DNA of 64,000 bases from a bacterium (GTDB taxonomy: Bacteria; Myxococcota_A; Bradymonadia; Bradymonadales; Bradymonadaceae). Both the position numbers and the translations under genes were made by a program. The notes under the pieces were generated by a model. That model saw nothing but the letters and a program-made list of their open reading frames with translations, had not been told where the DNA came from and did no database searches. Numbering within the stretch: the stretch's first letter is position 1; each line of letters begins with the position of its first letter. Below are positions 1-64,000 of the stretch, piece after piece. The stretch is from positions 92,631 through 156,630 of the forward strand of contig JAUIBR010000002.1 in NCBI GenBank assembly GCA_030427705.1, written 5' to 3'.

Positions 1-2
1 GA

Positions 3-677
3 ATTAATACACAGCAGAAACTCCCATCGCGTTGGAACACCGATGTCTTTGGCTGGACGGATGTAGCAAAGATTGTGCTGAGGTACTCAGAATGGTTCGT
101 TGAGCCTGATCAACAAACAGTAAATGGTTTTGCTTCGATGTGGGCTCGATTTGCGCGCGAATTTCTGAATCCATACAACATCGATGAGTACAATTCACTT
201 AAGCACGGATTCCGAGCACAGCCTGGCGGTTTTGGTCTCGCCGTAGGTTTGGAAGAATCGCCGGGTGTTCCTGCTCCACCTCAAAACATGAGTTCAATGG
301 GATACAGCGAGACTGGGACCACATTTTATACGATTGAACAAACTGAGGACACAGGAAGGAAAAAGAGCAAAGACCCACACGTGACTGTGCGGGAGACATC
401 GATAAACTGGTCTCTTCGTGACGTTTGTTTGGGGCTGCAAATGGTCTCAATATCTCTCAAGAATATCGTCAGTCGACTGAACGAGATAAATGGTGTGGAG
501 ACCGAAGGGCCACATTACTTTCGACCGGAGAACGGAGACTATGCGATGCCATGGGGCAGTTCGGCATCTGTGGCGAGTTTCTCTACGTTGCATCATTTCA
601 CGGACGAAGGAATCGAGCCGTGGACACGTGAAGAGTTGGAGAGCTTGATGGACAATGTGCCTACTGATGAGGAATAG
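3..677 (+). CDS. Hypothetical protein, 5'-truncated at the window edge (the frame is open from nt 3). GC is markedly lower (about 45-50%) than the rest of the window.
   Basis: Frame 0 is open from nt 3 to the stop at 675-677. The ORF track starts at a GTG at 75, but there is no upstream stop. GC is about 43-50% by hand count of two 60-nt blocks. No recognisable motif. Confidence 0.45.
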   Translation: MNTQQKLPSRWNTDVFGWTDVAKIVLRYSEWFVEPDQQTVNGFASMWARFAREFLNPYNIDEYNSLKHGFRAQPGGFGLAVGLEESPGVPAPPQNMSSMGYSETGTTFYTIEQTEDTGRKKSKDPHVTVRETSINWSLRDVCLGLQMVSISLKNIVSRLNEINGVETEGPHYFRPENGDYAMPWGSSASVASFSTLHHFTDEGIEPWTREELESLMDNVPTDEE

Positions 678-696
678 CTCAGCAGACTGATTTCCC

Positions 697-2283
697 CTAA
701 CTGAGCTTCAACGGCCGGAATCGCAGCGGGTCTTTGACGTTTTTCACTAGCGCCTCGGCCTTGGGCCCGAATTCCGCCATATCGCCGTAAGCTTCAACAA
801 AGCGATCCATGCACAGGACCTCGCCGGCAGACGCGACGCCTTGCAGGCGAGCGGTGTTGTTCATCCCGGATGAGAAGCCGGTGTAGTCCTCGCTGGGGCC
901 GAAGAAGCCTACGAACAGTGGTGCGTAGTTCACGCCGGTTGCCACGGTTAGTGGCGCGGCGAGCTGCTTCAGCTCAGGGAAGTCCTCGCTGTCGCCCAGG
1001 CGCTCGGTGTATTCGACGATTCGGCGCGCGGCGTCGGCGGCGGCGTGGCAGGCTTGGCGGCCCGTCATCTCGAAAAACGGTGGGCCCCAAAGACCGATGA
1101 TGCAATCGCCGACCATCTTGTCGAAGACACCGCCGGTCTCCCAGACAATCTCGACGACATGGCGGCTCCAGCGGTCGACCAGGGCACCGATGCGCTCGGG
1201 CTCTTGAAGGACCTGTTCGCTCAAGTGCGTGAAGCCCGCGATGTCTGTGTACAAAATCGCGACGTGTTGATGCGTGGGTACCAAGAAGTTCTGAACGTAG
1301 TTGGGCTCCTGAAGCAGGCGCTTCACATACTGCTGCGGGAAGTTGCGGCTCAGACGCTTCCACTCTTTCGAGAAGTCGACGGCGCGCTGGCGCAGGTAGT
1401 CCGCAAATCGGTCAATCGTGGTGCGGCCAAACGGCGTCAACGGCCCGTTGTGTGTGCCCACAATCAAGCGACCAATTACGCTGTTCGAGTCCTGGCCAAA
1501 GATGGCGATGTCCTCGATATGCTGTGCGGTTACGCGCAGTGCGCGGAAGGTCTCTTCTTCGGTCGCGTAGTTCAGAATTGAGTTGGCAGCGTCGCGAAGC
1601 AGCGACTCGACCCGCTCGTCCATCTCATCCGACGAGCTGTACGCCCACTCGCCGCCTGAAAACACGCGATAGGTCAGCGAGCGACGGTCCAAATAGTCCT
1701 CGCTCATGAATACCAAGACCAGCTCGTCCCAGTGCACGTAGTTCGAAAGCACGTTCAGCGCGTGGTCCAAACCTTCTTCCAGAATCGGGGCTTTCAGGGC
1801 GTCGCTGACCTCGGACAACGCCCGCTGCCGACGTCGCGCGTCGTTGATGGCGCCCAGGTAGTTGTCCACCTGCTCTGCCCAGGTTTCGGCGAGTGCTTGG
1901 GTTTGCTCGATATCGTCATCGGTCGTGGCGATGAAAAGCGTACCGACGACTTCGTCGGATACATCCAGTCGTTGACCCACAAACGTGTGCGCGTCCATCT
2001 GCGCGACGAGCTCGTTCGCGTCTTCGACTTCCCGGGCCGCACCATCCAAGTCGAATTCGTGGAATGGCAGGTCGTTTGGAAAGAACCACTGCTGGGCATC
2101 GCCTTCTTCATCACGGCTGCGGCATACGACGGCGGCGGAACCGGTGGCTTGATGCAGCGTATCCAACATTCGCGGCATGATTTCGGACAAGGAAGCCTGC
2201 GCGCGCATGGCGAACTCAAGGATGACGTCGATCTCTCGACCGAGTTCGATTTGTGCCCGAAGTTTTTCGATTTCAGTCGCCAT
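697..2283 (-). CDS. Class III adenylate/guanylate cyclase with an N-terminal sensor (GAF-like) region
   Basis: The C-terminal half carries cyclase catalytic-domain motifs: VAILYTDIAGFTHLSE, FDKMVGDCIIGLWGPP and GMNNTARLQ. The ATG start was checked at 2283. Confidence 0.75.
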   Translation of the reverse strand: MATEIEKLRAQIELGREIDVILEFAMRAQASLSEIMPRMLDTLHQATGSAAVVCRSRDEEGDAQQWFFPNDLPFHEFDLDGAAREVEDANELVAQMDAHTFVGQRLDVSDEVVGTLFIATTDDDIEQTQALAETWAEQVDNYLGAINDARRRQRALSEVSDALKAPILEEGLDHALNVLSNYVHWDELVLVFMSEDYLDRRSLTYRVFSGGEWAYSSSDEMDERVESLLRDAANSILNYATEEETFRALRVTAQHIEDIAIFGQDSNSVIGRLIVGTHNGPLTPFGRTTIDRFADYLRQRAVDFSKEWKRLSRNFPQQYVKRLLQEPNYVQNFLVPTHQHVAILYTDIAGFTHLSEQVLQEPERIGALVDRWSRHVVEIVWETGGVFDKMVGDCIIGLWGPPFFEMTGRQACHAAADAARRIVEYTERLGDSEDFPELKQLAAPLTVATGVNYAPLFVGFFGPSEDYTGFSSGMNNTARLQGVASAGEVLCMDRFVEAYGDMAEFGPKAEALVKNVKDPLRFRPLKLS

Positions 2284-2363
2284 GGCCGCCCTTTCGTATC
2301 GCTTTGACCCAAGACATGAGCCGTTGTAGACGCAGTATCACAAACTCAGAACGGAAGCATCCA

Positions 2364-4193
2364 ATGCGACTCAAAAATCTATTCTATATCGGACTCTTGG
2401 TCACGGCCGGCTGCGGCATGAAGGCTCATCACCCGGACGCCGAGCTTGCGCAGCGTATGCAGCAAGAACAGCAGCAAACGCAGGAGTTGCTCAAGAACTT
2501 CGAAGGTCTGCCGCCCGAGGACCAACTGAATGCAGGCTTGGATGCGTTGTGGGAGCTTCAAATGAAGTTCTACCCACAATGGGCGACCTACCGTGGCGAT
2601 CGTCGCTACGATGGCCGATTGAACGATGTCAGCGACGAGGCACTGCGTGAGTATCAGAAGCAGTACGCGTTCATTGCCCGAACGTATGTCAGCGTGATCG
2701 ACCCGCAGAAGCTCAGTGAGGACTCACGAGATACACAGGCCATGGTCGCCATCGCTGTGCGAAACATGAACGAGTCCACCGAAAAATGCGCGAACCATCT
2801 CTGGGCGGTGAACGGGCTGGAAGGACCGAACGTTCGCTACGCGATGCTGCCGGTTTTCTTCCCCATCCGGAACACCGAAGACTTGGCCAATCTAGAGAAG
2901 CGCTATCGCGCGACGGGTGCGCAGATCGACGCGTTCATCGCGAATCGTCAAAAAGGACTCGATTCCGGTTATGCGCCGACGAAGGTCAACGTCGAGCGCG
3001 CGCTGAAGCAGCTTCAAGACGCCGAGCAGGTACCGCTTGAAGAAGACCCGATGCTGAAGCTGAACATGCCGAATAAGGACCAACAATTCGACACCACCGG
3101 CGTTCGTGACGCGGTCGAGACGGTCGTTCGCCCTGCCCTTAAGCGTTATCGCGAGTTCCTGGAAACCAAAGTGCTGCCGGTAGCGCGGACCGAGGTCGGC
3201 GTCAGCAATATCCCGAAGGGTCAGTCGTGCTACCAGGCCAGAATCGAAAGTTATATCGGACCTGGATTCACGCCGGAGCAGCTGCATCAGATTGGTCTCG
3301 AAGAGCTGAAATGGGCGCAGGACGGCATGATGCAGGTGGCCAAGGACCTGGGGAAGAAGCCCAAGAACGCGCAAGAGTTCATGAAGGCGATGACCAAGGA
3401 CCCCGAGAACTTCATCGACAGCGAAGAACAACTGCTCGAAATGAATCGCGCTGTAGTGGCGGCGGCGACGAATGCGCTGCCGACGATGTTCAACACCATC
3501 CCGAAGACGCCGGTTGAGGTTCGCCCCATCGAAGCCCACCGCGCTCCAAGTGCGCCTGCGGCCTACTACAACGGCGCGCCTAAGGACGGCTCACGCCCTG
3601 GCATCTACTATTGCAACACCTACGAGCCTAAGACTCGTCCGCTCTACAACTTGGAGGCGTTGGCGTTTCACGAAGCCAACCCCGGCCACCACCTTCAGAT
3701 TGCCATTTCGCAAGAGCGTCCAGATGCCCATGAGTGGCGCCAGAGCGCGGGTCAGACCGCCTTCACGGAAGGCTGGGCTCTCTACGCCGAGATTCTGGCG
3801 GACGAGATGGGACTCTACACGTCACCGCGCACGAAGTTCGGAATGTACAACTATCAGGCGTGGCGCGCGGTTCGCCTGGTTGTCGACACCGGTATGCACC
3901 ACATGGGCTGGAGCCGACAGAAGGCCATCGACTTCCTGATGGAGAACACCGCCCTGACGGAAAACGAAGTGGTCAACGAGATCGACCGCTACATCGCGTG
4001 GCCTGGCCAAGCGCTGGCCTACATGGTTGGCCGCCGCAAGATTCAGGAGCTACGTAAACGAGCTGAAACCGAGCTCGGCCCTGATTTTGATGTAAAAGCG
4101 TTCCACACAGAGGTCGTCTCGCGTGGGTCGGTTCCGTTGGAGCTATTGGAGAAGAATATCAACGCCTGGATTGCTTCGCAGAATGCAGAGTAA
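2364..4193 (+). CDS. DUF885-family lipoprotein (putative metallopeptidase-like, HExxPGHH motif)
   Basis: ATG at 2364, in frame with the track ORF 2253..4193. The lipoprotein signal is MRLKNLFYIGLLVTAGC. The DUF885 signature FHEANPGHHLQ is present, along with the C-terminal conserved region YIAWPGQALAY. Confidence 0.7.
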   Translation: MRLKNLFYIGLLVTAGCGMKAHHPDAELAQRMQQEQQQTQELLKNFEGLPPEDQLNAGLDALWELQMKFYPQWATYRGDRRYDGRLNDVSDEALREYQKQYAFIARTYVSVIDPQKLSEDSRDTQAMVAIAVRNMNESTEKCANHLWAVNGLEGPNVRYAMLPVFFPIRNTEDLANLEKRYRATGAQIDAFIANRQKGLDSGYAPTKVNVERALKQLQDAEQVPLEEDPMLKLNMPNKDQQFDTTGVRDAVETVVRPALKRYREFLETKVLPVARTEVGVSNIPKGQSCYQARIESYIGPGFTPEQLHQIGLEELKWAQDGMMQVAKDLGKKPKNAQEFMKAMTKDPENFIDSEEQLLEMNRAVVAAATNALPTMFNTIPKTPVEVRPIEAHRAPSAPAAYYNGAPKDGSRPGIYYCNTYEPKTRPLYNLEALAFHEANPGHHLQIAISQERPDAHEWRQSAGQTAFTEGWALYAEILADEMGLYTSPRTKFGMYNYQAWRAVRLVVDTGMHHMGWSRQKAIDFLMENTALTENEVVNEIDRYIAWPGQALAYMVGRRKIQELRKRAETELGPDFDVKAFHTEVVSRGSVPLELLEKNINAWIASQNAE

Positions 4194-4230
4194 CTGCGTT
4201 GCGCGGCCGGCGGTGATTTGAGGGTTCCGG

Positions 4231-5616
4231 TTGAGTTTCTCGAGGTTTTTCTGCACGATCGGCGCTCGACGCGGAGGTTCCATATTGCGGTTGTGGTTGG
4301 TTTTAGTTTTAGTCTTCTCGATTGGGTGTTCAGAACCCGAGAGAGACGTCGATGATGTTGCCGATCTCGGGAGGGATGGGGCCAACGAAATGGACGACTC
4401 TCCTGACACTCCTGAAATCGCGGAACGCCCTGACATTGTTGAATGCCGACCAGTCGCATCCAAACCAACCGGCGACTTGAGCGTCGACCTCGTAGGCGAC
4501 TGGGTTTTCAACCTGGGGCTGATCGACAGTCTTCAGCCAGTCTATCGACTCCAACCAAATGGTGAAATGAAAGTGGTTTTGTCGCCGCACGACGGCTTCT
4601 CAGAAAGCCCCCGCGACGGACGAATCAATATGGGTTCGTGGCAGACTTCTGGCGGCTTCCTAAAAGCTGGTCATTTCCGACAAGAAGTCCTTCATGTGTG
4701 GCCGACAATGATTCAACTCGACCAAAACAACATGCTTCGAGTCGAGTGTACGGGGTTCGGATTCAATGACACATTCGAACGCGATGAGGCCGTCTGCTCG
4801 ACAGCATGTACTGAAATGGCTGAAGGGGCGCTCTGCATACCAAGCCCTTTGCCTCACGGACGCGCATCTGGTTGCGGGTTGCCTGACCTTGTTCAACCAC
4901 GTCGCATTCAAGGCTTGGATTTTGGATTTCAAACTGTTGCGTATGCCGGGAACCAATGGTGTGGGCTCAAGACGACCGGAGAAGTGGCCTGTGAAAATGA
5001 TAGCTACATCCCTAGCGGGGAGTTTGTTCAGATGACGGCCGGCCACGAATTCTATTGCGCGATCGATATCAGAGGTGAGGTGACATGTTGGAATCCAAGC
5101 CGTGATTTGCGCACACCGTCGATTGAATTCAAGGACATCAAGGCCAACTTCGCCCAGGCATGTGGTGTCGACTCGGAAGGAGACGTTTATTGCTGGTATC
5201 CGGGAACCCCTGACAACCAGCCTGGCGACCCGATCCTGACTGGCGACTTCGAGCGGGTGTTCATGGGCGATGGCAACTTATGCGCTCTCGACAATGACGG
5301 AGTGCTGACATGCATCGGCCCGGACGCCCCACAAATTGCTGGCGTGTACAAGAGCGCGGCCGTGAAATCCGGCGCGGTTTGCGCTATTGACGCAGCCAAT
5401 AACGTCTCCTGCGTCGGCAGTGACACGGATGATGTGCCTCAAACGGCCCAGTTGCTTGCGTTCCAAGATGACGGGGGATGCGCATTGTCGCCAGAAAACG
5501 TGCTGACGTGTTGGGGACCTTACCCGTTCACCGCCGAAAACGTGACGCAGTTTTCAACGATGCTCAACAATGGGGTTTGTGGGATCATCTCCAACAACGT
5601 CCTAGTTTGTTGGTGA
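4231..5616 (+). CDS. Lipoprotein with Cys/Trp-containing beta-propeller-like repeats (RCC1-like?)
   Basis: TTG start at 4231; an alternative TTG at 4285 gives MRLWLVLVLVFSIGC. The lipobox is FSIGC. Repeats of the form G(E/D)V.C(W)..(P/G) occur about seven times. Confidence 0.45.
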   Translation: MSFSRFFCTIGARRGGSILRLWLVLVLVFSIGCSEPERDVDDVADLGRDGANEMDDSPDTPEIAERPDIVECRPVASKPTGDLSVDLVGDWVFNLGLIDSLQPVYRLQPNGEMKVVLSPHDGFSESPRDGRINMGSWQTSGGFLKAGHFRQEVLHVWPTMIQLDQNNMLRVECTGFGFNDTFERDEAVCSTACTEMAEGALCIPSPLPHGRASGCGLPDLVQPRRIQGLDFGFQTVAYAGNQWCGLKTTGEVACENDSYIPSGEFVQMTAGHEFYCAIDIRGEVTCWNPSRDLRTPSIEFKDIKANFAQACGVDSEGDVYCWYPGTPDNQPGDPILTGDFERVFMGDGNLCALDNDGVLTCIGPDAPQIAGVYKSAAVKSGAVCAIDAANNVSCVGSDTDDVPQTAQLLAFQDDGGCALSPENVLTCWGPYPFTAENVTQFSTMLNNGVCGIISNNVLVCW

Positions 5617-5656
5617 CTGGTGTCCCGTGAAGTGGTGACGTTGGGAATGGGATTGA

Positions 5657-6367
5657 CTATCGAAGCTGCAATCCCGTGTTGAGACGAATTCCCGAGCCGC
5701 CGGGCATGATGCCGGGCTTGTTCATACCTGTGTTGACCCAAACTTTCGCTTTGGGTCCAGATTCAGTCCAGTTGCCGGCCTCGTCGCCTGCAAGCAGCAC
5801 GTAAGTGCCGCCCGCGTCGACGGACTGGTACTCAAACGACTTTTCGGTCGCGGCAAACACCTCGATCTCCTCAGGCTCTAGACTATCTTCTTTGACCAGT
5901 TTGTATTGCGTGACCGCGACGTCATCCGTGGGTTCGGGCGACCAGGTGAAGGTCACTTTTGAGCCCAACATGCCTTTTGATTCGACATCGATTTCGAGCT
6001 TCGCGTCCTCGGCCCACTTTGGTGGCGTCGAGTCCTTGGTCTTGGCGGTCGCTTTGATGGCAGGCGACCAATTGCCCTTCATGTCAGAGACGTCGACCGA
6101 GAAGTTGTACTCGGTGTTGCCCTTCAGGTTCTCGGCGATATAGCTCTCGTTGCCGGCACCAATCTCGGCCAAGACTTCTTCGCCGTTCTTGATGCGAATG
6201 GTCGACAGACCGTCGGAGTCTTCTGGAAGCTTCCAATTCAATTTGGCAGACGTTCCGGTCACGTCCGTGACTTCAAGCTTCTGACCTGGGTTCCACTTGG
6301 GAGGACCGTCGCCGCAGGCGATTAGAAACGAGGCCGAGACCAGTACTGCAATCTTTGTCTTCATCAT
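5657..6367 (-). CDS. Lipoprotein with fibronectin type III-like domains
   Basis: Signal plus lipobox MMKTKIAVLVSASFLIACG. An Fn3-like segment reads LEVTDVTGTSAKLNWKLPEDSDG ... YNFSV. Confidence 0.5.
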   Translation of the reverse strand: MMKTKIAVLVSASFLIACGDGPPKWNPGQKLEVTDVTGTSAKLNWKLPEDSDGLSTIRIKNGEEVLAEIGAGNESYIAENLKGNTEYNFSVDVSDMKGNWSPAIKATAKTKDSTPPKWAEDAKLEIDVESKGMLGSKVTFTWSPEPTDDVAVTQYKLVKEDSLEPEEIEVFAATEKSFEYQSVDAGGTYVLLAGDEAGNWTESGPKAKVWVNTGMNKPGIMPGGSGIRLNTGLQLR

Positions 6368-6375
6368 CTCTCCAT

Positions 6376-7032
6376 CTACTTGCGGGGACGCGTAACCGCG
6401 CTCTCGGCCCGCTCAAGGGCCGCCATCCAATCCGCGTCCAACACATCTTCACCGGCAACGTATAATGCCATGTTCTCGAACTGGTCGTTACCCCAGAAGA
6501 GTTCATCCTCGATCTGCATTGTGGGTACGCCAAACACGCCCTTTTCAACCGCAGCTGCGACCTCCTGCTTCAACGCGGACTTCACCGAGCCTTCCTGCGT
6601 CTGCGCAACCATCGTTGCACCATCAAAGCCTGCCTCAGTCAAAACCGAAGCTACGACTTCAGGATTCCCAATGTCTTTGTGGTCGCTCCAACACGCCTTG
6701 TATAGAGCGTGGATGACGCCTACCTGGTCGTCCCCAGCCACCGCCACGTGCGAGGCACGAAGCGCCGTCAGCGGATTGAACGGGTGGTACTTGGGGAACT
6801 GCACTGTAATCCCGTGTCGATTCGCATAACGCAGCACGTCCTTGAACGTGTGGATGCGCTTCGGCGGAATCTCGGCAGGACCCAGATGCCCATAGTGGTT
6901 GAGCGCAGCGGCCAACAACATCGGCTGTGGCACCAACTTCAGATCATGCGCCTCGCAAAACTCCTCAACCCGCAGCCACGCGAAGAACGCGTACGGTGAA
7001 AGGTAGTCGAAGTAGAATGTCAGCTCACGCAT
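6376..7032 (-). CDS. DsbA-like thioredoxin-fold protein, 2-hydroxychromene-2-carboxylate isomerase family
   Basis: N-terminus MRELTFYFDYLSPYAFFAW. The C-terminal region GVFGVPTMQIEDELFWGNDQ is typical of HCCA isomerase / DsbA-like proteins. An upstream in-frame ATG at 7044 is also possible. Confidence 0.65.
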   Translation of the reverse strand: MRELTFYFDYLSPYAFFAWLRVEEFCEAHDLKLVPQPMLLAAALNHYGHLGPAEIPPKRIHTFKDVLRYANRHGITVQFPKYHPFNPLTALRASHVAVAGDDQVGVIHALYKACWSDHKDIGNPEVVASVLTEAGFDGATMVAQTQEGSVKSALKQEVAAAVEKGVFGVPTMQIEDELFWGNDQFENMALYVAGEDVLDADWMAALERAESAVTRPRK

Positions 7033-7101
7033 GTTGTGACCCACGTCATTATTCAGACAGATACTTACTAAACGGAGCCCTATCGTGCCATGTGGAATCT
7101 T

Positions 7102-7156
7102 GGGCTCGGGGCTAGCGGCTCGGGGGCTCGGGGCTAGAGGGCTTGCGGCTTGCGGG
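7102..7156. repeat. GC-rich short tandem repeat (GGCTCGGGG / GGCTTGCGG units) in the divergent promoter region
   Basis: The repeat unit ggctcggggctag is read directly between the DsbA-like gene and the DksA-family gene. Confidence 0.5.
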
Positions 7157-7177
7157 TAAGCGAGTAGAGTCTATCGG

Positions 7178-7537
7178 ATGGACGAGTTGACGGACGAACA
7201 AATCGAAGAGCTGCATTCCTTGCTTTTGGAGCAGCTGTCGGAGTTGGAGAAATCTCTTACCGCGACCACCGAGGGCGCCAAGGCCGTCGATTTGGATGAG
7301 CCGATTGGGCGCCTGTCCCGCATGGAAGCGATGCAGCAGCAACAAATGGCCAAGGCCAATCGCGACCGTGCTCGCTCCCAATTACAGCTGACTAGGGCGG
7401 CGATTCAAGCCATCGAAAACGATGAAGACTACGGCTATTGCCGGCAGTGTGAAGAACCCATTGGTTACCGCCGCCTGAAAGCACGCCCGGAATCGCCGGT
7501 CTGCCTGGGCTGTCAATCCGCCCGCGAACGCCGCTAG
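7178..7537 (+). CDS. DksA/TraR-family C4 zinc-finger transcription factor
   Basis: An N-terminal coiled-coil region is followed by CRQC-x17-CLGC, which is the C4 zinc finger of the DksA/TraR family. Confidence 0.7.
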   Translation: MDELTDEQIEELHSLLLEQLSELEKSLTATTEGAKAVDLDEPIGRLSRMEAMQQQQMAKANRDRARSQLQLTRAAIQAIENDEDYGYCRQCEEPIGYRRLKARPESPVCLGCQSARERR

Positions 7538-7540
7538 CGG

Positions 7541-7617
7541 CCAGCCCAAAGGGCGACCCCAGCCGTAGGCGACGCCAGCCCGAAGGGCGACGCCAGCCGA
7601 AGGCGACGCCAGCCCGA
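7541..7617. repeat. Imperfect tandem repeat (CCAGCC[C]GAAGG[G]CGACG, about 4.5 copies) immediately 3' of the DksA-family gene
   Basis: Read directly: ccagcccaaagggcgacc / ccagccgtaggcgacg / ccagcccgaagggcgacg / ccagccgaaggcgacg / ccagcccgag. Confidence 0.6.
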
Positions 7618-7642
7618 GAACATAAAACGCACAAGAAAGACG

Positions 7643-7679
7643 AAAGCCCGCGAACGTCAAGTTCACGGGCTTTAAATTT
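7643..7679. terminator. Bidirectional rho-independent terminator between the convergent DksA-family (+) and cfa (-) genes
   Basis: Hairpin gcccgcgaac-gtcaa-gttcacgggc with 9 of 10 base pairs. It is flanked by AAA on the 5' side and TTTAAATTT on the 3' side, so it is T-rich on both strands. Confidence 0.65.
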
Positions 7680-7694
7680 GCGTCGGGCGTACCG

Positions 7695-8906
7695 TTATTC
7701 GGCAGCTGCGTCGATGGCTTCTGGGAAGTCCAGTGCGCGGCCGGTTCCAACCGTAACGGTCTTGTCGACAACCCAACGATCGCGTCGGAAGTGGTCGAGG
7801 TTCTTGTTCATGACAACCTGGAAGCAAGCTGCGTTGCCTTGCTCGGCGATGATTGCCGACCATGCCAGGAAGAAGTGCCAGATACGGAACCAACGCTCGC
7901 CGTACGCGTCGAGCATCTGGTCCTTGTTTGCCAGCCAGTTCTGGTGCCAGTGACGAATCGTCCATCCGTAGTGGATGCTGACGTTTTCGACGGTCTGGAT
8001 TTCGAATCCGCCCTTCTCCATTGCTTTGAGCATTGGCGAGAGGCAAAGCGAAGCGTCTGCACCTGGGAAGATGTACTTGTTCATGAACAAGCCCCAGATG
8101 AGGTCTTCTGGACGAAGCGTAGCAGCCGACGTTGGGCTGTTTGGCATGTAGAGGTTACGGATACCCGTCCATTGAAGCAGCATGATTCCGTCGTCCTCAA
8201 GCAGGTCGTAGCACTGCTCGTAGAAAGCGACGAGGTTCTTGACGCCGACGTGCTCGACCATCTCGAACGATGCGATCTTGTCGAACTTCATGTCCTTGGG
8301 GATATCGCGGTAGTCGTGGCAACGGATGCGTGCGCGGTCCGAAACGCCCCACTCTTTGATTCGGTTCATACCGAACTTGGTCTGCTCTTCCGCGATGGTG
8401 ACGCCGGTAGCGTCTGCGCCGTAGTACTTAGCAGCGTGTGCGGTGAACGTTCCCCAACCACATCCGATGTCCAGGATGCGCTCGCCAGGCTTAAGCTGAA
8501 GCTTTTGGCATGCGAGGTTGAGCTTGTTGTCTTGAGCTTGCTCAAGCGTGTCTTTTTCTGGGTCTTCGTAGAAAGCCGAGGTGTAGACCATGCGGTCACC
8601 AAGGAATGCTCCGAAGAAATCGTTTCCGCGGTCGTAGTGGTCGCGGACAATGCGCTCGTCCTGCTCTTGCGAGTGGATTGCAACTTCAGGAATGAAGTTG
8701 GTGACTGCCCATTTGAAGTGCTCCGGCGTGAGCGTGTACTTCACGAACAAGTTGCGGTTAGCCAAGAATTCCCAGATATCGCCCGGGATATCTAAAGCAC
8801 CATCGAAGTATGCCTCATACAGGGTCGCCATAGGGATCTGGCGAGATGCGTACTTCTTCTCGAGTTGTTTGTCGTGGAATACAACGTAATCATTAATCGA
8901 AGCCAT
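7695..8906 (-). CDS. cfa: Cyclopropane-fatty-acyl-phospholipid synthase family SAM-dependent methyltransferase
   Basis: SAM-binding motif ILDIGCGWG, plus FEMVEHVG and the CFA-synthase-like C-terminal region. About 400 aa. Confidence 0.8.
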   Translation of the reverse strand: MASINDYVVFHDKQLEKKYASRQIPMATLYEAYFDGALDIPGDIWEFLANRNLFVKYTLTPEHFKWAVTNFIPEVAIHSQEQDERIVRDHYDRGNDFFGAFLGDRMVYTSAFYEDPEKDTLEQAQDNKLNLACQKLQLKPGERILDIGCGWGTFTAHAAKYYGADATGVTIAEEQTKFGMNRIKEWGVSDRARIRCHDYRDIPKDMKFDKIASFEMVEHVGVKNLVAFYEQCYDLLEDDGIMLLQWTGIRNLYMPNSPTSAATLRPEDLIWGLFMNKYIFPGADASLCLSPMLKAMEKGGFEIQTVENVSIHYGWTIRHWHQNWLANKDQMLDAYGERWFRIWHFFLAWSAIIAEQGNAACFQVVMNKNLDHFRRDRWVVDKTVTVGTGRALDFPEAIDAAAE

Positions 8907-9043
8907 GAATCAATCCTCCAATCGTAGCGTTCAAAGGCGGCGCAACCTAACCAAGTGAAACGTAAAACGCAAGACCGTCGATCAACGTTTTCCTGAAACG
9001 CTGTTTCACCTATGTTATTGGGGCCTTTTGGACCGGTTTGTTA

Positions 9044-9904
9044 ATGTTGTCCGAGCCCGAATTCCTTGTATCCAGAGACGGCACATCCATTGCGTATTGG
9101 CGCATGGGTGAAGGCGACACGGCACTCCTGTACACCAACGGATTCGCGACCTCTCACTTCTATTGGTGGGAGATTTTCAAGCGATTCGATGGTCGCATGG
9201 CGCAGATCACCTGGGACTTGAAAGGTCATGGTCGTTCCGGTCCTGCGCACGACTTGAAGGCTTGCACGATTCCCGACAGCGCCGACGACCTGGTTCGTGT
9301 TTTGGATGCCTGCGGCGTTGAGAAAGCAGTCCTGCTGGGGTTCTCGCTTGGGTCGCAGATAATCTTGGAGACCTATCGGCTGTTCCCAGACCGCGTTGCG
9401 GCGCTTGTGCCGGTGCTTGGAACGTACGAGCGCCCGTTTGACCAACTCTTCCATCCCAAGATTGGACAGGTTGCGTACTCGGTTTTTGGAAAGCTCGCTC
9501 CGCCGGCGGCTGATACCTGGCTCAAACTCACGCATCACGCGTTGACCTCGCCGTACGCGCATCAGATGAGCCAGTTCAGTGGCATGATTGGGTCCAATAT
9601 TAATAAGGCGACGATGGCACCGTTCTACGAACATTTCGAAGACATCGACGGCCCGACCTGGGCAGCGATGGGACTCGCCTGCCAGGAGCACTCCGCGAAA
9701 GATATGCTACCTACCATCGACGTTCCCACCTTGATTGTCGCTGGTGGCCGGGACGTGTTCACTCCCAGCCGCATGAGCATGCACATGGAACGCGTCATTC
9801 CCGACGCCAAGATGCTCTTCCTACCCAACGCCACACATGCGGGACTGATGGAGTATCCAGGCCTCATCGGGGAAGCCATCGATAAGTTTCTGGAAAACCT
9901 CTAG
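9044..9904 (+). CDS. Alpha/beta-fold hydrolase
   Basis: Nucleophile elbow GFSLGSQI (GxSxG). HGRSG appears after beta-strand 3. ATG at 9044; the track ORF begins at a TTG at 9038. Confidence 0.65.
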   Translation: MLSEPEFLVSRDGTSIAYWRMGEGDTALLYTNGFATSHFYWWEIFKRFDGRMAQITWDLKGHGRSGPAHDLKACTIPDSADDLVRVLDACGVEKAVLLGFSLGSQIILETYRLFPDRVAALVPVLGTYERPFDQLFHPKIGQVAYSVFGKLAPPAADTWLKLTHHALTSPYAHQMSQFSGMIGSNINKATMAPFYEHFEDIDGPTWAAMGLACQEHSAKDMLPTIDVPTLIVAGGRDVFTPSRMSMHMERVIPDAKMLFLPNATHAGLMEYPGLIGEAIDKFLENL

Positions 9905-9986
9905 ATTTTCCGAAGATGACGCCAAGTTTGAATCGGCGATCTGGTTTGCCTAGAGTAGCCACAACCTAGTCAAGATCGGGGGAACC

Positions 9987-10975
9987 GTGCATTTCAAAAA
10001 CTCGAAAAAGATTGCCACATTAGTTGTCGTGATTGCATTTTTGTTTGTTGGCCTGCAGCCAACTTGGGCCTGCTCAAACAACGAGAATACGGTTCGCCAA
10101 GCTGGACGCTTGACGCCTCTAACAATGCCATAATGGCGGCTGAGGGCCCGGTCGTCGTCGCGTTCAGACCACCAGACAACGGAGACCAACCAGCGCCGGA
10201 TGCGATGCTCGTTGTTAAGGACGCTGCTGGCAATGAATTGCCGGGGCAGCAAACCTCTGGTGTGGATCAGGAGCTCGTCCTCGTCTGGCAGCCTGACTCA
10301 ACTTTGCCGGAAGACATCGTCGTCACGGTCATGTGGGATGGGTACGAACGAGACCTCACCTTCAAAACCGTGGCCGGTTTGTGGCCTCCTGCCATTGACA
10401 TGCCACCGCCTGTGGTCACGAACTTCGAGAAGCCGGTTGGCTCCGACCCTGTATGCTGCGGCGGGGATGAGTGCGGAGAGTATTGTTATGATACAGTCTA
10501 CGAATACCAGAGCTACTTTCGAGTCCGCAGCAGGCAACCGGTTGACCTTGAGAGCGAACTATCGCGCACCTATTGGCGATTTGAACTGCGTTTTGATTCA
10601 GGTGGAGTGGTTGAGTTTCCGAGCGCCGACGGACCAAGTGAGGCCGCATGGCACGAACAACAAGCCGAAGAGATTTGCCTTCGATACGCCGCTGTCAGCC
10701 GCGTCGATGAAATGAACGTGGATGGTCCGCTCACTTGCATAAACGATGACGCAACGTTCATTGAAGACCTTCCAGGAGCGCCAAACTGCATCTCCCCCAA
10801 CGAGGTCATTCTGGTTGATGGCGCACGACGCCCTGTCGTCTACGCCGATGGCAGTGGGCCGCAGTCCGAAGGCTGCTCTATAACTCGGCAATCTCCAACC
10901 CCTGGAGGGATCTTAGTTGCCCTGTTCGCTTTGATTCTCGGTTGGCGCCGCCGAGGGCTATTAACCCTAAGTTAA
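9987..10975 (+). pseudogene. Frameshifted MYXO-CTERM-type secreted lipoprotein gene. The signal peptide is in frame 0 (9987-10133) and the mature domain is in frame 2 (10064-10975).
   Basis: Frame 0 encodes (M)HFKNSKKIATLVVVIAFLFVGLQPTWAC..., ending at the TAA at 10131-10133. Frame 2 is open from 9959 but has no start before the TTG at 10064 or the ATG at 10133, and it has no signal peptide. The C-terminus is GCS-hydrophobic-RRRG, the MYXO-CTERM pattern. Confidence 0.45.
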
Positions 10976-11226
10976 CGATGCAAAAATTCGTTAACACGCA
11001 TGAAAGTGATCACTTTCTTTCAGCTCGCCTGCAGTCTGCGTGGCAGAAAAAGTGCTTTTAACTGCAACAAGTTAGAACCTGCCGCATCGAAAATGCTCGA
11101 AATTTGGACGAACCCACAATGTAAGAAATGTGGGACAGTGTGGCACATCCGATCCTCTTTTGTTATCTTCCGGCCGCCACACATACACGAAGTAATTTCT
11201 TACTACCCGAGCGACACGAGGTTCCT

Positions 11227-12564
11227 GTGACAATACGGCACATTGGACGACTATTTAGTATTGGTTTTATCGCGGCCGGACTCACTGCCTGCGCTGACAC
11301 GACAGACAGCGGCCACGAAGAACAAGTAATCCAAGCCCGTTCTCAAGCAATCAGTGGTGGTTACGAAGACGAAGAAAGCACCTTCGCAGTTGGTTTGTAT
11401 GCAGCTCAAGGATATGCCGGCGGTATTTGCAGCGGTACGCTGATCGCGCCAAACCTTGTCCTGACCGCACAACACTGCGTCGCCCAGGTAACGTCACAAT
11501 ACGTTATCTGCGGTGAGTCTGGCTTCGGTTCGAAACTCAACCCACGCAATATCTTGGCAACGACGGCTCCACGACTGAGCCGCCGCGCCTACTTCCACCA
11601 AGGTCTAGAGGTCCACACCCCTCCAGGCGGGAATGATATGTGCGGGTTCGACATCGCCCTGATTATTCTGGACGAAAACGTTCCACCCGACGTTGCGACA
11701 CCAGCGATTCCTAGAATCGATATCGAGCCTGAGCCAGGCGAGGTGTACTCCGCAATCGGTTATGGACACGTAGGAAATGGATACGGTTCTGGCACTCGCC
11801 GCCGCATCGACAACCGCAGCGTGACTTGCTCGGCAGGCTCTTGCCCTGCCTATAGTTCGGTTCAAACGACCGAATTTTTGGGCACGGAAGGCACTTGCCA
11901 GGGCGACTCCGGCGGAACGGCACTCGACGCACAAGGCCGCGTCATCGGTGCCCTATCACGTGGACCAGACGGCTGCCGCGCTTCGGTCTACTCGGCCGTT
12001 TCTGGTTGGTCTGGATGGATGCGTGAGATTGGCGAAATGGCTGCCGAGAAAGGCCGCTACGACGCTCCGTTCTGGGTTACGCACGGCGTCAGCGAGATTC
12101 CAGCAGACGACCTCGACCTCGATGGCGTTCTGGTTGGAACCGACAACTGCCCCGACGTCGAAAACGCCGACCAGGCTGACCTCGACGGCGACGGCGAAGG
12201 CGACGCTTGCGAAACCGACGTCGATGGTGACGAGACCAACGACGACGACGACAACTGCGTACTGGATGCAAACGCTGACCAAGCTGACGCAGACGGTGAT
12301 GGCCAAGGCGACGCATGCGACACCGACGACGACGATGACGGAGTCGACGACGCAGACGACAACTGCCCACTTATCGACAACGGCGACCAAGCCGACAGTG
12401 ATGGTGACGGCGTTGGCGACGCTTGCCAGCCCCAAATCGACTTTGGCGGTGGCGAGAACGGTCAATCCGGCGGATGCTCGGCGACCAACGCCGACGCTTC
12501 GAGCAGCGCAACGATGTTTGGCCTGTTCCTCTTGGGTCTGATCGGAATCCGACGACGCAAATAG
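11227..12564 (+). CDS. Secreted trypsin-like (S1) serine protease with C-terminal thrombospondin type-3 repeats and a MYXO-CTERM-like anchor
   Basis: GTG at 11227 gives the lipoprotein signal TIRHIGRLFSIGFIAAGLTAC. The His motif is TAQHCV and the Ser motif is GTCQGDSGG. At least five DxDxDGxGDxCD repeats are present. The C-terminus is GGCS...FGLFLLGLIGIRRRK. Confidence 0.8.
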   Translation: MTIRHIGRLFSIGFIAAGLTACADTTDSGHEEQVIQARSQAISGGYEDEESTFAVGLYAAQGYAGGICSGTLIAPNLVLTAQHCVAQVTSQYVICGESGFGSKLNPRNILATTAPRLSRRAYFHQGLEVHTPPGGNDMCGFDIALIILDENVPPDVATPAIPRIDIEPEPGEVYSAIGYGHVGNGYGSGTRRRIDNRSVTCSAGSCPAYSSVQTTEFLGTEGTCQGDSGGTALDAQGRVIGALSRGPDGCRASVYSAVSGWSGWMREIGEMAAEKGRYDAPFWVTHGVSEIPADDLDLDGVLVGTDNCPDVENADQADLDGDGEGDACETDVDGDETNDDDDNCVLDANADQADADGDGQGDACDTDDDDDGVDDADDNCPLIDNGDQADSDGDGVGDACQPQIDFGGGENGQSGGCSATNADASSSATMFGLFLLGLIGIRRRK

Positions 12565-12585
12565 TCGGAAACGACCATGACTCAA

Positions 12586-12618
12586 GGCCGGCGCTCACCT
12601 AAGCGTCGGCCTTTTTTA
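12586..12618 (+). terminator. Rho-independent terminator after the protease gene
   Basis: aggccggcg-ctcacctaag-cgtcggcct, a 9-bp stem with one G-U pair, followed by TTTTTT. Confidence 0.6.
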
Positions 12619-12680
12619 ATGCCCTTGTGATCTCCGGCATCTCTTTGTAGGTTCCGCCCAGACTACGCCCGGGGCAGATT

Positions 12681-13187
12681 ATGGCGCACGTTGGAATCAT
12701 CATGGGGAGCCAGTCGGACTACGACACGCTCTCGCACGCGGAAGACATTTTGGAGGAGTTCGGGATCGACTATGAGATTCAAGTCGTCTCGGCCCATCGC
12801 ACACCCGACGTCATGTACGAGTATGCGAAGACTGCGCGCGAGCGCGGCCTCCAGGTCATCATCGCCGGAGCCGGTGGCGCAGCGCACCTGCCGGGCATGG
12901 TGTCAGCGCTGACCACCCTGCCCGTCTTGGGCGTCCCGGTGCAATCGCGCGCGCTGGACGGCATGGATAGCCTCCTGTCGATCGTCCAGATGCCAGGCGG
13001 GGTTCCGACAGCAACGTTCGCGATTGGCAAGTCCGGCGCAAAGAACGCGGCCCTCTTCGCGTTGCAGATTCTGTCGCTGCACGACGAAGCACTGGCGACA
13101 CGCCTCACAGAGTTCCGGAAAACACAGGCCGAAGGCGCCCTGCAAGGGAACGAGCGTGTGCAGGCTCGGATAAAGGGCAAGTCATGA
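12681..13187 (+). CDS. purE: N5-carboxyaminoimidazole ribonucleotide mutase
   Basis: GIIMGSQSD and [10 protein letters not shown] motifs. About 168 aa. Confidence 0.9.
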
Positions 13188-14344
13188 AGATCGGCATCCT
13201 GGGCGGCGGACAGCTCGGATGCATGCTGTCCGAGTCCATCATCAAATACGGCGGGACGCCTATCGTTCTATGTCGCGACGGCGAACCCGCGACCGACCGC
13301 GTCCGCCATTGCATGACCGGCTCGTGGAGCGACCCAGACCTGCTCAAGCGCTTCTTCGACACAGTCGACGTCGCTACGATCGAAGTCGAACATGTCGACC
13401 TTGACGCGCTTGCCCCCTTCGCAGACCAGCTGCGACCTTCGATTGCAAGCATCCGAACGACCCAGCACCGCATCCACGAAAAGCGCTTCCTGGCTGCTGC
13501 GGGCCTACCTCACGCGCAGGTTCACTTGTGCGAGTCTGTGGCTGAGGCCAAAGCCCTGTTGAACTCCAACATGACCTACCCACGAGTGCTAAAGACTGCG
13601 CTCGGCGGATATGACGGGCGTGGGCAGTTTTTCCTGGAGTCAGAGGCTGACTTCGCCCAAGCCCTCGACGAGCTCGGCGACCATGTCGACGCGGTAGGAA
13701 TCGTCGTCGAAGAAGCCCTCGACATTCACGCGGAGTACAGCTGCATCGCAGCCAATTCGAACGGGCAGCTCGTGTCGTTCCCAGTCTTCGAGAATGACCA
13801 CAAAGATCATATCTTGGACACGACGACCGTGCCGGCGAATATCCCGGCGGCGCTTGAATCTGAAGCACGTAGGGTTGCGATGCATGCGGCAAAAGAGCTC
13901 GGAATCTCGGGACTGCTCACCACCGAGTTCTTCGTCACCAAGACCAAACCTGAAGGCCCGGTTATCGAGGTCGACGGGCACTACCTGATGGTCAACGAAT
14001 TCGCACCACGACCTCATAACTCAGGCCACGTCACGCGCAACGCCTGTACATTGAGCCAGTTCGACATCCTCGCCAGAGCACTACTGAATCTGCCACTCAT
14101 CGAGCCCAAACTGCATGCGGGCGGGTTCTCGATGGCTAACTTATTGAGCGACATTTGGGGAGAGCACGAAGAGCTTCCACTGGATGCTCTGGGGGCCCAC
14201 CAAGACGTTGTGGATGTGATTCTGTACGGGAAGAGCCCGTCTCGCCCGAAGCGTAAGATGGGGCATATCGTCGCGGCGGCAGCCAATGCCGACACCGCAC
14301 GAAACGCCGCTGTGGCGTGCCGGGATGACCTCGACCGCCGCTAG
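13184..14344 (+). CDS. purK: N5-carboxyaminoimidazole ribonucleotide synthase (ATP-grasp)
   Basis: N-terminus [18 protein letters not shown]-grasp body. Overlaps the purE stop in an ATGA arrangement. Confidence 0.88.
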
Positions 14345-17127
14345 CGTTTCAGCGCGTCATTGATTCGTTGTTCGGGGATACCGGCCTTCTTGGCTTCGGC
14401 CTTGAGTTCATCGACAAGCGCGGTCCGCTTGCGGTCATGCGCGGCTTTGATGGCATTCATCAGGTTGGACTTTTTGTCCTGTGGACGCAGCCGATTCATC
14501 ATCGCCCACGCCTCTTTGGCTGCAGCGTCGTCACCTCGCATCAACGCCACGTCGGCGGCCAATTCATGCGAACGCGTGTCAAACGGTGCAACATCTAGCC
14601 ACCGCTTTACGGCACGCTCAGCGCGCTTGATATCGCCCTTCTCGACCATCCGGGCCGCAAACACTCGCGCAGCGACAGGGTCGTTCTGATTGAGCTCAAA
14701 AATACGCTCCATCGACTTGTCCTCTAGCGCCTGGTCCTTTTTCACCTTCGCGATACGGTTCAAGCCTTGCCACGCCGAGATGCCATCCTTCCACAACTGA
14801 GTCGCGGCCTGGTAATGGATCTCGGCCTCCGTCAGGTTTTCGAGTGCATGGGCAGCATCTCCAAGCATGATGCGCAGATCATAGGAGTCTTCGCCCGCAT
14901 CTAGCACCTTCAGACCCAGTTCATGCGCCCGTCGAGTCTTGCCCATTCGGAAGTTGATATAGGACATGATGAACGCTGCTTTCGGCCCGACGTCACCCAT
15001 CAAGGCGAGCTGCGCCAAAGCTTCTTCAGCCCCCTCGACATCACCCATGCTTGCACGGAGCATCGCCAGCTTCGCCAGCGTTTCTGCGTCATCCGGATTG
15101 GTGCGCAGTTTCTCCTCAAGCTCGGTCGGCGTCTGCGAGGTCATATCGATCGCGAGCTGGTCGTAGAAGTTCATGTAACGCCGTGAGAGCCACTTCTCGA
15201 ACCCTTTGTCGTGCGCCTCAATCGACGTGCTCAGCACTGTTTTAAAGACCTGCTCCGTCGACTTGGATTTCGCCCACGCCTTCAACATCTCGGGGATCTG
15301 CTCGAAGCCATACGTCTCGACAATATAGTGAATCTCAAGGCTCGCCTGGTGGTAGGAGCGCAGGATTTCTTCGTAGGTCTTCGCCTGCGTGAATCCCTTG
15401 TCCAGCGTTGAGACGCCCCGCAGAGTACCGGCCGCCAAAGCTCGGGAGAGCTCCACGTCATGATGGCGAATCCAAGATGGGTCCAGGACATTGGTCTCAT
15501 ACTCCGCAAGTCCTTCCGTGAACCATCGTGGCACGCGGGAGCGGGACAGCTGGATATGATAGACATGCGCCATCTCGTGAATGAGCACCTGACGCCAATT
15601 GAAGTTGCCTTCGCTCGGACTGCGAGTCGTGACCACCTTTCCGAAGCAGATTCCATGCGGGGAAACGTGAGGTAGCCCCACGCTTCGCACGCCAAACGTC
15701 TGCGGCGAGGGGTAGACCTCAACCGCCAGATACGGATGGGTATCCATCGCGTACTTCTGGTCAAAGGACCGCATGGTCTTCTTCACGACGGGGGCCATCA
15801 ATGCGTTAACCATCTCGTTTTCTGGGCGATGGGCACGGATGCGGAACCCGTCGTACTCCGTGAATTCGTACTCCGGCATCACTTCTTCGTAGAGCTGGAT
15901 CATATTGAACGCCCGCACGTTGTACGGGTCGTAGTCTGCCGCCAGTTTCAATGTGTCTTGTGCCTCATCCTCTTTTCCGATGCGGGAAAGCCCGATTCCT
16001 AGCTGCAAAAGCGCTGTGCCGTCTGACTCCTTAATCTTCAGGGCACGGCGATTGAGCTCGACAGCCTCATCGTACCGATGGACGCGCACCGCATATTTGG
16101 CCGTCTCGGTCAGGACAGGTGTGTAGTTCTTATTGATCGACAGAACCCGTTTGACGGTCGCTTCAAACTTCTTCAGGTCGTCATCGAGGTAGTGACACGC
16201 CGCCTGAATGGTGAGCGCGCCAAGGTCGTCCGTGTTCAAGGTCAGGACCTTTTCAGCGTGCTGGCGGGCAGTCTCGCAATCCGAATCGTTGATGGCTAAC
16301 TCAGCCCGGGTCAGCCACAACAACGGAATGCCGGGTGCGACGTTTTCGGCGCGTTGAAGCTGGTCTCGCATTAACGTGAAGTTCGTCGACAGCTCCATTT
16401 CGGTGCGCGCCGCGCCAATCAACGCCATCGGATGCTCACTTCGAACCTTCAATGCGTCTTCGAACGAGCGTCCCGCATCTGCTGTATTGTACTTCTCTAA
16501 TAGCAGAAAGCCCCAGTTCGTAAGGGCCGCAACGTTGTCGCGGTCCAAGTCCACGGCCTCTTCAAATGCGTGATTGGCGTCTTGAAAACTACCCAGAAGG
16601 TGCATTGCCTGAGCCAAAATGTTTAGCTCATGTGAGGTCTTCAATAGGTTGTTGTTGTAGAAGCCCGAGAACGCATCAAGCAACAGCTCGGCCTCGTTTT
16701 TGCGCCCAGCCTCAATCAACATTCTGCCAAGCGCGAGCCGCACATCATGTGCTGTCGGGGTTGCGCCCAGCTGCTTTCGCAAGAGCGCTTCGGCGTCCTT
16801 GTGCTTGCCCTCTCGGTCCAACACTTTCGCCAGGACTGCCACAGCACCGCTGCGATCCGAATCCGAATTGGACGCGGCCACAGCCTTTTCCGCAAACGTC
16901 TTCGCCGACTTAAGATTGCCCGCATACAGCGCCGCGTGTGCGCGAACCGCAAGCGCACGAGCGTCGTCGCGCGTCTTGGACATCGCGGTGGCCAACTCGA
17001 CGTGGCCAAGATTCCACGTGGTCAGCGGGTCGTTTGTGTCGGGTTTAGCGGAACGGAGGGGTGTTTGCGCCCACGCCAGAGACGTGGTCAGCATCACCAA
17101 GATTGTTGTCAGAATAAAGCGAGACAT
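14341..17127 (-). CDS. Secreted TPR-repeat protein with a central Peptidase_MA_2-like zincin domain (HExxH ... EGLAEYE)
   Basis: Signal peptide MSRFILTTILVMLTTSLAWAQ. Multiple TPR-like helical repeats. The zincin motif is LIHEMAHVYH ... WFTEGLAEYE. Confidence 0.6.
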   Translation of the reverse strand: MSRFILTTILVMLTTSLAWAQTPLRSAKPDTNDPLTTWNLGHVELATAMSKTRDDARALAVRAHAALYAGNLKSAKTFAEKAVAASNSDSDRSGAVAVLAKVLDREGKHKDAEALLRKQLGATPTAHDVRLALGRMLIEAGRKNEAELLLDAFSGFYNNNLLKTSHELNILAQAMHLLGSFQDANHAFEEAVDLDRDNVAALTNWGFLLLEKYNTADAGRSFEDALKVRSEHPMALIGAARTEMELSTNFTLMRDQLQRAENVAPGIPLLWLTRAELAINDSDCETARQHAEKVLTLNTDDLGALTIQAACHYLDDDLKKFEATVKRVLSINKNYTPVLTETAKYAVRVHRYDEAVELNRRALKIKESDGTALLQLGIGLSRIGKEDEAQDTLKLAADYDPYNVRAFNMIQLYEEVMPEYEFTEYDGFRIRAHRPENEMVNALMAPVVKKTMRSFDQKYAMDTHPYLAVEVYPSPQTFGVRSVGLPHVSPHGICFGKVVTTRSPSEGNFNWRQVLIHEMAHVYHIQLSRSRVPRWFTEGLAEYETNVLDPSWIRHHDVELSRALAAGTLRGVSTLDKGFTQAKTYEEILRSYHQASLEIHYIVETYGFEQIPEMLKAWAKSKSTEQVFKTVLSTSIEAHDKGFEKWLSRRYMNFYDQLAIDMTSQTPTELEEKLRTNPDDAETLAKLAMLRASMGDVEGAEEALAQLALMGDVGPKAAFIMSYINFRMGKTRRAHELGLKVLDAGEDSYDLRIMLGDAAHALENLTEAEIHYQAATQLWKDGISAWQGLNRIAKVKKDQALEDKSMERIFELNQNDPVAARVFAARMVEKGDIKRAERAVKRWLDVAPFDTRSHELAADVALMRGDDAAAKEAWAMMNRLRPQDKKSNLMNAIKAAHDRKRTALVDELKAEAKKAGIPEQRINDALKR

Positions 17128-17160
17128 GGAGCGCCTGGAAAATTGTGTCTCGGGTATAAC

Positions 17161-17691
17161 CTAGAGTCCCGAAACAATCTTCCATTCGCCGTCACGGTCC
17201 TCGAGCTCAATGCGATTTAGTTCGACGCCAGCATCCCAAGTTTGCTGTTCGCCGACTTCATAGCGGTATGCGTATCGGTATTCGTAGTCGATAGACGCTT
17301 CGTCGCCTTTGATTTCGATGTTCTTCAGAGTGACATCATAGCGGATCTGCGAGGCATGTTTCGAGACCATCTCAAAAATGCTCGCGAGGTCGCTCGCCCC
17401 GTAGTCATCGGTGGTCGTATCCGTCGTGCCAGCGTTCTCGTAGTAATCGCTGGCCACCAACCGTTTCAGTTGCCCGACGTCTTTTTCGACCATCGCTTCA
17501 CGATACTTAACCAACAGATCGACGAGTTGCCGATGTTCCGGCGTGTCCACAATCTCGGCGGCTTCATCGATTTGGAAGCCGTCCGCCTCTTGCCAGGACT
17601 CGCTAGAGTCTTTGCGAAGAAACTGCGGCCCGCAAGCCGCGAGAACCGTCGTAAGGATGAGGATTAAGAGTAGTTGGATGTTTCGCATCAA
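17161..17691 (-). CDS. Lipoprotein, NTF2/SnoaL-like fold (hypothetical)
   Basis: Lipobox LAACG. About 150-aa mature domain with a composition consistent with the NTF2-like DUF4440 type. The fold assignment is low confidence. Confidence 0.4.
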   Translation of the reverse strand: MMRNIQLLLILILTTVLAACGPQFLRKDSSESWQEADGFQIDEAAEIVDTPEHRQLVDLLVKYREAMVEKDVGQLKRLVASDYYENAGTTDTTTDDYGASDLASIFEMVSKHASQIRYDVTLKNIEIKGDEASIDYEYRYAYRYEVGEQQTWDAGVELNRIELEDRDGEWKIVSGL

Positions 17692-17777
17692 ATTCTCAAG
17701 CTCTTGTTCGTTCGCAGTCTAACTCGTTCAACGGCTGACTGGAAGTTTTGCGACCAACGTTAACATCAGGGCAAAAC

Positions 17778-20030
17778 CTAGCGCGCTTCTACCGTATTCC
17801 GACCGCTTCGCCAACGTGTGCGATTCGCCCATTCTTCGCCAGCTTGCGCATACGGACTAGACTTCGCTTTGGACAATTGTTCAAACACTTCAATGGCCTC
17901 GTCTCTACCCAGCCAATAGAGCGCCTGTCCGTACATTAGCTCCGTCTCATATTCCAAAATTTCATCGCCCATTCGGCCGCGCGCAGCATCCAAAAATGGA
18001 AGTGCCCGCGTAAACTCATTGGCCCCCCATAGCCGACGTCCGATCAAGTAGTTAGCAAGGGGGTTATCAGGATTTCGGCGCACCCAATCGGTTGGGTAGA
18101 ACAACGCGACCTGGGAGTCCGGCTCACGCAACAGGTAATCGAGCCCAAGTTCGGCGGTCGGTCCGGACGTCGAACGCAACGTCCCGCGTTTCACCGTCAC
18201 CAACCGATGTGTATCGAGCGGAACCCCAAGCTCCAAACACCGCGAGTACTCACCATCAGCGTTCTTCAAGCTCCCCTTGACCCAGAGCGCATCGCCCAAG
18301 AGTTGACGGCCTTGCGCCTCGAACGACGGCCCCAAATCAGCATCGATGACCTTCTGTGCGGTTGCCGCCGCTTCATCAAAGCGCTGAACCTTTAAGAGAA
18401 ACTGGGCATACTCAAGTTGATATCGAGGATTGTCGTCATAACCCAGAATCTTCTGGAAGAGCGCCTCGGCCTGATTGACGTCGGATGCGTCCAACGCCAG
18501 ATACGCCTCACGTCGCCACTCGCCGATGACTCGCGCACACTTCTTCTGAAATATGCTGGGTTTGTCGTAAACGAAGCGGGCTTGCGCCTTCTGCCGTTCG
18601 GACAATTCCACGGTGTCGATAAACGCTTCCCATTCCGACACCAGCTCGTCCACGGATTTGCCATAAGCCTTCTCGAACTCACCATGGCCGTATGCGGCGC
18701 GGATCTTCTCGATTCCATACGTATCGCGCAGGTAACGAATAAACGAGCCGACCAAGGTGTAGGCGCGCCCAGAGCTCGCCGTCCAGAATCCACTCGCACT
18801 CAGAAGCCGACGAATGTCAGGTGCTCTATCCAAGGCGCGCAGCGCAGCAGATGCCTCGTGAGGCGTCATATTGCGTGCTGGCCAATCGGCGGCGGTGGCA
18901 ATTCCCTCGACCAGCCCCATGTTGATGCCCACAAGGTAGCGGGTGCTCAAGCGCAAGGGGCCAGTTCCGAAAGATGGTGTGAACAAGTGCGAAAGCTCGT
19001 GTGCCAGCAAGTGGTCGCCGGGTTTGCGCCACATGATGTGCATCTCTCCAAGCCATAGCTTCGCGACGAGGGTACGTCGCCCGCCCATCAGTTGGCCCTT
19101 CACTTCCCGGTTGGGATAGACATAGCTCTCGAGCTTATCGCCGCCGTCCTTCACGGGGTCCAAACCGAAGAACTCGACCATTTCGTGGTAGCGAAACTCG
19201 TGGTCGTCTTTCAGGTGCTCTATCTCTTTTCGAAACTGCGCGTTGGCAGGGAAATAGATGATGAAGTGCTCGGTCTCGACGCGTCCACCAAGCTGCTTCT
19301 GAATGTGTGCCCGGTCGATGTCGATGCCGTGGTCGACGCGGTTGGTGAACATCCATGCACACCCAACAAACGCGAAGACCGCAACTACAGCCATCAAGGC
19401 GTGGGGTCGCCCTGTGCGAAACCGCCAGCGAGCATCGAAGGCACTGACGACAGTCGCCACGCCTAGCAAACACATGACTCGGTACCAGACCAAGGACGAC
19501 GGCACGCTCAGCGCTTCGTCGTAGATCGAGCCACTGAAGTAGCCCAAAAACCACTGAAAGCCCGTGATCGGCGGCTGGAGTGCCAAATGGGCTAGAAACC
19601 ACGCGATGGAACCGATGACAGCGGCGACGGAAACCAAGATCCGCACGCCGCGCGTCCGAAATCCGCCCACCGACAGAAGCGCCACAGTTTGCCCGATGAG
19701 CAACGAGGGCACGACCAGCACCAACCAGAACAACAATCCAGTGGCTGGGTCACAGTTCTCGACACGAAGTCCGTTCAGCGTCAGCAACGCCAACGGCCCC
19801 GAAAGTAAAAGCAGATGCCAGGCCAATAGCTGAAGGCTGCGAACCCAAGGCGAGTCCAGCGTTTGGAAGGATGTCGGACAGCGCTCAGTCCAGAAGCGAT
19901 GACCTAGCGCAACGGACGCAAACCCGCCAATGACCGCAAATAGCGCCGCCGATTCGTAACCCACAATATTGAACAGTGGGACAAAACAACAAATCAGCCC
20001 CAGCAGCAGATAGCCGAACGCGAGCTTCAT
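17778..20030 (-). CDS. Polytopic membrane protein (about 8 N-terminal TM helices) fused to a Peptidase_MA_2-like HExxH domain and a TPR-like C-terminus
   Basis: Hydrophobic N-terminal 330 aa. Zincin motif LAHELSHLF ... GLVEGIATAADW. TPR-like C-terminal helices. Confidence 0.55.
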   Translation of the reverse strand: MKLAFGYLLLGLICCFVPLFNIVGYESAALFAVIGGFASVALGHRFWTERCPTSFQTLDSPWVRSLQLLAWHLLLLSGPLALLTLNGLRVENCDPATGLLFWLVLVVPSLLIGQTVALLSVGGFRTRGVRILVSVAAVIGSIAWFLAHLALQPPITGFQWFLGYFSGSIYDEALSVPSSLVWYRVMCLLGVATVVSAFDARWRFRTGRPHALMAVVAVFAFVGCAWMFTNRVDHGIDIDRAHIQKQLGGRVETEHFIIYFPANAQFRKEIEHLKDDHEFRYHEMVEFFGLDPVKDGGDKLESYVYPNREVKGQLMGGRRTLVAKLWLGEMHIMWRKPGDHLLAHELSHLFTPSFGTGPLRLSTRYLVGINMGLVEGIATAADWPARNMTPHEASAALRALDRAPDIRRLLSASGFWTASSGRAYTLVGSFIRYLRDTYGIEKIRAAYGHGEFEKAYGKSVDELVSEWEAFIDTVELSERQKAQARFVYDKPSIFQKKCARVIGEWRREAYLALDASDVNQAEALFQKILGYDDNPRYQLEYAQFLLKVQRFDEAAATAQKVIDADLGPSFEAQGRQLLGDALWVKGSLKNADGEYSRCLELGVPLDTHRLVTVKRGTLRSTSGPTAELGLDYLLREPDSQVALFYPTDWVRRNPDNPLANYLIGRRLWGANEFTRALPFLDAARGRMGDEILEYETELMYGQALYWLGRDEAIEVFEQLSKAKSSPYAQAGEEWANRTRWRSGRNTVEAR

Positions 20031-20033
20031 GAA

Positions 20034-20759
20034 TTACTTGGACCGGGGCATGTACTGGGCGTCGAAGTTGCCCATCTTCATCACCTGCCCCTTTTTGATG
20101 CCGTGCTTTTGGACCCAGCCGGCTTTCAGCTCGATGACGTATCGAGCCGGACCTTCGGACTGCCGCCCTTGCAGGGTCAGTGGTTCGGCGCCCTCGATGA
20201 AGCTGACGACCTTTCCGTCATCGCCTACGAACACCATATCCAGAGGCATCAATGTGTTCTTCATCCAGAAGGACCGAATTCCCTCGGTCGGGTAGATGAA
20301 AATCATGCCCCAGTCGTCTTTCATTTCGCGTCGGAACATCAGACCGCGAGTTTGTTCGTAGTCTGGGATGGCGGTCTCCATGAAGAAACGCGAGGGCTTA
20401 GGACTCGTCTGAAACTCGACCCAAGGCGTGGATTCATCATGCTCGCCCGTGATGGCGGGTGGAGTCTTGCAGAAGCCATCGATACAACGCAGGAATCCAC
20501 GGCAGCCGCGGTCATCGCGGCAGGCCTTGGCCTCTTCGGTAGGCTTGGGCGAGTCCTTTTGCGCGGTCGGGTCCTTTTTAGGTTCGACCTTTGGCTCAAC
20601 CGGTTTGGGCTTAGGCGTCTCTTTCGGCTGTTCGGGAGCAACCGGCGGTTCCGGCTGTTTCTCTTGGTCCGTTTTGCAGGCCGTCAGGGCCAGCAGCAGC
20701 AGACTACTTACCGCGAAGCGTTTGATTAATGAGCGCTTGAAGGTCAGCGTCTTTTTCAT
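20034..20759 (-). CDS. DUF192-family lipoprotein with a Pro/Lys/Glu-rich linker and a 4-Cys motif
   Basis: Lipobox LALTACK. PEPK-type linker. CRDDRGCRGFLRCIDGFC. The C-terminal DUF192-like region is MIFIYPTEG ... WMKNTLMPLDMVF. Confidence 0.6.
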   Translation of the reverse strand: MKKTLTFKRSLIKRFAVSSLLLLALTACKTDQEKQPEPPVAPEQPKETPKPKPVEPKVEPKKDPTAQKDSPKPTEEAKACRDDRGCRGFLRCIDGFCKTPPAITGEHDESTPWVEFQTSPKPSRFFMETAIPDYEQTRGLMFRREMKDDWGMIFIYPTEGIRSFWMKNTLMPLDMVFVGDDGKVVSFIEGAEPLTLQGRQSEGPARYVIELKAGWVQKHGIKKGQVMKMGNFDAQYMPRSK

Positions 20760-22971
20760 TCTTTGCTCGGTCTTTCAGCAGTGGCGTCGCGCCCAATTTG
20801 CCCATAGCGATGATGGCTTCGCGGCGAACCTTTTTATCAGGGTCGTTTGCAACGCTCAGTACCAGTTCTTTAGCGCTAGGGTGGCCCGTCTCTCCGAGTG
20901 CGGCGATGGCGGCCAACCGCATGTCCTCTTCGTCGGCGTTCAATTGCAGGGCGATACCCGTGACAGCCTTGTCGTCTTTGAACGTGCCCAATGCGGTCAC
21001 GGAGGCGATTCGGACGGACAAGTCATCATCGGTCACACCACCAGACAGAAGCGAAATCACTTCACGAACGCCTTGTTTGTCGTCTCGAGACACGAGTCGG
21101 GCGAGCGTGGTCATCGCAGCCGCTCGGACGGCAGGTGACTTGTGTTTTGCGAGTGCTTTGAACTTGTCCCACTTGCCGGCTTCGCCGCGTTTTCCAAGCG
21201 ATGTCACTGCCGCAGCTTGTACTTCAGCTGAGCTGTCTTCCAGGTACTTCGTCAGCTCTTCCAGAAGCTCGGCGCCCTTGAAGTTGCCCATCCCGGTTGC
21301 GACGTCGGCACGCACTGAATCACTCTTGTCGCTGATGACCGTCTTGAGCGCCGTAGCGGCACGCTTGTCAGCAAAGACGCCGATCGCGCGAGCACACGCA
21401 CCACGAATCAGCGGGTCACGACTCTTGAGCCCATCGGTCAGCACCTTGAATGTCTTGGCGTTGGCTTTCTTCTCTTTCTGCGCACGCTCACCAACCGCAC
21501 TGTATGCGGCCCGCTTCACGTTTGCGTCCTTTACGTTGGTCTGCTCCAGAACGACCTTTAATGGCTGCTTGACCATCAATTCATAGCCAGCTTTCTCCAT
21601 GTATTCGGCGTCCTTCTTCGACTTGATGGCCCGCGAAAACGCTGCTGCAGATTTGACATCGCCTCGATTCACGAGCTCGTCCGCCGTCGTGCGGCGAGTC
21701 CAGCGGGTATCGCTGGTGATATACGACTCAAGCGTGGTGCGTGCTGCATCGTCTTTGACGCTGTTCATCGCGACGATTGCCTTGGTGCCCTCGTCCTCTT
21801 TGGCGTTCAGGACCAGGTAGTTCAGACCCGCAATCTTCTGTGGGACGGTCTTGTCCTCGGACAGGTCGCGCGCAATCTGCAGGCGAACGTCAGCGTTGAC
21901 TTTGGAGTCCTTCAGGGCCTTCTCTTGCGCTGCAGCGGCATTGACTTTCTCCAACGACTCAGCCGCGGCAAATGCCACCTTGAGGCGTTTATCGGTCAAA
22001 TGGTCGGCAAGCGCAGGGACGACGCGCTCGTCCTTGTAACCTGCAAGTTCTTTGGCCGCCGCGAGTGATGCCTTCTCGTCGCCCTTCTCGAGGTAATAGA
22101 GAGGCTTCTGGATATTGTATTTCTTATCTTTGACCTTACCCAGGAACTCCGCGCCTTTGGCGGCCAGCTTGGCGTCCTTCTCGGCCTTCAGGAATGCAAC
22201 TGCAGCGTCCGCGACAACGGTGTTGTTTCGCTCAGGTTCCAAGACCTCCAGCGCCGTTTCACGAACGGCTGCGCGGCTATCCTTCAAAAGCGCAGCGACT
22301 TGCTCCGCGTAAGGAACTTTCAGTGTTGGCAGCGCCTTTGCGACATTCGTCACTGTGTAGGCGTCCTTTGCGTTCAGGTAACTGTACAGGGCCTTGACCA
22401 GCTCAGGGTCCTTATTGCGCCATTTTGCGGCGACTTCTGTCGATGGGTGGATGCTGCCGTCGGGGAACACCACCTGCGCATGTGGCGTGCTCAGAGACGG
22501 AATCGCGCGCCACAGTGGTACCTGAAGCGCGTAGTGTGGGAATGGCACATCTTCTCGCGACATCGGACCGGTCGTGTAACCGGGGAAATCCACGCCTTTC
22601 ACACCAAGCTCCGTCAGCGTGAACACCGTTTCGGCGATGATAATCAGCGAGTACTTCGACACTTTGGGCGAGATATTAACCGTGACCTTGGCGGTCGCTG
22701 GATTGTTGCCCTTCACGATGATGGCCGAGCCGCCATACGTACCACGCTTTGCTTTCTTCAGGAGCGTGAACGCACGTTTGATATGCGTGGCCGTCGGCTT
22801 GCCTTTGAGCGAAATCTCGGCCTTCGGGATAAGGACCCACTGTGTGGTCGTGTCGATCTCAACTTTTTCGTATGAGTAGCGGACCGTACCCGCATCTGCG
22901 GCGGCCGACGAACTGATCGTCAAAGTGACAAGTGCAGCAATCAAGGCTGCGATCACGGGTCGTTGCATCAT
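20704..22971 (-). CDS. Secreted HEAT-repeat (PBS-lyase-type) protein
   Basis: Signal peptide MMQRPVIAALIAALVTLTISSSAAADA. Many D..VR..A..AL HEAT-like repeats. The 3' end overlaps the DUF192 gene start by 56 nt. Confidence 0.6.
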   Translation of the reverse strand: MMQRPVIAALIAALVTLTISSSAAADAGTVRYSYEKVEIDTTTQWVLIPKAEISLKGKPTATHIKRAFTLLKKAKRGTYGGSAIIVKGNNPATAKVTVNISPKVSKYSLIIIAETVFTLTELGVKGVDFPGYTTGPMSREDVPFPHYALQVPLWRAIPSLSTPHAQVVFPDGSIHPSTEVAAKWRNKDPELVKALYSYLNAKDAYTVTNVAKALPTLKVPYAEQVAALLKDSRAAVRETALEVLEPERNNTVVADAAVAFLKAEKDAKLAAKGAEFLGKVKDKKYNIQKPLYYLEKGDEKASLAAAKELAGYKDERVVPALADHLTDKRLKVAFAAAESLEKVNAAAAQEKALKDSKVNADVRLQIARDLSEDKTVPQKIAGLNYLVLNAKEDEGTKAIVAMNSVKDDAARTTLESYITSDTRWTRRTTADELVNRGDVKSAAAFSRAIKSKKDAEYMEKAGYELMVKQPLKVVLEQTNVKDANVKRAAYSAVGERAQKEKKANAKTFKVLTDGLKSRDPLIRGACARAIGVFADKRAATALKTVISDKSDSVRADVATGMGNFKGAELLEELTKYLEDSSAEVQAAAVTSLGKRGEAGKWDKFKALAKHKSPAVRAAAMTTLARLVSRDDKQGVREVISLLSGGVTDDDLSVRIASVTALGTFKDDKAVTGIALQLNADEEDMRLAAIAALGETGHPSAKELVLSVANDPDKKVRREAIIAMGKLGATPLLKDRAKNEKDADLQALINQTLRGK

Positions 22972-23080
22972 TCCATCACCTAATCTTGATCCTCAAAACG
23001 CCCACGGGTTCAACCGATATGAGGTGGTCGGGAATTCCGACAGGCGTGCATTTGCGCGCGCGGACAGTACCACGCCGGAC

Positions 23081-23108
23081 AAAAAAAAGAACCCGCGATT
23101 GCGGGTTC
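23081..23108 (-). terminator. Rho-independent terminator downstream of the small zinc-ribbon gene
   Basis: AAAAAAAA-gaacccgc-gatt-gcgggttc. On the minus strand this is a perfect 8-bp hairpin followed by U8. Confidence 0.75.
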
Positions 23109-23150
23109 TAAATTATCACGTTCGCAGCCGATTTCGGCTGAGCAACTTGA

Positions 23151-23357
23151 TTAGATATCAAGCGTGCCTGCGACAGCACCTGCGGTCGTGACGAGAGTGT
23201 TGCAGGAATTGTTCTGGCAGAGCCAGTACATTCCGCTTGGACCGTTAGCGCGCAGTACACGTGCCATGTCCATTTCATTTTCGCAGCTTGGGCAGGAACG
23301 CTTCCAAGCCTTGCCTTTCTTCTGACTTGCAATTTTTGCGGGTTTCTTCGTAGCCAT
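23151..23357 (-). CDS. Small (68 aa) basic zinc-ribbon protein
   Basis: CPSC-x20-CQNNSC 4-Cys ribbon. Lys-rich N-terminus. A strong terminator lies immediately 3'. Confidence 0.5.
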   Translation of the reverse strand: MATKKPAKIASQKKGKAWKRSCPSCENEMDMARVLRANGPSGMYWLCQNNSCNTLVTTAGAVAGTLDI

Positions 23358-23554
23358 TTTATTCTCCTACACACGCAAAGTGCGCTGTCTAATCTCGATT
23401 GTCGCAAAACCGAGTTGCATCACTCTCGGCGTTTGCCGCTCCTTCAAGCCCCAAACCGCAGAAATCTGCAATCCGTGGCGAAGGGTCGCAGGTAATAGAG
23501 GAACACAACCGCGATGTCAAGGAGTTGGCTTTCCCACCCTGAGTTTTGGTGTAA

Positions 23555-23761
23555 CTACGAGATCTGGAGCATTCGATCTTTCAGCGCCAACTTGCGCTTC
23601 TTCAGCACCTGGCGCTCGTATTGCTCGGTCGGCGAAAGCGACCTCTGTCTATCCAGCTGGCTCAGTCTTGTCTTCAAACTTTCGTGCTGCTCGCGAAGAA
23701 CGGAAATGTCGTCGGAGAACGGAAATGCGCGTGAAGACCGCTTGAGCATGTGAACCTCCAT
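23555..23761 (-). CDS. DUF465/YdcH-family small protein
   Basis: The C-terminus LSPTEQYERQVLKKRKLALKDRMLQI matches the DUF465 consensus ...sdeEl..LKKeKL.LKDei. Confidence 0.55.
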   Translation of the reverse strand: MEVHMLKRSSRAFPFSDDISVLREQHESLKTRLSQLDRQRSLSPTEQYERQVLKKRKLALKDRMLQIS

Positions 23762-23866
23762 TAGGTTTCAAGTTGCTGATTTTCAATAGACTTTTCGTCG
23801 GCCAACAAAGATAGCGACTTAGAGACTAAACTGTCAACGAATCACCGGAATTCTGGGATTCAAAAA

Positions 23867-26032
23867 CTACATATCGTCGACGGATGGGTCGAGCGATTTG
23901 CTTGATTCTCGCAGCTTTTTGAGCTTCTCAGATTCCTCTTCGGTGAGCTCCACATCGGCGGTCTGTTTTAGATCACCTTCGGCATTTGGATTGACCTTCG
24001 TGATCGCTGGCGCCTTCTTGAAAATGCCCGAAAGTGGCCGTTTCTTCAGCTCTTCCGCAGGGTCTGGCTCGGACTCAAGTTCCGCCTCCGACAACGCGTC
24101 GTTGACATCGAAGTCCTCCCAGTCATCGCCCAGGTCGATGTCGATGCTCTGATCCACATCCTCACCGGACACAACTTCGGGAATATCGGATTCTTCATCG
24201 TCTTCGATGTCATTGACTTCGACTTCAGAAATTTCACTCAGGATGGCGTCCAATGACTCGTCACCGGGCGCCAATTTGATGCCCAGGTCGTCGTCTGAGT
24301 CGTGTTCATCCTCGAACGCCTCGCTTTCTTCGACGACGAGGTCGTCAGATACAGGGATCGCTGGCTCGGAATAGTCAGACGGCGCCATCCCAATTTTGCT
24401 TGGAGGGTCTTCGCCTACGCGCGGCGCGTTTTCCCCAGCATCGAGCGTGTCGGACAATTCTTCGGACGCGGAAATCGCGTCGGGGGCGTCGATCTTCGGC
24501 GTCAGCTCCGCATCCGAGGCACCGTTTAATCCCGGTGGGGGCTCGTCTGCGGGCTCATCGTCGGGAATGTCAGGAATGTCCAGGAACGTAGCCTCGCGAT
24601 ACGGCTCCTCTTCCTTCTCAACTTCGCTTGGAAGGTCATAGCCAACTGGCTCGTCCGCTTGTGCAGGGTCAACCTTCGTGGGTTCATCCCCGCGTTTCAC
24701 CGGCTTCCACGGGTCGTCCTGTAAGCTGCGCATAATGTCGCTGTTTTCGGCGACCAATCCCAAGGCATTCTTGCCGGTCAGCACCTGATTCATCAGGTCG
24801 CGGTAACCCAACGCAAGGTCATTCATGGGCAGGGAGTTTGAGTCGGGCACATCAAAGAAGTGTCGCGCAATCGGCAAGAGCGCGATGTCGTCCAGCTGCT
24901 TTGCGGGGATCACGCCACGCTCACCAGTTTCAGGGTCTTCGACCGAACGTACGGCTCCCATGTCCGACAGTTCGGAGACTACTGAGCGGAGGAATACTTC
25001 GTTGTAGCCTAGCGTGCGAATGAGGTCGTTTTCAGGAATGCTTCCGTGCCCTTCCTTGAAGTGACGCGCGATCGGCGCCAGTACCTCGAGTCCAACCAAC
25101 GGGTTGTGGATGCTAGCCTTCTGTTTGGACGGAAGGCGTTGTTGCGCCGCATCGACCTCGACCAAGGTCCGTAAATGCTGCACGCAATAGGCGAGCTCAG
25201 CACCGATCATGACCAAGATCCACGAGACATAAATCCACAACAGCGAGATGGGGATGAGTCCAAGCGCGCCGTAGATGGTGCGATACGACTCGAAAATCAC
25301 CTCGTTAACGTAGAGGTTGAATCCCCATTGGGCGGCTTTGAACGCGTAGGCAGTGAACAGACCGCCGACGATCGCCGCGGGCCATCGCACCTTGGTGTGC
25401 GGCAAGAGCCAATGCATCAGGGTAAATAGCCCAAACACCAGCAAATACGGGACGAAGGTGTTCAGGAAGAACCCCGACTCAAGCCCCATGCGGCTCAGGA
25501 CCAATTGCGCTCGAGCGCTGAGGCCAACCGACAACGAGAGGAAGAGTGGACCGATCGTGACGACGAAATAGAAGTTCAGTAGCTTCTTGAAGAACTTGCG
25601 GTCCTTCGGCGCGCCCCAGACCACATTGAACGCCGACTCCATCTCCATGAACAGCAGGATTCCGACGACCAAGAAGATGACGGCGCTGACCGACCCGAGC
25701 GTCGCCGCACTGGTAGAGAACTCGGCGAGGTAGTCGGCGACTTCTGCCGCCACGGCGGGAAATGCCTGTTGTAGGAACGACTCAATTCCAGGGCTTTCTT
25801 CTTCAAACGTGCCAAACACGGCGAAGATAGAAGTCACCACGCTTAGCAGTGGGACAATCGAGATTGCTGTGGTGAAAGCAAGGCTAGCGCTCAGAATCGG
25901 GGCCCGGTCGCGGAAGAACTCACGGCCGGTGTAATAGACCGCAAACACCAACGCCAACGCATTGAACTGCCACGATTTGAGGGATTCCCAGTCGCCTTGT
26001 TTGAACCGAGCAAGGACGCCAGATTCAGCCAT
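23867..26032 (-). CDS. YihY/BrkB-family membrane protein with a long acidic C-terminal extension
   Basis: ATG at 26032 (MAESGVLARFK...). YihY core: ASLAFTTAISIVPLL and six TM helices. Two roughly 45-aa repeats start with L.PIARHF. The tail is a roughly 250-aa D/E-rich disordered region. Confidence 0.7.
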   Translation of the reverse strand: MAESGVLARFKQGDWESLKSWQFNALALVFAVYYTGREFFRDRAPILSASLAFTTAISIVPLLSVVTSIFAVFGTFEEESPGIESFLQQAFPAVAAEVADYLAEFSTSAATLGSVSAVIFLVVGILLFMEMESAFNVVWGAPKDRKFFKKLLNFYFVVTIGPLFLSLSVGLSARAQLVLSRMGLESGFFLNTFVPYLLVFGLFTLMHWLLPHTKVRWPAAIVGGLFTAYAFKAAQWGFNLYVNEVIFESYRTIYGALGLIPISLLWIYVSWILVMIGAELAYCVQHLRTLVEVDAAQQRLPSKQKASIHNPLVGLEVLAPIARHFKEGHGSIPENDLIRTLGYNEVFLRSVVSELSDMGAVRSVEDPETGERGVIPAKQLDDIALLPIARHFFDVPDSNSLPMNDLALGYRDLMNQVLTGKNALGLVAENSDIMRSLQDDPWKPVKRGDEPTKVDPAQADEPVGYDLPSEVEKEEEPYREATFLDIPDIPDDEPADEPPPGLNGASDAELTPKIDAPDAISASEELSDTLDAGENAPRVGEDPPSKIGMAPSDYSEPAIPVSDDLVVEESEAFEDEHDSDDDLGIKLAPGDESLDAILSEISEVEVNDIEDDEESDIPEVVSGEDVDQSIDIDLGDDWEDFDVNDALSEAELESEPDPAEELKKRPLSGIFKKAPAITKVNPNAEGDLKQTADVELTEEESEKLKKLRESSKSLDPSVDDM

Positions 26033-26270
26033 GAAATTTACTCGCAAGTTCCAACAATTAAGAACGAGCAGATTAGTGGATTGCCCCATCGTTGAACAGG
26101 GGAACAAATCCGACATGACGAACGTTCGACCCAATAGCGAAATGACGCACCCCCTTGAGATCGGCTGATCATCGGATCGCGAGCGAATTCAGCCGCTTTC
26201 TGGCATCAAAGTGCGACTTCGTGCATAATAAGGATCGACCGTTCTACGAACAAATTGCAATGGGTCCCGA

Positions 26271-29200
26271 ATGACCTCAGACCGCCATGTTATCGCAACG
26301 TACTTGAGCCTGTTGTGCTTCGTTGCGATCGCTACGGTGGTCCCCTCCTCGGTCGCTCAGCAGATGGACAAACTTGGCATCGGCGCACGGGCCGTGCCTT
26401 TGGACGCGCTCGCCGTCACCCAAGTACAGACACAACTGGCCGTTCCTGGGGTGATTGCGCTGACATCGACCTCGCTGAATGCGGCGACAGATTTGGCCAA
26501 TGTACAGACTATCGCCAAATCCGAACGCGATGCCCTGACGATGGCTCGCGACCGTTTTGAAGCGGACGAGTTTGCCGCGGCCGAAAAGATTGCCGCGGCG
26601 GTTGTGCAAGAGTGCGAAAAGAATTCGAAGTCAGCTGAAATCAAAGAGCTTGGGCAGCGAGCACGTATCCTCCTCGCGAACGCGCGGCTGGAACAAGGCG
26701 ACGCGAAGGGCGCGATGAAGGCCTTGCCGCTCGAAGGCACGCCCATCAATGACTACGTGCTTTGGATTCGTGCACGTGCGTTTTCGAAACAGGGCAAACA
26801 TGCTGCCGCGGCTGAAGTGTTTGAAGCGATCGTGAAGCTCGATACGCGAATCCAACATCACGCCACGGTGCATGCCGCACATGAGCTGTTTGCCGCTGGC
26901 AACTGGGCTCACGCGGCTGAGCGCTTGAACCACGTTGTGCAAACCTATCCCGACTATCCCCGGCGACATCAGGCGCTTTATGAGCACGCCGTAGCTTTGG
27001 ACAAGTTGGGGAAAGATGTGGACGCGGCGGATGCCTATTTGCAGACGCATTTTGAGTTCCCATATCGCAATGAAGGCAAGCTGGCCAAGGTGCGCCTCGA
27101 CGAGCTGCAGCAAGCCGGGACGGCACCATCGAAGATGTACTCGCGTACCGAGCTCTATCAGCGATACCGCCGGCTTCGAATCAACAAGCATTGGGACGTC
27201 GCGCGGGCACTGTTTACGCAACTTGCCGAAGACCATGCGACTCCCGAAGGCAATTCAGAGTTTGAGCACGATATTGCATTTCAGTTGGCGCTCAACGATT
27301 ACGGAAGTCGGGCGTTCACGAGTGCAATCAAGCGCCTGAATGGGTTGGTGGCAGCGTATGAGGCCGGCAATACTGATGGTATCTGGTTGCCGAGTGTCTA
27401 CAAGTACCTCAGCCGCTCGCATTCCCGCATGGGGAACGTCGACGAGGCGATGAAAGCTCTTGAAAAGGAGCACGCCCGCGAGAGCCAACGCTCACAGCTC
27501 TTTGCCAAGGCCGAGTTCCTGGAAGAACACGGGCAGTTCCGGGCAGCACTCAAGATTTACGACGAGTTGCGCAGCGCTGGGCAGAAGCGTGGTTGGTCAC
27601 ACACGTGGCTGTTGTACCTCGCCGGTCAGCACGATGCCGCGTTTGAGAATCTCATGCAGCTTGCCGAGCGCAGCTCGGGTCAACGACGAGCTAAGTACTT
27701 GTACTGGGCTGGCCGAACCTTGGAAAACGCAGGCAAATCCCGCGAGGCCAAAGAACTGTACCGAGAGCTGGCGCAGTCACATGGCAGTCGCTACTACGGA
27801 TTCCAGGCGAAGAATCGCATTCTCGACGTCGACCAAGGGCGCGCCAAACAACCGTTGCTTGCTAACGCCGAGCAACTCTCAAACGCGGCCGACCACGTCT
27901 TGGATGCAATGGATGAAGCTGAGCTCGCGCTTGGTGCCTCGCGCGCGGAAGCTGAGTCAGACCCACGGGCACAACAACGCGACAATCGCGAGGTTACGAT
28001 CCAAAAGCCATCGCGCGAGATCTCTCAATGTGAGGCGGAAGTTCAGGCAGAGGTCGACTTCTGCCGAATGGAAGTTGGAGACCTACCCGAACCTGCAATC
28101 GACGTCATGCGTGCAGCATTCACGTCCTCAACCACAGTCGGCTCCGTACTCGCCGCAGGATTGGGAACCGAAGAGCTAGTCTCGCAGTCTGCAGACAACG
28201 ACGACATCCCAGAGCTCGACAGCTACGTTGGACCTGAGCCGTCGGTACCCCTTGGCGCACCAGGCCCACTTGGCGAATCACTGCAAAAAACTAAGTACAC
28301 CACTCCTGGACGCATCCACTGGAATGGCCGATTCGGCTCGACCGTCGAATTCGCGAAATTCCGAAAAGGTGAGCTGTTCGGGCCGCTGCCAAAGGAAATC
28401 AAAGCCTACGACGAAGAAGGCTATATCGGCGGCATCGATCGCGCCGCGAAGAAACTTGGCAAGACGTTCCCCGAGCTTGTTCGTGCCGCATGGCTGTACG
28501 ATGCAGGCATGCACGGCGAAGCCCGCTGGGCGGTTCGTCACGTTTCCATCGAATTCCGTGAGCTGAGCCGGCGTTGGCGCGCTGGCGCACAACCACACGC
28601 GCTCGATAATCAGCGATGGTCTTACTACATCGACAATCGTCGAAAAGACGAAGCTGGAATGTGGGGCCTGCCACTGGACGAACTTCGATACCCCGTTCCA
28701 GAGAACGCCAAAGCCAAGGCGAAGTTGCTGGCACGTCAACAGGCGATCTACGACGGACGCGTCGAGAACAAACCCATCATCATGAACGCGCTGAAAGAAA
28801 TCGGCGACCACTTCATGGTGCGTAAGATGACGCTCGGCACGGGTGGCTGGTACCGACGGGACCCAACTGGCCCATCTCGGCCAAGCTGGATGCAGGCGTA
28901 CCCACGAGCCTTCCCTGAGCTCGTCATGCGCGAAGCCAAGAAGAACGGACTGAATCCGTATGTCCTCTGGGCCCTGATGACGGTCGAGAGTTCGTACAAT
29001 CCTGACAGCGTCTCGCCGGCCGACGCGCTCGGGTTGTTGCAGGTCATCCCGAAAACCGGCCTGAAGACCGCATTGATGCTTGGGGACACGAATTTTGGTC
29101 CACATGATTTGCTCGAAGCCGAGAACGCCGTGAAACACGGTGCGTTCTATTTCGGAAAACTCCTTCACAAATTCCACGGGCAAGAACTGCTTGCCTTTGC

Positions 29201-29426
29201 CGGCTACAACGGTGGCCCGCACCGCGTCGGTGACTGGCTCGATATGCGCGGTGACAAGATGACGCTCGACGAGTTCATCGAGACGATTCCGTTCGACGAA
29301 GCGCGTGGTTACGCGAAGAAGGTGTCGCGATTCGTTGCGCTCTACCTGCGAATCTACGAAGGGCACGACGGACTGTATATCGGCCAAAACCTCCGTGCCG
29401 ATTACAAACCACACCCCAAGTTCTAG
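26271..29426 (+). CDS. Periplasmic TPR-repeat protein with a C-terminal soluble lytic transglycosylase (SLT) domain
   Basis: Signal peptide. N-terminal TPR-like repeats. SLT catalytic region LWALMTVESSYNPDSVSPADALGLLQVIP ... AGYNGG. Confidence 0.8.
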   Translation: MTSDRHVIATYLSLLCFVAIATVVPSSVAQQMDKLGIGARAVPLDALAVTQVQTQLAVPGVIALTSTSLNAATDLANVQTIAKSERDALTMARDRFEADEFAAAEKIAAAVVQECEKNSKSAEIKELGQRARILLANARLEQGDAKGAMKALPLEGTPINDYVLWIRARAFSKQGKHAAAAEVFEAIVKLDTRIQHHATVHAAHELFAAGNWAHAAERLNHVVQTYPDYPRRHQALYEHAVALDKLGKDVDAADAYLQTHFEFPYRNEGKLAKVRLDELQQAGTAPSKMYSRTELYQRYRRLRINKHWDVARALFTQLAEDHATPEGNSEFEHDIAFQLALNDYGSRAFTSAIKRLNGLVAAYEAGNTDGIWLPSVYKYLSRSHSRMGNVDEAMKALEKEHARESQRSQLFAKAEFLEEHGQFRAALKIYDELRSAGQKRGWSHTWLLYLAGQHDAAFENLMQLAERSSGQRRAKYLYWAGRTLENAGKSREAKELYRELAQSHGSRYYGFQAKNRILDVDQGRAKQPLLANAEQLSNAADHVLDAMDEAELALGASRAEAESDPRAQQRDNREVTIQKPSREISQCEAEVQAEVDFCRMEVGDLPEPAIDVMRAAFTSSTTVGSVLAAGLGTEELVSQSADNDDIPELDSYVGPEPSVPLGAPGPLGESLQKTKYTTPGRIHWNGRFGSTVEFAKFRKGELFGPLPKEIKAYDEEGYIGGIDRAAKKLGKTFPELVRAAWLYDAGMHGEARWAVRHVSIEFRELSRRWRAGAQPHALDNQRWSYYIDNRRKDEAGMWGLPLDELRYPVPENAKAKAKLLARQQAIYDGRVENKPIIMNALKEIGDHFMVRKMTLGTGGWYRRDPTGPSRPSWMQAYPRAFPELVMREAKKNGLNPYVLWALMTVESSYNPDSVSPADALGLLQVIPKTGLKTALMLGDTNFGPHDLLEAENAVKHGAFYFGKLLHKFHGQELLAFAGYNGGPHRVGDWLDMRGDKMTLDEFIETIPFDEARGYAKKVSRFVALYLRIYEGHDGLYIGQNLRADYKPHPKF

Positions 29427-29500
29427 GCGCCCTGCCCGCCAAGCTTGCCACGATCACGGCAATCCTTTAGAAGCTGCGTTGGTTTTTTGACTGAGCAGTT

Positions 29501-30751
29501 ATGAAGCGAATTACGCTCATCTTAAAGGGGATGGCGATGGGGACCGCCGACGTCATCCCAGGCGTCAGCGGCGGCACGCTTGCCCTCATCCTGGGCATCT
29601 ACAAGGAGCTGGTAGACACGATCAAAGGTCTGTCGCCAACCATCTTGTTCCTCTGCCTCACCTGGCTGAAAAACGGCCGCACGTCTGAGGATTTCGAGAA
29701 GATCCGGGAAGAGTTCGACCGCCTGAATATCATGTTCCTGGTGCCGCTGGGCACAGGAATCGTCTCAGCTATCGTGGTGGGCAGCGTCATCATTCCATCG
29801 CTGATGGAGAGCTACCCAGTCGCGATGCGCGCGCTGTTCTTTGGCCTTATCGCCGCCAGCGTGTTTGTCCCATTTCGTATGATTAAGATCGGTAGCGCAC
29901 CTCAGGTCGCGACCGTTGCGCTGATGGCTGCCCTGGGCGGAGCCGCAGGATTCGTCATCTCCAATCCCGCGAACTCATTTAGCTCCAGTCGGACCTGGAC
30001 GACCGTAACGCCTGCCGAATCGATGCCCCTGAAAGACGTTCTTCGTCGTGGGCCAAGCTCATTGTCTGCGGAGCAAGTCTTCTGGGACGAGAAGAACACC
30101 GCACTGCGCGACGCCGTCGAGACCAATGACGCAGAAACGTTTGCAAAACTGGCCGTGCTCAAGGAACAGCACAAGGAACCGGCTTTCGACAAGAAGACGC
30201 TGAAGGCACGCAGCGAGCCGTATCAGACGGTCTCCGTGCCAAAAGGCACGCCGGTGGATATGCCACAACCCACTCTGTGGTTTGTCTTCTTAGCGGGCCT
30301 CATTGCCATCTGTGCGATGATCCTGCCGGGCATCAGCGGGTCGTATATTCTGCTGATCTTCGGGGTGTACTTCTTCGTGCTCAACTCGCTCAAGGGATTC
30401 CTGTCTCTGGCGGCGAGTGGGGAGTTTTCGACGGTGCACCTGGCATATGTTTCTGTGTTTTGCGCCGGATGTTTGATAGGCATTCTGAGCTTTGCGAGAC
30501 TGCTCAGCTACTTACTGGATAAGCACGCGCCTTTGACATTGGGCGTGCTTGTTGGCTTGATGGTTGGCTGTCTGCGCGGTATTTGGCCTTTCCGAGACGA
30601 GACGAGCGGTGTTGCGAAGAACATCATGCCCGCGCAGTTTGATGAAACGGTCATAAGCGCCATCGTCGCATGTTTGTTGGGCGCGGCGGTCGTCGCCGGG
30701 TTCACATGGTTAGGCCGCTCGCGGTCCGAAGGAGAAGCGGTAAATGCATAG
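29501..30751 (+). CDS. DUF368-family integral membrane protein with an inserted soluble loop
   Basis: GTADVIPGVSGGT is repeated as ILPGISGSY in the second half. Multi-TM. Confidence 0.65.
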   Translation: MKRITLILKGMAMGTADVIPGVSGGTLALILGIYKELVDTIKGLSPTILFLCLTWLKNGRTSEDFEKIREEFDRLNIMFLVPLGTGIVSAIVVGSVIIPSLMESYPVAMRALFFGLIAASVFVPFRMIKIGSAPQVATVALMAALGGAAGFVISNPANSFSSSRTWTTVTPAESMPLKDVLRRGPSSLSAEQVFWDEKNTALRDAVETNDAETFAKLAVLKEQHKEPAFDKKTLKARSEPYQTVSVPKGTPVDMPQPTLWFVFLAGLIAICAMILPGISGSYILLIFGVYFFVLNSLKGFLSLAASGEFSTVHLAYVSVFCAGCLIGILSFARLLSYLLDKHAPLTLGVLVGLMVGCLRGIWPFRDETSGVAKNIMPAQFDETVISAIVACLLGAAVVAGFTWLGRSRSEGEAVNA

Positions 30752-31637
30752 ATTTGCATACCTTGTTGTCGTCGCATCGTTGTTCGCCTCCTCGTTGGCT
30801 TTTGCTGACATGGGCGACATGGACATGAGCGTGAGCGACATGGACATGAGCGTCAGCGACATGGGCGCCAATGATATGGACATGAGCATCGGCGACATGG
30901 CCGACATGAGCGATATGGCACCCAGCGACATGGCAACAGACATGGTCGCGGACCTCGGAGACATGGCTCCTGACGCCGATATGGCCGACATGAACAACGG
31001 CCCATTTGTCTTTGAAGGCGTGATTGAACTGCGCGACCAACCCGATTGGAGTGGTTCCCTCATCGCGCTGACTAGCGACACGGATGCTTTCGCCGCCACT
31101 ACCGGCGCAAACGGCCTGTTTCGATTTGAGGCAGTTCCAGCTGGCACCTATCAGCTTGAGGTTAGCCAGACCGGATACACAAGCGTTTCCGAAGAACTCG
31201 TGATTTCACGGGAGTTAACGCGACGTTTTGTCCTCTACCCAGAAGGTTCCGCGACGGTCACCCTTCAAATTGAACTCGCTGAGGCACCTGCAGAAGGCGA
31301 CGGAGATACTGTCGAAATTTCCCTCACCTCGGAACGCGGTCAAGTGACCGAGTCTCTACCCCTCGCTGGCGGCACCGTTGTTGAGTGGAGTGGTGAGCTT
31401 GAGACGGGTTCCTGGACCGCAGATGTTGAGCTCGACGGCTTCTTGCCAGCTTCATACGCAATCACGGTTGAAGACGAAGACATCGACGTCAACATGACCC
31501 TGTTCAAGTTCCAGACAGGTGATGTGACGACGCGTGAAGAATGCGCCTGCCGCACTATCAATGCCGATGCGGGTGTGCCGTTCGTTGGCCTGCTCTTGCT
31601 TATCGGTGGAATGTTCGTCCGACGCCGGCGCGCCTAA
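30744..31637 (+). CDS. Secreted protein with an N-terminal (Asp-Met)n low-complexity repeat, a transthyretin/CarboxypepD_reg-like domain and a MYXO-CTERM-like anchor
   Basis: Signal peptide MHRFAYLVVVASLFASSLAFA. More than 20 DM dipeptides within about 60 aa. GLFRFEAVPAGTYQLEV. C-terminus CACRTINADAGVPFVGLLLLIGGMFVRRRRA. Confidence 0.6.
   Translation: MHRFAYLVVVASLFASSLAFADMGDMDMSVSDMDMSVSDMGANDMDMSIGDMADMSDMAPSDMATDMVADLGDMAPDADMADMNNGPFVFEGVIELRDQPDWSGSLIALTSDTDAFAATTGANGLFRFEAVPAGTYQLEVSQTGYTSVSEELVISRELTRRFVLYPEGSATVTLQIELAEAPAEGDGDTVEISLTSERGQVTESLPLAGGTVVEWSGELETGSWTADVELDGFLPASYAITVEDEDIDVNMTLFKFQTGDVTTREECACRTINADAGVPFVGLLLLIGGMFVRRRRA
30807..30992. repeat. Tandem GACATG hexamer-based repeat (coding, Asp-Met repeats)
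   Basis: gacatgggcgacatggacatgagcgtgagcgacatggacatg... read directly. Confidence 0.8.
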
Positions 31638-32371
31638 TGGGAATCTTCGACAACGTTAAATCGGCGCTGGGGATTGGACTTGGCTCGCTTGATGTTGTCG
31701 TCGCAGAACGCTCCAACCTTGGTGACAATCTTGAGGGAACGGTCACGTTTACAGCCAACAAGAACGTGAACGTGGTTCTTTTGGGCGTACGCCTGATCCA
31801 TCGATTCTACGCTGACCACATGCTCGACGAGATGATTCTGGACGAGCTCGCCCTGCTGGAGCGGGCTTCGTTTGCGGCGAGCGAGACGGTCACCCGTGAG
31901 TTCGAGCTAATCCTTCCGTTTGAAGCTGTGCCGACCGCTCCCGGCTTTAGCTGGCACGTGGAAGTGCTTCTGCAGCCGCAGAGTGGCGATGTCATCAGTA
32001 AGAAAGTGGAGGCTCGTGTTGAGATGTCGGTCGTGGGCGGAGCAATCCACCATGTCCTGCAGACGCAGTTCGGGTTCAAACCAACAGCCTGGGAAGCGAT
32101 TGAAGACGGCTTGGTCATTGGATACGAGCCGGACGCTTCTGTCCGACGACAGTTCAGCAGTCTACAGGTCCTTTATGATGAAGGTCCGGATGAGCTAGAG
32201 GTCGGTTTCACAACAAATTTCACGCCTGCGGCACTTCATCGACTCGCCGATAAGTACGATGAGGAGCAGAATATCGTTTGGTTGTCGCTTCGGAGATCCG
32301 AATTTGTTAACTCTGGAGCAGACTATCAGGCGATATACGCCGAACTTCGACCGCTTTTTGCGCTCGAGTAG
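31637..32371 (+). CDS. Spo0M-like (arrestin-fold) protein
   Basis: ATG at 31637 overlaps the upstream stop (TAATG). The N-terminus [22 protein letters not shown] resembles the Spo0M family N-terminus. Confidence 0.5.
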
Positions 32372-32385
32372 CACCGGAGACCAAG

Positions 32386-33732
32386 ATGGTCCGACTGAAA
32401 AGAGGATGGATCCTCATCGTGCTGGCCCTGTTCGTACTCTCGCTCGGCTGCGACGGAGCCGACTTCGATGAAGACGGAATCCCGGACACCAAAGACAATT
32501 GTCCACAAATAAAGAATCCCGACCAAAGTGATGCGGACGGCGATGACCACGGCGATGTTTGCGACATTTGTCCGAACGACAGCGACCCGCGTCAGGAAGA
32601 TGAGGACGATGACGGTGCCGGCGATGCCTGTGACAATTGCTTGGGTTTGGCAAACGCCGACCAGAGTGATGTCGACAGCGACGGGCTCGGCGATGCCTGC
32701 GACCCCGATATCGACAACGACGGACTTGAGAACGACGTAGACAACTGCCCATCGGATGCAAATCCAGGCCAAGAAGATGGCGATTCTGATGGCGCGGGTG
32801 ACGTATGTGATGTTTGCCCTGAGCTGTCCAATCCTGGTCAGGAAGACGCCGATGAAGATGGTCGCGGCGATATCTGCGATATCTGTCCGGACAACTTCGA
32901 TCCGAATCAGGAAGATACGGACGAAGACGGGCCAGGTGATGCGTGCGATGTCTGCCCGTTCATGGCGAACCCGGAGCAAGAGGACGAAGACTCGGATGGG
33001 CGAGGCGATATCTGCGACAACTGCCCCCAGACGCCAAACTCTGACCAACGCGATGAAGACCTCGATGGCGAAGGTGATGTGTGCGACTCCGACATCGACG
33101 GTGATGAAATCCCGAATGTGCGCGATAACTGCCCCGTCGTTGCCAACCCCAACCAGGGAGACAGCGATGGCGATGATGTGGGAACAGCCTGCGACAACTG
33201 TCCAACGGTCGTAAACACATCCCAGCTAGATAGCGATGTCGATGGGTTAGGCGACGAATGCGACAACTGCCCTGAGGCCGCCAATGCCAACCAGATGGAC
33301 GTGGACGGTGACGACGTGGGCGATGTCTGCGACCCATGTCCGATGATGGCGAACATGAGCTCGGTCGACACCGATGGCGATGGCGTGCCCGACGAATGCG
33401 ACAATTGCCCTCGCGTCCAAAGCGAAGACCAAACTGACACCGATGGCGATGGATTCGGCGACGCATGCGATAACTGCACATACGTCATGAACCCGCAGCA
33501 GCTGGACTCCGACAACGACATCATTGGCGACAGCTGCGACAACTGCCCGATGAACCCCAACACGGACCAAAAAGACACTGACCAGAACGGAATCGGTGAC
33601 GTCTGTGACTGCATGGGCCCCGATCAAGACGGTGACGGGCATCCGGATATGTGCGACAATTGCGCTTCCATCTTCAATCCGGACCAGCTGGACCAGAACC
33701 AGAACGGGATTGGCGATATTTGTGAGGTGTAG
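32386..33732 (+). CDS. Lipoprotein built almost entirely of thrombospondin type-3 (calcium-binding) repeats
   Basis: Lipobox LSLGCDG. More than 20 copies of D.D.DG.GD.CDNCP.. N(P/A)DQ.D. Confidence 0.75.
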
Positions 33733-33735
33733 TCG

Positions 33736-34185
33736 ATGGAAATAAGCGCTCGCACAATGTACGGACTCAGGGCGTTGGTCACGATGGCAGGTGCCCGGAC
33801 CAAAGACCCTATGAGCATCCAGACAATCGCCGAGCGCGAAGGCCTTCCATCGAAGTTCCTTGAAGGCATCATGGCCGACCTCAAACGTGGTGGCTTCGTT
33901 CGAAGCCGACGTGGTGCCAGTGGTGGATACCTCCTGAACAAGCCCGCCAGCGAAATCACAATCCTAGATATCATTCGTCATCTTGACGGACCGGTCGCCC
34001 CGGCCCGATTTGAGGACCGAACCTCTGGCGAAGACATGACGGAGCGGCAGAAGGCGTTCACGCCTGTATGGACCGAAGTTCGCGATGCACAGATTCGAGT
34101 GCTTGAGACCTACACAATTCAATCCATCGCCGACTCTGTCCCTGAGGACCCTCTTGGCGAATTCCACCCGATTTATCAGATCTGA
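33736..34185 (+). CDS. Rrf2-family transcriptional regulator (Cys-free, so cluster-less)
   Basis: N-terminal wHTH RTMYGLRALVTMA ... SIQTIAEREGLP ... ASGGYLL. There is no Cys in the whole protein. Confidence 0.78.
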   Translation: MEISARTMYGLRALVTMAGARTKDPMSIQTIAEREGLPSKFLEGIMADLKRGGFVRSRRGASGGYLLNKPASEITILDIIRHLDGPVAPARFEDRTSGEDMTERQKAFTPVWTEVRDAQIRVLETYTIQSIADSVPEDPLGEFHPIYQI

Positions 34186-34194
34186 GGCTGCGCG

Positions 34195-35046
34195 ATGACG
34201 ACACCTAAAATGGCCGTTCCCATTGTGGAAGCTACGTTTGGACTTGATGGTGGCGCGATGTTCGGCATCGTCCCTCGCCCGCTCTGGGAGCGTTCAAACC
34301 CGGCTGATGACAATAATCGGATCGACCTTGCGACGCGTTGTCTCTACGTCGAGTACGACGATGGCATGCGTGTCCTCGTAGACGTCGGAATCGGCACGAA
34401 ATGGTCCGAGAAAGAGCGTGGAATCTACAAGATCGACAATCAGGACTCAGGCCTTACCAAGGCGCTGAAAGAGCAGTTTAACTGCACGCCCGACGATATC
34501 GACCATGTCGTCCTGACCCATCTTCACTTTGATCACGCGGGCGGATTGAGCCGTTGGTCGGACGATACCGGTGCCTCGGAAGCCGTGTTCAACAACGCTC
34601 ATCACTGGGTACAGCGCCGCAACTGGGCTTGGGCTCACGCGCCGAGTGCTCGGGATGGTGGCAGTTACCGAAACGAAGATTTTGGTTTCCTGGCGGGATT
34701 GGATGCGCCGGATATGACGCATGTCGATGGAATCGACGAGATTCTGCCTGGAATCGAGGTCATCCCCTGCCACGGCCACACTTTTGGCATGCAGCTGGTC
34801 AAAGTGACGACTCCTGATGGGATCTACGTGCACTGTGCCGACTTGATCCCCACCGCGTCTCATCTGAAGGACGCGTATGTGATGGGATACGACCTGCAAC
34901 CGTTGGAAACGGTCAAAGAGAAACGTGCCCTCCTCTATGAAGCGATGCGCCACGATTGGATTCTGGTCTTCGAGCACGATCCAAACATGGCATGTGCCCG
35001 TGTCGAAGCCGACAAGCGTGGCCGCCCAGTCGCCGTCCCCGTCTAA
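34195..35046 (+). CDS. MBL-fold metallo-hydrolase
   Basis: HVVLTHLHFDHAGG (HxHxDH motif), plus downstream His and Asp ligands. Confidence 0.75.
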   Translation: MTTPKMAVPIVEATFGLDGGAMFGIVPRPLWERSNPADDNNRIDLATRCLYVEYDDGMRVLVDVGIGTKWSEKERGIYKIDNQDSGLTKALKEQFNCTPDDIDHVVLTHLHFDHAGGLSRWSDDTGASEAVFNNAHHWVQRRNWAWAHAPSARDGGSYRNEDFGFLAGLDAPDMTHVDGIDEILPGIEVIPCHGHTFGMQLVKVTTPDGIYVHCADLIPTASHLKDAYVMGYDLQPLETVKEKRALLYEAMRHDWILVFEHDPNMACARVEADKRGRPVAVPV

Positions 35047-35185
35047 CCCTGATGCCAGCGAACGTACTCGATGAATCGTGAGTAGTGGAATCGTGTAGGC
35101 AAATGTGGTAGTCAGCCCCGTTCGAAATGAACTGTCTACTCGTTCCCAATTGAATTGATGACTGGGAACACTGGGAGGTTATTGG

Positions 35186-37231
35186 ATGAAACGACTACTT
35201 TTTGGATTGGTTTGTGTCTCGTTGTTGGCTGCTTGTGGCGGCGATGACGACAGCAAGAACACGAACAACGACAACAACGCAAACAACACGAATAACGTTA
35301 ACAACTCGAATAACGTTAACAACACCAACAACGTCAACAACACGAACAACGTCAACAACACCAACAACGTGAACAACGTTGTCATCAACGCTGACGTGGT
35401 TGAGTCCGAGCCCAACGACGAGACGGACATCGCGACCGCCATCGAAGTTGGCCAGACGTTCGGCGGCGTTATCGCTCCGGGCACTGCAGACGAAGGTGAT
35501 GTGGACTTCTTCAAGGTCTCGCTCACCGGCGGAACCATCTTGGAAGTTGAGTTCACCGAAGTCTCGCCAGACGTCCAGCCTGTCGTCATCGTTCAGGACG
35601 AAGCCGGCATCGTGAATCGCCAGCTTGCTGCATCGAGCGCGATGAGCCGCCAGGTGTTCATTCCTGCTGACGGACAGTACGACCTCATCGTTATCGACGA
35701 GCGTCTCGGCAACGCTGCACACGGCGGCCCAACGTCGACCTACGTTCTGACGACATCGGTTGTCACGCCAACGCCAACCGCTCTGACGCTTGGTTCGCCA
35801 GTGACCGCCGATTGGAATGACAACAACGTTGATGTCTACAGCTTCACTTCGACCGCTGGAACGGCTGTCGACGCTGAGATCTTCGCGGTTCGCCCTCCTG
35901 CAAGTGGCGACCTCGACTCGGTCGTGTTGGTCTACAGCGCAACCAATGGCTACGTGACCGACAACGACGACATCGACTTCGACAACGGCAACAGCGATTC
36001 GGCAGTGGTCTTCCGCGCTGAAGCGAACGAAGAATACTGGATCGTCGTCGATGCGTACGAAACGGCAGAAAACGCGCCATATCAATTGGTGACGACCGAA
36101 ACTGACGACGCAATCTCGGCGCCACGCTCACTTGAGATTGGCGGCGCAGCGCTGACCGGTAACATCGACGCAGCAAACGGTGACGAGTTCGACACCGACT
36201 ACTTCACGATTGAAGTTCCAGCTGGCGCGACGACCCGCGTCGCGCTCACGGGCACTGGTGCCAACCTTCAGCCGGTCGTTACGATCGCAACGAACTCGTT
36301 CTTCGGCATCATTCCTTTCGCATCGGGCGCTGGCGTGAACGGAAACGCGGCTGTTGAATTCGCCAATGGCGGCGAAGATCCCGTCACGTACTTCGTGTTC
36401 GTCGACGACATCCGCAACGTTCCAGAAGACGAAAACGCAACGCCAGCAAACGTTGGTGGTGCTGACTTCGGTTACTCCCTCGCAGCAACGTCCGTCACCT
36501 GGACGCCAACCACGCAGACGCTTCCATTCTCTGGTTCTGGCTCGATTGCCGACGTCGGAAACTACGTCTGGTACGACGCCATGGTTCCAGCGAACTCGTT
36601 CATCATCGGTACGGTCACGACGACCAACCAAGACTTCGAAGCTCGCCTTGCGGTCATCAATGAGTTCGGCACCGCCGACCCATTCGAAAGCCCAATGGCG
36701 TTCCCACTGGCCGCAGCAACGACGCTCCAATTCGGCGTTCGTGACCGCGAGTACAAGGGTGGAACGGGTTACACGTTCGACGCTTCGCTTCAGGCTGTCG
36801 ACACCAGCGGCATCACCTTCGGCGCAGCTACCGAGACCGAACCAAACGACACGACCTCGACGGCAAATGCCGGCACGTTGCCAGCAGCCATCACCGGCGC
36901 AGTTGACGGCGTGGACGAGAACGACGTCAAGCCTGACTACACCTCGGTTACTCTGGCACAGGGCGACATCTTGGTCGCATACACCTCGACCTCAGGTGAC
37001 GAAATGGCTGATGCGGACACGATCGTGAAGATCTACGACTCGGCAGGAATGGTCGTCGCTGAGAATGATGACCACTTCGGTCAAGCGGACTCGTACTTCT
37101 CGGCAACCGCATACACGGCTACGACGGCTGGCACCTACTTCATCGCCGTTGAACCATACTGCGAAGGCGACACCAGCAACGGCTGTGGTGGAAATGGCGA
37201 CTACGTGTTGAACGCGTTCGTTGCTCCATAA
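35186..37231 (+). CDS. Lipoprotein with an Asn-rich linker and multiple pre-peptidase C-terminal (PPC)-like domains
   Basis: Lipobox LLAACGG. (NNTNNVNN)n linker. EPND.T..A..I..G....G.I....D.D.F PPC-like modules occur about four times. Confidence 0.6.
   Translation: MKRLLFGLVCVSLLAACGGDDDSKNTNNDNNANNTNNVNNSNNVNNTNNVNNTNNVNNTNNVNNVVINADVVESEPNDETDIATAIEVGQTFGGVIAPGTADEGDVDFFKVSLTGGTILEVEFTEVSPDVQPVVIVQDEAGIVNRQLAASSAMSRQVFIPADGQYDLIVIDERLGNAAHGGPTSTYVLTTSVVTPTPTALTLGSPVTADWNDNNVDVYSFTSTAGTAVDAEIFAVRPPASGDLDSVVLVYSATNGYVTDNDDIDFDNGNSDSAVVFRAEANEEYWIVVDAYETAENAPYQLVTTETDDAISAPRSLEIGGAALTGNIDAANGDEFDTDYFTIEVPAGATTRVALTGTGANLQPVVTIATNSFFGIIPFASGAGVNGNAAVEFANGGEDPVTYFVFVDDIRNVPEDENATPANVGGADFGYSLAATSVTWTPTTQTLPFSGSGSIADVGNYVWYDAMVPANSFIIGTVTTTNQDFEARLAVINEFGTADPFESPMAFPLAAATTLQFGVRDREYKGGTGYTFDASLQAVDTSGITFGAATETEPNDTTSTANAGTLPAAITGAVDGVDENDVKPDYTSVTLAQGDILVAYTSTSGDEMADADTIVKIYDSAGMVVAENDDHFGQADSYFSATAYTATTAGTYFIAVEPYCEGDTSNGCGGNGDYVLNAFVAP
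35255..35385. repeat. Tandem AAC-rich codon repeat (encodes the Asn-rich linker)
   Basis: aacacgaacaacgtcaacaacaccaacaacgtg... read directly. Confidence 0.8.
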
Positions 37232-37251
37232 TTCACACGCTGCTCGCGAAC

Positions 37252-37277
37252 AAAGGCTGCCTTCGGGCGGCCTTTTT
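37252..37277 (+). terminator. Rho-independent terminator after the PPC-domain lipoprotein gene
   Basis: aaa-ggctgcc-ttcg-ggcggcc-ttttt. A 7-bp stem with one G-U pair and a UUCG tetraloop. Confidence 0.65.
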
Positions 37278-37359
37278 CATTTCTTGGAACATCTCGGAAA
37301 CTTGTATCGGTTCATCTAATCCTGATAATCTGGTTCTTCCCCACAAACTCAGGACGTAA

Positions 37360-38880
37360 ATGGACCGAGCTGGCCATTGGAGCCCCAGCCCAATCGATGC
37401 GTTGATCGATGCGATTCGAGCTGACCATCAGGTTGCGGTAGAGCGGGCGCGCAAAGTTTATTGCAATCGTGATTTGAACTTCGAGAAGATCGAGGCTGTC
37501 GGCTTCGACATGGACTACACCCTCGCCCGCTATAAGCAGGACGAGCTGGACGCACTGTCCGTGGAGTTGACCCTGGAGCGGCTCGTCACAGAGCGCGGCT
37601 ATCCCGAGGAAATCAAATCCATCAAGAGCATCTCCAATTTCGCGATCCGTGGGCTTGTCGTGGATACGCTGCGAGGCAACGTGCTCAAGATGGATGCGCA
37701 TCGGCATGTCGGAAAGGGCTACCACGGGTTGCGCGAGCTAACCCGCGAGGAGCGTCACGAGTACCGCGACATCACGATTCGTCTGAACGAGACCAACTCT
37801 CGTTTCATGCTGATCGACACACTGTACGCCCTCCCCGAGGCGTTCATGTACGCGGCGTTGGTGGATTATCTGGAGGCGCTTCAGCCTCAGAAAAAACACG
37901 ACTGGAAGCGGCTGTTTGACGATATTCGCTACTGCATCGACCTCGCCCATCGCGATGGTTCGATCAAAGACGAAATCATGACGGATACGGAGCGGTTCAT
38001 CCCCGGTAAGGACGAGGAACTCGCACTCACGCTGCACCGTATTCGATCGGCTGGAAAGCGCGTGTTCTTGCTGACGAACAGCTATCCGACGTACTCCAAC
38101 CACGTCATGTCGCACATTTTGGACGGTGTGCTGCAAGAGTATCCCAGCTGGCGAAACTACTTCGAGATCATCATCACCGGGGCGTCGAAACCGACGTTCT
38201 TCACGTCACGTAATCCATTCCTTCGCGTCGATGCGACTGGAACGGTGAGCGGCGAGGAGTACCAAGGGTTTCAGCGCAGCGCGCTGTATCAGGGTGGTAA
38301 CCTCATCGACTTCGAGCGGATGTCCGGAATGGGCGGCGAAAAGGTCGTCTACGTTGGGGACCACATCTACGGTGATATCGTGCGCAGCAAGAAGTCTAGC
38401 GCCTGGCGAACGGTGATGATCGTCCAAGAAATGGAAGCGGAGTTGGATCAAGCAGAGGATCTTCGCGATGAGATTCACCATCTGGATGAAGTCGATTCGG
38501 AGATCATGCGCATATCGGAGCGCATCACCTATGAGCAGAACCTGTTGTATCAATTGGAAGATTTGATTCATCGGGCGGGTGATGTCGACAAGGAGCGACT
38601 GCAAACTGCGCGCAAAGAGCTGAACAAATCGAAGGACAAGTTGCGGCGGCTCCGAAAGGAACTCATCGAGGGCCTTGATAATGCGGAGCATCTCCTAGAA
38701 TCTAACTTCAATCCCTACTGGGGATTGGTATTCCGCCTGGCCAATGAAAACACCCTCTTTGGGGAACAAGTTGAAGACTACGCTTGTCTTTATACAAGCC
38801 GGGTATCGAACTTCATTAACTACTCGCCCGTGCACTATTATCGAGCGCCGCGCCAGCCGATGCCGCACGAAAGGTACTGA
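37360..38880 (+). CDS. HAD-IG family cytosolic 5'-nucleotidase (cN-II-like)
   Basis: IEAVGFDMDYTLARY carries the DxDxT motif in the cN-II context. About 500 aa. Confidence 0.7.
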   Translation: MDRAGHWSPSPIDALIDAIRADHQVAVERARKVYCNRDLNFEKIEAVGFDMDYTLARYKQDELDALSVELTLERLVTERGYPEEIKSIKSISNFAIRGLVVDTLRGNVLKMDAHRHVGKGYHGLRELTREERHEYRDITIRLNETNSRFMLIDTLYALPEAFMYAALVDYLEALQPQKKHDWKRLFDDIRYCIDLAHRDGSIKDEIMTDTERFIPGKDEELALTLHRIRSAGKRVFLLTNSYPTYSNHVMSHILDGVLQEYPSWRNYFEIIITGASKPTFFTSRNPFLRVDATGTVSGEEYQGFQRSALYQGGNLIDFERMSGMGGEKVVYVGDHIYGDIVRSKKSSAWRTVMIVQEMEAELDQAEDLRDEIHHLDEVDSEIMRISERITYEQNLLYQLEDLIHRAGDVDKERLQTARKELNKSKDKLRRLRKELIEGLDNAEHLLESNFNPYWGLVFRLANENTLFGEQVEDYACLYTSRVSNFINYSPVHYYRAPRQPMPHERY

Positions 38881-38883
38881 ACG

Positions 38884-40293
38884 ATGACCGCCACTCGCCT
38901 GGCAATTCTGACCGCCCTCACCTGCTTTCTTTGGGGCCTTCCGACTTACGCACAGTCCAAGGATTCGTTGTGGGTTGAGAAGACGAACACCAAAAAGGGC
39001 AAGGAGCCCCCGATCAAGCTCTCAACGTTTTCGAGACTGGCAGAGGGCGTCAGTCCCGCAGTGGTGAACGTGATTGTTACCTACAAGGGTTCTGGCGGGC
39101 TGGCTCAGATGCTGGAAAATGGCGGTGATTGGGGCATCGGCAGTGGCCAAGGGTCGGGATTCATCATTCACCCGTCGGGCTTGTTCCTCACCAATAATCA
39201 CGTCGTGGAAGGCGCGGAGTCGGTCAAAGTCAGGTTGATGGACGAGCGTGAGCTCGATGCTGAGGTCGTCGGAGTTGACCCACAGACCGACGTCGCGTTG
39301 ATGCGAATCAAAAACGGCAAGAAGCTCCCGACGCTGGTCTTGGGCGATTCCGATACCGTCCACGTTGGAGAACATGTCCTGGCCGTTGGAAACCCATTGG
39401 GGCTGAGTCACACGGTGACCGCCGGCATCGTCAGCGCTTTGGGTCGCAAGAATCTCAGCCCGGGCGGAAAGGACGTCTTCACCGACTTCATTCAAACCGA
39501 TGCATCGATTAACCCCGGTAACTCCGGCGGTCCGCTGATTAGCCTGCGGGGCGAGGTCATCGGCATCAACACGGCTGTGAATCGGCAGGGGCAAGGCATC
39601 GGCTTTGCGATTCCAATCAATATCGTCAAGGCGCTCGTCCCTCAGCTCCACCAGAACGGCTACGTCGTTCGAACATGGTTGGGCGTTCGGGTGCAAGAGA
39701 TCACGCCCGCACTGGCACGCAGCTTTGGCCTCAAGTCGGTTCGTGGTGCGCTCGTGACCGAAGTCGTCCCGAATAGCCCTGCGGAGCGAAACGGCCTCAA
39801 GTCCGGTGACATCGTGCTGAAATTTGGCGAAACCGCGATTCGCGATAGTGACCAGCTACCGTGGCTTGTGGCGACGGCGGGCGTGGGTAGCAAGATGAAG
39901 ATATCCTACGTTCGCGGCGGACTGTCTAAGTCCGTCTCCGTCGATATGGAGGAACTTCCCAACCAAAGTCCGCCTGCCGTGGTCATCCAACCGGCATCAA
40001 AACGCACGACCAAGTCCGACTTGGGTATCACGGTGCGCGACGTCACAAAATCGCTCGCGCGTCAGCTAGGCGCGCCATCGTCGAGCGGTGTGTTGGTCAC
40101 GAAGATCAGTGATTCATCACCTGCACGTTACTCAGGCCTGCGGCGTCGAGATATCATCACGTTCATCGACAATATCAAGGTCAAGGACGCGGGCGACTTC
40201 TCGGCCACGATGAAAGACATCAAGCTCGGCAGTACCGTTCGGTACAAGATTCTTCGCGGTGGTCGCACCGTGTACGTCGCCTTCGAGCGTTGA
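38884..40293 (+). CDS. htrA: Periplasmic serine endoprotease DegP/HtrA family with two PDZ domains
   Basis: Signal peptide. His motif TNNHVV. Ser motif GNSGGPL. Two PDZ-like regions. Confidence 0.85.
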   Translation: MTATRLAILTALTCFLWGLPTYAQSKDSLWVEKTNTKKGKEPPIKLSTFSRLAEGVSPAVVNVIVTYKGSGGLAQMLENGGDWGIGSGQGSGFIIHPSGLFLTNNHVVEGAESVKVRLMDERELDAEVVGVDPQTDVALMRIKNGKKLPTLVLGDSDTVHVGEHVLAVGNPLGLSHTVTAGIVSALGRKNLSPGGKDVFTDFIQTDASINPGNSGGPLISLRGEVIGINTAVNRQGQGIGFAIPINIVKALVPQLHQNGYVVRTWLGVRVQEITPALARSFGLKSVRGALVTEVVPNSPAERNGLKSGDIVLKFGETAIRDSDQLPWLVATAGVGSKMKISYVRGGLSKSVSVDMEELPNQSPPAVVIQPASKRTTKSDLGITVRDVTKSLARQLGAPSSSGVLVTKISDSSPARYSGLRRRDIITFIDNIKVKDAGDFSATMKDIKLGSTVRYKILRGGRTVYVAFER

Positions 40294-40357
40294 ACGCGTT
40301 GACACGCGTGCGCGATGCCAACTACCGTTCGCGTTGCTCACCAAAGGGACAAATTCG

Positions 40358-41356
40358 TTGCTGAATTGGAATGACATTCAAGGTCAGGACCGCGCCAAGA
40401 AGGTGTTGGAGTCCTCGGTAGAATCGGGTCGCATCCACCATGCATACCTGATGGTCGGACCTCTTGGCGTTGGGAAACGCGCTACTGCTTTGGCGCTGGC
40501 GGCGGCACTAAACTGCACTGGAAACTCAGGAAGCGGATTTCAACCTGCATGCGGCCAGTGCCCGAGCTGCCGCAAAGTCGAGGGGATGCAACATCCCGAT
40601 ATCCGCGTGATTGAAGCGGAAGGTCGCTCAATCAAAATCGATCAGGTCCGCAGCGTTCAAAAAGCAGCGGCCACACGACCCTATGAGGGTGATTATCAGG
40701 TCATCATCATCGATGACTGTCACAAGATGACGGAAGAGGCGGCCAACGCGCTGTTGAAGACCCTCGAAGAGCCACCGGAATCGATGAAGCTCCTGTTGAT
40801 TTCGCACCAGCCAGCATCATTGCTCGACACGATTCGGTCCCGATGCCAGCTGCTTCGCTTCGCCCCGCTCTCATCGTCAATTGTGTCTTCGATTCTCTCG
40901 CACGAACTTTCAGATATGGCCCCCGACCAATTGCAGGTGGCCGCGGGGTACGGCGAGGGGTCTGTTGGACGAGCAAAAGACCTGGCCGAGTCCGGCCTGA
41001 TTGCGGAACGTGCTGAGTTGATTCGGACGATCCTGAATACCGATGCCAAGCACACCGCCACGCTTAGCACCGCCGCAGAAAGTCTCTCGAAAGACCGGTC
41101 GTTGTTTGGGACGAAGCTTGAAATCCTGAAGGTGTTCTTGCGAGATGTCGCACTGTTGCAGGCGGTTCCAGACCACCCTGAGCGCATTATCAATCAGGAC
41201 CTTTCCGAGCTCGCGCAGACTTGGGGTCGCGAAGTATCGGCCGATGATGTATTGAACCGCATCAATCTGGTCTCACGCGCCCAGCATCTGTTGGAGCGCA
41301 ATGTGAACCCGATGATGATTGCTGAAGACCTACTCATGGATCTCGCACGTAGATGA
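40358..41356 (+). CDS. holB: DNA polymerase III delta' subunit
   Basis: HAYLMVGPLGVGKRATA. Zinc module CGQCPSCRK. DDCHKM is a degenerate Walker B. The start is uncertain: TTG at 40358, or the track ORF start at 40259. Confidence 0.72.
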   Translation: MLNWNDIQGQDRAKKVLESSVESGRIHHAYLMVGPLGVGKRATALALAAALNCTGNSGSGFQPACGQCPSCRKVEGMQHPDIRVIEAEGRSIKIDQVRSVQKAAATRPYEGDYQVIIIDDCHKMTEEAANALLKTLEEPPESMKLLLISHQPASLLDTIRSRCQLLRFAPLSSSIVSSILSHELSDMAPDQLQVAAGYGEGSVGRAKDLAESGLIAERAELIRTILNTDAKHTATLSTAAESLSKDRSLFGTKLEILKVFLRDVALLQAVPDHPERIINQDLSELAQTWGREVSADDVLNRINLVSRAQHLLERNVNPMMIAEDLLMDLARR

Positions 41357-42660
41357 GCGCTGAACCACAAATCGAGCTGTCGGGCGCACCGTTTAAGGGC
41401 AAACGCCGACTCTATAACGTCGTACCTGTTCAACTTCGAACAAACTTCATCAAGGTGGAGTACGACGCGGGATCGCTCTTGGTGCATCCAGGCGACCAGC
41501 TGATCGTGGAGACCGACAAAGGTCCGGTGATTGGCAAGGTGACGGGCCAGGTTACCCGAAAGGTCCTCAAAGCAAACTCTCTGCAGCGCGTCGTCCGCAA
41601 AGCGTCCGAACAGGACATCGAACGCGCCGATAAGAACGAAGAGCTTGAAGTCGAGGCACATCACTTCGCGGTTCAACGGATTCGCGAACGAGCGCTGCCT
41701 ATGAAGCTCATTCGCGCCCAGTACATGCAAGATGGGTCGCGTATCGTCTTCTACTTTAGCGCGGACGGACGCATCGACTTCCGGGACCTCGTAAAGGACT
41801 TGGCGCACCGATTCCGTACCCGCATCGAGATGCACCAGATCGGCGTGCGAGACGGCACAAGGATGATTGGTGGGATCGGCCCGTGCGGTCGCGAGTTGTG
41901 CTGCAGCACGTTCCTTGAGAACTTCGCGCCTGTCTCGATTCGCATGGCGAAAGACCAGGGGCTGACGCTCAATCCAGCCAAAGTGTCCGGCATGTGTGGG
42001 CGATTGATGTGTTGTCTGGTTTATGAGCAACAGGTCTATCGACGGATGCGCAAGCGCCTTCCGCGAGCAGGTCAGCGCGTTGAGACCCCGGACGGTCTAG
42101 GCAAAGTCCTGGAGCTCGATGTCATTAACCAACGTGTCATCGTGGAACTCGAAGACACCAACCGTCGTACGTATGAGAATGCGGATGTGATGCTCCACGA
42201 CCCCAAACGTGGGCAGACGCCAAAGGCGGAAGAGCCGCCGTCTGACTACCTCTGGGACGATCTCGACCCGAAGAAGTCTGACGACGAATCGAAGGGCAAA
42301 AAGCGGCGCAGACGCCGGCGCGGTGGCAAATCCAAGGGCAGCGACGGTCAGAACCAGCAGTCGAACCAGACGCAGAGCTCGGACAACAACTTAGACAAGC
42401 CCAAGAAATCACGTAATCGGCGGCGGCGGCGCGGAGGCAAGGGATCCGGCAATAAGTCCGAGGGGCAGGGTCAGGGTCAGAACCAAAAGAACGACAACGC
42501 CAAGAAGGACTCCAAGCAGGGCGACAGCGCCAAGAAATCGGGGTCTCGACGACGGCGACGCGGCCGCGGCAAGGGCAAAGGCGGCTCAAACCAAGGCGGA
42601 TCCGATAACGGCGGGTCCGGCAAAGGCGGCTCAGATAAGGGCGGCTCAAAGAAAGAATAG
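41353..42660 (+). CDS. PSP1/RicT (YaaT)-family protein with a long basic Gly/Lys/Arg-rich C-terminal tail
   Basis: Conserved PSP1 C-terminal domain. Sits directly 3' of holB, which is the same synteny as Bacillus holB-yaaT. Tail is KKRRRRRRGGKSKGSDGQNQQ...GGSKKE. Confidence 0.72.
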   Translation: MSAEPQIELSGAPFKGKRRLYNVVPVQLRTNFIKVEYDAGSLLVHPGDQLIVETDKGPVIGKVTGQVTRKVLKANSLQRVVRKASEQDIERADKNEELEVEAHHFAVQRIRERALPMKLIRAQYMQDGSRIVFYFSADGRIDFRDLVKDLAHRFRTRIEMHQIGVRDGTRMIGGIGPCGRELCCSTFLENFAPVSIRMAKDQGLTLNPAKVSGMCGRLMCCLVYEQQVYRRMRKRLPRAGQRVETPDGLGKVLELDVINQRVIVELEDTNRRTYENADVMLHDPKRGQTPKAEEPPSDYLWDDLDPKKSDDESKGKKRRRRRRGGKSKGSDGQNQQSNQTQSSDNNLDKPKKSRNRRRRRGGKGSGNKSEGQGQGQNQKNDNAKKDSKQGDSAKKSGSRRRRRGRGKGKGGSNQGGSDNGGSGKGGSDKGGSKKE

Positions 42661-42771
42661 ACCTTCCCGAGCCCCCGAGCCTCATTGGAGGGCCTCCCCG
42701 TCTCCCCTCCCAGATTTCCTTTTTGGACCGAAACTCAAGAGTTTGTTAGCTTCGGGGCCGAGGAGGACAAC

Positions 42772-44571
42772 ATGCGAATATTCGGGGTTTTAACCTTACT
42801 TGTGGTGGTGGCTTGGTCTGCGCCCGCGGTTGCTCAAGAAGCAAAGGACGGCAAAGCGCAGGTGAAAAAGAAGGCTCCACCCGTGCCGAAAGAGATTGAG
42901 GCGGACTGGAAGTACCTAAACAGCCAAGCTGTTAAGGTCCAACGGGCCTCAAAGAAGTACGCGCAGCGCATCGAAGTGGAGACCTCCGTCGACGAGGTGG
43001 TCCGCAAGATCGGAAAGTCCAGCCCTCCAAGCAAAGCATGGAAGTGGGTGCGGGACAATATCGGCTATGAGCCCTACGGCGGCCTACTGCGTGGCGCACG
43101 CGGCGCTCTACTCGCCCGAAAGGCGAATGCCGTGGACCAGGCAGCCCTCCTCTCGGAAATCTACGTCGCGCAAGGACACTCGGTTCGATTTGTGAGCGGC
43201 GATATTTATGCGAAGGACGCCCAGACGCTGCTCGCCGAAATCAACGGCAGCGCGACACTGATCTCGCCTCAGGCCGCGGTCGGAAAAGACTTCACGAAGA
43301 CCAGCTATGTCGCCGCCGACCAACTTCGCTATCAACAGCCCGTCACTCAACATGTTTGGGTGGAAGTAAAATACAAAGGCCAGTGGATGACCGCCGATCC
43401 GGTGTTCGCGACACGATTTGGCGCGACGTTGGGCAAAGGGACGGATGTTCGCGAGAAACTGCTCGACGAGCTTGGCGGCACCATCCGGATTCGAGTCCGG
43501 GCCCGCCTCAAAGACGACCAAGATAAAGAGTTGGTCTCGGTATTCGGTCGAATCGACAAATTCAGCTATCAGAACATCGCGTTGGAGTTCGAGCAGAGCC
43601 CGATGCTGAAAGGCCAGTTGCAGCCTGTTCTGTCTGTCGCAGGGCAATCCAAGAAAGGTGAAGTCTTTCCGGTCAAAGAACTGGATTGGCTCCGCGTTGA
43701 GTTTGCGGTTCGCCGCGGGCGAATCGAAGACCGTTTTGCAGAAACGCTCTACAAGGACGGCGAGCCAAACTCCATATTTGATTACGACCAAACGTACTGG
43801 GGCATCGCGCTTCTGCCCGGCTGGGTGCCGCCTGATTTCTTGAGAATCACCACAGCTCGTTACGTCGGTGCAAGCTCACAAGCCCTCGCAGACTTCACGA
43901 AAAACGCCGCGGGCGGTGGTACGACCGCGAACTTTGACATGGCCTTGAACGAAACCCACCGGCCTTACGCATTCTTGATTTCGTCCATGTATGCAACGCA
44001 TTTGGACCGTCTGACGCGTGAGCTCGCGTACTCGATGGGTGTGACGCCGATTCTGCACGAACCGCGTGTCATCATGACTGGTATCCTGCGCAAAGACGAC
44101 AGCTACGACTACCGGATTAGCGCTCGCGGAAACGCCCTGGAAGCCATGCCGAAGCTCGGTGTTCCCGCGGCTGCGGCATCGGGATTCCTTTCCGTCCATG
44201 GGCGTATGGCGCACCAGCTTGAGGCCGAGCTGCTTCATAACCTCTCGGGAAGTAAAGTCATCAGTGTTGACCGTTTGTTTGTGCACGCAGCCAAGACAAA
44301 GAAGCGCGTGACGACGATCCATCAGAAGAATCTGAGTAAGGCGCGGCGCCTGGGTTTGTCGAAAGAAGTTCGAGGCGCGTTGGAGAATCAGGTGCGCAAT
44401 CGCGGTGCTGTGGTGCTGACCCCAAGTGGCCCGGTAGACCTCGATGGCGGAAAGCGCGCGGGTTGGTGGGCATTGAATCCGACGACCGGAAACGTCGAAG
44501 GCTCACTGGGTGAGCGAATGTTGAGCACAATAGCGCGAAAGACGGGGCGGACGATGCAGACACGTTGGTGA
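42772..44571 (+). CDS. Secreted transglutaminase-like-fold protein lacking the catalytic Cys (predicted pseudo-enzyme)
   Basis: Strong SD aggagga upstream. Signal peptide MRIFGVLTLLVVVAWSAPAVAQ. TGase-core-like GHSVRFVSG plus HVWVEV plus ADPV. Cys is replaced by Ala/Asn at the expected position. Confidence 0.45.
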   Translation: MRIFGVLTLLVVVAWSAPAVAQEAKDGKAQVKKKAPPVPKEIEADWKYLNSQAVKVQRASKKYAQRIEVETSVDEVVRKIGKSSPPSKAWKWVRDNIGYEPYGGLLRGARGALLARKANAVDQAALLSEIYVAQGHSVRFVSGDIYAKDAQTLLAEINGSATLISPQAAVGKDFTKTSYVAADQLRYQQPVTQHVWVEVKYKGQWMTADPVFATRFGATLGKGTDVREKLLDELGGTIRIRVRARLKDDQDKELVSVFGRIDKFSYQNIALEFEQSPMLKGQLQPVLSVAGQSKKGEVFPVKELDWLRVEFAVRRGRIEDRFAETLYKDGEPNSIFDYDQTYWGIALLPGWVPPDFLRITTARYVGASSQALADFTKNAAGGGTTANFDMALNETHRPYAFLISSMYATHLDRLTRELAYSMGVTPILHEPRVIMTGILRKDDSYDYRISARGNALEAMPKLGVPAAAASGFLSVHGRMAHQLEAELLHNLSGSKVISVDRLFVHAAKTKKRVTTIHQKNLSKARRLGLSKEVRGALENQVRNRGAVVLTPSGPVDLDGGKRAGWWALNPTTGNVEGSLGERMLSTIARKTGRTMQTRW

Positions 44572-44966
44572 CATCGGCACTCAAGTCCGGCGCCATTATT
44601 CTGGCGATGGTCGACTCAACCGCCAAAACGTCCGAGGAGTACGTGCCCGTGGTGTGTAAGGCCCAAAAGAGTGTTCAACGTCTGAGTACTGCGTGGTGTG
44701 CGACAAAAAAGGCGATTTCAGCGCCGAAGCTCAGTGGCTGTTTTGAGCCCCCTGATCTCGCCTTCAACGAGCAGAAGTTGCTTAATCGACAATCGTGCGA
44801 AGCCCGCACGAAAGAAGCCCGTTGTGGCATCACCGTGGCCTCTGCACTGATGGATGGACGGTTGACCGCTCTCTACACGCAAGCCGCCAAAATCGAGATG
44901 AAAGACGCCGACAAAGAAGGACGTTCTAGAGGGTGGCAACCCCCTACAGGCTTGACCTGCAACTGA
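44565..44966 (+). CDS. Hypothetical Cys-rich small protein (uncertain ORF)
   Basis: TTG start overlapping the upstream stop. Six Cys. No recognisable motif. Confidence 0.2.
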   Translation: MVTSALKSGAIILAMVDSTAKTSEEYVPVVCKAQKSVQRLSTAWCATKKAISAPKLSGCFEPPDLAFNEQKLLNRQSCEARTKEARCGITVASALMDGRLTALYTQAAKIEMKDADKEGRSRGWQPPTGLTCN

Positions 44967-44979
44967 CTTCACTATCACA

Positions 44980-45915
44980 ATGGTGGACAACCCAAGGAAC
45001 TCGCCCATGTCGTACGACATCCATGACCTGAAGATCGGCGAGCTACCTGCCGAACTTCCAAAGGTTGAGGGGCTCGACGAGCTAATCGGAAACACGCCGA
45101 TGCTGCGCCTTTCGCGCCATGGGAGCGAAGATAACCCTGTCTACGTAAAGCTAGAAAACACCAACCCTAGCGGCTCGATCCGTGACCGATACATCGCCGA
45201 GATTCTAGGCCGTGCGCGGCGTGCGGGGCAGATTGTGGCGGGCGATACCATTGTACTCGCGGGGATCAATGATTCGGCGGTGTCTGCAGCGTGCATCGGC
45301 TCGATTCTTCGGATGAACACACAGGTGTTTGCCCCGTTGGACACCTCGACGCGGTTGGTCCCGATCATCGAGCGTTATGGCGGTGTGGTGACGATTAGCG
45401 ACGATGACCACCCTCTTGATGATTGCGTTCAACACGCTGCCAAGTGGGCACGGGAGTCGGTAGACCGCATGTACGTTGACGGCTATCGCCGTTCCGCTGT
45501 TCGCGATTCCTACCAGGGCATCGGGACGGAGATTCTGTCCGCGCTCAAAGGAATACCGCTTGGGGGCTTTGTCACGTCTGTGACAACCGGGGCGACATTT
45601 CGTGAGGTGTCGCGTGTGTTGCGGCGAACGAATCCGCATCTTGAGGTGCGCGGCGTGCGCATTATCGAAAACGAATTCGCGACCGCTGAAGAGAACCCGT
45701 TCATCGGCCAGATCGCGCTCCAAGACATTTGGGAGTTTCGAGACGAGATCGCCAGAACCGAAGGCCTGCTGCTGGGCCCCAAAGGCGTCGCATGCGTGAA
45801 ACGTGCGGTCGAATTGGCGGCGGAGCTTCCACCGGGTCAAGCGGTGGTTGCGCTGAATCCGGACTCGGGGCAGCGCTACCTTGGCTGGGAAAACAAACCT
45901 CTGTTCAGGACATAG
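44980..45915 (+). CDS. Cysteine synthase-like fold-type-II PLP-enzyme paralog with the Schiff-base Lys replaced by Arg (NPSGSIRDR). Likely non-catalytic.
   Basis: Aligns to the CysK/CysM N-terminal motif E..NP.GS(V/I)KDR but reads ENTNPSGSIRDRYIA. The Gly-loop is degenerate (TTGATF instead of GTGGT). Confidence 0.6.
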   Translation: MVDNPRNSPMSYDIHDLKIGELPAELPKVEGLDELIGNTPMLRLSRHGSEDNPVYVKLENTNPSGSIRDRYIAEILGRARRAGQIVAGDTIVLAGINDSAVSAACIGSILRMNTQVFAPLDTSTRLVPIIERYGGVVTISDDDHPLDDCVQHAAKWARESVDRMYVDGYRRSAVRDSYQGIGTEILSALKGIPLGGFVTSVTTGATFREVSRVLRRTNPHLEVRGVRIIENEFATAEENPFIGQIALQDIWEFRDEIARTEGLLLGPKGVACVKRAVELAAELPPGQAVVALNPDSGQRYLGWENKPLFRT

Positions 45916-45917
45916 CG

Positions 45918-46847
45918 ATGCCTACGTTTCCCGTTACAGATGAGTTTGCTGCCGTCCACCCTGCCCGTCGCGTGGACTCTTTGCTTGAGCTGGTTGGAAA
46001 CACACCACTGGTACGACTTCGGCACGTGACTGAGGATCTACCGAAGTCAGTGGAGATTTGGGCGAAACTTGAGTTCATGAATCCGGGTGGCTCCATCAAA
46101 GACCGCACAGCCCGTCAGATCATCATCGACGCAATGAAAGACGGCGTGCTGCAACCAGGGCAGACACTCATCGACGCAACTACCGGAAACACCGGTGTGG
46201 CTTACGCGATGTTGGGTGCAGCATTGGGAATCGAGGTTGAGCTCGTGATGCCGGAGGGAGCTTTGGAGGCTCGCCGAAACTTAGTCACCGCGTATGGCGC
46301 GAAAGTGACCTATTGCGACGGCGATGACGACTGCGCCATCGAGCATGTGCAGACGATCGTTGAGGCAAACCCAGACCGTTACTTCTACGCGAATCAGTAC
46401 TCGAACCCGTCAAATCCAAAGGCCCATGAGTTAACCACTGGCCCCGAAATCTGGCGGCAAACCGGGGGTCGAGTCACGCATTTCATCGCGGCGACCGGCA
46501 CATCCGGCACCATCATGGGCACCAGCCGAGGGCTCAAGGCGCAAAACGCACAAATCAAGGTCATTGGCTGCCAACCATCCGAGGGCAGCCATAACCTGGA
46601 AGGCCTCAAGAACATGGCGTCAGGCCTGACCCCAGGAATCTTCAACGAAGAAGAGCTCGACGAGATGATATTTGTCGATTGCGACGACGGCATTGGGATG
46701 GCCACGAAGCTCGCAAATGAAGAAGGCATCGCAGCCGGAAACTCCGCGGGTGCCAACGTCCATGCAGCCTTGGAGCTTGCGAAAACCCTGGATGAGGGCG
46801 TTATCGTCACCATCATCTGCGACCATGCCGACCGCTACCTGGGATGA
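45918..46847 (+). CDS. cysM: Cysteine synthase (CysK/CysM family, intact active site)
   Basis: NPGGSIKDR, TTGNTGVAYA and GTSGTIMG are present. Confidence 0.82.
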   Translation: MPTFPVTDEFAAVHPARRVDSLLELVGNTPLVRLRHVTEDLPKSVEIWAKLEFMNPGGSIKDRTARQIIIDAMKDGVLQPGQTLIDATTGNTGVAYAMLGAALGIEVELVMPEGALEARRNLVTAYGAKVTYCDGDDDCAIEHVQTIVEANPDRYFYANQYSNPSNPKAHELTTGPEIWRQTGGRVTHFIAATGTSGTIMGTSRGLKAQNAQIKVIGCQPSEGSHNLEGLKNMASGLTPGIFNEEELDEMIFVDCDDGIGMATKLANEEGIAAGNSAGANVHAALELAKTLDEGVIVTIICDHADRYLG

Positions 46848-47257
46848 CACCGACCTGGTTCGCTGCCAATTGGCCTCAAATCAAGAGTTGGGTGGAATCA
46901 CAGTATCCGCACGAAGGGTGCGGACTTGTTACCGAGCGTGGCCGCTGGATCGCGTGCGATAACACAGCAGATTCCCCACGAACGTCGTATGTGATCGACC
47001 CGATGCGTGTCCTGGAGCTTGAGACGACGGGCGAGGCGCTTTGTGTCATCGTGCATAGCCATGTCGACGCCGACGCGTACTTCAGCGACGAAGACATCGC
47101 TGGAGCGACGTTTCCCGGCACGAAGTCCCCAGCGTTCCCGGGCGTCGACTACCTGGTGGTTTCGGTCAAACACAAGAAAGCCGACCAAGCAAAGCTGTTT
47201 CGCTTTGCAGAGGTCGGCGAATTCGAATGTGTCTTCGAGTTTGATTTTCTGAACTAG
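46844..47257 (+). CDS. JAMM/MPN+ metalloprotease (Mec+-like)
   Basis: E(GCGL) ... HSHVDADAYFSDED matches the JAMM motif HxHx7Sx2D. Overlaps the cysM stop (ATGA). Confidence 0.7.
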   Translation: MTPTWFAANWPQIKSWVESQYPHEGCGLVTERGRWIACDNTADSPRTSYVIDPMRVLELETTGEALCVIVHSHVDADAYFSDEDIAGATFPGTKSPAFPGVDYLVVSVKHKKADQAKLFRFAEVGEFECVFEFDFLN

Positions 47258-47970
47258 AACTCTGCGGAACCGCCGGGTTCAAGCGCGACAACTTCCGTTG
47301 GGACATCGAGGGACGACAACTCAGCTTTGAGTTGGGCCGGTGTGCCGGTTAGCAGGCCAAAGGTACCGAAGTGAGCAGGGATGACCTTCTTGACGCCGGT
47401 AAGCTGACAGGCCCACGCAGCAGCCTTGGGGTCCATCGTGAAATGGTCGCCAATGGGGAGGATTGCAACGTTTGGCTCGTGCAATCGTGCGATCCACTCC
47501 ATGTCACCGAACAGCGCGGTGTCGCCGGCCACATAGAACGAATTGCCGTCATCAAATTTCACGACGAAGCCCGCCGGTTCGCCCAAGTAGACAACGGTTC
47601 CGTCCTCTTCGGTGAAGGACGAGGAGTGCCGCGCTTCGACCATCGTGACGGAGATACCGATATCGTCCAATCGAACCGTTCCGCCAATATTCATGCCGAC
47701 CAAGCGGTCGCCATCAACGCCTTTGCTGCCAACCCAAGAGGTCAAATCGAAGATGCCGACGATTGGGCCGCTCGTGCGCTCGGCGGTGTCGAACAGATTT
47801 CCGATGTGGTCGCCGTGCCCATGAGTCACCAAGATCGCATCAGGCGCTACATCATGGAATTGTTCGGGACACGAAGGGTTGCCGGACAACCACGGGTCTA
47901 CCAAGACGGACTTTCCGCCGGACTCGAACAAAAATGTACCGTGACCTAACCAAGTGACTTTTGTGCTCAT
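47254..47970 (-). CDS. UPF0173-family metal-dependent hydrolase (MBL fold)
   Basis: MSTKVTWLGHGTFLFESGGKSVLVDP ... HGHGDH. Confidence 0.78.
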   Translation of the reverse strand: MSTKVTWLGHGTFLFESGGKSVLVDPWLSGNPSCPEQFHDVAPDAILVTHGHGDHIGNLFDTAERTSGPIVGIFDLTSWVGSKGVDGDRLVGMNIGGTVRLDDIGISVTMVEARHSSSFTEEDGTVVYLGEPAGFVVKFDDGNSFYVAGDTALFGDMEWIARLHEPNVAILPIGDHFTMDPKAAAWACQLTGVKKVIPAHFGTFGLLTGTPAQLKAELSSLDVPTEVVALEPGGSAEF

Positions 47971-48770
47971 GGATTCTCCTGTTGTGAAATGAACTCTAAA
48001 ACAAGCGACCGAAATTCTTCGGGTTTCTCAATGGGAATTGTGTGACCGCAACCTACTACTTCGACGTGGTTGCCACCACAGAGACTTGCCAACTCTTGCG
48101 CCCCGGACTTGGTGACCAACAGGTCTTCATCCGCCGAAATGCACAACGTCGGTACGCTCACTTGCTCCGCGAGGGAGGCCAAGTCTGGGTACTCCAACAT
48201 GCCATCCAGCAACGCGGACACGCCATTGGGGTCGTTTCGTTGCACCGACGCCTTCGCGATGCCAGCGATCAATCGTTGGTTGTCCTCTAGATACTGCGCG
48301 CCAAGAATGTCAGGGATAGCACACCACGACATGGCTTCGATCCCGCCAAGCTCAAGCACCTTGCGCCAACTTTGAATGATCGTCTTTGCCAGCGCAGTCG
48401 GACGGGCGGTGGCTGATGTCAGTACCAGTGCAGATGCGCGATCGAAATCGACGGCGTGCTGAAGTGCCACGCGCGCGCCGTGACTAAACCCAACTAAAAT
48501 CGGGTCGTTGATCTGAAGGCTCTCCAATAGGTCTTCCAAATCGGCAGCGTGACCGCGAAGCGTCGGCTTGCTGTCACCGATAGGGCTCTGCCCCTGCCCC
48601 CGTGCGTCATACGACAGCACGTTTACGTGCTCCCCAAGCGCACGGATATGGCTCTTCCAGTGTGCTGTCGACTGGGTCATCCCATTCAAAAGCACGATCC
48701 ATGGTCGCCCAGGCGATTCACTAATCTCGTAGTGAATGGACGCCCCCGAATGGGTTTTTAGGTCTGGCAT
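47967..48770 (-). CDS. Alpha/beta-fold hydrolase
   Basis: ATG at 48770 (MPDLKTHSG...). Nucleophile elbow VGFSHGARVA. The track ORF extends to 48896. Confidence 0.65.
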   Translation of the reverse strand: MPDLKTHSGASIHYEISESPGRPWIVLLNGMTQSTAHWKSHIRALGEHVNVLSYDARGQGQSPIGDSKPTLRGHAADLEDLLESLQINDPILVGFSHGARVALQHAVDFDRASALVLTSATARPTALAKTIIQSWRKVLELGGIEAMSWCAIPDILGAQYLEDNQRLIAGIAKASVQRNDPNGVSALLDGMLEYPDLASLAEQVSVPTLCISADEDLLVTKSGAQELASLCGGNHVEVVGCGHTIPIEKPEEFRSLVLEFISQQENP

Positions 48771-48850
48771 TTGAGAAACTCGCGTTTCGGACCGCTGAGG
48801 TATATCTTGACCCTCGCTACTTTCCAACGACCGCATGTTAGGTCGCCAAC

Positions 48851-49876
48851 GTGTTTGAGATGCAAAAAGTCTGGTGGGGTCTCGCACTAATCGCATTTAT
48901 TACTGCGTGTACCACTGCAGCTCAAACGACCGAACCCACGCCGAAGCCTCAAATAGAGCAGCCGCCGCCACCTCCGAAGAAAGAGGTAGTGGTCGAAGAA
49001 CCCAAGGCGGCACCCGGTCCGTTCACCGTAGCGATCGTCGCTGATCTGAATTCTAGCTACGGCAGCTACGAGTACACTCCGGCTGTCCATGCAGCCGCGG
49101 CATATCTGGCGCAAAGCCGTCCTGATCTTGTGCTTAGCGCTGGTGACATGGTGGCGGGTCAGAAACGCGGTTTGGATTACCCCGGTATGTGGTCGGCGTT
49201 TCACCACGCCTTCACCGACCCAGTCCTGTCAGCTGGACTGACGTTGGCTGTGACCCCGGGCAATCATGACGGTGCAAAGCAAGAGAAGTTCGCCGTTGAA
49301 CGCCGAGAGTTCGTTAACCAGTGGCAGCCCCGAAAACCTGACTTGGAGTACGTTAGCGACGAGCACTATCCACTGATGTACGCATTCCAGAAGCGAGGCG
49401 TCTTATTCATATCGCTAGACGCCACTACCCCAGGAAAGCTGTCTCCGATGCAGCATGCTTGGCTTGAGAGCATCCTGTCCAAAAGCGACGAATTCAAATC
49501 GACGATTGTCTACGGTCATGTCCCCCTGGTGCAGTTCGCAGCTGGGCGAGGACGCGAGGTGCTGGGCGATGCGAAGCTTCGTGAAACTCTGCACAGGTAC
49601 AAGGTAGATGCCTATATCACCGGCCATCATCACGCGTACTACCCGGCTCGTGATGAATCGCTCTTGATGTTGGGGGCGCCGTGTCTTGGCACAGGACCAC
49701 GGCCGCTCACCGGACACACGCAGAAGAGCCAGAAAGGTCTACTTTGGCTCACGTTCGCTGAAGATGGCTCGTTTCAGTACGAAGCTCGGATCGCACCCGA
49801 TTTCACATCGACTATCGCCGTCGATGAACTCCCCGAAAAGTTGAAGACAAAGGCAGGCACGGTCGTTCGCGACTAG
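48851..49876 (+). CDS. Lipoprotein metallophosphoesterase (calcineurin-like)
   Basis: Lipobox FITACT. Pro-rich linker. GD (SAGDMVAG), GNHD and GHHHAY motifs. Confidence 0.75.
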   Translation: MFEMQKVWWGLALIAFITACTTAAQTTEPTPKPQIEQPPPPPKKEVVVEEPKAAPGPFTVAIVADLNSSYGSYEYTPAVHAAAAYLAQSRPDLVLSAGDMVAGQKRGLDYPGMWSAFHHAFTDPVLSAGLTLAVTPGNHDGAKQEKFAVERREFVNQWQPRKPDLEYVSDEHYPLMYAFQKRGVLFISLDATTPGKLSPMQHAWLESILSKSDEFKSTIVYGHVPLVQFAAGRGREVLGDAKLRETLHRYKVDAYITGHHHAYYPARDESLLMLGAPCLGTGPRPLTGHTQKSQKGLLWLTFAEDGSFQYEARIAPDFTSTIAVDELPEKLKTKAGTVVRD

Positions 49877-52812
49877 AAACCGCCGCCGTAAACGAAGTAA
49901 AAGTCATGGATTCCGCCGGTATCGAAGCCGTACGCGTATCCCATGCGAAGATTGCCTGTGAAGTAGTAGGCGAATGTTGTGGATAACAACACCTCGGCGC
50001 CGGCCGATTTCAGGTATTCCGCGTCACCAAGGAAGCCGTTGTAGGCCGTGGCTGTGTCAAAGTAAGCCGCCCCTTTCAGCTGTCTGAAAAAGACCGGCAA
50101 CGTGCCGAAGCCCTTGTCAAAATCCAAGAGCGGAAACCGGTACTGACTTGAGATCGATTGGTAGGTCGACCCTCGCTGAATTCCAGGTGGATAGCCCGGC
50201 AGAACCTGCCGGCGCGTGGGTTCTTGGAAGATGATGCTTGAAAGAACATCTTGCGGCAGCGCCCCGCCAACCGAAAAGACAGAACCCGGTCCCGTCGCAG
50301 CCGCGGACATGCCGCCACGCAGGCCAAGGGCGAACACATGTCGGTCAATCCATGGATTTGGGAGGTAACCCGTGGCCCGATAGGTCATGGTCAAACGCTC
50401 AAACTCACTGCCGATGGTGGGATCTTGGACCGAGAATCCAACATCGGCCGTGATGCCCTGTTCTGTGCTGACTGAGCGCGCGTATCGCTCGAGATTCGAA
50501 TAGAAGACCGAAAACAGCAGCTCGTTTGTGAAATACGATTCAGGTTTGGTCGGCTCAAGGTCTCCAGGGTCCTGCTGAACCACCGGCTCGTCATTGACCG
50601 TGAGGTACTCCAACGTGAATGCCGTGGTGATGCTAAGTTGATCCCGCGTATCCAGGATTGGATATCCCAACGCGACGCGACCCGAATACTCGCGGCGCTG
50701 AATCGTCTCGAACTCACTTCCCACGAACAGCGCACGCCCTGACGGGAAGTCACTGATTCGACCCAACACCGAGAAATCCACCGGCCCACCGGTATAGGCG
50801 TAGAAGCCGCCGGCGCGGACCGAAGATTCTTCCAATTCGTTCGTGTATGTGAACGCCGTCGCCAATTGATAGATATGACGCGACGCTGGGTCCTCGCCAG
50901 ACAACGTCGCCGAGAACGCTGTGCCCGACGTCAGCACGCCGATGTCTGGCGTGAGCATCAGCGGTGCCAGCCATTTCACAGGACGATAGTCGCCGTACTT
51001 GAACTCGGCCGTATCGACCGTTGGGTACTTCGGTTCCACCAGACTGTCTTGCAAAGCTCTCTGGGAGGCGTCCGGCAGGCTTGATGGCCGCTTGAATCGC
51101 GCGATCTCGTAGCCTTTTGACGTGTATGACGTGACGTAAATCCACTTGCCGTCACGCGTGGGCTCTGGACTCCAAACGCCGTTGACCACGTTCGAGACTC
51201 GTCGCTTCTTCAGAGTTCCCGGGTCAACCTCGTAGATATTGAAGATGCCGTTTCGGTCGCTTGCGAACAGCACGTTGCCGCTGATTGGGTCAAACGTGGG
51301 ATCCAAGTCTTGCGCAAAATCGCGGGTCAGGGGTTTGAGCGCCTCTTTCTGCGGCTTGGTGATGTCGTACATCCAGATATCGCGCTGGCCGTCCTCAAGC
51401 GTCCACCAGCTAAATACGATTCGGGTTGAGTCGGGGCTGAACTGAGGCGTTGCTATCTGTTGCCACCGCGCATCCGATTTCGCCGGATGTTGATTGCCAC
51501 CGACGAGCACGACTTCGTCCCCCGAGAAATGGTCCCAACGACGCAGCACCAGCTCCATCGTTCCATTGACGTTGCGAACATAGGTAATCCACTTGCCGTC
51601 GGGCGACACCGCGGCTTCACGGGCCCGTTCGCCGTTGGTCATTCGAATCTTGCTACCGGTATCAAAATCGTACCGATACAGGTCCTGAAAGCTGTAAACA
51701 TTGAGCTTTGGCGTCGCTTGGCTGTACAGCAGGTAGCGGCCGTCTGGGGAGAACGCGCTGGGGCCAAACGAAGGCTGGATGTCCAGAAACGGCTTGGTCT
51801 TCCCTGAGTCGGGGTCATGGACGGCGTAGGCGGGCGTGTTGTGAAAATCATTGGCGTAGAAGACCACATCGTCTGTGCCGGGCCGCTGCCTGGCGTAGCC
51901 ATTCTCGCCGCCGATCTTCGTGATGTAGTTCAGCTTCGTCCGACCACCGGCAATAACGGCGACACGTTCTGCATGCGCCTTCGCTGTGGCCGCTGCCATC
52001 CACTCTTCCCAAAGCCGCTCTAACGTCTGCCCCGACACTTCCTTCGACGTGCGATTCAAGCTCCACGGCACAATTCGCGAGCCATAGATATGGTTGAATT
52101 GCATGCCGAAATCTTCGCCATGCTTGTCGAATACGTAGTCCAAGAACAGGCTGCCATACAGATAGGCGGAGGACCCAAATGGCCAGTTAACGGGTGTGCC
52201 CGTGGCCGTTCCAAGCTCAAACAGCACGCCGTCCAATGCGGCTGCACGCGACCACATCTGCCAGATGGCTCCATTAACACGCCCTCCCCGCGTCCGCTTC
52301 GACTCGTGGTAGGTGGCCAGACCCTCGATGTACCAACGGGGCGAGGTTTGGTTTGGAGAGAGCTGTTTACCGATGACGTAGTTGATGTACGGCGAGATGC
52401 CCAGGACCGTGTCCATGTGCAGGATGTGAACGTATTCGTGGTAAACAACGACGCGAATCCAGTCGTCGTAGAATCCCAGCACACCTGACGGTTCGGGGGC
52501 CATCCCGTAGATATTGATGCGATTGCGGCCATAGGTCGTCGCAGAGCCATTGGCAGAATCGATGCGGTCGATGACGTTTACATGTGTCTTGTTTCGAGGC
52601 ACCCAATTGAAAAGGGGCACCAGTGCTTCGTGCGCTTCTTCGCACGTAACCGCGACCTTGTGCGCGAGCGCCTCGAGCCCCGAATAGTAGTGCACATAGA
52701 AGTGCGGGGTTTCGATGGTGTAGTAATCGAGCGATGGATCATCGATCCCAAATGCAGGCGTTGCCGCAAGTGCCGCAAGCGCAAAAGCCAACGCCGCGAG
52801 AAGCCGTCTCAC
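49873..52812 (-). CDS. Outer-membrane tri-domain protein: Peptidase_MA_2-like zincin, TolB-like beta-propeller and C-terminal beta-barrel
   Basis: Signal peptide MRRLLAALAFALAALAATPAFG. Zincin motif VVYHEYVHILH ... YIEGLATYHES. SPDGKWITY and SPDSTRIVFS are WD40/TolB-like blades. The C-terminal roughly 350 aa has alternating amphipathic strands and ends ...VYGGGF. Confidence 0.55.
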   Translation of the reverse strand: MRRLLAALAFALAALAATPAFGIDDPSLDYYTIETPHFYVHYYSGLEALAHKVAVTCEEAHEALVPLFNWVPRNKTHVNVIDRIDSANGSATTYGRNRINIYGMAPEPSGVLGFYDDWIRVVVYHEYVHILHMDTVLGISPYINYVIGKQLSPNQTSPRWYIEGLATYHESKRTRGGRVNGAIWQMWSRAAALDGVLFELGTATGTPVNWPFGSSAYLYGSLFLDYVFDKHGEDFGMQFNHIYGSRIVPWSLNRTSKEVSGQTLERLWEEWMAAATAKAHAERVAVIAGGRTKLNYITKIGGENGYARQRPGTDDVVFYANDFHNTPAYAVHDPDSGKTKPFLDIQPSFGPSAFSPDGRYLLYSQATPKLNVYSFQDLYRYDFDTGSKIRMTNGERAREAAVSPDGKWITYVRNVNGTMELVLRRWDHFSGDEVVLVGGNQHPAKSDARWQQIATPQFSPDSTRIVFSWWTLEDGQRDIWMYDITKPQKEALKPLTRDFAQDLDPTFDPISGNVLFASDRNGIFNIYEVDPGTLKKRRVSNVVNGVWSPEPTRDGKWIYVTSYTSKGYEIARFKRPSSLPDASQRALQDSLVEPKYPTVDTAEFKYGDYRPVKWLAPLMLTPDIGVLTSGTAFSATLSGEDPASRHIYQLATAFTYTNELEESSVRAGGFYAYTGGPVDFSVLGRISDFPSGRALFVGSEFETIQRREYSGRVALGYPILDTRDQLSITTAFTLEYLTVNDEPVVQQDPGDLEPTKPESYFTNELLFSVFYSNLERYARSVSTEQGITADVGFSVQDPTIGSEFERLTMTYRATGYLPNPWIDRHVFALGLRGGMSAAATGPGSVFSVGGALPQDVLSSIIFQEPTRRQVLPGYPPGIQRGSTYQSISSQYRFPLLDFDKGFGTLPVFFRQLKGAAYFDTATAYNGFLGDAEYLKSAGAEVLLSTTFAYYFTGNLRMGYAYGFDTGGIHDFYFVYGGGF

Positions 52813-54191
52813 TTAGACGCCCCTGGCCCAAGACGGTGGCTCAGCACAATCCAATCACCACGTTCGCGAACAACCTGCCAATCCGGGTGACTCGCGATGT
52901 TTGCTGCGAACTCGTAGTCCGTCTTTTTGTTCAGCAACGCGATGCGAATACCGTACTGTTGAAACACGCCGCGCCATGTATCACCCATGCGGACTGCGGC
53001 ATGCATCACCTCGGACTTTTCATCATTCAATGCCGGATTGGGCGCAGTCGCTAGCACACGCTGTGGCGCTCGTTCAGACAGATACCAGGCTAAGACGCCA
53101 GCTGCCTCTGGAGGGTGATACACCGGCTCCAAACGACCCCACCCTGCGATGAGCTGCGCCTCTTCAACCGGCACGTTGCTCTTGATGAGTGCAACCGCGG
53201 GCGGCGTTTTCCGTGCATCCGAAAACCACAATCGAACCGTCTCCATATGGGAAAAAAGCGGCATTGTGACAATCGCGACGATCGCCGCAAAGCCAGCACC
53301 CACCGCCCATTTTGAGAACGGAGTCTCTTTCGTATCACTTGCGTGGAACGCCCACGGAAAGACAACGGCAGCTAGCCAAGGGACCGCAGAAAAAGCCGCA
53401 ACAACCGTGCCTATCATGGCAACGGCGATAGAGTCGTAGGCGGAGTTTTTGGACCGTACGCGATGAACAATGAGAGCCAGCAGGCCAACTCCGATCAACG
53501 TGCCGAACGGGTTAAACTCGAACGAGGCCAGCGTGGGAAAGACGAGCGCGCCAGCGGGATTCGCAAACGCCAATAAGATGGACGCAATCCCTGCTCCCCA
53601 AAACCAACGTTTCGCTTCGCCTGCGCCCGGTGAGACCGCCCACAATAGCGCTGGGACAACCCAAAAATGGCTATCCACATTCACCCAGAACGGCATGGCG
53701 ATGGCGGCTAGAAGCCAGTATCTCGATGCACCAGAATAGCGAACGGCCATGATGACTAGAGCGGCAACGGATATCAGAACTGCCCCAAACATCGACGGAC
53801 CGACGTACCACGTCGCGGTTGAGGCGAGGATGCCCGCGGACACCGCGATATCAGTTCGACCTCGTTCGGTCTTCGGCCAGGTGACCATGAACCCGACGGC
53901 ACCTGCGAGGATCGACCTTACGGTCGCAACCCCAGCGTCGCCGATGACTCCGTGGATTTTGAAAAGCCACCAACGAGACAGCCAGCTCTCATAGAAGACA
54001 GGCTCCTGAGCTGGAGATGTGTACACAAAGTAGTTTGCGTGAGGGATGGCCTGAAGTTGCTCAACGAGCCGGCCGATCGCGAGGTGCCACCAATAGTCAC
54101 TATTGGGAATCACCACGAGGTTAGCCGCGATCACGGCACCTGCAGCGGCCACCATCGACAGGACCAATCTGGTTTTGAAGTCGGCTTTCAA
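52809..54191 (-). CDS. Polytopic membrane protein, possibly a GT-C-fold glycosyltransferase or O-antigen-ligase-like, with a periplasmic C-terminal domain
   Basis: About 11 hydrophobic helices. N-terminal loop DYWWHLAIGRL. About 130-aa soluble C-terminus. Confidence 0.4.
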   Translation of the reverse strand: MKADFKTRLVLSMVAAAGAVIAANLVVIPNSDYWWHLAIGRLVEQLQAIPHANYFVYTSPAQEPVFYESWLSRWWLFKIHGVIGDAGVATVRSILAGAVGFMVTWPKTERGRTDIAVSAGILASTATWYVGPSMFGAVLISVAALVIMAVRYSGASRYWLLAAIAMPFWVNVDSHFWVVPALLWAVSPGAGEAKRWFWGAGIASILLAFANPAGALVFPTLASFEFNPFGTLIGVGLLALIVHRVRSKNSAYDSIAVAMIGTVVAAFSAVPWLAAVVFPWAFHASDTKETPFSKWAVGAGFAAIVAIVTMPLFSHMETVRLWFSDARKTPPAVALIKSNVPVEEAQLIAGWGRLEPVYHPPEAAGVLAWYLSERAPQRVLATAPNPALNDEKSEVMHAAVRMGDTWRGVFQQYGIRIALLNKKTDYEFAANIASHPDWQVVRERGDWIVLSHRLGPGASK

Positions 54192-54192
54192 C

Positions 54193-55917
54193 TCACAACC
54201 GTTTTCGCAACGACGAAGCTCCGAGTTTGATGGAACCCCATGCTGCCGCGGCCGGCATCAAGACCGCGATCGTCACCGCGATATAGTTTGCCATCCTTGG
54301 GGGGTTCATCGTCTTCGCCTCTAAGAGGCTTCCCAGATACATCGTTACGCGGAACGATCCAACCAACACCGAGAGGACCAAGAACATCCCCAAGATCATG
54401 TAGATGACCGCGCCAAAGCTGGACGCGATTTTGGCGGCATTGGGGTTGTGAAACTGCGGATAAACCGCACCGAATCCAACGGACATTGCCGACACACCCA
54501 ACGTGATAATCAGGATGATGAAGCTCGCCAGGAAGCAATAGGCAATGTTTTGAAGAACCAAGAGATTAGAGGCCCAGATCAGTGCTTGTCCGACGATGAG
54601 TACCGGGGCGAGGCCGCCGAGCCACTTGCCCCAGAGAAACTTCTCGAGCGTGATGGGAGCCTGCAGGATCATCCAAAATGAACGCCCCTCAACGCTGACA
54701 GTTGGAAACAAGAATCGGCCAGACAATGCCACGACCACGAAGCCGCATGCGGCAAGGTTGAAGAAGAACAGACCCACGTCGCCTAGCAGACGCTCGTCTG
54801 CGGCAATCTCAAAGTACTTATAGTTGACCAGGTAGATGACCATGATCGCGATGACGACCAGGATTTGAGACCACTGCGCGGCATCCCGGATGAAGATCTT
54901 TTGATCCTTTCGAATCAATTGCCGCAACATCGAGGTGACGTGGTCACCTTGGGCCTCTAGCTCGCCCAGACGCTCTTCAAGCGTATCGATCGAGCTCGTG
55001 GTCTGCTTCAGCATCCAATCGCGGAACGTCGTGACCAGGCTCTGGCCATGTCGCCCCTCTTGGGCCTTGCTGTATCCCCGGTAGTACCAAGGTCGGTGGA
55101 ACCAGGTGGCAATGAAGTACAGCGCAATCGGCGTGCTGTAGAGCAGCAGCAGCGGCCAAGGGTCAATGGACGTCCGGCCGTAAAGTACTGGGATGAGAGC
55201 TCCCATCGCCCAATCGCTTGGCAAATACGAAGTCGTTGGGGTCGACAGCAGGTTCAACATCTCGCCGATCGACGCGAACGACTCGGGGTTCAAAAGTCGC
55301 TCAGGTCGTAGCGCGCGGATAACCGTGAATAGGATCGCGAATCCCGCGACGCCCAGGAACAAAAACGCATCCCGGGTGCGGTTTGCGGCGAGGATATTGG
55401 TGATAAACAGCCCGACGAGGGTGGCCAATGCTGTGGGTATAGCCACGAACGGGACCAGCACGGCGATCAACATCACGTAGTAACTTGGGCCCGCACCCAC
55501 GCCGACCCCAGCCGCGATGAAGATCGGCATACCGAACAGAAAGATGACCCATGAACTCTGCGTTAGCGACTCAAGATATCGCGCGCCAAACAGCATATCT
55601 TTGGGTATCGGCTTGCTCATCAAGAACTCGAGCTCATCCGCCAAATAGAACGTGCTGAACACAGTCACGATGTTTGAAAACGCCAGCAGCCCCAAAAAGA
55701 CGAGGAACGCGATGGATAAGAGCTTCTGGATTAGCAGCTCACCCACGGGTTCGATGGTCAGCGCCTCGGTCACGATCCATAGACTGGAACGAAACAGCAT
55801 CACCCAGAAAATCAGGCTCAACGCGGTGAACGCAGGGATGCGGTACTTGCCATCCTGCTCGGAGCGCATCGATCCGCGAATCATGCGGAATTTGATTCCG
55901 ATGAGCTTCTGAATCAC
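54193..55917 (-). CDS. Large polytopic permease of the 'putative ABC exporter' type, partnered with the upstream ATPase
   Basis: 574 aa with at least 10 TM helices. Overlaps the ATPase gene stop. Confidence 0.55.
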   Translation of the reverse strand: MIQKLIGIKFRMIRGSMRSEQDGKYRIPAFTALSLIFWVMLFRSSLWIVTEALTIEPVGELLIQKLLSIAFLVFLGLLAFSNIVTVFSTFYLADELEFLMSKPIPKDMLFGARYLESLTQSSWVIFLFGMPIFIAAGVGVGAGPSYYVMLIAVLVPFVAIPTALATLVGLFITNILAANRTRDAFLFLGVAGFAILFTVIRALRPERLLNPESFASIGEMLNLLSTPTTSYLPSDWAMGALIPVLYGRTSIDPWPLLLLYSTPIALYFIATWFHRPWYYRGYSKAQEGRHGQSLVTTFRDWMLKQTTSSIDTLEERLGELEAQGDHVTSMLRQLIRKDQKIFIRDAAQWSQILVVIAIMVIYLVNYKYFEIAADERLLGDVGLFFFNLAACGFVVVALSGRFLFPTVSVEGRSFWMILQAPITLEKFLWGKWLGGLAPVLIVGQALIWASNLLVLQNIAYCFLASFIILIITLGVSAMSVGFGAVYPQFHNPNAAKIASSFGAVIYMILGMFLVLSVLVGSFRVTMYLGSLLEAKTMNPPRMANYIAVTIAVLMPAAAAWGSIKLGASSLRKRL

Positions 55918-56777
55918 GCCGCACCCTCTTCGTCGTCGTCATTCTCGTCGACCTGGCCGTCGGCGCCGGTCGAATCGAACGGGCTTGAGCCGCCGGCGAA
56001 GCGCTGAGCGACCTTCTCGGCCCGCTCTTCCTCAGACTCTTGTGTCAGGCGCAGGAACACGTTTTCCAACGAACCATCGTTCGCGCCCGACTCCATCCGA
56101 AGCTCAGAAAGGGTTCCCCGAGCAATGATGTGGCCGTGGTTCACGATCGCGATCTGGTCGCACACTTCCTCAGCGACTTCCAAGGTGTGGGTCGACAACA
56201 AAATGGTCATCCCATCGCGATGGGTCAGCTTGCGAAACAGGTCTTTGATAAGCCGGTGGCCTTTGGGGTCGAGGCCAACCATGGGCTCGTCGACGACCAA
56301 CAGCTTTGGCTCTGGGAGCAACGCGCCCGCGAAGACCAACCGCTGCTTCATGCCATGCGAGAAGCTCTCGATCAGGCTATCGGCCCACTCTGCCAGTTCG
56401 AATGTCGCCAACAATTCGCGGATGCGCTTTGCCACCGTCGTGGACTTCATCTGGTAGAGCCCACCCACAAATGACAGGTACTCAAACGCGGTAAGTTTGT
56501 CGTAGACGTAGGGCCGGTCGGGGATAAAACCCGTAACCTTCTTCGCCTCAATCGGTTCTAGATCGGTGCGATGCCCATCGATCGTGATGGTCCCTTCCGT
56601 GGGCTGCAGCAGCCCAGTAATCATGCGCAAGGTCGTGGTTTTGCCGGCACCGTTGGGTCCCAACACGCCAAAAATCTGGCCGGGCTCAACGGAAAGTTCA
56701 ATGTGGTCGACCGCCGTGAAGTTGCCATAGCGCTTCACCAAATTGTCCAAGACTACGATCGGTTCTGATTCACTCAT
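55914..56777 (-). CDS. ABC transporter ATP-binding protein
   Basis: Walker A GPNGAGKTT. Signature FSHGMKQRL. Walker B LLVVDEP. Acidic C-terminal tail. Confidence 0.9.
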   Translation of the reverse strand: MSESEPIVVLDNLVKRYGNFTAVDHIELSVEPGQIFGVLGPNGAGKTTTLRMITGLLQPTEGTITIDGHRTDLEPIEAKKVTGFIPDRPYVYDKLTAFEYLSFVGGLYQMKSTTVAKRIRELLATFELAEWADSLIESFSHGMKQRLVFAGALLPEPKLLVVDEPMVGLDPKGHRLIKDLFRKLTHRDGMTILLSTHTLEVAEEVCDQIAIVNHGHIIARGTLSELRMESGANDGSLENVFLRLTQESEEERAEKVAQRFAGGSSPFDSTGADGQVDENDDDEEGAA

Positions 56778-58282
56778 CAGTTGAAATCCGCTTCTGGAGT
56801 CACTTCAACGCGACTGATCTTCAACGCCTCAAGGTGTGGTTCGAACGTCTCCCGATCCAACACCTCTGACACGCTCAATTGAATTTGGTTAACGCCCGGA
56901 ATCAGGGTCGTCCGCGTGGGGTCCAGGTCGACGAACCGGTCGTTGTTCCACGCCTGAGCCCAGTAGCGTGGCACCCATTTGCCGTCGATTTCTTCCGCAC
57001 CCAGGACGTACCTGGCCGGCACGCCCTTCTTTCGCAGCACACCGACGGTGAGTTCAGCCATGGCCGAGCTGGTGCCCTTGCCAGAAGCAAAAGCGGCGTT
57101 ACCTGTGGCGTGTTCCGAATCGCCGTCGAACTCGATTGCATTGGCCACGTTCCGCGCGATCTTCTCGACAAGTTGAACCCCTTTAAGTTCATCGGTGTCT
57201 TCAAGAATTTTCGCGGCCGCTTCCTCGGATACGTCGGCAGGTGCGAGCTTGTACTCTTCAAGGCGTTGTTCGGTTTGCAGCTGTGGGCCCGCGCGCTCGG
57301 CAGTGTCGACCTCGGCGCTGGTGGAGGTCTTGCTGGTCGCCTTCTGCGCGCCGCTGTCCAAGATTAGGGCCAAACCCTCAGGCAGATTGGTGAGCTTGTA
57401 CTTCGAGCGTGAGGTGATGCTTCCGGCTCCGCGGATGAATCCCACGGCCTCATCGACACTAATCTCCGCGGCGCCCTTCTTCTTTGCGCTTTCAAATTTG
57501 GAGCGAAGCGCCTTCGACCGCGACAGCCCAAGCGCCGGGGGAATCCGCGCGGCTACGATTCGAAGTGGGAGTTCTTGAATGTGCACATCCCCTTTCGCAT
57601 CGACATACACGTCCAGTTCAGTCCCCGCGATTTGCTGTTTGAAGTGGTAGGTATCGACGACGGTGTCGTAGACCTCAACCTGATGCTGCCGAACGTATTC
57701 GAAGCGCATATTGGTCATCCCCATGACCATAGGGTCGAAGTACTCCTGTTCGAAGACATCTCCAGGCGTCAGAGAGCCGGACTGTGCTGCGAGCTGGTTA
57801 AACACCGAGCTCGACAATCTGGGTGGCTCCTTCAGTTGGATTCGCCGTTCGCGTTCGTTCTCGTCGATTGTGTAACTGAGCACGACCTCGTTGCCGTTGA
57901 CGGTGCCGGCCAGGTCAAAAGCAGTGAGTGCAGTCTGCACTCGCCCCGAGACCTTTCGAAGGTACGCTGCCTTGTCGACCGTAGCTTTGATGGAGGTTTC
58001 GAGCAGCTGCTCGGTGCCAAGGCTCGAGATGTTCATCAGCAGGTCGTACTCAAGCAACCACCCATCCTCGATAGGGGTGCGAGTTTCGTGAATCACGCCG
58101 ACCTGTTCGTCGTCGCGCGTCAGAATCATCCAGCTTTCGCCCGAGGTGAGCACGATCCCCGAAGGCTGCTCGCTGGCGCGCTGCTCTTCGGCGAAGTTCA
58201 CCTCGTAGACATAGAGACCCAGGACGGTCAGCCACGCGCCAACCGCAATAACGCCAACAATATCGAATGGCCGAACGCTCAA
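56777..58282 (-). CDS. N-terminally membrane-anchored transglutaminase-like-fold protein with Cys to Ser and His to Gln substitutions (predicted pseudo-enzyme)
   Basis: TM helix IVGVIAVGAWLTVLGLYVY. TGase-core-like GTSSAMAEL...GVPARYVLG...YWAQAW...VDLDPT. Confidence 0.45.
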   Translation of the reverse strand: MSVRPFDIVGVIAVGAWLTVLGLYVYEVNFAEEQRASEQPSGIVLTSGESWMILTRDDEQVGVIHETRTPIEDGWLLEYDLLMNISSLGTEQLLETSIKATVDKAAYLRKVSGRVQTALTAFDLAGTVNGNEVVLSYTIDENERERRIQLKEPPRLSSSVFNQLAAQSGSLTPGDVFEQEYFDPMVMGMTNMRFEYVRQHQVEVYDTVVDTYHFKQQIAGTELDVYVDAKGDVHIQELPLRIVAARIPPALGLSRSKALRSKFESAKKKGAAEISVDEAVGFIRGAGSITSRSKYKLTNLPEGLALILDSGAQKATSKTSTSAEVDTAERAGPQLQTEQRLEEYKLAPADVSEEAAAKILEDTDELKGVQLVEKIARNVANAIEFDGDSEHATGNAAFASGKGTSSAMAELTVGVLRKKGVPARYVLGAEEIDGKWVPRYWAQAWNNDRFVDLDPTRTTLIPGVNQIQLSVSEVLDRETFEPHLEALKISRVEVTPEADFN

Positions 58283-58394
58283 CCCTTACTCACGCAATAG
58301 AAACGGTTTGGGTTTGGTACTTGAATGACTCACCGATTTAACGGCAAGATAGTGTCACAACATTCCTGAAGTTTTGCGCCCCTGAGGATATGCC

Positions 58395-58880
58395 ATGTCC
58401 GAGAAAAAAACGACTCACTTTCAGTTTAGTCTCGGCAACATTGAGCTCGAAATCAGTGGCGAACGCGAATTCGTAGAAAGGATGTACCGCATGATCATGC
58501 GCGACATCGAGAGTTCACGCGGTACGGACGAAGAATTCCGCGAAACCATCCGCACGACGCAGAAGCTCACAGGCGTCCAACCTGAATCCAAAGAAGACAC
58601 GAAGAAAGCCATCTTGGACACCCACGGACGTGGCGAACGTCCGGTGGTTTGGGTCCATCGATGCGGTGACATGATGCACAAGATCTACATGTCCTCACCG
58701 CAGGAAATGGCGAAGGCTGAAATACTGCGAATTTTTGACACTGATTGGCTGGGTGTTGTTTTCGCCAACGACGACGCCATCAATCGAGTCCTGCCAGCAG
58801 TCGATCGCGGGCAAACACTCTGGGCCGAGCTGACTCCCGAAGGCCGACGGCGAATCGCGCAGGCCTCTGTGGACGAGTAG
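58395..58880 (+). CDS. Hypothetical protein
   Basis: Clean ATG ORF divergent from the ABC operon. No motif recognised. Confidence 0.4.
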   Translation: MSEKKTTHFQFSLGNIELEISGEREFVERMYRMIMRDIESSRGTDEEFRETIRTTQKLTGVQPESKEDTKKAILDTHGRGERPVVWVHRCGDMMHKIYMSSPQEMAKAEILRIFDTDWLGVVFANDDAINRVLPAVDRGQTLWAELTPEGRRRIAQASVDE

Positions 58881-58927
58881 TCGCTCTCGGGTTATATCGG
58901 CGCTTGTTAGCTTAACCGGAGCGCCAT

Positions 58928-60847
58928 ATGTCGACCTTTTATATCACCACCCCAATCTACTACGTAAACGGCGAGCCCCATATCGGGCACGCGTACACGA
59001 CGATTGTGGCCGATGCGATGGCTCGGCATTACCGACAGCGCGGTTACGACACCTTCTTTCTGACCGGCACTGACGAGCATGGTCTCAAGGTGCAACGCGA
59101 GGCTGAGCGCCAGGGCATCACGCCCAAAGAGCTCGCCGACCGAAACTCGGACAGCTTCAAGCGCTTGTTTGAAAAGCTCGAGCTGACGCACGACCGATTC
59201 ATCCGAACCACCGACGAAGACCACAAACACGTGGTCGAACATATCGTTCAGCGGATGAAAGACGCCGGCGACATCTACCTGGACTCGTATTCAGGCTGGT
59301 ATGCGGCGTCCGATGAGGCTTTCTACGACGAAGATGAGATTGAAGACGGCAAGGCCATTTCGTCTGGATCCGACGTCGAGTGGGTCGAAGAGGCGAGCTA
59401 CTTCTTCCGCCTCAGCAAGTACGAAAAGCCGCTGCTGAACTGGTACAAAGAGAATCACCACCACGTCCAGACCGACGCGCGACGAAACGAGGTTGCTTCG
59501 TTTGTCGACGGCGGCCTTCGCGACCTGAGCATCAGCCGGACGACCTTCGAATGGGGCATTCCCTTCCCGGCCGACCCTGAGCACGTGCTCTACGTTTGGG
59601 TTGATGCCCTGACGAACTACATCACCGGCGTCGGTGCGTTCACCAACGACGAGATGTTCAACAAGTTCTGGCCTGCTGACTGTCACCTGATTGGAAAGGA
59701 TATCCTGCGATTCCACGCGGTCTACTGGCCGGCATTCTTGATGAGCGCTGAACTTCCACTACCAAAGCAGGTTTTTGCGCATGGTTGGTGGATGAACGAA
59801 GGTCAGAAGATGAGCAAGAGTCTGGGTAACTTCCTTGACGCGTTTGAGCTCGCCGACGAGTACCCACTGGACCTCCTGCGCTATCACCTGATTCGTGAGA
59901 TTCCGCTAGGTTCCGACGGCAACTTCGTGAAGGCACGTGTCGTTGGCCGCAACAATAGTGAGCTTGCAGACAATCTAGGGAACCTGGTCAATCGCTCGAT
60001 GGCGATGACGAACAAGTTCTGCGACGGCAAAGTACCGGCTTATATCGGCACAACGGCTGAGGTCGATGTTGCCCTGAAAGCCAACGCCGAAAATGTACGG
60101 AAGGAAGTGGAAGAGGCCTTGGACCGCCGCGAAACACATCGCGCGCTGGAGCTCATCATGGGCTTCTCCGCCGACCTGAACCAGTACGTCGCGATGACGA
60201 CGCCATGGAAACTCAATAAAGAAGGCGAGACGCAGCGCTTGAACGCCGTGATGTACCACCTCTTGGAAGGTGTTCGCTGGGTGGCTGTGATGGCGCACGC
60301 CTTTATCCCACGCGCAGCTGCAGCCATCTTGAAAGCGTTTGGCATCGAGGATGAGTATCCACAGTACGACACGCTGGAATGGGGTGGCCTGGCTAACCAG
60401 ACACCGATCAACGCACCAGAAGTGTTGTTCACGAAGCTGGAACTTCCCGAGGAAGAGGCCAAGCCAGAGCCGAAGAAGGAATCGAAACCGAAGCAGGAAT
60501 CGAAGCCCAAAAACGAAGGCATCATCGAATTCGATGACTTCCTGAAGGTTGAGCTCAAGGTCGCTCACATCAAGGCGGCAGAACGTGTTGAGGGCGCTGA
60601 CAAGCTCCTGAAGCTGACGATCGACGCGGGCGAAGACGAGACGCGAACCGTCGTGGCTGGCATCGCGAAGAGCTACGAGCCAGAAGCCTTGGTCGACAAG
60701 CGCGTCGCAATGGTCGCAAACCTCAAGCCACGCAAGGTCTTTGGCGTGCTGAGCCAGGGGATGTTGTTGGCTGTCGACACAGCTGACGGCGGCTTGGAGC
60801 TGGCTGAATACAGCGCCAACGTCGCGCCAGGCACACGAATCTCCTGA
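58928..60847 (+). CDS. metG: Methionyl-tRNA synthetase with a C-terminal EMAPII-like tRNA-binding domain
   Basis: HIGHAYT. KMSKS appears in GQKMSKSLGN. The C-terminal OB-fold region is LKVAHIKAAERVEGADKLLKLTID. Confidence 0.95.
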   Translation: MSTFYITTPIYYVNGEPHIGHAYTTIVADAMARHYRQRGYDTFFLTGTDEHGLKVQREAERQGITPKELADRNSDSFKRLFEKLELTHDRFIRTTDEDHKHVVEHIVQRMKDAGDIYLDSYSGWYAASDEAFYDEDEIEDGKAISSGSDVEWVEEASYFFRLSKYEKPLLNWYKENHHHVQTDARRNEVASFVDGGLRDLSISRTTFEWGIPFPADPEHVLYVWVDALTNYITGVGAFTNDEMFNKFWPADCHLIGKDILRFHAVYWPAFLMSAELPLPKQVFAHGWWMNEGQKMSKSLGNFLDAFELADEYPLDLLRYHLIREIPLGSDGNFVKARVVGRNNSELADNLGNLVNRSMAMTNKFCDGKVPAYIGTTAEVDVALKANAENVRKEVEEALDRRETHRALELIMGFSADLNQYVAMTTPWKLNKEGETQRLNAVMYHLLEGVRWVAVMAHAFIPRAAAAILKAFGIEDEYPQYDTLEWGGLANQTPINAPEVLFTKLELPEEEAKPEPKKESKPKQESKPKNEGIIEFDDFLKVELKVAHIKAAERVEGADKLLKLTIDAGEDETRTVVAGIAKSYEPEALVDKRVAMVANLKPRKVFGVLSQGMLLAVDTADGGLELAEYSANVAPGTRIS

Positions 60848-61926
60848 TGCTTTGGACCACGCATCTCGCGCCAATCGACAACGTTGACGCGCGTATGGCC
60901 GAGTTTCTGCGCCTTGTGCCACAGGGTGGAGACGACCTCGTCTTGTCCACCCTCGCCGACCCGTACGCACCAATTCGACGGAAAGCGGCCGAGCTTGCTG
61001 CCATCCAAATGTCGGAGCCACTCAGCGATCGCCTCCTGGCCATCGCTGCTGGAGACGACGACATCGCCCTGCCGGACGAACCTGAGCATTTGGGCGCAAT
61101 CTGTCTCGCTTTGGCTTCAGAGTCCGTCTCAGCGTTGGCACGCGGGTTCTTGCTGCAATCTCTGAAACATGAATCAGGCGAGGTCCGCTATCACGCCCTG
61201 CTCGGCCTGCATAAGGCTGCACAGGATGAGGATTATCAGGACGTCCTCGGGGAGCTGTTGGATTCCGAAACAGACGCCGGCGTGATTGTGGCTGGTAGTC
61301 AGATCGCCGCACAACGCGGTTGGCTTAAGCTATCGATTGCCCTGGCGCAGTGCCGCGGTCGCGTACGTTCCGAAGACCGGTTTCAGGTCGATTTGAGCCT
61401 TGGCGAACTGTCCAACCTCGGTGCGTCTATTGACGAAGATTTGAAGATCGAAATCTTGGATTCAATCCGTAAGGCATTGAAGAAAGAAGAGACGATGGCA
61501 GCAGCGCTCAAAGGTCTGGCGGCCTGGCGAGACGCCGACAGCGCGGAGGCGATCCGTAAATCTGCTGGACGTTGGCGTGTGCACCCGCTTCTGCGCGTCG
61601 AAGCCACGCGTTCCTTGTATGTCCTGGGACAGCCAGACGCGGTCGACGAGATGAGCAAACACCTGCGCTCACGCCGCACAGACGTTCGCGGTTACGCGAT
61701 CGACAGCATCGGTGATTTGCAGATTGATGAGCTTTTTGAACCCGTGGCAGCCATCGCCAACAGTGTCGACCCTCTTGCAGATCAAGCGGTCGAGGCCGTC
61801 GCAAAGTTCGGAAAACGTGGCCAAAGCGTTCTGGACACGGTTCAGTCGACACATCCGACAGCCGCTGTTCGCAATCTCGCGAAGCAACTTCGACGCACGA
61901 TTGACTCTGAGGCGCTCGCGAAATAG
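60847..61926 (+). CDS. HEAT-repeat protein
   Basis: TGATG overlap with metG. Repeats of the PBS-lyase HEAT type: DPYAPIRRKAAELAA, SGEVRYHALLGL and RTDVRGYAIDSIG. Confidence 0.5.
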   Translation: MLWTTHLAPIDNVDARMAEFLRLVPQGGDDLVLSTLADPYAPIRRKAAELAAIQMSEPLSDRLLAIAAGDDDIALPDEPEHLGAICLALASESVSALARGFLLQSLKHESGEVRYHALLGLHKAAQDEDYQDVLGELLDSETDAGVIVAGSQIAAQRGWLKLSIALAQCRGRVRSEDRFQVDLSLGELSNLGASIDEDLKIEILDSIRKALKKEETMAAALKGLAAWRDADSAEAIRKSAGRWRVHPLLRVEATRSLYVLGQPDAVDEMSKHLRSRRTDVRGYAIDSIGDLQIDELFEPVAAIANSVDPLADQAVEAVAKFGKRGQSVLDTVQSTHPTAAVRNLAKQLRRTIDSEALAK

Positions 61927-61963
61927 AGCTAGACCACCAATCTGGCCCTTTTTCGGAGAACGC

Positions 61964-62941
61964 ATGAAACTCGCAACACTTAACGACGGAACTCGAGACG
62001 GAAAGCTCATCATCGCGCGGCGCGATGGTCAGGCATACGTTGACGCCTCGGATATCGCCCCAACGCTCCAGTCCGCTTTGGATAACTGGAATGACGTTGA
62101 AGCCAAACTTCTGGCTCGCTCCGAAAAACTGAACGCTGGTGAGATCGAGCATCAATCGCTCGACATCGCGAAGCTGCATTCGCCGCTGCCTCGTGCCTAC
62201 GAATGGATCGATGGTTCGGCGTACATCAACCACATCGTCTTGGTCCGCAAAGCACGTGGTGCTGAGCCTCCAGAGACGCTGGAAACCGACCCACTCATCT
62301 ACCAGGGCGGAAGCGGTACGTTCCTTCGCCCAACGCAGGACATCCCAATGATGAACGCTGAGTGGGGATTGGACTTCGAAGCTGAAATCGCGGTTGTCCT
62401 GGACGACACGCCAGCCGGAACGCCTAAGGAAAACGCGCTCGACCACGTCCGCCTGCTCATGTTGGTAAACGACGTCACGCTCCGAAACCTGATCCCTGCC
62501 GAGCTGAAAAAGAACTTCGGGTTCTTCAACTCGAAGCCCTCGACTGCATTCTCACCGTTTGCGGTCACTCCAGACGAGCTTGGCGATGCATGGCAGGACG
62601 GCCGCATTCACCTCCCGCTCTACAGCATCTACAACGGCGAGCAGTTCGGCGATCCAGATGCAGGTCCAGAGATGCACTTCTCGTTCAAAGACCTCATCAC
62701 GCATATCGCGAAAACCCGTCCGTTCACGGCTGGCACCATCTTGGGTTCGGGCACAATCTCCAACGACGATCGCGCTCGGGGCTCTTCATGCTTGGCTGAA
62801 CAGCGCATGCTCGAGAAGATCGACACCGGTGAGTTTGTGACACCATTCATGTCAGAAGGTGACACGATTGAGATCTACATGCTGGACAAAGACGGTAACA
62901 ACATCTTCGGCACGATCAGCCAGAAGGTAGCAAAGGCATGA
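61964..62941 (+). CDS. Fumarylacetoacetate hydrolase (FAH) family protein
   Basis: About 326 aa starting from the ATG at 61964. FAH-fold composition. Coupled to the maiA gene (ATGA overlap). Confidence 0.72.
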   Translation: MKLATLNDGTRDGKLIIARRDGQAYVDASDIAPTLQSALDNWNDVEAKLLARSEKLNAGEIEHQSLDIAKLHSPLPRAYEWIDGSAYINHIVLVRKARGAEPPETLETDPLIYQGGSGTFLRPTQDIPMMNAEWGLDFEAEIAVVLDDTPAGTPKENALDHVRLLMLVNDVTLRNLIPAELKKNFGFFNSKPSTAFSPFAVTPDELGDAWQDGRIHLPLYSIYNGEQFGDPDAGPEMHFSFKDLITHIAKTRPFTAGTILGSGTISNDDRARGSSCLAEQRMLEKIDTGEFVTPFMSEGDTIEIYMLDKDGNNIFGTISQKVAKA

Positions 62942-63561
62942 AGCTCTACAACTACTGGCGTTCATCGTCGAGCTGGCGGGTCCGCATCGCCCTGAATTTC
63001 AAAGGGTTGGACTACGAGTACATCCCGGTCCACCTGGTGAAGGATGGCGGTGAACAGCGCCTCGATTGGTTCGCGCAGAAGAATCCGGCCAAACAGGTTC
63101 CGCTGCTCGAGGTCGATGGCATCGCGCTGTCTCAGTCGATGGCCATCTTGGACTACCTGGAGCAACGCCATCCAGACCCCACCCTGCTGCCCGAGGACGC
63201 TTATATGCGTGCTCACGCGATTCAGCTGGCTGAGATCATTAACTCAGGCACGCAGCCGTTGCAGAACCTCCTGGTGATTCAGAAGTTCAAGGCGCAGGGC
63301 TGGGACGCAAAGCTGTGGTGCCAGGAAGCCATCATCGCGGGATTGGCCGCGTTTGAAGCGACGTTGGAGCACAACGGAGACTTCTGTGTTGGTCAATCAC
63401 CGACCTGGGCTGACTTGTGCTTGATTCCACAGCTCTACAACGCACGCCGATTTGAGGTCGACGTGTCGCAGTGGGAGAAGATTTCCGCGATCGAAGAGCG
63501 GGCGTTGGCCCACCCGGCGTTTGCCGCCGCACACCCTGACAAGCAGCCTGACGCACAATGA
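62938..63561 (+). CDS. maiA: Maleylacetoacetate/maleylpyruvate isomerase (GST zeta class)
   Basis: N-terminus MKLYNYWRSSSSWRVRIAL is the GST-zeta signature. Confidence 0.82.
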   Translation: MKLYNYWRSSSSWRVRIALNFKGLDYEYIPVHLVKDGGEQRLDWFAQKNPAKQVPLLEVDGIALSQSMAILDYLEQRHPDPTLLPEDAYMRAHAIQLAEIINSGTQPLQNLLVIQKFKAQGWDAKLWCQEAIIAGLAAFEATLEHNGDFCVGQSPTWADLCLIPQLYNARRFEVDVSQWEKISAIEERALAHPAFAAAHPDKQPDAQ

Positions 63562-64000
63562 GTACGCGGTTCGAGATCAAACCGTTCGAGGAGCTCACCA
63601 CCAAAGAGCTCTACGACATCCTCCATCTGCGGGATATCGTGTTCGTTTACGGCCAGAAGATCACAGCCGTTCCCGAGATCGACGGCGAAGACCCACAATG
63701 TGCCCACGTCCTGTTCTACAAAGAGGACGTGGTCGTCGGCACCGCGCGTGTTTTCCATCACAACTCACCGATGGGTGTGGGTCGCATCGCTATCCATAAC
63801 GACCTTCAAGGGTCAGGGTTGGGCACGGTGATGATGGAGCACCTGCAAGAGTGGATTGGCGACCGCCCAGCGTACATGCACGCCCAAGCGTATCTAGAAG
63901 ACTGGTACGCACGCCTCGGATGGGTGCGCTCCGGCGAGAATTTCATGGAAGCCGAGATCGACCACGTCCCGATGGACTGGCACTTACGGCTTGAAGAATA
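63558..64000 (+). CDS. GNAT-family N-acetyltransferase (ElaA-like), 3' end beyond the window
   Basis: MSTRFEIKPFEELTTKELYDILHLRDIVFVYGQ matches the ElaA-type N-terminus. GNAT motif A is QGSGLGTVMM. Confidence 0.7.
   Translation, partial: MSTRFEIKPFEELTTKELYDILHLRDIVFVYGQKITAVPEIDGEDPQCAHVLFYKEDVVVGTARVFHHNSPMGVGRIAIHNDLQGSGLGTVMMEHLQEWIGDRPAYMHAQAYLEDWYARLGWVRSGENFMEAEIDHVPMDWHLRLEE

Follow-up and report, generated by a model that had tools for sequence, protein, structure and literature searches.

The window analysed here is the whole 64,000-nt stretch of the forward strand of contig JAUIBR010000002.1 (assembly GCA_030427705.1, positions 92,631–156,630) from a member of the Bradymonadaceae (Bradymonadales). 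It carries a gene for a 297-aa protein laid out as a signal peptide, an Asp-Met-rich (DM) tail, two beta-sandwich domains and a MYXO-CTERM-type tail. This DM gene, its parts and its closest neighbours are listed below in window coordinates.

29501–30751, + strand: DUF368 / VCA0040-like (undecaprenyl-phosphate translocase-like) membrane protein, whose 3′ end runs into the DM gene (PF04018, E = 3e-64)
30744–31637, + strand: DM gene, 297-aa secreted protein (ORF; identical protein P0001 in NCBI and Logan)
30744–30806, + strand: signal peptide, aa 1–21 (MHRFAYLVVVASLFASSLAFA), predicted cleavage after AFA (sequence inspection)
30807–30992, + strand: Asp-Met-rich acidic low-complexity region, aa 22–83, with 16 DM dipeptides (13 GACATG and 3 GATATG)
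30814–30864, + strand: recent 21-bp (7-aa, SDMDMSV) tandem duplication, 2.4 copies, 96% matches (Tandem Repeats Finder)
31005–31235, + strand: first prealbumin-like beta-sandwich (CarboxypepD_reg), aa 88–164 (PF13620, AF2, Foldseek)
31248–31502, + strand: second beta-sandwich, aa 169–253 (AF2 strands; collinear with all 13 relatives)
31542–31634, + strand: MYXO-CTERM-type sorting tail, aa 267–297, with C-A-C signature, hydrophobic helix and RRRR
32386–33732, + strand: thrombospondin type-3 (TSP3) repeat lipoprotein, MtsC-like, downstream (PF02412, E = 9.5e-69)

A GGAG sequence lies 9 nt 5′ of the DM gene ATG. The gene overlaps its upstream neighbour by 8 nt, and the same 8-nt overlap occurs at the ortholog locus L037. 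The signal peptide, the domains and the C-terminal tail are all on the + ORF, which confirms the coding strand chosen in the initial annotation.

Signal peptide and beta-sandwich domains

The signal peptide was called by inspection from a hydrophobic core followed by AFA ahead of D22, and all relatives likewise begin with a hydrophobic stretch that closes on an AxA-like motif. By this inspection, the array does begin directly after a signal peptide, as had been annotated. The transthyretin/prealbumin-type beta-sandwich proposed behind the array was also recovered. It scores 45.1 bits with PF13620 (E = 1.3e-11) against a gathering cut-off of 32.3, with AF2 pLDDT of 74–98 over aa 88–164 and >90 for the two sandwiches as a whole (residues 88–255), so that both the score and the fold agree with PF13620 membership.

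The Foldseek matches are pilin and adhesin domains of the CnaB/prealbumin-like type arranged in tandem, with a best E of 3e-11. They include the SdrD B-domain structure, and the PF17210 SdrD_B match is weak. The strands of the second domain (aa 169–253) are modelled with pLDDT of 90–97. The family, defined by its acidic tail and two CarboxypepD_reg-like domains, matched no named NCBIfam family.

The MYXO-CTERM-type end

The C-terminal sorting signal is characterized by an invariant Cys and often a second, non-adjacent Cys (Haft 2023, bioRxiv 10.1101/2023.06.07.544157), and the window protein has this Cys signature. Its tail residues are EEC267-A-C269-R, with C267 invariant in the 13-sequence alignment A1, and its C-terminus reads VPFVGLLLLIGGMFV-RRRRA, with an AF2 helix at 280–296. 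The TIGR03901 score is 18.4 bits, just under the curated cut-off of 20, and 8/13 relatives match TIGR03901 at E ≤ 0.1, with a best E of 3.2e-7. The annotation of a MYXO-CTERM-type end holds with this shortfall in score.

The Bradymonadales are known for abundant MYXO-CTERM proteins and their cognate myxosortase MrtP, and the type II secretion system is the route of such proteins to the surface (bioRxiv 10.1101/2023.06.07.544157). In M. xanthus, myxosortase cleaves the MYXO-CTERM proteins, which are sorted to the cell surface (PMC11980579). The window protein belongs to a lineage of MYXO-CTERM users and resembles the surface proteins TraA and MtsC in having an N-terminal signal peptide, two non-adjacent Cys residues, a TM helix and an Arg cluster (bioRxiv 10.1101/2023.06.07.544157; PMC11980579). 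MrtP (NF040674) was not matched among the subset of window ORFs scanned with NCBIfam.

The Asp-Met array

Read in the frame of the ORF 30744–31637, positions 30807–30992 give DMGDMDMSVSDMDMSVSDMGANDMDMSIGDMADMSDMAPSDMATDMVADLGDMAPDADMADM, and the low-complexity tail extends to aa 87 (nt 31004). The extent of the region and its Asp-Met translation had been annotated correctly, and the repeat count had been too high. Instead of about 30 near-perfect GACATG hexamers, there are 16 hexamers in one frame, which make up 96 of 186 nt and encode 16 Asp-Met in 62 residues. They are interspersed at distances of 1–5 other codons, at most two stand side by side, and perfect tandem repetition extends over 12 bp at the longest.

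Judged by the rest of the window, 0.047 GACATG would be expected on the + strand of this 186-bp region, against the 13 present (P about 8e-28, Poisson), and their clustering is not due to chance. Met makes up 24% of the region versus 2.2% in ten other window genes, an 11-fold enrichment. Over aa 22–87, Asp amounts to 27% and Met to 24%, with zero Lys, Arg, His or Cys and a net charge of −18. The Met residues there show 3 MxM and 4 MxxM spacings as pattern matches. With the 13-sequence alignment, AF2 models the DM region at pLDDT of 45–51 and without secondary structure.

Besides the 21-bp duplication, Tandem Repeats Finder reports a looser 36-bp unit in 2.6 copies and two weak rows of short period. 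Elsewhere in the window, secreted proteins and lipoproteins carry different low-complexity stretches directly after their signal peptides, with an (NNVNNT)n stretch at 35264–35379 and Pro/Lys-rich stretches at 20034–20759 and 48851–49876. Our literature search on Asp-Met repeats or Bradymonadales low-complexity tails returned nothing specific.

Relatives and variation of the tail

Thirteen collinear full-length relatives with 25–36% identity were found, and the family was recovered only by an exhaustive HMMER search. A word-indexed search with the full protein returned, apart from the query, a single distant domain relative. When the 65-aa DM segment served as query, the same kind of search gave 5 candidates, none scored and the query's own protein missing too, and it is uninformative on the rarity of DM arrays because of the low-complexity bias correction. 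The P0001 protein cluster has a single member, and a metagenome scan with the window protein gave zero relatives and zero same-species contigs.

An acidic low-complexity N-terminal region of 51–148 aa is present in 14/14 family proteins. Its composition is confined to 22–31% Asp, 0–4 Lys plus Arg residues, 0–1 His and no Cys, and its net charge ranges from −13 to −39. Met is far more variable. The Met percentages of the 14 tails are 24, 20, 10, 10, 10, 7, 14, 3, 0, 12, 6, 1, 2 and 1, and their DM counts are 16, 14, 7, 6, 6, 4, 4, 3, 1, 1, 0, 0, 0 and 0. Ala, Gly or Thr takes the place of Met in the relatives' tails.

The initial annotation had proposed that orthologs lacking the array would speak against its metal-binding reading and point to a recent expansion with no conserved function. 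The relatives bear this out by half. What the relatives share is an acidic low-complexity region at that position in every one of them, and what they do not share is the Asp-Met character, with DM counts of 0–16 and Met of 0–24%. One syntenic ortholog, P0019 at L037, has its own DM array, formed via its own duplications (36 bp ×2.2 and 24 bp ×3.5, versus 21 bp ×2.4 in the window). As their sequences read, the duplications in the two arrays arose independently.

The window protein and P0019 share about 33% identity and their DUF368 neighbours 57–59%, and both tails contain 20–24% Met. Given that Met is encoded by one codon only, this Met level in two divergent orthologs exceeds the prediction of simple drift. 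In that sub-lineage Met may have been selected for, which could account for its retention in the two syntenic orthologs.

Met content is graded along the family tree and highest at the two lowest-GC loci. The A+G percentage rises with GC (rho 0.68, p 0.04, n = 9), and Met varies with GC in the expected direction but not significantly (rho −0.43 to −0.47, p about 0.2, n = 9). GC content may be a partial contributor to the Met enrichment. Neighbour-joining trees, built without support values, conflict between the family and DUF368 on the DM-rich lineages as sisters.

Gene neighbourhood

DUF368 is the syntenic upstream neighbour at L001, L037, L041 and L043, and a protein of ~450 aa follows the ortholog at these four loci and at L040. 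The order of DUF368, DM gene, (Spo0M), TSP3 (~450 aa) and Rrf2, with MBL nearby, is common to the window, L001, L037, L041 and L043. At L040 the synteny is partial, with the gene upstream of the ortholog not identified. As judged from these loci, the gene cluster is conserved in Bradymonadales. The downstream TSP3 lipoprotein scores 356.3 bits with NF047638 MtsC against a cut-off of 350, and a tie of the cluster to the M. xanthus mts locus would run solely through this NCBIfam match.

In the part of the window that runs from about 14 to 44.5 kb, the neighbours include SLT/TPR, DUF368, TSP3, Rrf2, MBL, PPC, 5′-nucleotidase and a DegP-like protease, among others. No cop, cus, sil or pco genes are found in this ~30-kb scan, and no msr genes are nearby.

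Discussion

We favour, with a probability of roughly 0.6, the reading that the DM array is a lineage-specific Met-rich form of a conserved, fast-evolving polyanionic disordered tail on a probable surface protein, where it would serve as a brush or in hard-cation interaction. What the family conserves is the presence of the tail, its spacing of one Asp per 2–4 residues and its nearly complete lack of basic residues, His and Cys. The residue after Asp drifts freely among Ala, Gly, Thr, Val and Met, and is mostly Met in the window's and one other lineage. The array would grow and turn over by in-frame tandem duplication of 21–36-bp units, and its DM richness therefore most likely reflects a change of composition, particular to the lineage, in an otherwise generic acidic tail.

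Topologically, the protein would be exported by Sec and cleaved at AFA|D, and its C-terminal Cys-x-Cys, helix and RRRR would then direct it into the MYXO-CTERM/myxosortase route. The two stacked prealbumin-like domains may form a short stalk on the outer membrane, with the tail of roughly 65 residues as the distal free end. The tail is predicted to be intrinsically disordered and strongly polyanionic. From its composition and conservation, we infer that its most probable role is a hydrated negative brush or a hard-cation (Ca2+/Mg2+)-interacting extension at the cell surface. Such a role would fit the conserved partnership with the Ca-binding TSP3 (MtsC-like) lipoprotein.

Staphylococcal Sdr/Clf surface proteins have Ser-Asp (SD) dipeptide-repeat regions, and the DM protein shares with them an Asp-X dipeptide low-complexity region, prealbumin/CnaB-like beta-sandwiches and a C-terminal sorting signal on a sorted surface protein. 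In both, the coding DNA is made of imperfect short repeats, kept in frame, and duplication of these alters the length of the region. However, X is Met rather than Ser in the DM protein, with only 16 dipeptides interspersed and no more than 2 in a row. The DM region is at the distal N-terminus, whereas the Sdr/Clf region lies between the B domains and the anchor, and the long uninterrupted Asp-X run expected there of an Sdr/Clf-type region is absent. The hosts differ too, Gram-negative with MYXO-CTERM versus LPXTG, and no glycosyltransferase context is evident at the DM gene.

The initial annotation suggested a metal sponge. At the cell surface, the Met thioethers of the array, aided by the Asp carboxylates, would then be ligands for Cu(I)/Ag(I), whether to buffer these ions or to capture them. 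Chemically this is plausible. MxM and MxxM are the spacings of the Ctr1 Mets motifs, the labile Cu site of CueO has Met and Asp ligands, and the array offers 16 Met in 62 residues with 3 MxM and 4 MxxM. The Met-rich inserts of CueO/CopA/PcoA-type multicopper oxidases and the Mets motifs of Ctr1 likewise combine MxM/MxxM with Asp beside Met. Moreover, DM richness is kept in P0019 at L037 despite the low identity and the independent duplications.

A metagenome pattern scan places DMxDMxDM in copper-handling proteins, namely the Met-rich insert of a multicopper oxidase (DMPDMPDMPDM, at L067), the N-terminus of a P-type ATPase (L081) and a DUF305 protein (L094). Most of the matches, however, are unrelated microsatellite-like or acidic stretches. 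The Met inserts are in or beside a copper-handling catalytic or transport domain, whereas the partners of the DM tail are generic stalk-like beta-sandwiches. Clustered spacings of the Ctr1 type are present but are not conserved among the orthologs, as 9/13 relatives are without MxM or MxxM and 4 without any DM. For CopC, PcoC, CusF or other metal-binding families, there is no Pfam or NCBIfam match at E ≤ 1.

A close precedent is the disordered periplasmic metal sponge SilE (PMC5008109). SilE/PcoE and the DM tail are alike in that they are secreted and disordered, contain Met and have been proposed to take up soft metals at several sites, a capacity for which the DM tail is a candidate. However, Ag(I)/Cu binding by SilE depends on conserved His and Met motifs (MxxH/HxxM), folding into helices, and SilE is encoded within the sil/pco efflux operon (PMC5008109), whereas the DM tail has 0 His in aa 22–87, no Cys, no detected similarity to SilE, a Met content that is unconserved in relatives and no metal-resistance family among its neighbours. 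Proteins of the envelope or adhesion type are its conserved neighbours instead. Neither conservation nor gene context, as far as they can be read from the loci compared, supports soft-metal binding, and we regard the sponge as an unlikely function.

A narrower proposal confines metal binding to a low-GC sub-lineage of the Bradymonadales. There, the tail would have been remodelled to a His-free, Cys-free Asp/Met module for Cu(I)/Ag(I) binding or copper sensing, MYXO-CTERM-anchored at the surface and kept by selection in two lineages despite the repeat turnover. We consider it a slightly longer shot than the sponge in general.

The acidic segment might otherwise be a pro-region for export and maturation. 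It would hold the protein, while still periplasmic, in an unfolded, soluble or non-adhesive state ahead of type II secretion and processing by myxosortase, and would be cleaved away thereafter. Its position at the extreme N-terminus right behind the signal peptide in 14/14 family members, its disorder in AF2 and the type II route of MYXO-CTERM proteins (bioRxiv 10.1101/2023.06.07.544157) are all compatible with this. The alignment, however, displays no conserved cleavage motif where the tail meets the first strand. The sequence does not itself call for a pro-region, and we hold it to be quite improbable.

It is very doubtful that the Met residues at the surface serve to absorb oxidants sacrificially, or as an oxidation-sensitive switch of the tail properties. 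Oxidation-regulated Met-rich low-complexity domains are described in eukaryotes (PMC7682574; PMC8394241) and Met is 11-fold over the background here, but it is not conserved in the family, msr genes are missing nearby and the idea is purely speculative.

Hardly credible, finally, is a contingency locus or an antisense His-rich peptide gene. The array had been called an obvious slipped-strand, phase-variable locus, and the repetitive DNA, the tail lengths of 51–148 aa and the recent duplications might suggest so, but the units of 6, 21 and 36 bp are all multiples of 3 inside a coding sequence, so slippage cannot switch the DM gene off, and no perfect tract is longer than 12 bp. The antisense frame is indeed open for 112 codons with 26% His, as had been noticed, but it reads HV dipeptides rather than poly-His, spans the junction of two sense genes and is interrupted by stops at L001, L038 and L043. 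Its His content goes up and down with the Met of the sense strand, as a mirror artefact of the repeat.

Read as one of several compositions within a fast-evolving family of acidic disordered tails, the eye-catching repeat is a modest result. The family does offer a natural series on selection in disordered regions, with Asp pinned at 22–31% and its partner residue drifting from Ala, Gly or Thr to Met. If it were true that the Met-rich tails bind Cu(I)/Ag(I), they would represent a surface motif for metal binding of a new kind, free of His, and a minimal extracellular soft-metal sponge.

More broadly, the analysis defines an uncharacterised and syntenically conserved family of probable surface proteins in Bradymonadales, with an acidic tail, two prealbumin-like domains and a MYXO-CTERM-type end. 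Its constant pairing with the DUF368 membrane protein and the TSP3/MtsC-like lipoprotein suggests that these predators have here a module of the cell envelope or of cohesion.

Results

The Asp-Met array and its protein

30807-30992, plus strand: Asp-Met (DM) array within ORF 30744..31637 (297 aa), translation DMGDMDMSVSDMDMSVSDMGANDMDMSIGDMADMSDMAPSDMATDMVADLGDMAPDADMADM

The DM array is coding and in frame, as the initial annotation had it, with 16 Asp-Met dipeptides in 62 residues. Its "about 30 near-perfect hexamers" were an overcount, because only 16 interspersed Asp-Met hexamers are there, 13 exact GACATG and 3 GATATG, every one in the reading frame. They cover 96 of the 186 nt with 1–5 other codons between them, two are adjacent at most, and perfect tandem tracts reach 12 bp at the longest. 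Tandem Repeats Finder reports a 21-bp unit ×2.4 at 30814-30864 (96% matches), which is an SDMDMSV duplication, and further only a looser 36-bp unit ×2.6 and two weak short-period rows.

The GACATG clustering is far above chance, with 13 on the plus strand vs 0.047 expected at the rate of the remaining window (Poisson ~8e-28). Met makes up 24% of the DM region vs 2.2% of ten other window genes, and none of the other window ORFs has 4 or more Asp-Met per 60 residues.

The plus strand is confirmed as coding by GGAG located 9 nt 5′ of the ATG, a CarboxypepD_reg match (PF13620, 45.1 bits, cut-off 32.3), an identical 297-aa protein in NCBI and Logan, and the MYXO-CTERM-type end. The start overlaps the upstream gene's stop by 8 nt. 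The N-terminus, MHRFAYLVVVASLFASSLAFA with the cut before D, resembles by inspection a Sec signal peptide with an AxA cleavage site. The C-terminus has C267-A-C269, a hydrophobic stretch and RRRR. The proposed signal peptide and beta-sandwich hold, while the proposed MYXO-CTERM anchor has its signature at 18.4 bits against the TIGR03901 cut-off of 20, a likely though formally borderline membership.

An AlphaFold2 model from a 13-sequence alignment, with which a single-sequence model is consistent, has two beta-sandwiches at residues 88-255 (pLDDT >90) and a helix near the C-terminus (280-296). It gives the DM region no secondary structure or other feature (pLDDT 45-51). Foldseek against PDB matches pilins and adhesins of Gram-positive bacteria at their tandem CnaB/prealbumin-like domains (B. 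anthracis TIE at 3e-11, GBS52, SdrD and SpaA), and also an archaeal S-layer protein and teneurin.

Relatives and gene neighbourhood

32386-33732, plus strand: TSP3-repeat lipoprotein, NCBIfam MtsC equivalog model (M. xanthus cell-cell cohesion protein), 356.3 bits vs cut-off 350
10064-10975, plus strand: protein with a Cys/hydrophobic/Arg C-terminal tail
11128-12564, plus strand: protein with TSP3-like repeats and MYXO-CTERM above cut-off (23.2 bits vs 20)

Probing with the DUF368 protein encoded upstream places two uncultured Bradymonadales genomes nearest, L001 (60% identity) and L002 (55%). In L001 the DUF368 gene is directly followed by a gene for a collinear DM-protein ortholog (29% identity, E 3e-27), which L002 lacks. 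At L002 2836-4848 a Spo0M-like gene directly follows DUF368 without the acidic-tail protein; L001 11251-13571 has the acidic-tail protein without the Spo0M-like gene. The cluster is variable in content between the two.

A word-indexed protein search found one distant domain match and no other relatives, and an exhaustive HMMER search found 13 full-length collinear family members at 25–36% identity. All 13 have the same layout, in which the signal peptide is followed by an acidic low-complexity stretch, a pair of beta-sandwich domains and a Cys-x-Cys/hydrophobic/Arg tail. C267 is invariant in the alignment, and 8 of the 13 match TIGR03901 (best E 3.2e-7).

The kept gene order is DUF368, DM-protein gene, optional Spo0M-like gene, TSP3-repeat protein of ~450 aa and Rrf2, with an MBL gene nearby. 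Among loci with DNA context, the order from DUF368 to Rrf2 is found in the window, L001, L037, L041 and L043; in L040 it is seen in part, with no identified gene upstream of the ortholog. The 8-nt overlap with DUF368 is common to the window and L037. The whole cluster, at 29501-35046 in the window and in these five loci, comprises SLT/TPR, DUF368, the acidic-tail MYXO-CTERM protein, the optional Spo0M-like protein, the TSP3-repeat lipoprotein, an Rrf2 regulator and a metallo-beta-lactamase-fold protein. Its DUF368 protein is VCA0040-like, that is, undecaprenyl-phosphate translocase-like. This membrane protein is paired with two surface proteins.

The TSP3 lipoprotein ends in ...GIGDICEV without a MYXO-CTERM tail, so its MtsC match is probably driven by the repeats. 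Counting the proteins with tails at 10064-10975 and 11128-12564 together with the DM protein, candidate myxosortase substrates in the window number at least three. MYXO-CTERM proteins are abundant in Bradymonadales, a group that also has a dedicated myxosortase, MrtP (bioRxiv 10.1101/2023.06.07.544157), and myxosortase-dependent cleavage and surface sorting were demonstrated for M. xanthus TraA (PMC11980579).

Conservation and variation in the tail

Composition of the tail, from signal-peptide cleavage site to first beta-strand, in all 14 proteins (window protein and 13 relatives)
Length: 51-148 aa
Asp (%): 27, 31, 27, 29, 27, 24, 23, 25, 22, 25, 24, 24, 23, 26
K+R: 0-4 residues
His: 0-1
Cys: 0
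Net charge: -13 to -39
Met (%): 24, 20, 10, 10, 10, 7, 14, 3, 0, 12, 6, 1, 2, 1
DM dipeptides: 16, 14, 4, 7, 6, 4, 6, 1, 0, 3, 1, 0, 0, 0

The tail's acidity and position are family-wide and its methionines are lineage-specific. Met is graded over the family tree, 20–24% in the window/L037 pair, 7–14% in a middle group and 0–6% in a distal group. In the low-Met tails, Ala, Gly, Thr or Val follows Asp, giving DAG, DTG, DVG and DQG motifs, and the codons replacing Met are mostly one substitution from ATG. Met is highest in the two loci of lowest GC; tail Met correlates weakly with GC (rho ~-0.45, p ~0.2, n=9), and for Ala+Gly the trend is clearer (rho 0.68, p 0.04).

Orthologs with arrays were looked for. 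P0019, the true positional ortholog in L037, is the second DM-rich protein with its own array, DMDDMGIEDMDDMGIEDMEDMTQPEDMDDMEDMTQPEDMDDMGIEDM, while across the 14 proteins DM ranges from 0 to 16 and Met from 0 to 24%. The P0019 array arose through separate tandem duplications (36 bp ×2.2 at 97%, 24 bp ×3.5) unrelated to the window's 21-bp one, which indicates rapid tail turnover by in-frame duplication.

Other low-complexity proteins

35264-35379, plus strand: (NNVNNT)n linker of a lipoprotein (ORF 35186..37231) with an LLAAC lipobox and a C-terminal PPC domain
41353-42660, plus strand: PSP1-domain protein with a Gly/Ser/Lys-rich low-complexity C-terminal tail, GRGKGKGGSNQGGSDNGGSGKGGSDKGGSKKE
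23867-26134, minus strand: BrkB/YihY-family membrane protein, unusually long at 755 aa, Pfam match at residues 75-320 only

Other secreted window proteins carry different low-complexity stretches after the signal peptide, (NNVNNT)n and Pro/Lys-rich. The (NNVNNT)n repeat (18-bp unit ×6.4, or 9-bp ×12.9; 30-aa entropy 1.35 bits) is far more regular than the DM array, and its L001 homologue has a NNTNNATNN version. The BrkB/YihY-family protein has a strongly acidic C-terminal extension, e.g. DIEDDEESDIPEVVSGEDVDQSIDIDLGDD.

Discussion

The N-terminal tail that the DM array forms is strongly acidic and predicted to be disordered, and the protein carrying it is a conserved one with two domains and a MYXO-CTERM-type end. 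With the signal peptide removed and the C-terminus anchored, the tail would be the free, distal tip of a short cell-surface stalk. Selection would keep a polyanionic, unstructured extension without basic residues, most likely as a hydrated charged brush and/or for hard-cation (Ca2+/Mg2+) interaction, a role that fits the Ca-binding TSP3 partner. We give this reading a probability of about 0.6, with high confidence in the anatomy and conservation pattern and moderate confidence in the mechanism.

The soft-metal sponge of the initial annotation is chemically plausible but unlikely. The tail has 3 MxM and 4 MxxM spacings, DM richness is retained in two lineages, and DMxDMxDM stretches in metagenomes occur inside a multicopper oxidase insert (L067, ...ADMPDMPDMPDMAGMPGM...), the H/M/D-rich N-terminus of a P-type ATPase (L081) and a DUF305 protein (L094). 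However, Met is not kept across the family, and most of the 80 scanned matches are unrelated stretches, either microsatellite-like or of a generic acidic kind. Nor does the gene context point to metals, with no copper, silver or other metal-resistance families among genes scanned from ~14 kb to 44.5 kb. The tail also lacks His, whereas SilE binding depends on MxxH/HxxM motifs (PMC5008109). A surface Cu(I)/Ag(I) module free of His is quite improbable.

The same scan found an unannotated secreted lipoprotein DM-rich at both ends (L096), an unannotated secreted protein with a (DMK)n C-terminus (L121) and many microsatellites that look non-coding, among them (DMP)n, (DMT)n and (DML)n.

Phase variation is not supported, as the units are in frame without a long perfect tract; the data show evolutionary length change of the array, not on/off switching. 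The proposed antisense His-rich peptide is rejected: ORF 30702..31040 is indeed open with 26% His as HV dipeptides, but it is an arithmetic mirror of (GAC ATG)n, its His follows the sense Met, it spans the junction of two sense genes, and the same frame has stops in the orthologous stretches of L001, L038 and L043.

The staphylococcal Sdr/Clf proteins combine a Ser-Asp dipeptide repeat, CnaB/prealbumin-like B domains and a C-terminal sorting signal. They are the nearest analogue in kind to the acidic surface tail, sharing an Asp-X repeat, such domains and such a signal. In the window protein, however, the partner residue is Met, the array is short, interrupted and distal, and the route is Gram-negative MYXO-CTERM. 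The defining features tested for SilE/PcoE, for CopC/PcoC/CusF and for contingency loci were not found in the DM region, so it lies outside these classes.

Acidic, repeat-derived disordered regions of sorted bacterial surface proteins are already known, and Asp-Met is a new compositional variant of them. Its host is an uncharacterised yet well-conserved gene cluster of the Bradymonadales.

Follow-up and report, generated by a model that had tools for sequence, protein, structure and literature searches.

Organization of the locus

The window, by which we mean the whole stretch of DNA analysed, comprises 64,000 nt of a Bradymonadaceae MAG (GCA_030427705.1, contig JAUIBR010000002.1, 92,631-156,630, forward strand), and every sequence feature named in the initial annotation of this DNA was found where that annotation had placed it. 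Three genes on the plus strand make up the locus. Gene 1 (44980-45915, 311 aa) encodes a putative CysK-fold pseudoenzyme and forms the core that is conserved across the locus family; alignment to the CysK structures 9jxu and 8srt places Arg68 (codon CGT, 45181-45183), within the motif NPSGSIRDR, where the lysine that forms the Schiff base with PLP would sit. An alternative start proposed by a gene caller lies at M10 (45007). Gene 2 (45918-46847) encodes a PLP-dependent sulfhydrylase of the CysM type whose catalytic core is intact; its ORF extends over 45729-46847, the real start being the ATG at 45918, two bases past the gene 1 stop. Gene 3 (46844-47257) encodes a JAMM/MPN+ metallopeptidase of short form (Prok-JAB, 8e-10), whose start codon shares an ATGA with the stop codon of gene 2, in agreement with the JAMM protease and the overlap first described. 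The gene 1 stop (TAG), a 2-nt spacer and the gene 2 ATG occupy positions 45913-45920 of the plus strand, the site where relatives carry cysO. An assembly error at this junction was considered and rejected, since an independently made Logan assembly (L013) reads exactly the same there.

Upstream on the plus strand lies a transglutaminase-like gene (42685-44966), in which a frameshift near 44524-44535 leaves two ORFs, the first of 628 aa and the second, Cys-rich, of 133 aa (44565-44966). The gene is unsplit in six related loci (L002, L008, L010, L016, L030 and L031), where a single ORF of about 700 aa ends in the same Cys-rich domain; the 133-aa ORF, initially left unexplained, is the frameshifted C-terminal domain of this gene. 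The transglutaminase-like gene is a conserved operon neighbour, separate from the cysteine genes. A gap of just 14 bp lies between gene 1 and the ORF that precedes it, and the window has no rrf2 gene adjoining gene 1. On the other side, a UPF0173-type metal-dependent hydrolase of the MBL fold (47254-47970, minus strand; NCBIfam NF001911, 252.7 bits) converges on gene 3, whereas in the closest relatives it immediately precedes gene 1 and shares its strand, which indicates that the cys segment is inverted in the window.

Gene 1 encodes a CysK-fold protein without the PLP lysine

Gene 1 had been read as CysK-like with its lysine changed to Arg, and this was confirmed by the CGT codon of residue 68; in the phosphate loop, GTGGT has become TTGAT. 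The Pfam PALP match (3e-32) is partial, covering residues 34-227 only, and the scores against the NCBIfam cysK/cysM models (103-111 bits) are far below the cut-offs of 344-394 bits. In the AF2 model (pLDDT 78.7) the two-domain fold-type-II CysK fold is present, and CysK/CysM structures match it at TM 0.7-0.75 with E values of about 1e-20, the values for the CysK fold being 0.73-0.75.

Every canonical PLP contact tested is changed in gene 1. In the alignment to CysK structures, the substrate carboxylate loop TSGNTG is replaced by GINDSA, Gln142/145 by Gly168, Asn71 by Asp, and Ser272, which bonds the PLP N1 atom in CysK, by Lys268; GINDSA, Gly168, Lys268 and TTGAT are all conserved within the family. 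The former active site is lined by the invariant charged residues R68, D98, R170 and K268, a phosphate-loop remnant, SVTTG(A/G)T, is semi-conserved, and hydrophobic channel residues are kept, with L146, V150 and Y169 aligning with M124, I128 and F146 of SaCysK. A ThiS-like domain fused to gene 1 was sought and rejected, as the C-terminus (...NPDSGQRYL) aligns with the normal CysK C-terminal segment.

Orthologs keep the Arg, a point raised by the initial annotation: it occupies the PLP-lysine position in 120 of the 120 best gene 1 matches and in all motif-bearing family representatives above 125 bits, distant ones included, and is retained in homologs down to 33% identity. Ordinary Lys-bearing CysKs appear in the same search only at about 100 bits and below, and a short Arg-bearing fragment (107 bits) and one Tyr variant are found near 100 bits. 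The codon CGT is two base changes away from a Lys codon and the Arg is family-wide, which led us to reject a sequencing error. The family numbers roughly 600 members, and its alignment contains 41 invariant columns. Judged from its sequence, gene 1 is an ancestral CysK-fold protein devoid of the catalytic lysine and of the canonical PLP and substrate contacts; it is under strong purifying selection in every locus variant, is predicted to be catalytically dead and probably holds no PLP. In the literature searched, no relevant report was found of a bacterial CysK pseudoenzyme or of a CysK paralog lacking the lysine.

cysO is absent from the window and present in related operons

No ThiS/MoaD-like ORF had been apparent in the locus, and the same proved true of the whole 64 kb. 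The window contained no plausible ORF ending in GG; CysO sequences of five Bradymonadales, used as tblastn queries, reached a best E value of about 0.5 and located no CysO, and approximate sequences of M. tuberculosis CysO and of E. coli ThiS and MoaD found nothing either. A profile HMM built from the CysO of five relatives reached a best E value of 2.1 against the six-frame segments of at least 25 aa, and the earlier suggestion that a cysO shorter than 60 aa had been overlooked was not upheld for the window.

In 16 related loci (13 complete and 3 cut by a contig end), cysO lies between the orthologs of gene 1 and gene 2, in the order [rrf2]-cysK(K→R)-cysO-cysM-JAMM. Among them are that of the cultured Bradymonas sediminis and L028, whose gene 1 family member is only 33% identical. 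The cysO-encoding segment that relatives carry at the site of the gene 1/gene 2 junction measures 350-450 bp. The encoded proteins are of the ThiS family, 91-93 aa long, and end in AIAGG or, in L002, L007 and L008, in AIAGG followed by two residues; their best match among solved structures is M. tuberculosis CysO (3dwg_C, 1.3e-21), which bears out the original assignment of the locus to the Mec+/CysO/CysM kind. A search of the window and of the fetched loci with an approximate E. coli MoeB probe gave no match to a ThiF/MoeB-like E1.

We regard the window locus as very probably a derived, CysO-less remnant of this Bradymonadales operon. Because both proteins coexist in the 16 related loci, the comparison indicates that the missing cysO is a lineage-specific loss and the dead CysK an ancestral extra component, and the proposal that the dead CysK substitutes for CysO fails. 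cysO is absent from the operon and from the 64-kb window, we infer its absence from the whole genome, and a true loss of CysO function in this genome is likely.

Gene 2 and gene 3 keep their catalytic sites and lack cysO-linked motifs

Gene 2, recognized from the start as an intact cysteine synthase by its NPGGSIKDR motif, is CysM-type, with its catalytic motifs in place (K61 in NPGGSIKDR, TTGNTG, GTSGT and GNSAG). Scoring 335.7 bits for cysM and 326 bits for cysKM, it just misses the respective curated cut-offs (394 and 344). The best PDB match is E. coli CysM (2bht, 240 bits), with M. tuberculosis CysM at 185 bits, and the C-terminal extension of the latter is lacking. Also lacking are the motifs SDPMEGSDGA, FHGLEGLKHMP and GWDMAE, all invariant in cysO-linked orthologs. 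The Lys of GLKNM in gene 2 aligns with Arg220 in ALRNM of an approximate M. tuberculosis CysM sequence, an alignment hint on the use of O-phosphoserine and CysO thiocarboxylate. With its catalytic core kept, this CysM would most likely now work as an ordinary sulfide-dependent sulfhydrylase.

The zinc motif of gene 3 is likewise intact, consisting of E24 and HSHVDADAYFSDED, which fits HxHx7Sx2D (H71-S-H-x7-S-x2-D84, encoded at 47054-47095). The protein has no 'KYHxxDPExYPRT' insert, which is present in every cysO-linked ortholog. A kept zinc site, the loss of the cysO-linked insert and fast evolution together suggest that the JAMM protein may be either in the course of being repurposed or decaying.

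Gene 1 is the constant member of an eroding operon

Counting the full operon, four architectures were found. cysO alone is lost in the window and in L010 (gene 1-cysM-JAMM), cysO and cysM are lost in L016 and L030-32 (gene 1-JAMM), and cysO and JAMM are lost in L021 and L025 (gene 1-cysM'). Gene 1 is the sole constant and the best-conserved member of these variants. When invariant columns were defined from 12 cysO-containing loci, the window had changes at 4 of 49 in gene 1, the corresponding counts being 18 of 123 for gene 2 and 8 of 35 for gene 3, and at matched gene 1 distance the gene 2 and gene 3 products of the window diverge more than those of almost every pair of cysO-containing loci. 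Within the cysO-less clade, gene 1 proteins are 61-95% identical and JAMM proteins 25-58%. These sequence comparisons place the window in a clade whose operon is eroding. The number of independent cysO losses is uncertain, as the cysO-containing locus L001 falls inside the cysO-less clade in an NJ tree.

Where cysO and cysM are gone, gene 1 overlaps the JAMM gene by 4-40 nt. The four overlapping two-gene loci raised the possibility that gene 1 and JAMM form an obligate pair, which was rejected given that L021 and L025 keep gene 1 without JAMM and that the evolutionary rates of the two are decoupled. The persistence of gene 1 without CysM and without JAMM also weakens the initially suggested CysM/CysK-like heterodimer or carrier-docking role.

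Rrf2 regulators with Tyr-x-Ile tails accompany gene 1

A CymR-like Rrf2 regulator ('type B'; 33736-34185, plus strand), free of Cys and with the tail ...PIYQI, is encoded 10.8 kb upstream of gene 1. CymR is its best specific (equivalog) NCBIfam model, at 101 bits and under the cut-off of 195, and its PDB matches are to CymR (2y75 and 3t8r). All of its homologs (120/120) have Ile as last residue and Tyr, or rarely Phe, at -2, and 86 of the 120 contain no Cys; the 12 Rrf2 proteins near related operons show the same ending without exception. The type B gene adjoins the operon in Bradymonas-type relatives. In 8 related loci an rrf2 gene with the orientation of gene 1 lies just before it, overlapping or abutting it, and the gene 1-adjacent proteins carry the tail ...F(V/T/I)YVI in 8 of 8 cases. 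Gene 1 and homologs of the window-type Rrf2 share a contig in at least 7 cases, as judged from contigs of matching length. An operator-like palindrome, CGAGT-N5-ACTCG, precedes the rrf2 genes that lie directly before gene 1 in relatives (type A) and has no match in the window; scanning 42.6-47.4 kb for promoters and terminators yielded nothing beyond chance expectation.

In S. aureus, CysK binds the C-terminal ...YMFYI peptide of CymR in its active site, and all partners of CysK have Ile as their last residue (bioRxiv 10.1101/2024.09.19.614015; PMC5562914). The Tyr-x-Ile tail of the Rrf2 proteins is a known signature for docking into CysK; docking to gene 1 is predicted from sequence, with the window Rrf2 as candidate partner. 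As in the CymR-CysK pair of Bacillus subtilis and Staphylococcus aureus, an Rrf2 protein that lacks cysteine ligands for an Fe-S cluster and whose aromatic-rich tail has a terminal Ile (YMFYI in CymR, FVYVI and PIYQI in Bradymonadales) is paired with a CysK-fold protein and connected to cysteine-metabolism genes, here by genomic linkage. Unlike gene 1, the Firmicutes partner is an active CysK, and O-acetylserine turnover at PLP breaks the complex. The candidate partner here has a rebuilt pocket without the catalytic lysine, so that signal sensing, if any, would have to be non-covalent, and the window Rrf2 gene is distant from it.

Interpretation and alternatives

On balance, we lean towards a CysO-less operon remnant in which gene 1 acts as a sensor or regulator. 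The ancestral operon encodes a protein-thiocarboxylate route to cysteine, as in M. tuberculosis: CysM adds activated serine to CysO-COSH, and the JAMM peptidase frees cysteine and trims CysO where the two-residue extension is present. In the lineage of the window, cysO has been cleanly deleted from the operon. Gene 1, which we take to be a non-catalytic receptor or sensor, may bind CymR-like Rrf2 repressors by their C-terminal Tyr-x-Ile tail, in the way that Firmicutes CysK does with CymR, and such binding might couple a sulfur or cysteine-status signal to transcription. A receptor role would explain why gene 1 outlives the CysO/CysM/JAMM pathway. That gene 1 regulates by binding Rrf2 tails is nonetheless a tentative assignment. 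The loop that in active CysK contacts the terminal carboxylate of the partner is replaced (TSGNTG by GINDSA, Gln145 by Gly) and gene 1 probably lacks the PLP on which the Ile packs, so tail binding would need a remodelled pocket. The window has no rrf2 abutting gene 1 and no type A palindrome, and the 'cysteine synthase A' annotated separately in B. sediminis (supplement of PMC7460792) could be the real partner of the tails. More doubtful still is that gene 1 founds an undescribed bacterial family of dedicated non-catalytic CysK-fold receptors for these tails, whose Arg/Lys-lined former PLP pocket would bind Rrf2 tails and perhaps a phosphorylated or sulfur metabolite too. Gene 1 would then be a bacterial counterpart of CYSL-1, the 'enzyme turned pure sensor' form of the CymR-CysK switch.

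The pathway could instead be intact, with cysO relocated and the carrier, possibly a MoaD or ThiS paralog, acting in trans. All catalytic residues are kept in gene 2 and gene 3, no E1 was found in the operon of any relative, so trans-acting parts are normal for the system, and the contig, at least 255 kb long, extends beyond the 64 kb of the window, such that a cysO or ThiS/MoaD gene elsewhere could serve CysM and JAMM. We consider this unlikely, since it is exactly the cysO-less loci that have lost the JAMM insert and the motifs of surface and loops, all invariant in 12 of 12 cysO-linked operons, and since sister lineages lose cysM or JAMM outright, a pattern that fits relaxation after cysO loss better than relocation.

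For gene 1 itself, a structural role, either as a 'prozyme'-type heterodimer partner of CysM or as an adaptor holding CysO or CysO-Cys for JAMM, would agree with its place always upstream in the same operon as CysM and/or JAMM, with the 4-40-nt overlaps noted above and with the resemblance of the adduct tail (...GG-Cys) to the C-terminal peptides bound by CysK-type clefts. It sits poorly with a gene kept and highly conserved without CysM (L016, L030-32), without JAMM (L021, L025) and without CysO, at a rate decoupled from those of CysM and JAMM (gene 1 proteins are 75-95% identical where JAMM proteins are 25-58%), and we judge it improbable. A low probability also attaches to gene 1 still being an enzyme of new chemistry, either PLP-independent or with non-covalently held PLP or another phosphorylated ligand. 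The invariant charged residues, the SVTTG(A/G)T remnant and the strong purifying selection argue that the pocket is not the product of random decay; against this stands the alteration of all canonical PLP contacts tested (Lys→Arg, Asn71→Asp, Ser272→Lys, GTGGT→TTGAT). For fold-type-II catalysis without the lysine, we know of no precedent and our literature search found none. That the Arg arose by a sequencing error, or that gene 1 is a pseudogene in decay, has negligible probability: nothing beyond the altered motifs speaks for it, and it conflicts with a codon two changes from Lys, with Arg in homologs down to 33% identity, with the 41 invariant columns and with the concordant L013 assembly.

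Comparison with known systems

The favoured reading, an operon remnant with gene 1 as sensor or regulator, has its closest parallel in mec-cysO-cysM of M. tuberculosis (Rv1334-1336). Shared features are a CysM-type sulfhydrylase followed by a JAMM gene in one operon and a CysO ortholog in the operon of the relatives. M. tuberculosis encodes its E1 outside the operon, and the MoeB probe matched no E1 in the window or the relatives' loci. The window differs in lacking cysO, the gene order is not the same, the CysM of the window is closer to the E. coli enzyme, and some Bradymonadales CysO proteins, unlike that of M. tuberculosis, carry two residues after GG. The dead CysK-fold gene heading the Bradymonadales operon is an addition to the M. 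tuberculosis operon and to the ThiS-JAB-cysteine-synthase operon types described by Iyer, Burroughs and Aravind 2006 (PMC1779556), where it is not mentioned. In a predatory Myxococcota order, the CysO/CysM/Mec+ route to cysteine, which is familiar chiefly from M. tuberculosis, is standard, with a fourth, previously undescribed and apparently catalytically dead CysK-fold component, and is visibly dismantled gene by gene within one clade.

C. elegans CYSL-1 keeps the PLP lysine. It is a CysK homolog turned signalling receptor for the C-terminal Ile tail of EGL-9 (PMC5562914), and gene 1 is predicted to resemble it as a tail receptor without a biosynthetic role; the CYSL-1 system differs in being eukaryotic, with a prolyl hydroxylase as partner and no operon context. 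Should gene 1 be a tail-binding sensor, the moonlighting CysK-CymR interaction would have become the sole function of a duplicated enzyme. The system would be experimentally easy, with B. sediminis cultured, small proteins and partner tails that are simple peptides, and it would let one study partner recognition by the CysK-fold cleft without PLP. As a mere pathway helper, gene 1 would be of modest interest.

In the HcyS/HcyD/HcyF/MetY system of Wolinella and the QbsCDE system of Pseudomonas, a JAMM protein trims C-terminal extensions of a ThiS-like carrier. Those operons encode an E1, make homocysteine or thioquinolobactin and are not known to include a dead PLP paralog. The same kind of trimming would fit the CysO proteins of L002, L007 and L008, with their two residues beyond GG.

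A conserved CysK pseudoenzyme in the cysteine-synthase locus

The first gene of the locus (gene 1, 44980-45915, + strand) matched Pfam PALP over residues 34-227 only (3e-32) and scored 103-111 bits against the NCBIfam cysK and cysM models, whose cut-offs are 344-394 bits. Its motif reads NPSGSIRDR, with Arg68 at the PLP-lysine position encoded by CGT (45181-45183), which would need two substitutions to become a Lys codon. This Lys-to-Arg exchange, noticed in the initial annotation, is conserved in orthologs, with Arg in all of the 120 best homologs (47-100% identity). Searched exhaustively, 1.8 billion representatives yielded only about 10 clusters above 1e-30, every motif-containing one of them with Arg; near 100 bits, most hits were CysK and CysM proteins of the usual kind that carry Lys. 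The family occurs in Bradymonadales and near relatives in the Myxococcota.

Alignment to CysK structures revealed that the canonical contacts are all replaced in gene 1 (TSGNTG by GINDSA, Gln by Gly168, GTGGT by TTGAT and the PLP-N1-bonding Ser by Lys268), and the replacement residues are invariant or nearly so family-wide. The family has 41 invariant columns, including R68, D98, R170, P267-K268-G269 and NPDxGxxYxGWE. The predicted structure comprises a complete CysK fold (pLDDT 78.7; TM 0.73-0.75 to S. aureus CysK). The family-wide Arg, the conserved replacements and the complete predicted fold show gene 1 to be, as far as catalysis goes, a conserved pseudoenzyme and not a decaying gene.

The ancestral operon contains a CysO-like protein

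Gene 2 (+ strand) starts with ATG at 45918, two bases past the TAG stop of gene 1, a junction identical in an independent assembly, and carries NPGGSIKDR (335.7 bits against cysM); the closest solved structure was E. coli CysM (240 bits), with M. tuberculosis CysM at 185 bits. Gene 3 (46844-47257, + strand), in ATGA overlap with gene 2, encodes a JAMM peptidase (Prok-JAB, 8e-10) with E24 and HSHx7Sx2D. The Lys-to-Arg CysK-like protein, the CysM with an intact motif and the JAMM protein are thus present as originally described. A small cysO, previously suspected to have been overlooked, was not found: a GG-terminus scan detected no ThiS/MoaD-like gene in the operon or the 64-kb window, and neither tblastn of the window with the relatives' CysO (best E about 0.5) nor a CysO profile HMM run over every six-frame segment (best E 2.1) revealed one.

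In relatives (13 complete loci and 3 partial ones, including those of cultured Bradymonas sediminis and of L028, whose family member is only 33% identical to gene 1), the orthologs of gene 1 and gene 2 are separated by 350-450 bp, and this stretch codes for a protein of 91-93 aa. The protein is annotated as Pfam ThiS, and along its whole length its best match among solved structures is M. tuberculosis CysO (3dwg_C, 1.3e-21). Its C-terminus is AIAGG, with RA, VT or RQ added in some relatives. From the position of this ThiS-family gene in the 16 loci, the deduced ancestral operon is cysK*(K→R)-cysO-cysM-JAMM. Because CysO and the dead CysK coexist in these operons, the latter cannot be the stand-in for CysO that was proposed earlier; the assignment to a CysO/CysM/Mec+-type pathway was right in kind, given the M. 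tuberculosis CysO-like gene of the relatives. The locus is a CysO/CysM/JAMM operon that includes a dead CysK from its ancestral form, and in the window it is CysO-less and partly relaxed.

The two residues beyond Gly-Gly occur in the CysO of L002 (8926-9204), L007 (7500-7778) and L008 (9002-9280). In such operons the carrier would need trimming by the JAMM protein ahead of its activation, as is done by HcyD and QbsD. No E1-like gene was detected in the window or in any compared locus with an approximate E. coli MoeB query. Operons of ThiS, JAB and cysteine synthase were catalogued in 2006 without a second, inactive synthase (PMC1779556), which the Bradymonadales operon adds. Bradymonabacteria reportedly lack SerC, SerB and the de novo route to vitamin B6 (PMC7460792), which makes the O-phosphoserine supply for an M. 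tuberculosis-style CysM uncertain.

Erosion of the operon around the window

The loci nearest to the window display several reduced architectures, namely gene 1-cysM-JAMM (window and L010), overlapping gene 1-JAMM only (L016, L030, L031/L032) and gene 1-cysM' only (L021, L025). The L010 CysM (4296-5171) still has the PLP lysine, but mutation has changed the substrate loop from TSGNTG to AQGNMA and the phosphate loop from GTSGT to QTAGS, and about 20 aa are deleted; this protein may be on the way to becoming a second pseudoenzyme. Reduced loci group together in a neighbour-joining tree (L025, with too short a fragment of gene 1, was left out); because the cysO-containing L001 is nested among them, the count of independent cysO losses is uncertain.

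At columns invariant in 12 cysO-containing operons, the window differs at 4 of the 49 in gene 1, at 18 of the 123 in gene 2 (with changes clustered in SDPMEGSDGA, FHGLEGLKHMP and GWDMAE) and at 8 of the 35 in gene 3. An insert, KYHxxDPExYPRT, found in every cysO-linked JAMM and in none of the cysO-less clade, is deleted in gene 3. At matched gene 1 distance, mean identity between cysO-containing pairs was 66% for gene 2 and 58% for gene 3, versus 58-61% and 41-48% for the window. Within the cysO-less clade, identity was 61-95% for gene 1 versus 25-58% for JAMM, whose zinc ligands are always retained. From the erosion series and the gene 2 and gene 3 changes we infer, from a window of 64 kb of the genome, that CysO was functionally lost in this lineage and not merely relocated. 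CysM and JAMM would then have been relaxed or repurposed, and gene 1 presumably still performs some role independent of both.

Rrf2 regulators and a possible role of gene 1

Eight loci carry an Rrf2-family gene immediately before gene 1 and in the same orientation, which either overlaps gene 1 or is separated from it by no more than about 50 nt. A second, more conserved kind adjoins the operon in Bradymonas-type genomes. Its window representative (33736-34185) has CymR as top specific (equivalog) NCBIfam model (101 bits, below cut-off) and matches CymR structures. Tyr-x-Ile forms the C-terminus of all 12 operon-neighbouring Rrf2 proteins (as ...F(V/T/I)YVI or ...PIYQI), and among 120 database homologs of the window's Rrf2 the C-terminal residue is always Ile, 116 have a P-x-Y-Q-I tail and 86 lack cysteine.

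A C-terminal Ile is common to all known CysK partners (bioRxiv 10.1101/2024.09.19.614015). [quoted passage not shown] By alignment, the hydrophobic channel of S. aureus CysK is preserved in gene 1 (L146, V150 and Y169 for M124, I128 and F146). Together with the Rrf2 linkage, the Ile tails and the CymR likeness, this leads to our preferred mechanistic proposal, held at less than even odds, that gene 1 might act like CYSL-1, as a non-catalytic receptor or sensor for Rrf2 Tyr-x-Ile tails. Against it, the carboxylate-binding loop is rebuilt in gene 1 and PLP is probably absent; in the window, gene 1 has no adjoining Rrf2 gene, and the operator-like palindrome of relatives (described below) is lacking; moreover, a further cysteine synthase A is annotated in B. 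sediminis (PMC7460792) and could be the true partner of the tails.

An imperfect operator-like palindrome (consensus about ATTGTCGAGT-N5-ACTCGGG) lies 40-90 bp upstream of the gene 1-preceding rrf2 in six loci (L001, L002, L007, L008, L019, L020), where its overlap with a promoter-like TTGAC...-10 region suggests autoregulation by the adjacent Rrf2. The window had no match with up to three mismatches allowed.

The CymR-like gene sits in a tight same-strand three-gene cluster (32386-35046) with genes for an MtsC-like thrombospondin-repeat MYXO-CTERM protein (356 bits) and a YtnP-like MBL lactonase (188 bits, below cut-off). This trio immediately adjoins the cys operon, in mixed orientations, in B. 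sediminis and relatives.

Genomic neighbourhood and segment inversion

The 133-aa Cys-rich ORF (44565-44966), initially unexplained, aligns with the C-terminal domain of a transglutaminase-like protein, from which it has been split off. In L002, L008, L010, L016, L030 and L031 this protein is encoded by one uninterrupted ORF (about 700 aa), and its conserved C-terminal domain contains multiple Cys and finishes with ...GLTC-K/N. The window's gene (42685-44966) is split by a frameshift near 44524-44535, resembling an 8-nt 'agcacaat' insertion; either this is a genuine pseudogene or the assembly is wrong here. The closest relatives have the order abhydrolase (+), MBL (+), gene 1 (+) ... transglutaminase (-), and the cys segment (44980-47257) is inverted in the window versus L010, L016, L030 and L031. 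Both ends of the segment are packed extremely closely here: gene 1 is 14 bp from the upstream ORF, and the JAMM and MBL-hydrolase stop codons overlap convergently by 4 nt (47254-47257). The last 130 or so residues of a PSP1-domain protein (41353-42660) form a tail in which Lys, Arg, Gly, Ser and Gln are extremely abundant, for example in RRRRRRGGKSKG repeats.

Follow-up and report, generated by a model that had tools for sequence, protein, structure and literature searches.

Several described envelope systems resemble parts of the locus analyzed here. Among outer-membrane proteins, the WD40-like subfamily of Omp85 was catalogued in 2014 and features a PD40/TolB-like propeller N-terminal to a 16-stranded PF01103 barrel, no POTRA domain and an M1-type aminopeptidase-like domain ('best aminopeptidase hit', Table S3; Heinz and Lithgow, 2014, Front Microbiol 5:370, PMC4104836), with these proteins still being called uncharacterised in PMC11116518. 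[quoted passage not shown] With regard to transglutaminase folds, WbmE of Bordetella bronchiseptica is a periplasmic PF01841 enzyme acting on amide bonds of an ABC-2-exported polymer, with enzyme and transporter sharing one locus (PMC2615507). In FtsEX, LolCDE and MacB, an ABC ATPase and a membrane subunit are complemented by a dedicated periplasmic partner encoded adjacent to them. At the outer membrane, the M48 zincin BepA, which contains TPR repeats, degrades stalled outer-membrane proteins and docks on BamA.

The locus compared with these systems lies in a stretch of 64,000 nucleotides from a member of the Bradymonadales (the window). On its minus strand, from position 58282 to 49873, five long co-directional open reading frames are found, all of them cell-envelope genes: g1 (56777-58282, 501 aa), g2 (55914-56777, 287 aa), g3 (54193-55917, 574 aa), g4 (52809-54191, 460 aa, or 448 aa by the public gene call) and g5 (49873-52812, 979 aa). 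An earlier, sequence-only reading had counted six genes, while its own list of products likewise contained five. It had further described overlaps at every junction, which holds for three of the four: g1 and g2 share 1 nt in the start/stop overlap TGATG, and g2/g3 as well as g4/g5 share 4 nt in GTGA, as read from the sequence, whereas g3 and g4 are spaced by 1 nt if g4 starts at TTG 54191 and by 37 nt if it starts at the ATG of the public gene call. Judged by sequence, this tight packing is consistent with co-transcription of g1-g5, which is regarded as probable for this genome; scans for promoters and terminators gave results no better than shuffled sequence. Nearly all of the individual fold assignments of the earlier reading were borne out by Pfam, hydropathy, structure prediction and fold searches, namely a single-TM-anchored transglutaminase fold (g1), a canonical ABC ATPase (g2), a permease of the 'putative ABC exporter' type (g3), a GT-C-like membrane protein with a periplasmic C-terminal domain (g4) and a zincin joined to a TolB-like propeller and a C-terminal barrel ending in Phe (g5). 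The predicted TM helices, folds and barrel also agree with its view that the products span inner membrane, periplasm and outer membrane.

The only other gene overlapping the g1-g5 block encodes a calcineurin-like phosphoesterase (Metallophos) lipoprotein (48851..49876, plus strand; PF00149 E 6e-16, lipobox ITAC). It is convergent with g5, overlapping it by 4 nt at the g5 stop codon, and due to this plus-strand, convergent position it lies outside the g1-g5 transcript. On the other side, a divergent gene for 161 aa (58395..58880, plus strand) begins 112 nt from the g1 start; no Pfam family was found for it, its homologues adjoin g1 in loci L003-L007, and an unassigned small open reading frame occupies the equivalent position in L087 and L091. 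Besides Metallophos, the neighbours in the window include MetRS, a HEAT-repeat protein, an abhydrolase and an MBL-fold protein.

In the g1 protein, a TM helix at the N-terminus (residues 8-26) is followed by a middle domain resembling DUF6134/DUF3108 and, towards the C-terminus, by a transglutaminase-like core, which matches PF01841 (Transglut_core) at residues 366-455 (E 9e-9, 36 bits, cut-off 23). The same family is matched by 7 of 8 relatives, with a best E of 1e-19, and DUF6134 and DUF3108 are matched by relatives as well. A hydropathy scan detected one TM, at the N-terminus, and the charges flanking it favour an N-in, C-out (periplasmic) topology. Alignment with relatives places S405, R439 and D454 at the catalytic positions, so that the Cys-His-Asp triad is absent in the window copy. 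The earlier description of this triad as Ser-Gln-Asp was thus right as to its degeneracy and wrong as to the middle residue, as the Gln is Q443, a conserved non-catalytic residue four positions past the His column. Of 54 family members, 47 retain an intact Cys-His-Asp, and most Bradymonadales copies have the triad lost or deleted. Like WbmE, g1 is a PF01841-fold protein, predicted to be periplasmic, that is encoded in one locus with an ABC-2-type transporter. WbmE, however, belongs to a 24-gene O-antigen locus, whereas g1-g2-g3 is devoid of glycan-synthesis neighbours, g3 belongs to PF16949 and is not Wzm, and neither the catalytic Cys nor the catalytic His is present in the window g1. An ABC-dependent glycan export locus (Wzm/Wzt, TagGH) was ruled out as the location, the neighbours in the window and in distant loci being non-glycan genes.

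The ATPase g2 matches PF00005 (ABC_tran; E 3e-29, 103 bits) and contains the Walker A motif GPNGAGKT (residue 40), the signature SHGMKQR (140), the Walker B motif LLVVDEP (159) and the H-loop His. Its best NCBIfam matches are drrA, RbbA, GldA and NodI, all under their cut-offs, and by sequence it is assigned to the DrrA/ABC-2-partner type. A Gld or Lpt identity was ruled out, the models of GldA (183.7 bits, cut-off 402.6) and LptB (144.9 bits, cut-off 240) being far below their cut-offs. The polytopic permease g3 is a member of PF16949 (ABC_tran_2; E 3e-96, 323.7 bits), with relatives labelled 'ABC-2 type transport system permease' by JGI. Its hydropathy scan shows 11 strong segments and one weak segment, giving about 6+6 TM helices with a cytoplasmic linker between the halves and short predicted periplasmic loops. 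Searches for a solved-structure relative of g3, including a profile search, found none. ATPase and permease also occur as a natural g2::g3 fusion of 845 aa (P0184, locus L173). According to the Pfam search, the cluster contains no FtsX, MacB_PCD, HlyD (MFP) or OEP (TolC) domain, and HMM searches place it, as the sequence-only reading had stated, in none of Lol, Lpt, Gld, MacAB-TolC and T1SS.

Structure prediction and fold search assign to g4 a polytopic GT-C glycosyltransferase fold, to which a periplasmic globular domain is added at the C-terminus, the top Foldseek matches being the oligosaccharyltransferases STT3, AglB and PglB (probability 1.0). As in GT-C proteins, the polytopic fold is accompanied by an acidic residue in the first periplasmic loop, D32 in the motif [DE]xWWHxxxG right after TM1, with D or E at this position in 31 of 40 relatives. 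At the sequence level, profile searches gave no PDB match, and neither g4 nor seven orthologues matched a Pfam family or a described GT-C family (PMT, PMT_2, STT3). Compared with ArnT, PglB/STT3/AglB and DPY19, identity amounts to only ~8-12%, and the WWDYG oligosaccharyltransferase motif is absent from the g4 sequence. The family comprises ~532 representative sequences without a Pfam model; some distant relatives carry TPR domains, and in a set of 40 distant relatives the 25 entries listed were all TPR or other families outside GT-C.

The g5 protein consists of a Sec signal peptide, a gluzincin domain (residues ~30-290; 51943..52725, minus strand), a TolB-like beta-propeller with PD40 repeats (~300-575; 51088..51915, minus strand) and a linker followed by a 16-stranded Omp85-type barrel (~605-979; 49876..51000, minus strand) that ends in Phe, with the structure model reaching a pLDDT of 92. 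The zincin motif HEYVH occupies residues 125-129 (52426-52440), and E163 within EGLA (52324-52326) is the predicted third zinc ligand; no variation in H125, E126, H129 or E163 is seen among 62 relatives of 28-55% identity. The fold search matched this domain to the peptidases lugdulysin (M30) and ERAP1 (M1), g5 gave a weak Pfam match to Peptidase_M9, and relatives match BSP, DUF1570 and MA_2. On sequence and model grounds, the N-terminal domain is identified as a gluzincin metallopeptidase fold of clan MA(E). The TolB of the Tol-Pal system was ruled out as an identity for g5, the TolB equivalog TIGR02800 reaching 72 bits, far under its cut-off of 343, and covering the propeller blades only.

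Regarding the barrel, the window g5 itself has no PF01103 match at E <= 0.5, while 10 of 14 relatives match (best 4.5e-9) and precomputed PF01103 matches are present for many of the relatives. The loop-6 (L6) motif (V/I)RG(F/Y) is nearly constant in relatives (Arg 61/62, Gly 62/62, Tyr/Phe 61/62). In the window copy it reads VLPGY, with Pro872 (codon CCG at 50197-50199) in place of the Arg that is conserved in WD40-like Omp85 proteins, and the barrel of this copy may behave unlike those of its relatives. POTRA (PF07244) was not matched in g5 or its relatives by Pfam search, and residues 30-575 are modelled as zincin and propeller; this absence is the state expected for the WD40-like Omp85 subfamily. 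Sequence and structure model alike make g5 a member of this subfamily, and its architecture is not new, having been catalogued in 2014 (PMC4104836). It differs from the catalogued proteins in that the Bradymonadales g5 has a probable ABC/GT-C operon and a Metallophos lipoprotein gene for neighbours. PlpD is a homodimeric patatin lipase with one POTRA, whereas g5 combines a zincin and a propeller with no detected POTRA. BepA-BAM and the predicted g5 both bring a periplasmic zinc metalloprotease and a protein-interaction domain to an Omp85 barrel, with BepA being a separate soluble M48 protein and g5 joining an M1/M30-like gluzincin fold and a propeller in one polypeptide. By analogy, PlpD also supports placing the enzyme domains of g5 in the periplasm (PMC11116518).

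The sequence-only reading had taken the cluster for one dedicated, unrecognised machine. Comparison of neighbourhoods did not sustain this and split the cluster into g1-g2-g3, g4 and g5. A metagenome scan confirmed at least 576 g3 relatives, of which 80 distant loci were retained for neighbourhood reading. Among the loci with enough flank, g2 stands next to g3 in at least 47 of 55 and a neighbouring g1 is seen in at least 25 of 33, with g4 and g5 being absent from all 80 loci except one Bradymonadales-like contig. The loci L084 and L085 carry the triad at g3 identities of 39% and 31%, and the recurrent neighbours of distant triads are UvrA, SMC, CcsA, Macro and BFN. In L085, a PD40-propeller/amidohydrolase gene overlaps the transglutaminase gene, which hints at a recurrent association of propellers and hydrolases. 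Hence g1-g2-g3 is a widespread, uncharacterised triad that travels alone in most distant loci. Conversely, the g5 family is found at no fewer than 591 loci in species genomes, almost all of Myxococcota, and g1-g4 adjoin it only in a Bradymonadales-like subset; outside this subset, g5 is preceded by a gene whose product is no polytopic membrane protein.

Within the Bradymonadales, the cluster neighbourhood is conserved. Here, and only here, g4 is joined to the triad, following g3 in all loci examined, and g5 lies within ~4.5 kb of g4 in 10 of 10 loci showing both, inversions included. The co-directional order is kept in L003, L005, L087, L090 and L173, unrelated genes separate g4 and g5 in L004, L006, L007 and L011, and g5 is inverted in L004, L091 and L172. 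Metallophos, a neighbour of g5 at most loci of the order, runs in the same direction as g5 in the latter three and overlaps it from upstream, the two forming a translationally coupled pair. The proximity of g3, g4 and g5 persists down to 41% g5 identity, at least 16 g3 and g5 matches lie on contigs of the same length (some of 8-15 kb), and Bradymonas sediminis has g3-g4-g5 together with g1 and g2 missing from the locus. Such persistence could reflect a functional link of exporter, GT-C protein and Omp85 protein beyond synteny. In L087 and L091, synteny extends over the entire region between MetRS and the MBL-fold gene.

Because the distributions of g1-g2-g3, g4 and g5 are independent, the five genes are read here, with moderate confidence, as a lineage-specific juxtaposition of three envelope modules and not as one obligate machine. 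In the first module, two g2 ATPases and the pseudo-dimeric 12-TM g3 would form an ABC-2-type exporter with g1 as dedicated partner. The inner-membrane-anchored g1 would project its DUF6134/DUF3108-like and transglutaminase-fold domains into the periplasm, and the transporter may move an envelope substrate or mechanically present it to them. In most bacteria, the Cys-His-Asp triad of g1 would make or break an amide bond; in this genome, with the triad reading Ser-Arg-Asp and hence dead, g1 could only act as a binding or scaffolding subunit. As the second module, g4 would, by analogy with all characterised GT-C enzymes, use a polyprenyl-phosphate-linked donor and pass its sugar on to an acceptor at the periplasmic face. 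In the third, the Omp85 barrel of g5 would tether a propeller-gated gluzincin peptidase at the inner face of the outer membrane, where trimming or degradation of proteins of the periplasm or outer membrane is its most plausible task.

A single trans-envelope pathway, with a glycan or protein leaving through the ABC pump, being modified by g1 and g4 in the periplasm and being processed or released by g5 at the outer membrane, could account for the tight co-directional packing with coupled junctions including g4/g5, for the g3-g4-g5 proximity kept across Bradymonadales and for the joint coverage of both membranes and the periplasm. This is nevertheless unlikely in view of the hundreds of Myxococcota genomes with g5 and no g1-g4 nearby, the many distant triads without g4 or g5, the inverted g5 coupled to Metallophos, the four loci with unrelated genes between g4 and g5 and the equal synteny of the flanking MetRS, HEAT-repeat, abhydrolase and MBL-fold genes; moreover, neither the window nor related loci contain donor-synthesis or substrate genes.

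Similarly low is the probability that the first module works by FtsEX-like mechanotransmission, with ATP hydrolysis by g2/g3 switching the periplasmic transglutaminase/papain-fold g1 between states and thereby controlling cleavage or cross-linking of cell-wall or envelope peptides, and only a regulatory or binding role kept in Bradymonadales. FtsEX activates papain-like NlpC/P60 hydrolases (RipC, CwlO). As in FtsEX, LolCDE and MacB, a dedicated periplasmic partner is encoded next to the transporter genes; g1 always occurs as a membrane-anchored periplasmic protein of its own, whose gene immediately precedes that of the ATPase. Its catalytic triad is mostly intact among relatives, and g1-g2-g3 is found among housekeeping genes (UvrA, SMC, CcsA) and not in glycan clusters. 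Pseudomurein is cleaved by the only microbial PF01841 peptidases characterised (cited in PMC2615507). Against this stand the 12 TM helices and short predicted periplasmic loops of g3, which lacks an FtsX/MacB-type domain, and the closeness of g2 to the DrrA/NodI/GldA class of ABC-2 exporter ATPases.

A Bradymonadales glycosylation pair comparable to PglK/PglB or ArnEF/ArnT, in which g2/g3 would flip a polyprenyl-linked sugar, an STT3/PglB-like g4 would transfer it to protein or lipid and g1 with its PNGase-related fold would be accessory, fits the Foldseek matches of g4, its constant place behind g3, the TPR domains of some distant relatives (as in protein-modifying GT-C enzymes) and the precedent of WbmE on an ABC-exported glycan (PMC2615507), but is very improbable given that g4 lacks WWDYG and any match to oligosaccharyltransferase or other GT-C sequence families, that glycan-assembly genes are missing nearby and that the triad is widespread without a GT-C neighbour.

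Under the three-module reading, the claim of a single new trans-envelope machine has to be toned down, and the significance of the locus shifts to its parts. A membrane-anchored transglutaminase-fold protein, an ABC ATPase and a PF16949 permease constitute a widely conserved, unstudied triad, on which a literature search found nothing, and the pairing of an ABC-2-type transporter with a transglutaminase/papain-fold protein would represent a new type of accessory. In addition, g4 defines a GT-C-fold family without a Pfam model. For the WD40-like Omp85 proteins, what is gained are gluzincin residues that do not vary among relatives, a three-domain model of high confidence and a Metallophos lipoprotein gene as recurrent neighbour, the latter echoing known Metallophos-Omp85 fusions. 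Rather doubtful is the further idea that Bradymonadales rewired an ancient triad into a lineage-specific outer-envelope remodelling system, in which exporter and GT-C protein would glycosylate an envelope component that is then processed or quality-controlled by the protease tethered to Omp85; the transglutaminase chemistry may then have decayed, a new OST/ArnT-like GT-C protein may have been added behind the permease and the Metallophos lipoprotein may be a partner of g5. If true, this would for the first time place the WD40-like Omp85 subfamily in a functional context. With Bradymonas sediminis, Persicimonas caeni and Microvenator marinus, cultured Bradymonadales are at hand that make the leads on the triad, g4 and g5 testable.

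Between 58282 and 49873, the minus strand carries five long open reading frames instead of the six genes counted in the sequence-only reading. In transcription order, these are g1 (56777-58282, 501 aa; transglutaminase-fold protein), g2 (55914-56777, 287 aa; ABC ATPase), g3 (54193-55917, 574 aa; permease), g4 (52809-54191, 460 aa; GT-C-fold membrane protein) and g5 (49873-52812, 979 aa; gluzincin, TolB-like propeller and Omp85 barrel). There is no sixth minus-strand gene; a 116-aa open reading frame at 54188-54538 falls within g3 in another frame. As read directly from the sequence, the overlap claimed for every junction holds for three of four, i.e., 1 nt at g1/g2 (TGATG) and 4 nt at both g2/g3 and g4/g5 (GTGA each), but not for g3/g4, where a spacer of 1 nt (TTG start) or 37 nt (ATG start) remains; the public gene call for g4 takes the ATG start, resulting in 448 aa. 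This tight packing would be consistent with a single transcript for g1-g5. A scan for sigma-70 promoters and terminators gave signals no better than shuffled sequence, and an Rfam search of 47000-61000 revealed no RNA family. The GC content is flat across the region (55-58%), and no genomic-island signature was seen in base composition. Reading the block as a defence system was rejected because the PADLOC matches represented generic ATPase similarity only. Divergent from g1 and separated from it by a 112-nt intergenic gap lies a 161-aa plus-strand gene without Pfam family (58395-58880), whose homologues hold the same position in the Bradymonadales loci L003-L007 (35-55% identity); in L087 and L091, an unassigned small open reading frame occupies this place. 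Elsewhere in the window (45729-47257, plus strand), a gene for a PALP (PLP-dependent) enzyme precedes a Prok-JAB gene that overlaps it, a pairing typically found in cysteine or thiocarboxylate pathways that depend on a sulfur-carrier protein.

The five genes had been regarded as one unrecognised trans-envelope machine. The parts were identified correctly, but their unity and novelty were overstated. By comparative genomics, g5 and the g1-g2-g3 triad are each widespread alone and g4 was added only in Bradymonadales; at least outside this order, the five genes are not one system. With one genome scanned per species, at least 591 g5 relatives were recovered, nearly all from Myxococcota plus a few Nitrospirota MAGs, with g1-g4 nearby only in a Bradymonadales-like subset. 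Elsewhere, the gene upstream of g5 is variable and not polytopic; a 431-aa gene in this position in Polyangium was likewise discarded as a g4 homologue, being not polytopic and giving no match. Conversely, scanning metagenomes with a g3 profile gave 576 confirmed relatives, from which 80 loci were kept. Herein, g2 adjoins g3 in at least 47 of 55 loci with enough flank and g1 likewise in at least 25 of 33 (a figure lowered by the thresholds applied), while g4 and g5 were absent from the kept loci bar one Bradymonadales-like contig. Other recurrent neighbours comprise UvrA, SMC, CcsA, TPR, Macro and BFN. The same triad occurs in the distant loci L084 and L085 (g3 identity 39% and 31%). In L085, and in this locus only, a 1083-aa PD40/Tricorn-propeller and amidohydrolase gene (1484-4735) overlaps the transglutaminase-like gene at its start, which adds a second, independent example of a propeller-hydrolase gene beside the triad. 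In addition, six distant triad loci (e.g., L105, 4275-4799) have a Macro-domain gene a short way upstream of the transglutaminase-like gene, and L004 has one between g5 and g4 (15266-15790).

Within Bradymonadales, g4 follows g3 in every locus seen, and only here does it join the triad. The position of g5 is less constant: it is adjacent and co-directional in the window and in L003, L005, L087, L090 and L173, co-directional with unrelated genes intervening in L006, L007 and L011, and encoded on the other strand in L004, L091 (Microvenator marinus) and L172, where it shows translational coupling to a Metallophos gene. A single trans-envelope pathway comprising all five proteins is thus unlikely in view of this variation in position and strand and of the separate occurrence of g5 and the triad, even though each of the ten loci with both genes visible has g5 no more than about 4.5 kb from g4, Bradymonas sediminis keeps g3-g4-g5 at a locus from which g1 and g2 are absent, and at least 16 g3 and g5 matches lie on contigs of identical length. 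Moreover, synteny in L087 and L091 extends over the entire stretch from MetRS through the MBL-fold gene, so the closeness of g5 does not clearly exceed what local synteny would give. From the folds, motifs and distributions observed for the five proteins we infer the most likely working model, including substrates, topology, catalysis and any coupling of the parts, namely three modules that would be co-expressed in the Bradymonadales lineage.

The first module, g1-g2-g3, would pair an ABC-2-type exporter with a transglutaminase-fold protein dedicated to it in the periplasm. Its ATPase g2 is complete with all motifs located, and the closest curated models (drrA, GldA, NodI) each score far below cut-off. 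The permease g3 matches PF16949 (E 3e-96) and features about 6+6 TM helices; since the two halves gave only a weak match by hhalign (E 0.05), an internal duplication is suggested by topology only. Neither single-sequence nor profile searches of PDB sequences revealed a solved-structure relative of g3. That g2 and g3 are partners is confirmed by P0184 (L173, 10001-12538), a natural 845-aa fusion of ABC ATPase and PF16949 permease. No relevant literature was found on PF16949 or on a pairing of transglutaminase-like proteins with ABC-2 transporters.

The partner protein g1 carries a Transglut_core match (E 9e-9) and a single N-terminal TM helix, the flanking charges of which favour a periplasmic C-terminal domain; DUF6134 and DUF3108 matches cover the middle domain of its relatives. 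Searches of PDB sequences with g1, as single sequence or as profile, gave no match. Alignment with relatives places the catalytic positions at Ser405-Arg439-Asp454. Accordingly, the triad is degenerate as previously proposed, but reads Ser-Arg-Asp rather than Ser-Gln-Asp, the Gln being a conserved non-catalytic residue four positions past the His column. Likewise, the designation as pseudo-transglutaminase suits the window protein, but the family itself is normally catalytic, with Cys-His-Asp kept in 47 of 54 sequences. The members without an intact triad are almost all from Bradymonadales: besides S-R-D in the window, L087 has S-H-D and L011 A-R-D, the Cys segment is absent in L091 and L004 (the latter also with His replaced by Tyr), and L003 (4526-5572), L172 (8071-9114) and L173 (8885-9928) encode truncated proteins of about 347 aa without the transglutaminase core. 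This core, located at 56918-57187 in the window, was degraded or deleted repeatedly across the order, in which the TM helix and the DUF6134/DUF3108-like domain are conserved. The dead site is a derived state within a normally catalytic family, and its decay coincides with the lineage that gained g4. Being catalytically dead, the window g1 would have a binding or scaffolding role only. FtsEX-like mechanotransmission from g2/g3 to g1 is an improbable alternative to this exporter-partner arrangement. Analogies of g1 to lasso-peptide (McjB-like) and LapG/T1SS systems were discarded, since no cyclase, MFP or TolC is present and g1 is predicted to be periplasmic. A precedent is the PF01841 enzyme WbmE (PMC2615507), which acts in the periplasm on a polymer exported by an ABC transporter, but glycan-synthesis neighbours as for WbmE were not found around the triad.

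The second module would consist of g4, acting at the periplasmic face as a GT-C glycosyltransferase whose donor is linked to polyprenyl phosphate. This protein has no Pfam match and, in single-sequence and profile searches, no PDB sequence match. As a word-indexed search returned g4 alone, relatives were obtained by exhaustive search of representatives, resulting in a family of 532 representative sequences (E < 1e-3; relatives P0242-P0390 and L089, 2627-4786) without Pfam model. The earlier GT-C-like assignment is supported because three results agree: an AlphaFold2 model built on an alignment of 40 of these relatives (pLDDT 87.8, pTM 0.89), independent Foldseek matches to STT3, AglB and PglB (each at probability 1.0), and an acidic residue directly after TM1 (motif [DE]xWWHxxxG) in 31 of the 40. 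C-terminal TPR repeats occur in six of the 40 sampled relatives. The family appears to be an undescribed GT-C family. A PglK/PglB-like glycosylation pair is very improbable, with specific evidence against it as against the other two alternatives.

As third module, g5 would act as a gluzincin peptidase that is gated by its propeller and tethered through its Omp85 barrel at the inner side of the outer membrane. Without exception, 62 relatives (28-55% identity) share its residues H125, E126, H129 and E163. Pro872 (CCG, 50197-50199) replaces the Arg of the Omp85 loop-6 motif [VL]RG[YF], which is present in 61 of the 62; an independent Logan assembly record (L001) carries the same sequence at this codon. 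The architecture is already known as the WD40-like Omp85 subfamily, catalogued with TolB and M1-aminopeptidase structural templates (Table S3 in PMC4104836) and still termed uncharacterised (PMC11116518). The enzyme domain of PlpD was shown to be periplasmic (PMC11116518), which by analogy supports a periplasmic location of the g5 zincin and propeller. Convergent with g5, a plus-strand Metallophos (PF00149) lipoprotein gene (48851-49876, lipobox ITAC) is the sole other gene overlapping the block, and in L004 (8799-9902), L091 (15937-16962) and L172 (16946-18100) it lies co-directionally upstream of g5 and overlaps it. As natural PF00149-Omp85 fusions form the 'Metallo-Omp85' class (Heinz & Lithgow 2014, PMC4104836), a functional link of this phosphoesterase with Omp85-type barrels is plausible.

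Altogether, the most useful leads are the conserved triad of transglutaminase-fold protein, ABC ATPase and permease, and the GT-C family that lacks a Pfam model.

Follow-up and report, generated by a model that had tools for sequence, protein, structure and literature searches.

The gene at 49873..52812 (minus strand) of the window, as we call the whole 64,000-nucleotide stretch of DNA analysed here, encodes a protein that combines a signal peptide, a zincin, a beta-propeller and an outer-membrane beta-barrel in a single chain. It belongs to a large family whose first catalogue dates from 2014, and its architecture is thus not new. We favour, at slightly better than even odds (about 55%), a periplasm-facing, barrel-anchored endopeptidase that would act on outer-membrane-associated proteins; we infer both its topology and its substrates. 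The gene and its parts are as follows:

49873..52812, minus strand: complete coding sequence from the open reading frame list, 979 aa plus stop, comprising signal peptide, gluzincin, PD40 propeller, linker and Omp85 barrel
52747..52812, minus strand: Sec signal peptide (aa 1-22), read from the sequence; its cleavage site is A-F-G and a lipobox cysteine is lacking
51928..52743, minus strand: metallopeptidase domain of gluzincin type (clan MA-like), aa 24-295, better conserved than any other module
52426..52440, minus strand: HEYVH, aa 125-129, two zinc-ligand His and the catalytic Glu, invariant in 36 of 36 aligned sequences
52303..52335, minus strand: WYIEGLATYHE, aa 160-170, with E163 as putative third zinc ligand, from the alignment
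51088..51927, minus strand: PD40/TolB-type beta-propeller, aa 296-575, 22 DSSP strands in about six blades, from Pfam and profile comparison
50959..51087, minus strand: 43-residue linker that joins the propeller to the barrel, aa 576-618, from AlphaFold2 (AF2) secondary structure
49876..50958, minus strand: outer-membrane beta-barrel of Omp85 type with 16 strands and a C-terminal Phe, aa 619-979, from AF2 and fold comparison
50191..50202, minus strand: LPGY in loop L6, aa 871-874, where Omp85 proteins have (V/I)RG(F/Y), from the alignment
50044..50064, minus strand: strand-13 motif YFDTATA, aa 917-923 (family F-x-(D/E)-x-G-x-A), from the alignment

The GTG start overlaps the stop codon of the upstream gene (aaGTGAgac), and public data hold a protein, P0001, that is 100% identical to the product. 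The signal peptide, MRRLLAALAFALAALAATPAFG, lies directly after the start and is followed by IDDP. All homologues have an equivalent hydrophobic leader ending in AxA or AxG and then a conserved (D/G)DP, and a lipobox-like pattern occurs in only 7 of the 257 full-length family members. The initial annotation had called the zincin, propeller and barrel domains and had proposed AF2 modelling and Pfam searches as checks. The domain calls are borne out by Pfam PD40 matches, AF2, fold comparison and alignment, and its interpretation is supported. In the AF2 model (pLDDT 89.2, pTM 0.89) the C-terminal part of about 360 aa is a barrel and the HExxH region folds as a zincin. Among the proposed Pfam models, PF07676 (PD40 repeats) is significant in the window protein (E 2.8e-12), whereas PF13485 and PF01103 have no match.

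Conservation is highest in the zincin, and no other positions of the protein are as strictly conserved as its catalytic residues. Across an alignment of 36 sequences, which reaches down to 29% identity, H125, E126, H129 and E163 do not vary, and HExxH is kept in all 257 full-length members; thus, the motifs are not a matter of chance. Residues G164, A166 and E170 are, like E163, invariant in the same alignment. Downstream of HExxH, E(G/A)xA is found in 246 of the 257 members, 229 of which have it 33 residues away. A YLYG-like Tyr motif is present in 215 members. According to the AF2 model, HEYVH sits in helix 118-133 and E163, part of RWYIEGLATYHE (aa 159-170), in helix 159-172; by fold comparison the modelled domain has a thermolysin-like alpha/beta catalytic fold. 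Because HExxH, E(G/A)xA and the YLYG-like motif are kept to this extent and the zincin is the most conserved module, we predict an active enzyme and count this in favour of the endopeptidase reading. HEYVH and the downstream glutamate-zincin motif had been recognised at the outset, and the invariant E163 agrees with that assignment; the N-terminal zincin is likewise present, though it spans about 270 aa (24-295) and not the 200 first given. The signature had also been described as common to two other HExxH proteins of the window, and both do have HExxH with a downstream xEG(L/I)A:

14341..17127, minus strand: open reading frame with HExxH and downstream xEG(L/I)A, matching Peptidase_MA_2 at E 1.8e-13
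17778..20030, minus strand: open reading frame with HExxH and downstream xEG(L/I)A, identified by motif

Assigning the domain to a known peptidase family was less direct. Peptidase_MA_2 gave weak matches in only 4 of 19 N-domains (best E 0.0018), and no Pfam peptidase model reaches its gathering threshold in the window protein. A sequence-profile search of the N-domain against PDB returned nothing meaningful, and fold comparison alone worked; its matches include M1-like enzymes such as tricorn-interacting factor F3. In hhalign, WYIEGLATYHE pairs with RWFTEGLAEYE of a Peptidase_MA_2 protein (probability 91%), and a 17-residue insertion lies between HExxH and the Glu in this Omp85 zincin family, which accounts for the 33-residue spacing. 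At the sequence level a remote kinship of the zincin to Peptidase_MA_2 is supported. We rejected an M1 aminopeptidase, since GxMEN is absent and the HExxH-to-Glu spacing is 33 residues and not x18; the same spacing and the lack of GxMEN set the window zincin apart from M1 aminopeptidases, M30 hyicolysin/lugdulysin, M9 collagenases and Peptidase_MA_2. Roughly where M1 enzymes have the GxMEN exopeptidase motif, the window protein has ANGSA (aa 87-91), 34-38 residues before HExxH and without a Glu, which would argue for an endopeptidase rather than an aminopeptidase.

The SPDG/SPD repeats had been read as propeller blades, in agreement with the PD40 match above and with a comparison of the family profile with TolB structures (E 1.5e-28). 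The propeller also resembles those of tricorn and S9 peptidases in structure comparison. The protein shares with TolB of the Tol-Pal system a PD40 propeller of about six blades, but lacks TolB's N-terminal domain, and no tol-pal genes are found near 49873..52812. A true TolB was therefore rejected, TIGR02800 scoring 72 bits against a cut-off of 343 bits and at propeller positions only. The linker that follows (two short helices and one short strand in the AF2 model) is the least conserved segment, with 21% identity to distant members. No POTRA domain is matched by Pfam in the 979-aa protein, and 43 residues are too short for one, so the linker is not a POTRA domain.

The barrel, modelled by AF2 as long antiparallel strands, closely resembles BamA, TamA and Sam50 in fold comparison and has the 16 strands of the BamA/TamA/Sam50/TpsB type. 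Strands 11 and 12 are connected by loop L6, which is long (aa 839-882). The protein ends in FYFVYGGGF, so that both the C-terminal barrel and the terminal aromatic signature of the initial annotation hold. RG(Y/F) is present in L6 of 35 of the 36 aligned homologues and of 242 of the 257 family members, which suggests that the barrel is not merely decorative and which we likewise count in favour of the endopeptidase reading. Among these members PGY occurs in the window protein only, the conserved Arg being replaced by Pro (codon CCG at 50197-50199). Its strand-13 motif, which in the family resembles the Omp85 FxDxG and in most homologues reads F.D.G.A, keeps the Asp and has Tyr for Phe and Ala for Gly. 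Given Pro for the L6 Arg and Ala for the strand-13 Gly, the behaviour of this barrel may differ from the family norm, a point that we count against the endopeptidase reading. The local Pfam scan with PF01103 (surface antigen/Omp85) is negative for the identical P0001 too, and TIGR and Pfam BamA models score nothing on the window protein. Since many homologues carry a precomputed PF01103 match, we take its absence here as divergence and not as loss of the fold.

End-to-end homologues were found in at least 557 species genomes and form 1,468 clusters at 50% identity, mostly in Myxococcota. The closest are from Bradymonadales (51-55% identity), and no other public protein exceeds 55% identity to the window protein; homologues at 29-35% identity come from genomes labelled Sorangium, Polyangium and Anaeromyxobacteraceae. 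The architecture, initially described as unusual, is thus not so: a large family was catalogued in 2014, and the M. xanthus protein TwnR has been described with the same layout. Heinz & Lithgow (2014, PMC4104836) defined a 'WD40-like' (WD40 + peptidase) Omp85 subfamily, in which an M1-like peptidase domain and a PD40 propeller like that of TolB come before the barrel. They recorded the peptidase domain, while their main text covers the propeller only ('fusion between BamA and BamB') and passes over the protease. Members that they list include A9FGN9 of Sorangium and A7HC17 of Anaeromyxobacter. By AF2 and fold comparison the window protein agrees with this subfamily in layout; Bradymonadales were not in their sample. 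Under the DK1622 accession prefixes Q1D0-Q1D9, Q1DA and Q1DB their tables show four Q1D entries, which stand in other columns (three under BamA). The family is absent from the text of the M. xanthus outer-membrane proteome study PMC3222651.

Genetic data for this layout exist for TwnR (MXAN_2422) alone. It was described as a signal peptide, a peptidase, a TolB-like propeller and a BamA-like barrel (PMC8546572, 2021; PMC11287280, 2024), the same domain order as in the window protein and in the same phylum, the likeness being drawn from the published description. Null alleles confer resistance to Tween-20 and to SitA3, a lipoprotein toxin of the outer membrane; both resistances were complemented and are transferable by outer-membrane exchange (PMC8546572; PMC11287280). 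In a twnR deletion 13 proteins are up, three of them envelope-localised, and six more are found (almost) only in the mutant, including two predicted envelope proteins (PMC8546572; PMC11287280). TwnR is non-essential, and its loss raises stress resistance (PMC11287280). In our searches seeded with members from a Myxococcaceae MAG and from Vulgatibacter, no named M. xanthus protein was among the best 120. To our knowledge Bradymonadales do not carry the TraAB/SitA system, so the toxin phenotype of TwnR may not apply to the Bradymonadales protein.

Four genes lie upstream, with overlapping or abutting stop and start codons (52809..58282, minus strand), and likely form an operon with 49873..52812; NCBIfam returned nothing for any of them, and the following assignments are from Pfam:

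56777..58282, minus strand: transglutaminase-like gene
55914..56777, minus strand: ABC ATPase gene
54193..55917, minus strand: ABC_tran_2 permease gene
52809..54191, minus strand: gene for a 460-aa polytopic membrane protein without a family match

The same gene order occurs in Persicimonas caeni and in roughly half of 17 Bradymonadales-type loci, and in no locus below 40% identity. These genes are a lineage-specific context outside the family's core, and we rejected the ABC transporter/transglutaminase/460-aa membrane protein operon as an obligate partner, since only some Bradymonadales show the linkage. In the Polyangium locus an unrelated gene lies upstream of the family member, and the neighbourhood of twnR (a transporter, histidine kinase, RtcA, lipoprotein and PBP1C; PMC11287280) differs from the ABC/transglutaminase operon of the window. 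Some distant members adjoin lptB-rpoN-rapZ and periplasmic redoxin/DsbA genes, which we count as context for the endopeptidase reading. As it is not conserved across the family, the neighbourhood adds no functional support.

How might such a protein work? Omp85 domains that precede strand 1 are periplasmic. Since the zincin and propeller are N-terminal to the barrel, the barrel would most likely anchor both on the periplasmic face of the outer membrane; PMC11358297 calls such domains 'N-terminal periplasmic regions'. The zincin would then cut proteins that reside at the inner leaflet of this membrane or reach it, for instance lipoproteins and those outer-membrane proteins that are unassembled or in surplus, and the propeller, by analogy with TolB, BamB, tricorn and S9 peptidases, could serve as a substrate-docking or gating module. 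Loss of the protease would shift the protein composition of the outer membrane, which would fit the TwnR phenotypes of resistance to Tween-20 and to an outer-membrane lipoprotein toxin, each of them transferable with outer-membrane material. The closest known mode of working is that of BepA, a periplasmic M48 zinc protease with a TPR domain that acts at the BAM complex, and the window protein might work as BepA does beside BAM, but as a single chain. Both would be periplasmic zinc metalloproteases with a protein-interaction domain at the site of outer-membrane assembly; BepA (covered in PMC13067283) differs in being a separate soluble protein of another peptidase family and fold, with TPR in place of a propeller, and no homology was found.

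Counted against a periplasmic location is PlpD, where an Omp85 barrel is able to export an N-terminal enzyme domain to the surface. The protein might be a self-exporting surface protease that works like the type Vd/PlpD system, its barrel translocating a zincin-propeller passenger that digests extracellular or prey proteins. The organism is Bradymonadales-like and Bradymonadales are a predatory group; self-export would suit predatory members of Bradymonadales and Myxococcota. Omp85 proteins that have an enzyme domain at the N-terminus might be exported in the PlpD manner, according to Heinz & Lithgow (PMC4104836), and the initial annotation had left surface exposure open. The type Vd family is defined by a patatin passenger, a POTRA domain and an Omp85 barrel (PMC4104836), and Pfam matches neither patatin nor POTRA in the window protein. 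We regard self-export as unlikely and are equally doubtful of an outer-membrane assembly factor, a 'BamA fused to BamB' as proposed in PMC4104836, in which the barrel works, the propeller scaffolds and the zincin is a chaperone-like or regulatory appendage. The closeness of the barrel to BamA, TamA and Sam50, the L6 and strand-13 motifs kept in most members, and the name 'BamA/TamA family outer membrane protein' given to some of them by NCBI all speak for it. However, POTRA, the substrate-handling module of BamA, TamA and TpsB, is missing; BamA, TamA and Sam50 have POTRA domains, and the window protein instead has an N-terminal enzyme and a propeller, and lacks the conserved L6 Arg. TwnR, moreover, is dispensable and its loss beneficial under stress, and the zincin's catalytic residues are the most strictly conserved of all, an argument that selection acts on proteolysis.

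Peptide scavenging by a propeller-gated oligopeptidase seems to us quite improbable. On this view short unfolded peptides would pass through the propeller as a filter and so reach the zincin, much as in tricorn, prolyl oligopeptidase and DPP-IV, while the barrel did no more than anchor the protein in the membrane or conduct peptides. Precomputed Tricorn_N, Tricorn_2nd and DPPIV_N matches in homologues, the similarity to tricorn and S9 propellers and the M1-like fold matches (again factor F3) point this way, but the M1 exopeptidase GxMEN is absent and genes for peptide uptake show no consistent linkage. Towards the outside, Omp85 barrels are closed (PMC4104836), and the L6 and strand-13 motifs are conserved, so these barrels are no obvious peptide channels.

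The family might, though we think this unlikely, be a self-contained outer-membrane proteostasis machine, in which the lateral seam of the barrel would capture stalled or surplus barrels or lipoproteins, the TolB/BamB-like propeller hold them and the zincin cut them. If true, one POTRA-less polypeptide would recognise substrates as BamA does, act as a scaffold like BamB and proofread by proteolysis like BepA, and it would regulate outer-membrane composition generally, in Myxococcota and in several further phyla. POTRA-independent self-export of a folded enzyme of roughly 550 residues would be a more exotic variant.

The window itself adds one more divergent Bradymonadales member, whose L6 loop is atypical and whose operon, which includes an ABC transporter, is specific to the lineage, and little beyond. 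The family is large and its catalytic site strictly conserved, and two genetic phenotypes of TwnR are its sole functional data. If the periplasmic-protease reading is right, these proteins would exert a widespread, unrecognised control over the set of proteins retained in the outer membrane, and this would affect how well cells tolerate detergents and toxins.

The protein under study is encoded by the following reading frame:

49873..52812, minus strand: coding sequence of 979 aa with a GTG start

The start codon shares bases with the TGA stop of the preceding gene (aaGTGAgac). Judged by sequence, the product has an N-terminal Sec signal peptide of typical form, with no lipobox cysteine. The motifs quoted in the initial annotation were all recovered in this frame: HEYVH (aa 125-129), RWYIEGLATYHE (aa 159-170), SPDG-type repeats and the C-terminal FYFVYGGGF.

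The propeller was the only domain directly recognised by sequence libraries, through PD40 in Pfam (E 2.8e-12) and a partial TolB match in NCBIfam (72 bits vs the 343-bit cut-off); a Peptidase_M9 match in Pfam was sub-threshold. An AlphaFold2 model based on a 36-sequence homologue alignment (identities down to 29%) was confident (pLDDT 89.2, pTM 0.89) and consisted of these parts:

about aa 24-295: alpha/beta N-domain
aa 296-575: all-beta propeller of 22 strands in about six blades
between propeller and barrel: 43-residue linker
aa 619-976: sixteen long strands, with a 44-residue loop separating strands 11 and 12 of the barrel

The initial observation is confirmed, and its structural interpretation, namely a zincin, a propeller and an outer-membrane barrel in one polypeptide, is supported. 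Neither the Pfam scan nor the model revealed a POTRA domain.

A homologue search with a cut-off of E at most 0.001 returned 191 relatives, nearly all 950-1020 aa long and matching over their full length, with named relatives in Bradymonadaceae, Persicimonas and Polyangium; the nearest non-identical one shared 55% identity with our protein. Scanning one genome per species, we found relatives in at least 557 species. Among the matches listed, the top ones came from Microvenator and Bradymonadales MAGs (51%), and further carriers included Polyangia, Kofleriaceae, Haliangiales, Myxococcaceae, Vulgatibacter and several Nitrospirota MAGs. With full-length Nitrospirota members (L058, L060, L062, L063 and L067) at about 30% identity, the family extends beyond Myxococcota, reflecting either horizontal spread or an old family. 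Some representatives (P0172, 1244 aa; P0252, 1178 aa; P0260, 1084 aa) are longer by 100-260 residues, and their alignments fall into two or three stretches, which hints at additional domains, N-terminal or inserted, in some branches.

When representatives at 50% identity were searched exhaustively, 1,468 matched at E at most 1e-30. NCBI already lists family members under the names 'PD40 domain-containing protein' and 'BamA/TamA family outer membrane protein'. The architecture, initially regarded as unusual, is that of a known and widespread Omp85 subfamily, of which our protein is a new, divergent member. Heinz & Lithgow (2014) divided the Omp85 superfamily into subfamilies, 'WD40-like' among them, and their Table S3 records three results per member, namely a hit to a BamA/TamA barrel, one to TolB and the 'best aminopeptidase hit' (1z5h, 4kxd, 3qnf and 4ar1) (PMC4104836). 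In a 2024 paper the class is characterised by its 'divergent WD40 and peptidase domains' (PMC11358297).

Motifs were counted in 257 full-length members. HExxH was present in all of them and E(G/A)xA in 246; 215 had a YLYG-like tyrosine motif further downstream. Of the modules, the zincin is the best conserved: its identity to distant members is 38%, that of the propeller 32% and that of the barrel 26%, and 25 of the 44 invariant columns fall within it. Selection thus acts on an enzyme. The family carries ANGSA, which has no Glu, 34-38 residues before HExxH, about where M1 aminopeptidases have GxMEN; this suggests an endopeptidase. We consider a propeller-gated oligopeptidase improbable. N-terminal domains of Omp85 proteins are periplasmic, so the periplasmic face would be the default placement for zincin and propeller. 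Omp85 N-terminal regions are also worded as periplasmic in the literature (PMC11358297). Self-export of the protein to the surface, as in PlpD, appears unlikely, though somewhat less so than the oligopeptidase. About as doubtful as self-export is an assembly factor without POTRA in which the protease is secondary. The missing POTRA argues against a substrate-handling mechanism of the BamA/TamA/TpsB type; the barrel nevertheless retains the L6 RG(Y/F) motif (242/257 members) and a strand-13 F-x-D-x-G-like motif.

The best-supported reading, to which we give a probability of roughly 0.55, is a barrel-anchored, periplasm-facing zinc endopeptidase, with inferred topology, activity and substrates. 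The barrel would anchor the protease facing the periplasm, the propeller would serve as a docking or gating module, and the zincin would trim proteins at the outer membrane's inner face, or clear them altogether. Such a way of working would be like that of BepA beside BAM, but in one chain.

The same layout has been described for MXAN_2422 of Myxococcus xanthus, likened to our protein through that published description. Toxin resistance of the MXAN_2422 mutant is specific to the escort domain of SitA3 (PMC8546572). For this gene, since named twnR, each kind of allele obtained (nonsense, transposon and in-frame deletion) conferred narrow-spectrum Tween-20 resistance, a phenotype that was complemented; both resistances could be transferred to sensitive kin via outer-membrane exchange (PMC11287280). 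The deletion strain had 13 up-regulated proteins, three of them envelope-localised. Another six, including two predicted envelope proteins, were seen exclusively or nearly so in the mutant; the mechanism was called unknown by the authors (PMC11287280). A periplasmic endopeptidase fits these data: loss of the gene leads to a build-up of envelope proteins, both traits are passed on along with outer-membrane material, and the toxin concerned is a lipoprotein of the outer membrane.

Our gene closes a series of five coupled genes and is met by a convergent one:

52809..58282, minus strand: upstream coupled genes for a transglutaminase-like protein, an ABC ATPase, a PF16949 ABC_tran_2 permease and a polytopic membrane protein of 460 aa that matched no family in Pfam or NCBIfam
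48851..49876, plus strand: metallophosphoesterase (PF00149) with a lipobox (ITAC), overlapping the stop of our gene by 4 bases

The five-gene order recurs in Persicimonas caeni and in about half of the 17 Bradymonadales-type loci, and in none of the more distant loci examined; the coupled upstream genes are conserved in Persicimonas and several Bradymonadales MAGs. The gene upstream of the Polyangium member is unrelated. In two distant lineages (L003 1-7600 and L005 1-7950) the member lies just downstream of pyrG / lptB / rpoN / rapZ (PTS-Ntr) and upstream of periplasmic redoxin/DsbA genes, an envelope-biogenesis neighbourhood. As neighbourhoods differ between these groups, context yields no family-wide functional partner. 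A PF00149 metallophosphoesterase adjoins the family member in 6 Bradymonadales-type loci; in another Omp85 subfamily, 'Metallo' in Heinz & Lithgow, PF00149 is fused directly to the barrel (PMC4104836).

This copy deviates at two barrel positions:

50197-50199, minus strand: CCG codon of Pro872, at the Omp85 L6 RG(Y/F) position
about 50050-50052, minus strand: residue 921, Ala in place of the Gly conserved in the F-x-D-x-G-like motif of strand 13

Its L6 reads LPGY, the only case of Pro for the conserved Arg in the 257 members. Because the L6 and strand-13 motifs contact each other in BamA, the two deviations may be coupled, or they may stem from a sequencing error; they could represent a real relaxation of this contact or an error of assembly.

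The HExxH and xEG(L/I)A signature is, as had been claimed, common to two other proteins of the window, which lie on the same strand as, and close to, a HEAT-repeat protein:

14341..17127, minus strand: large TPR protein, Peptidase_MA_2 at E 1.8e-13
17778..20030, minus strand: large TPR protein, zincin signature by sequence, no peptidase match in Pfam
20704..22971, minus strand: HEAT-repeat protein, 755 aa
26271..29426, plus strand: 1051-aa protein with TPR repeats and a C-terminal SLT lytic transglycosylase domain

The three minus-strand genes may form an envelope protease cluster; the TPR-SLT protein is another large envelope enzyme of the window.
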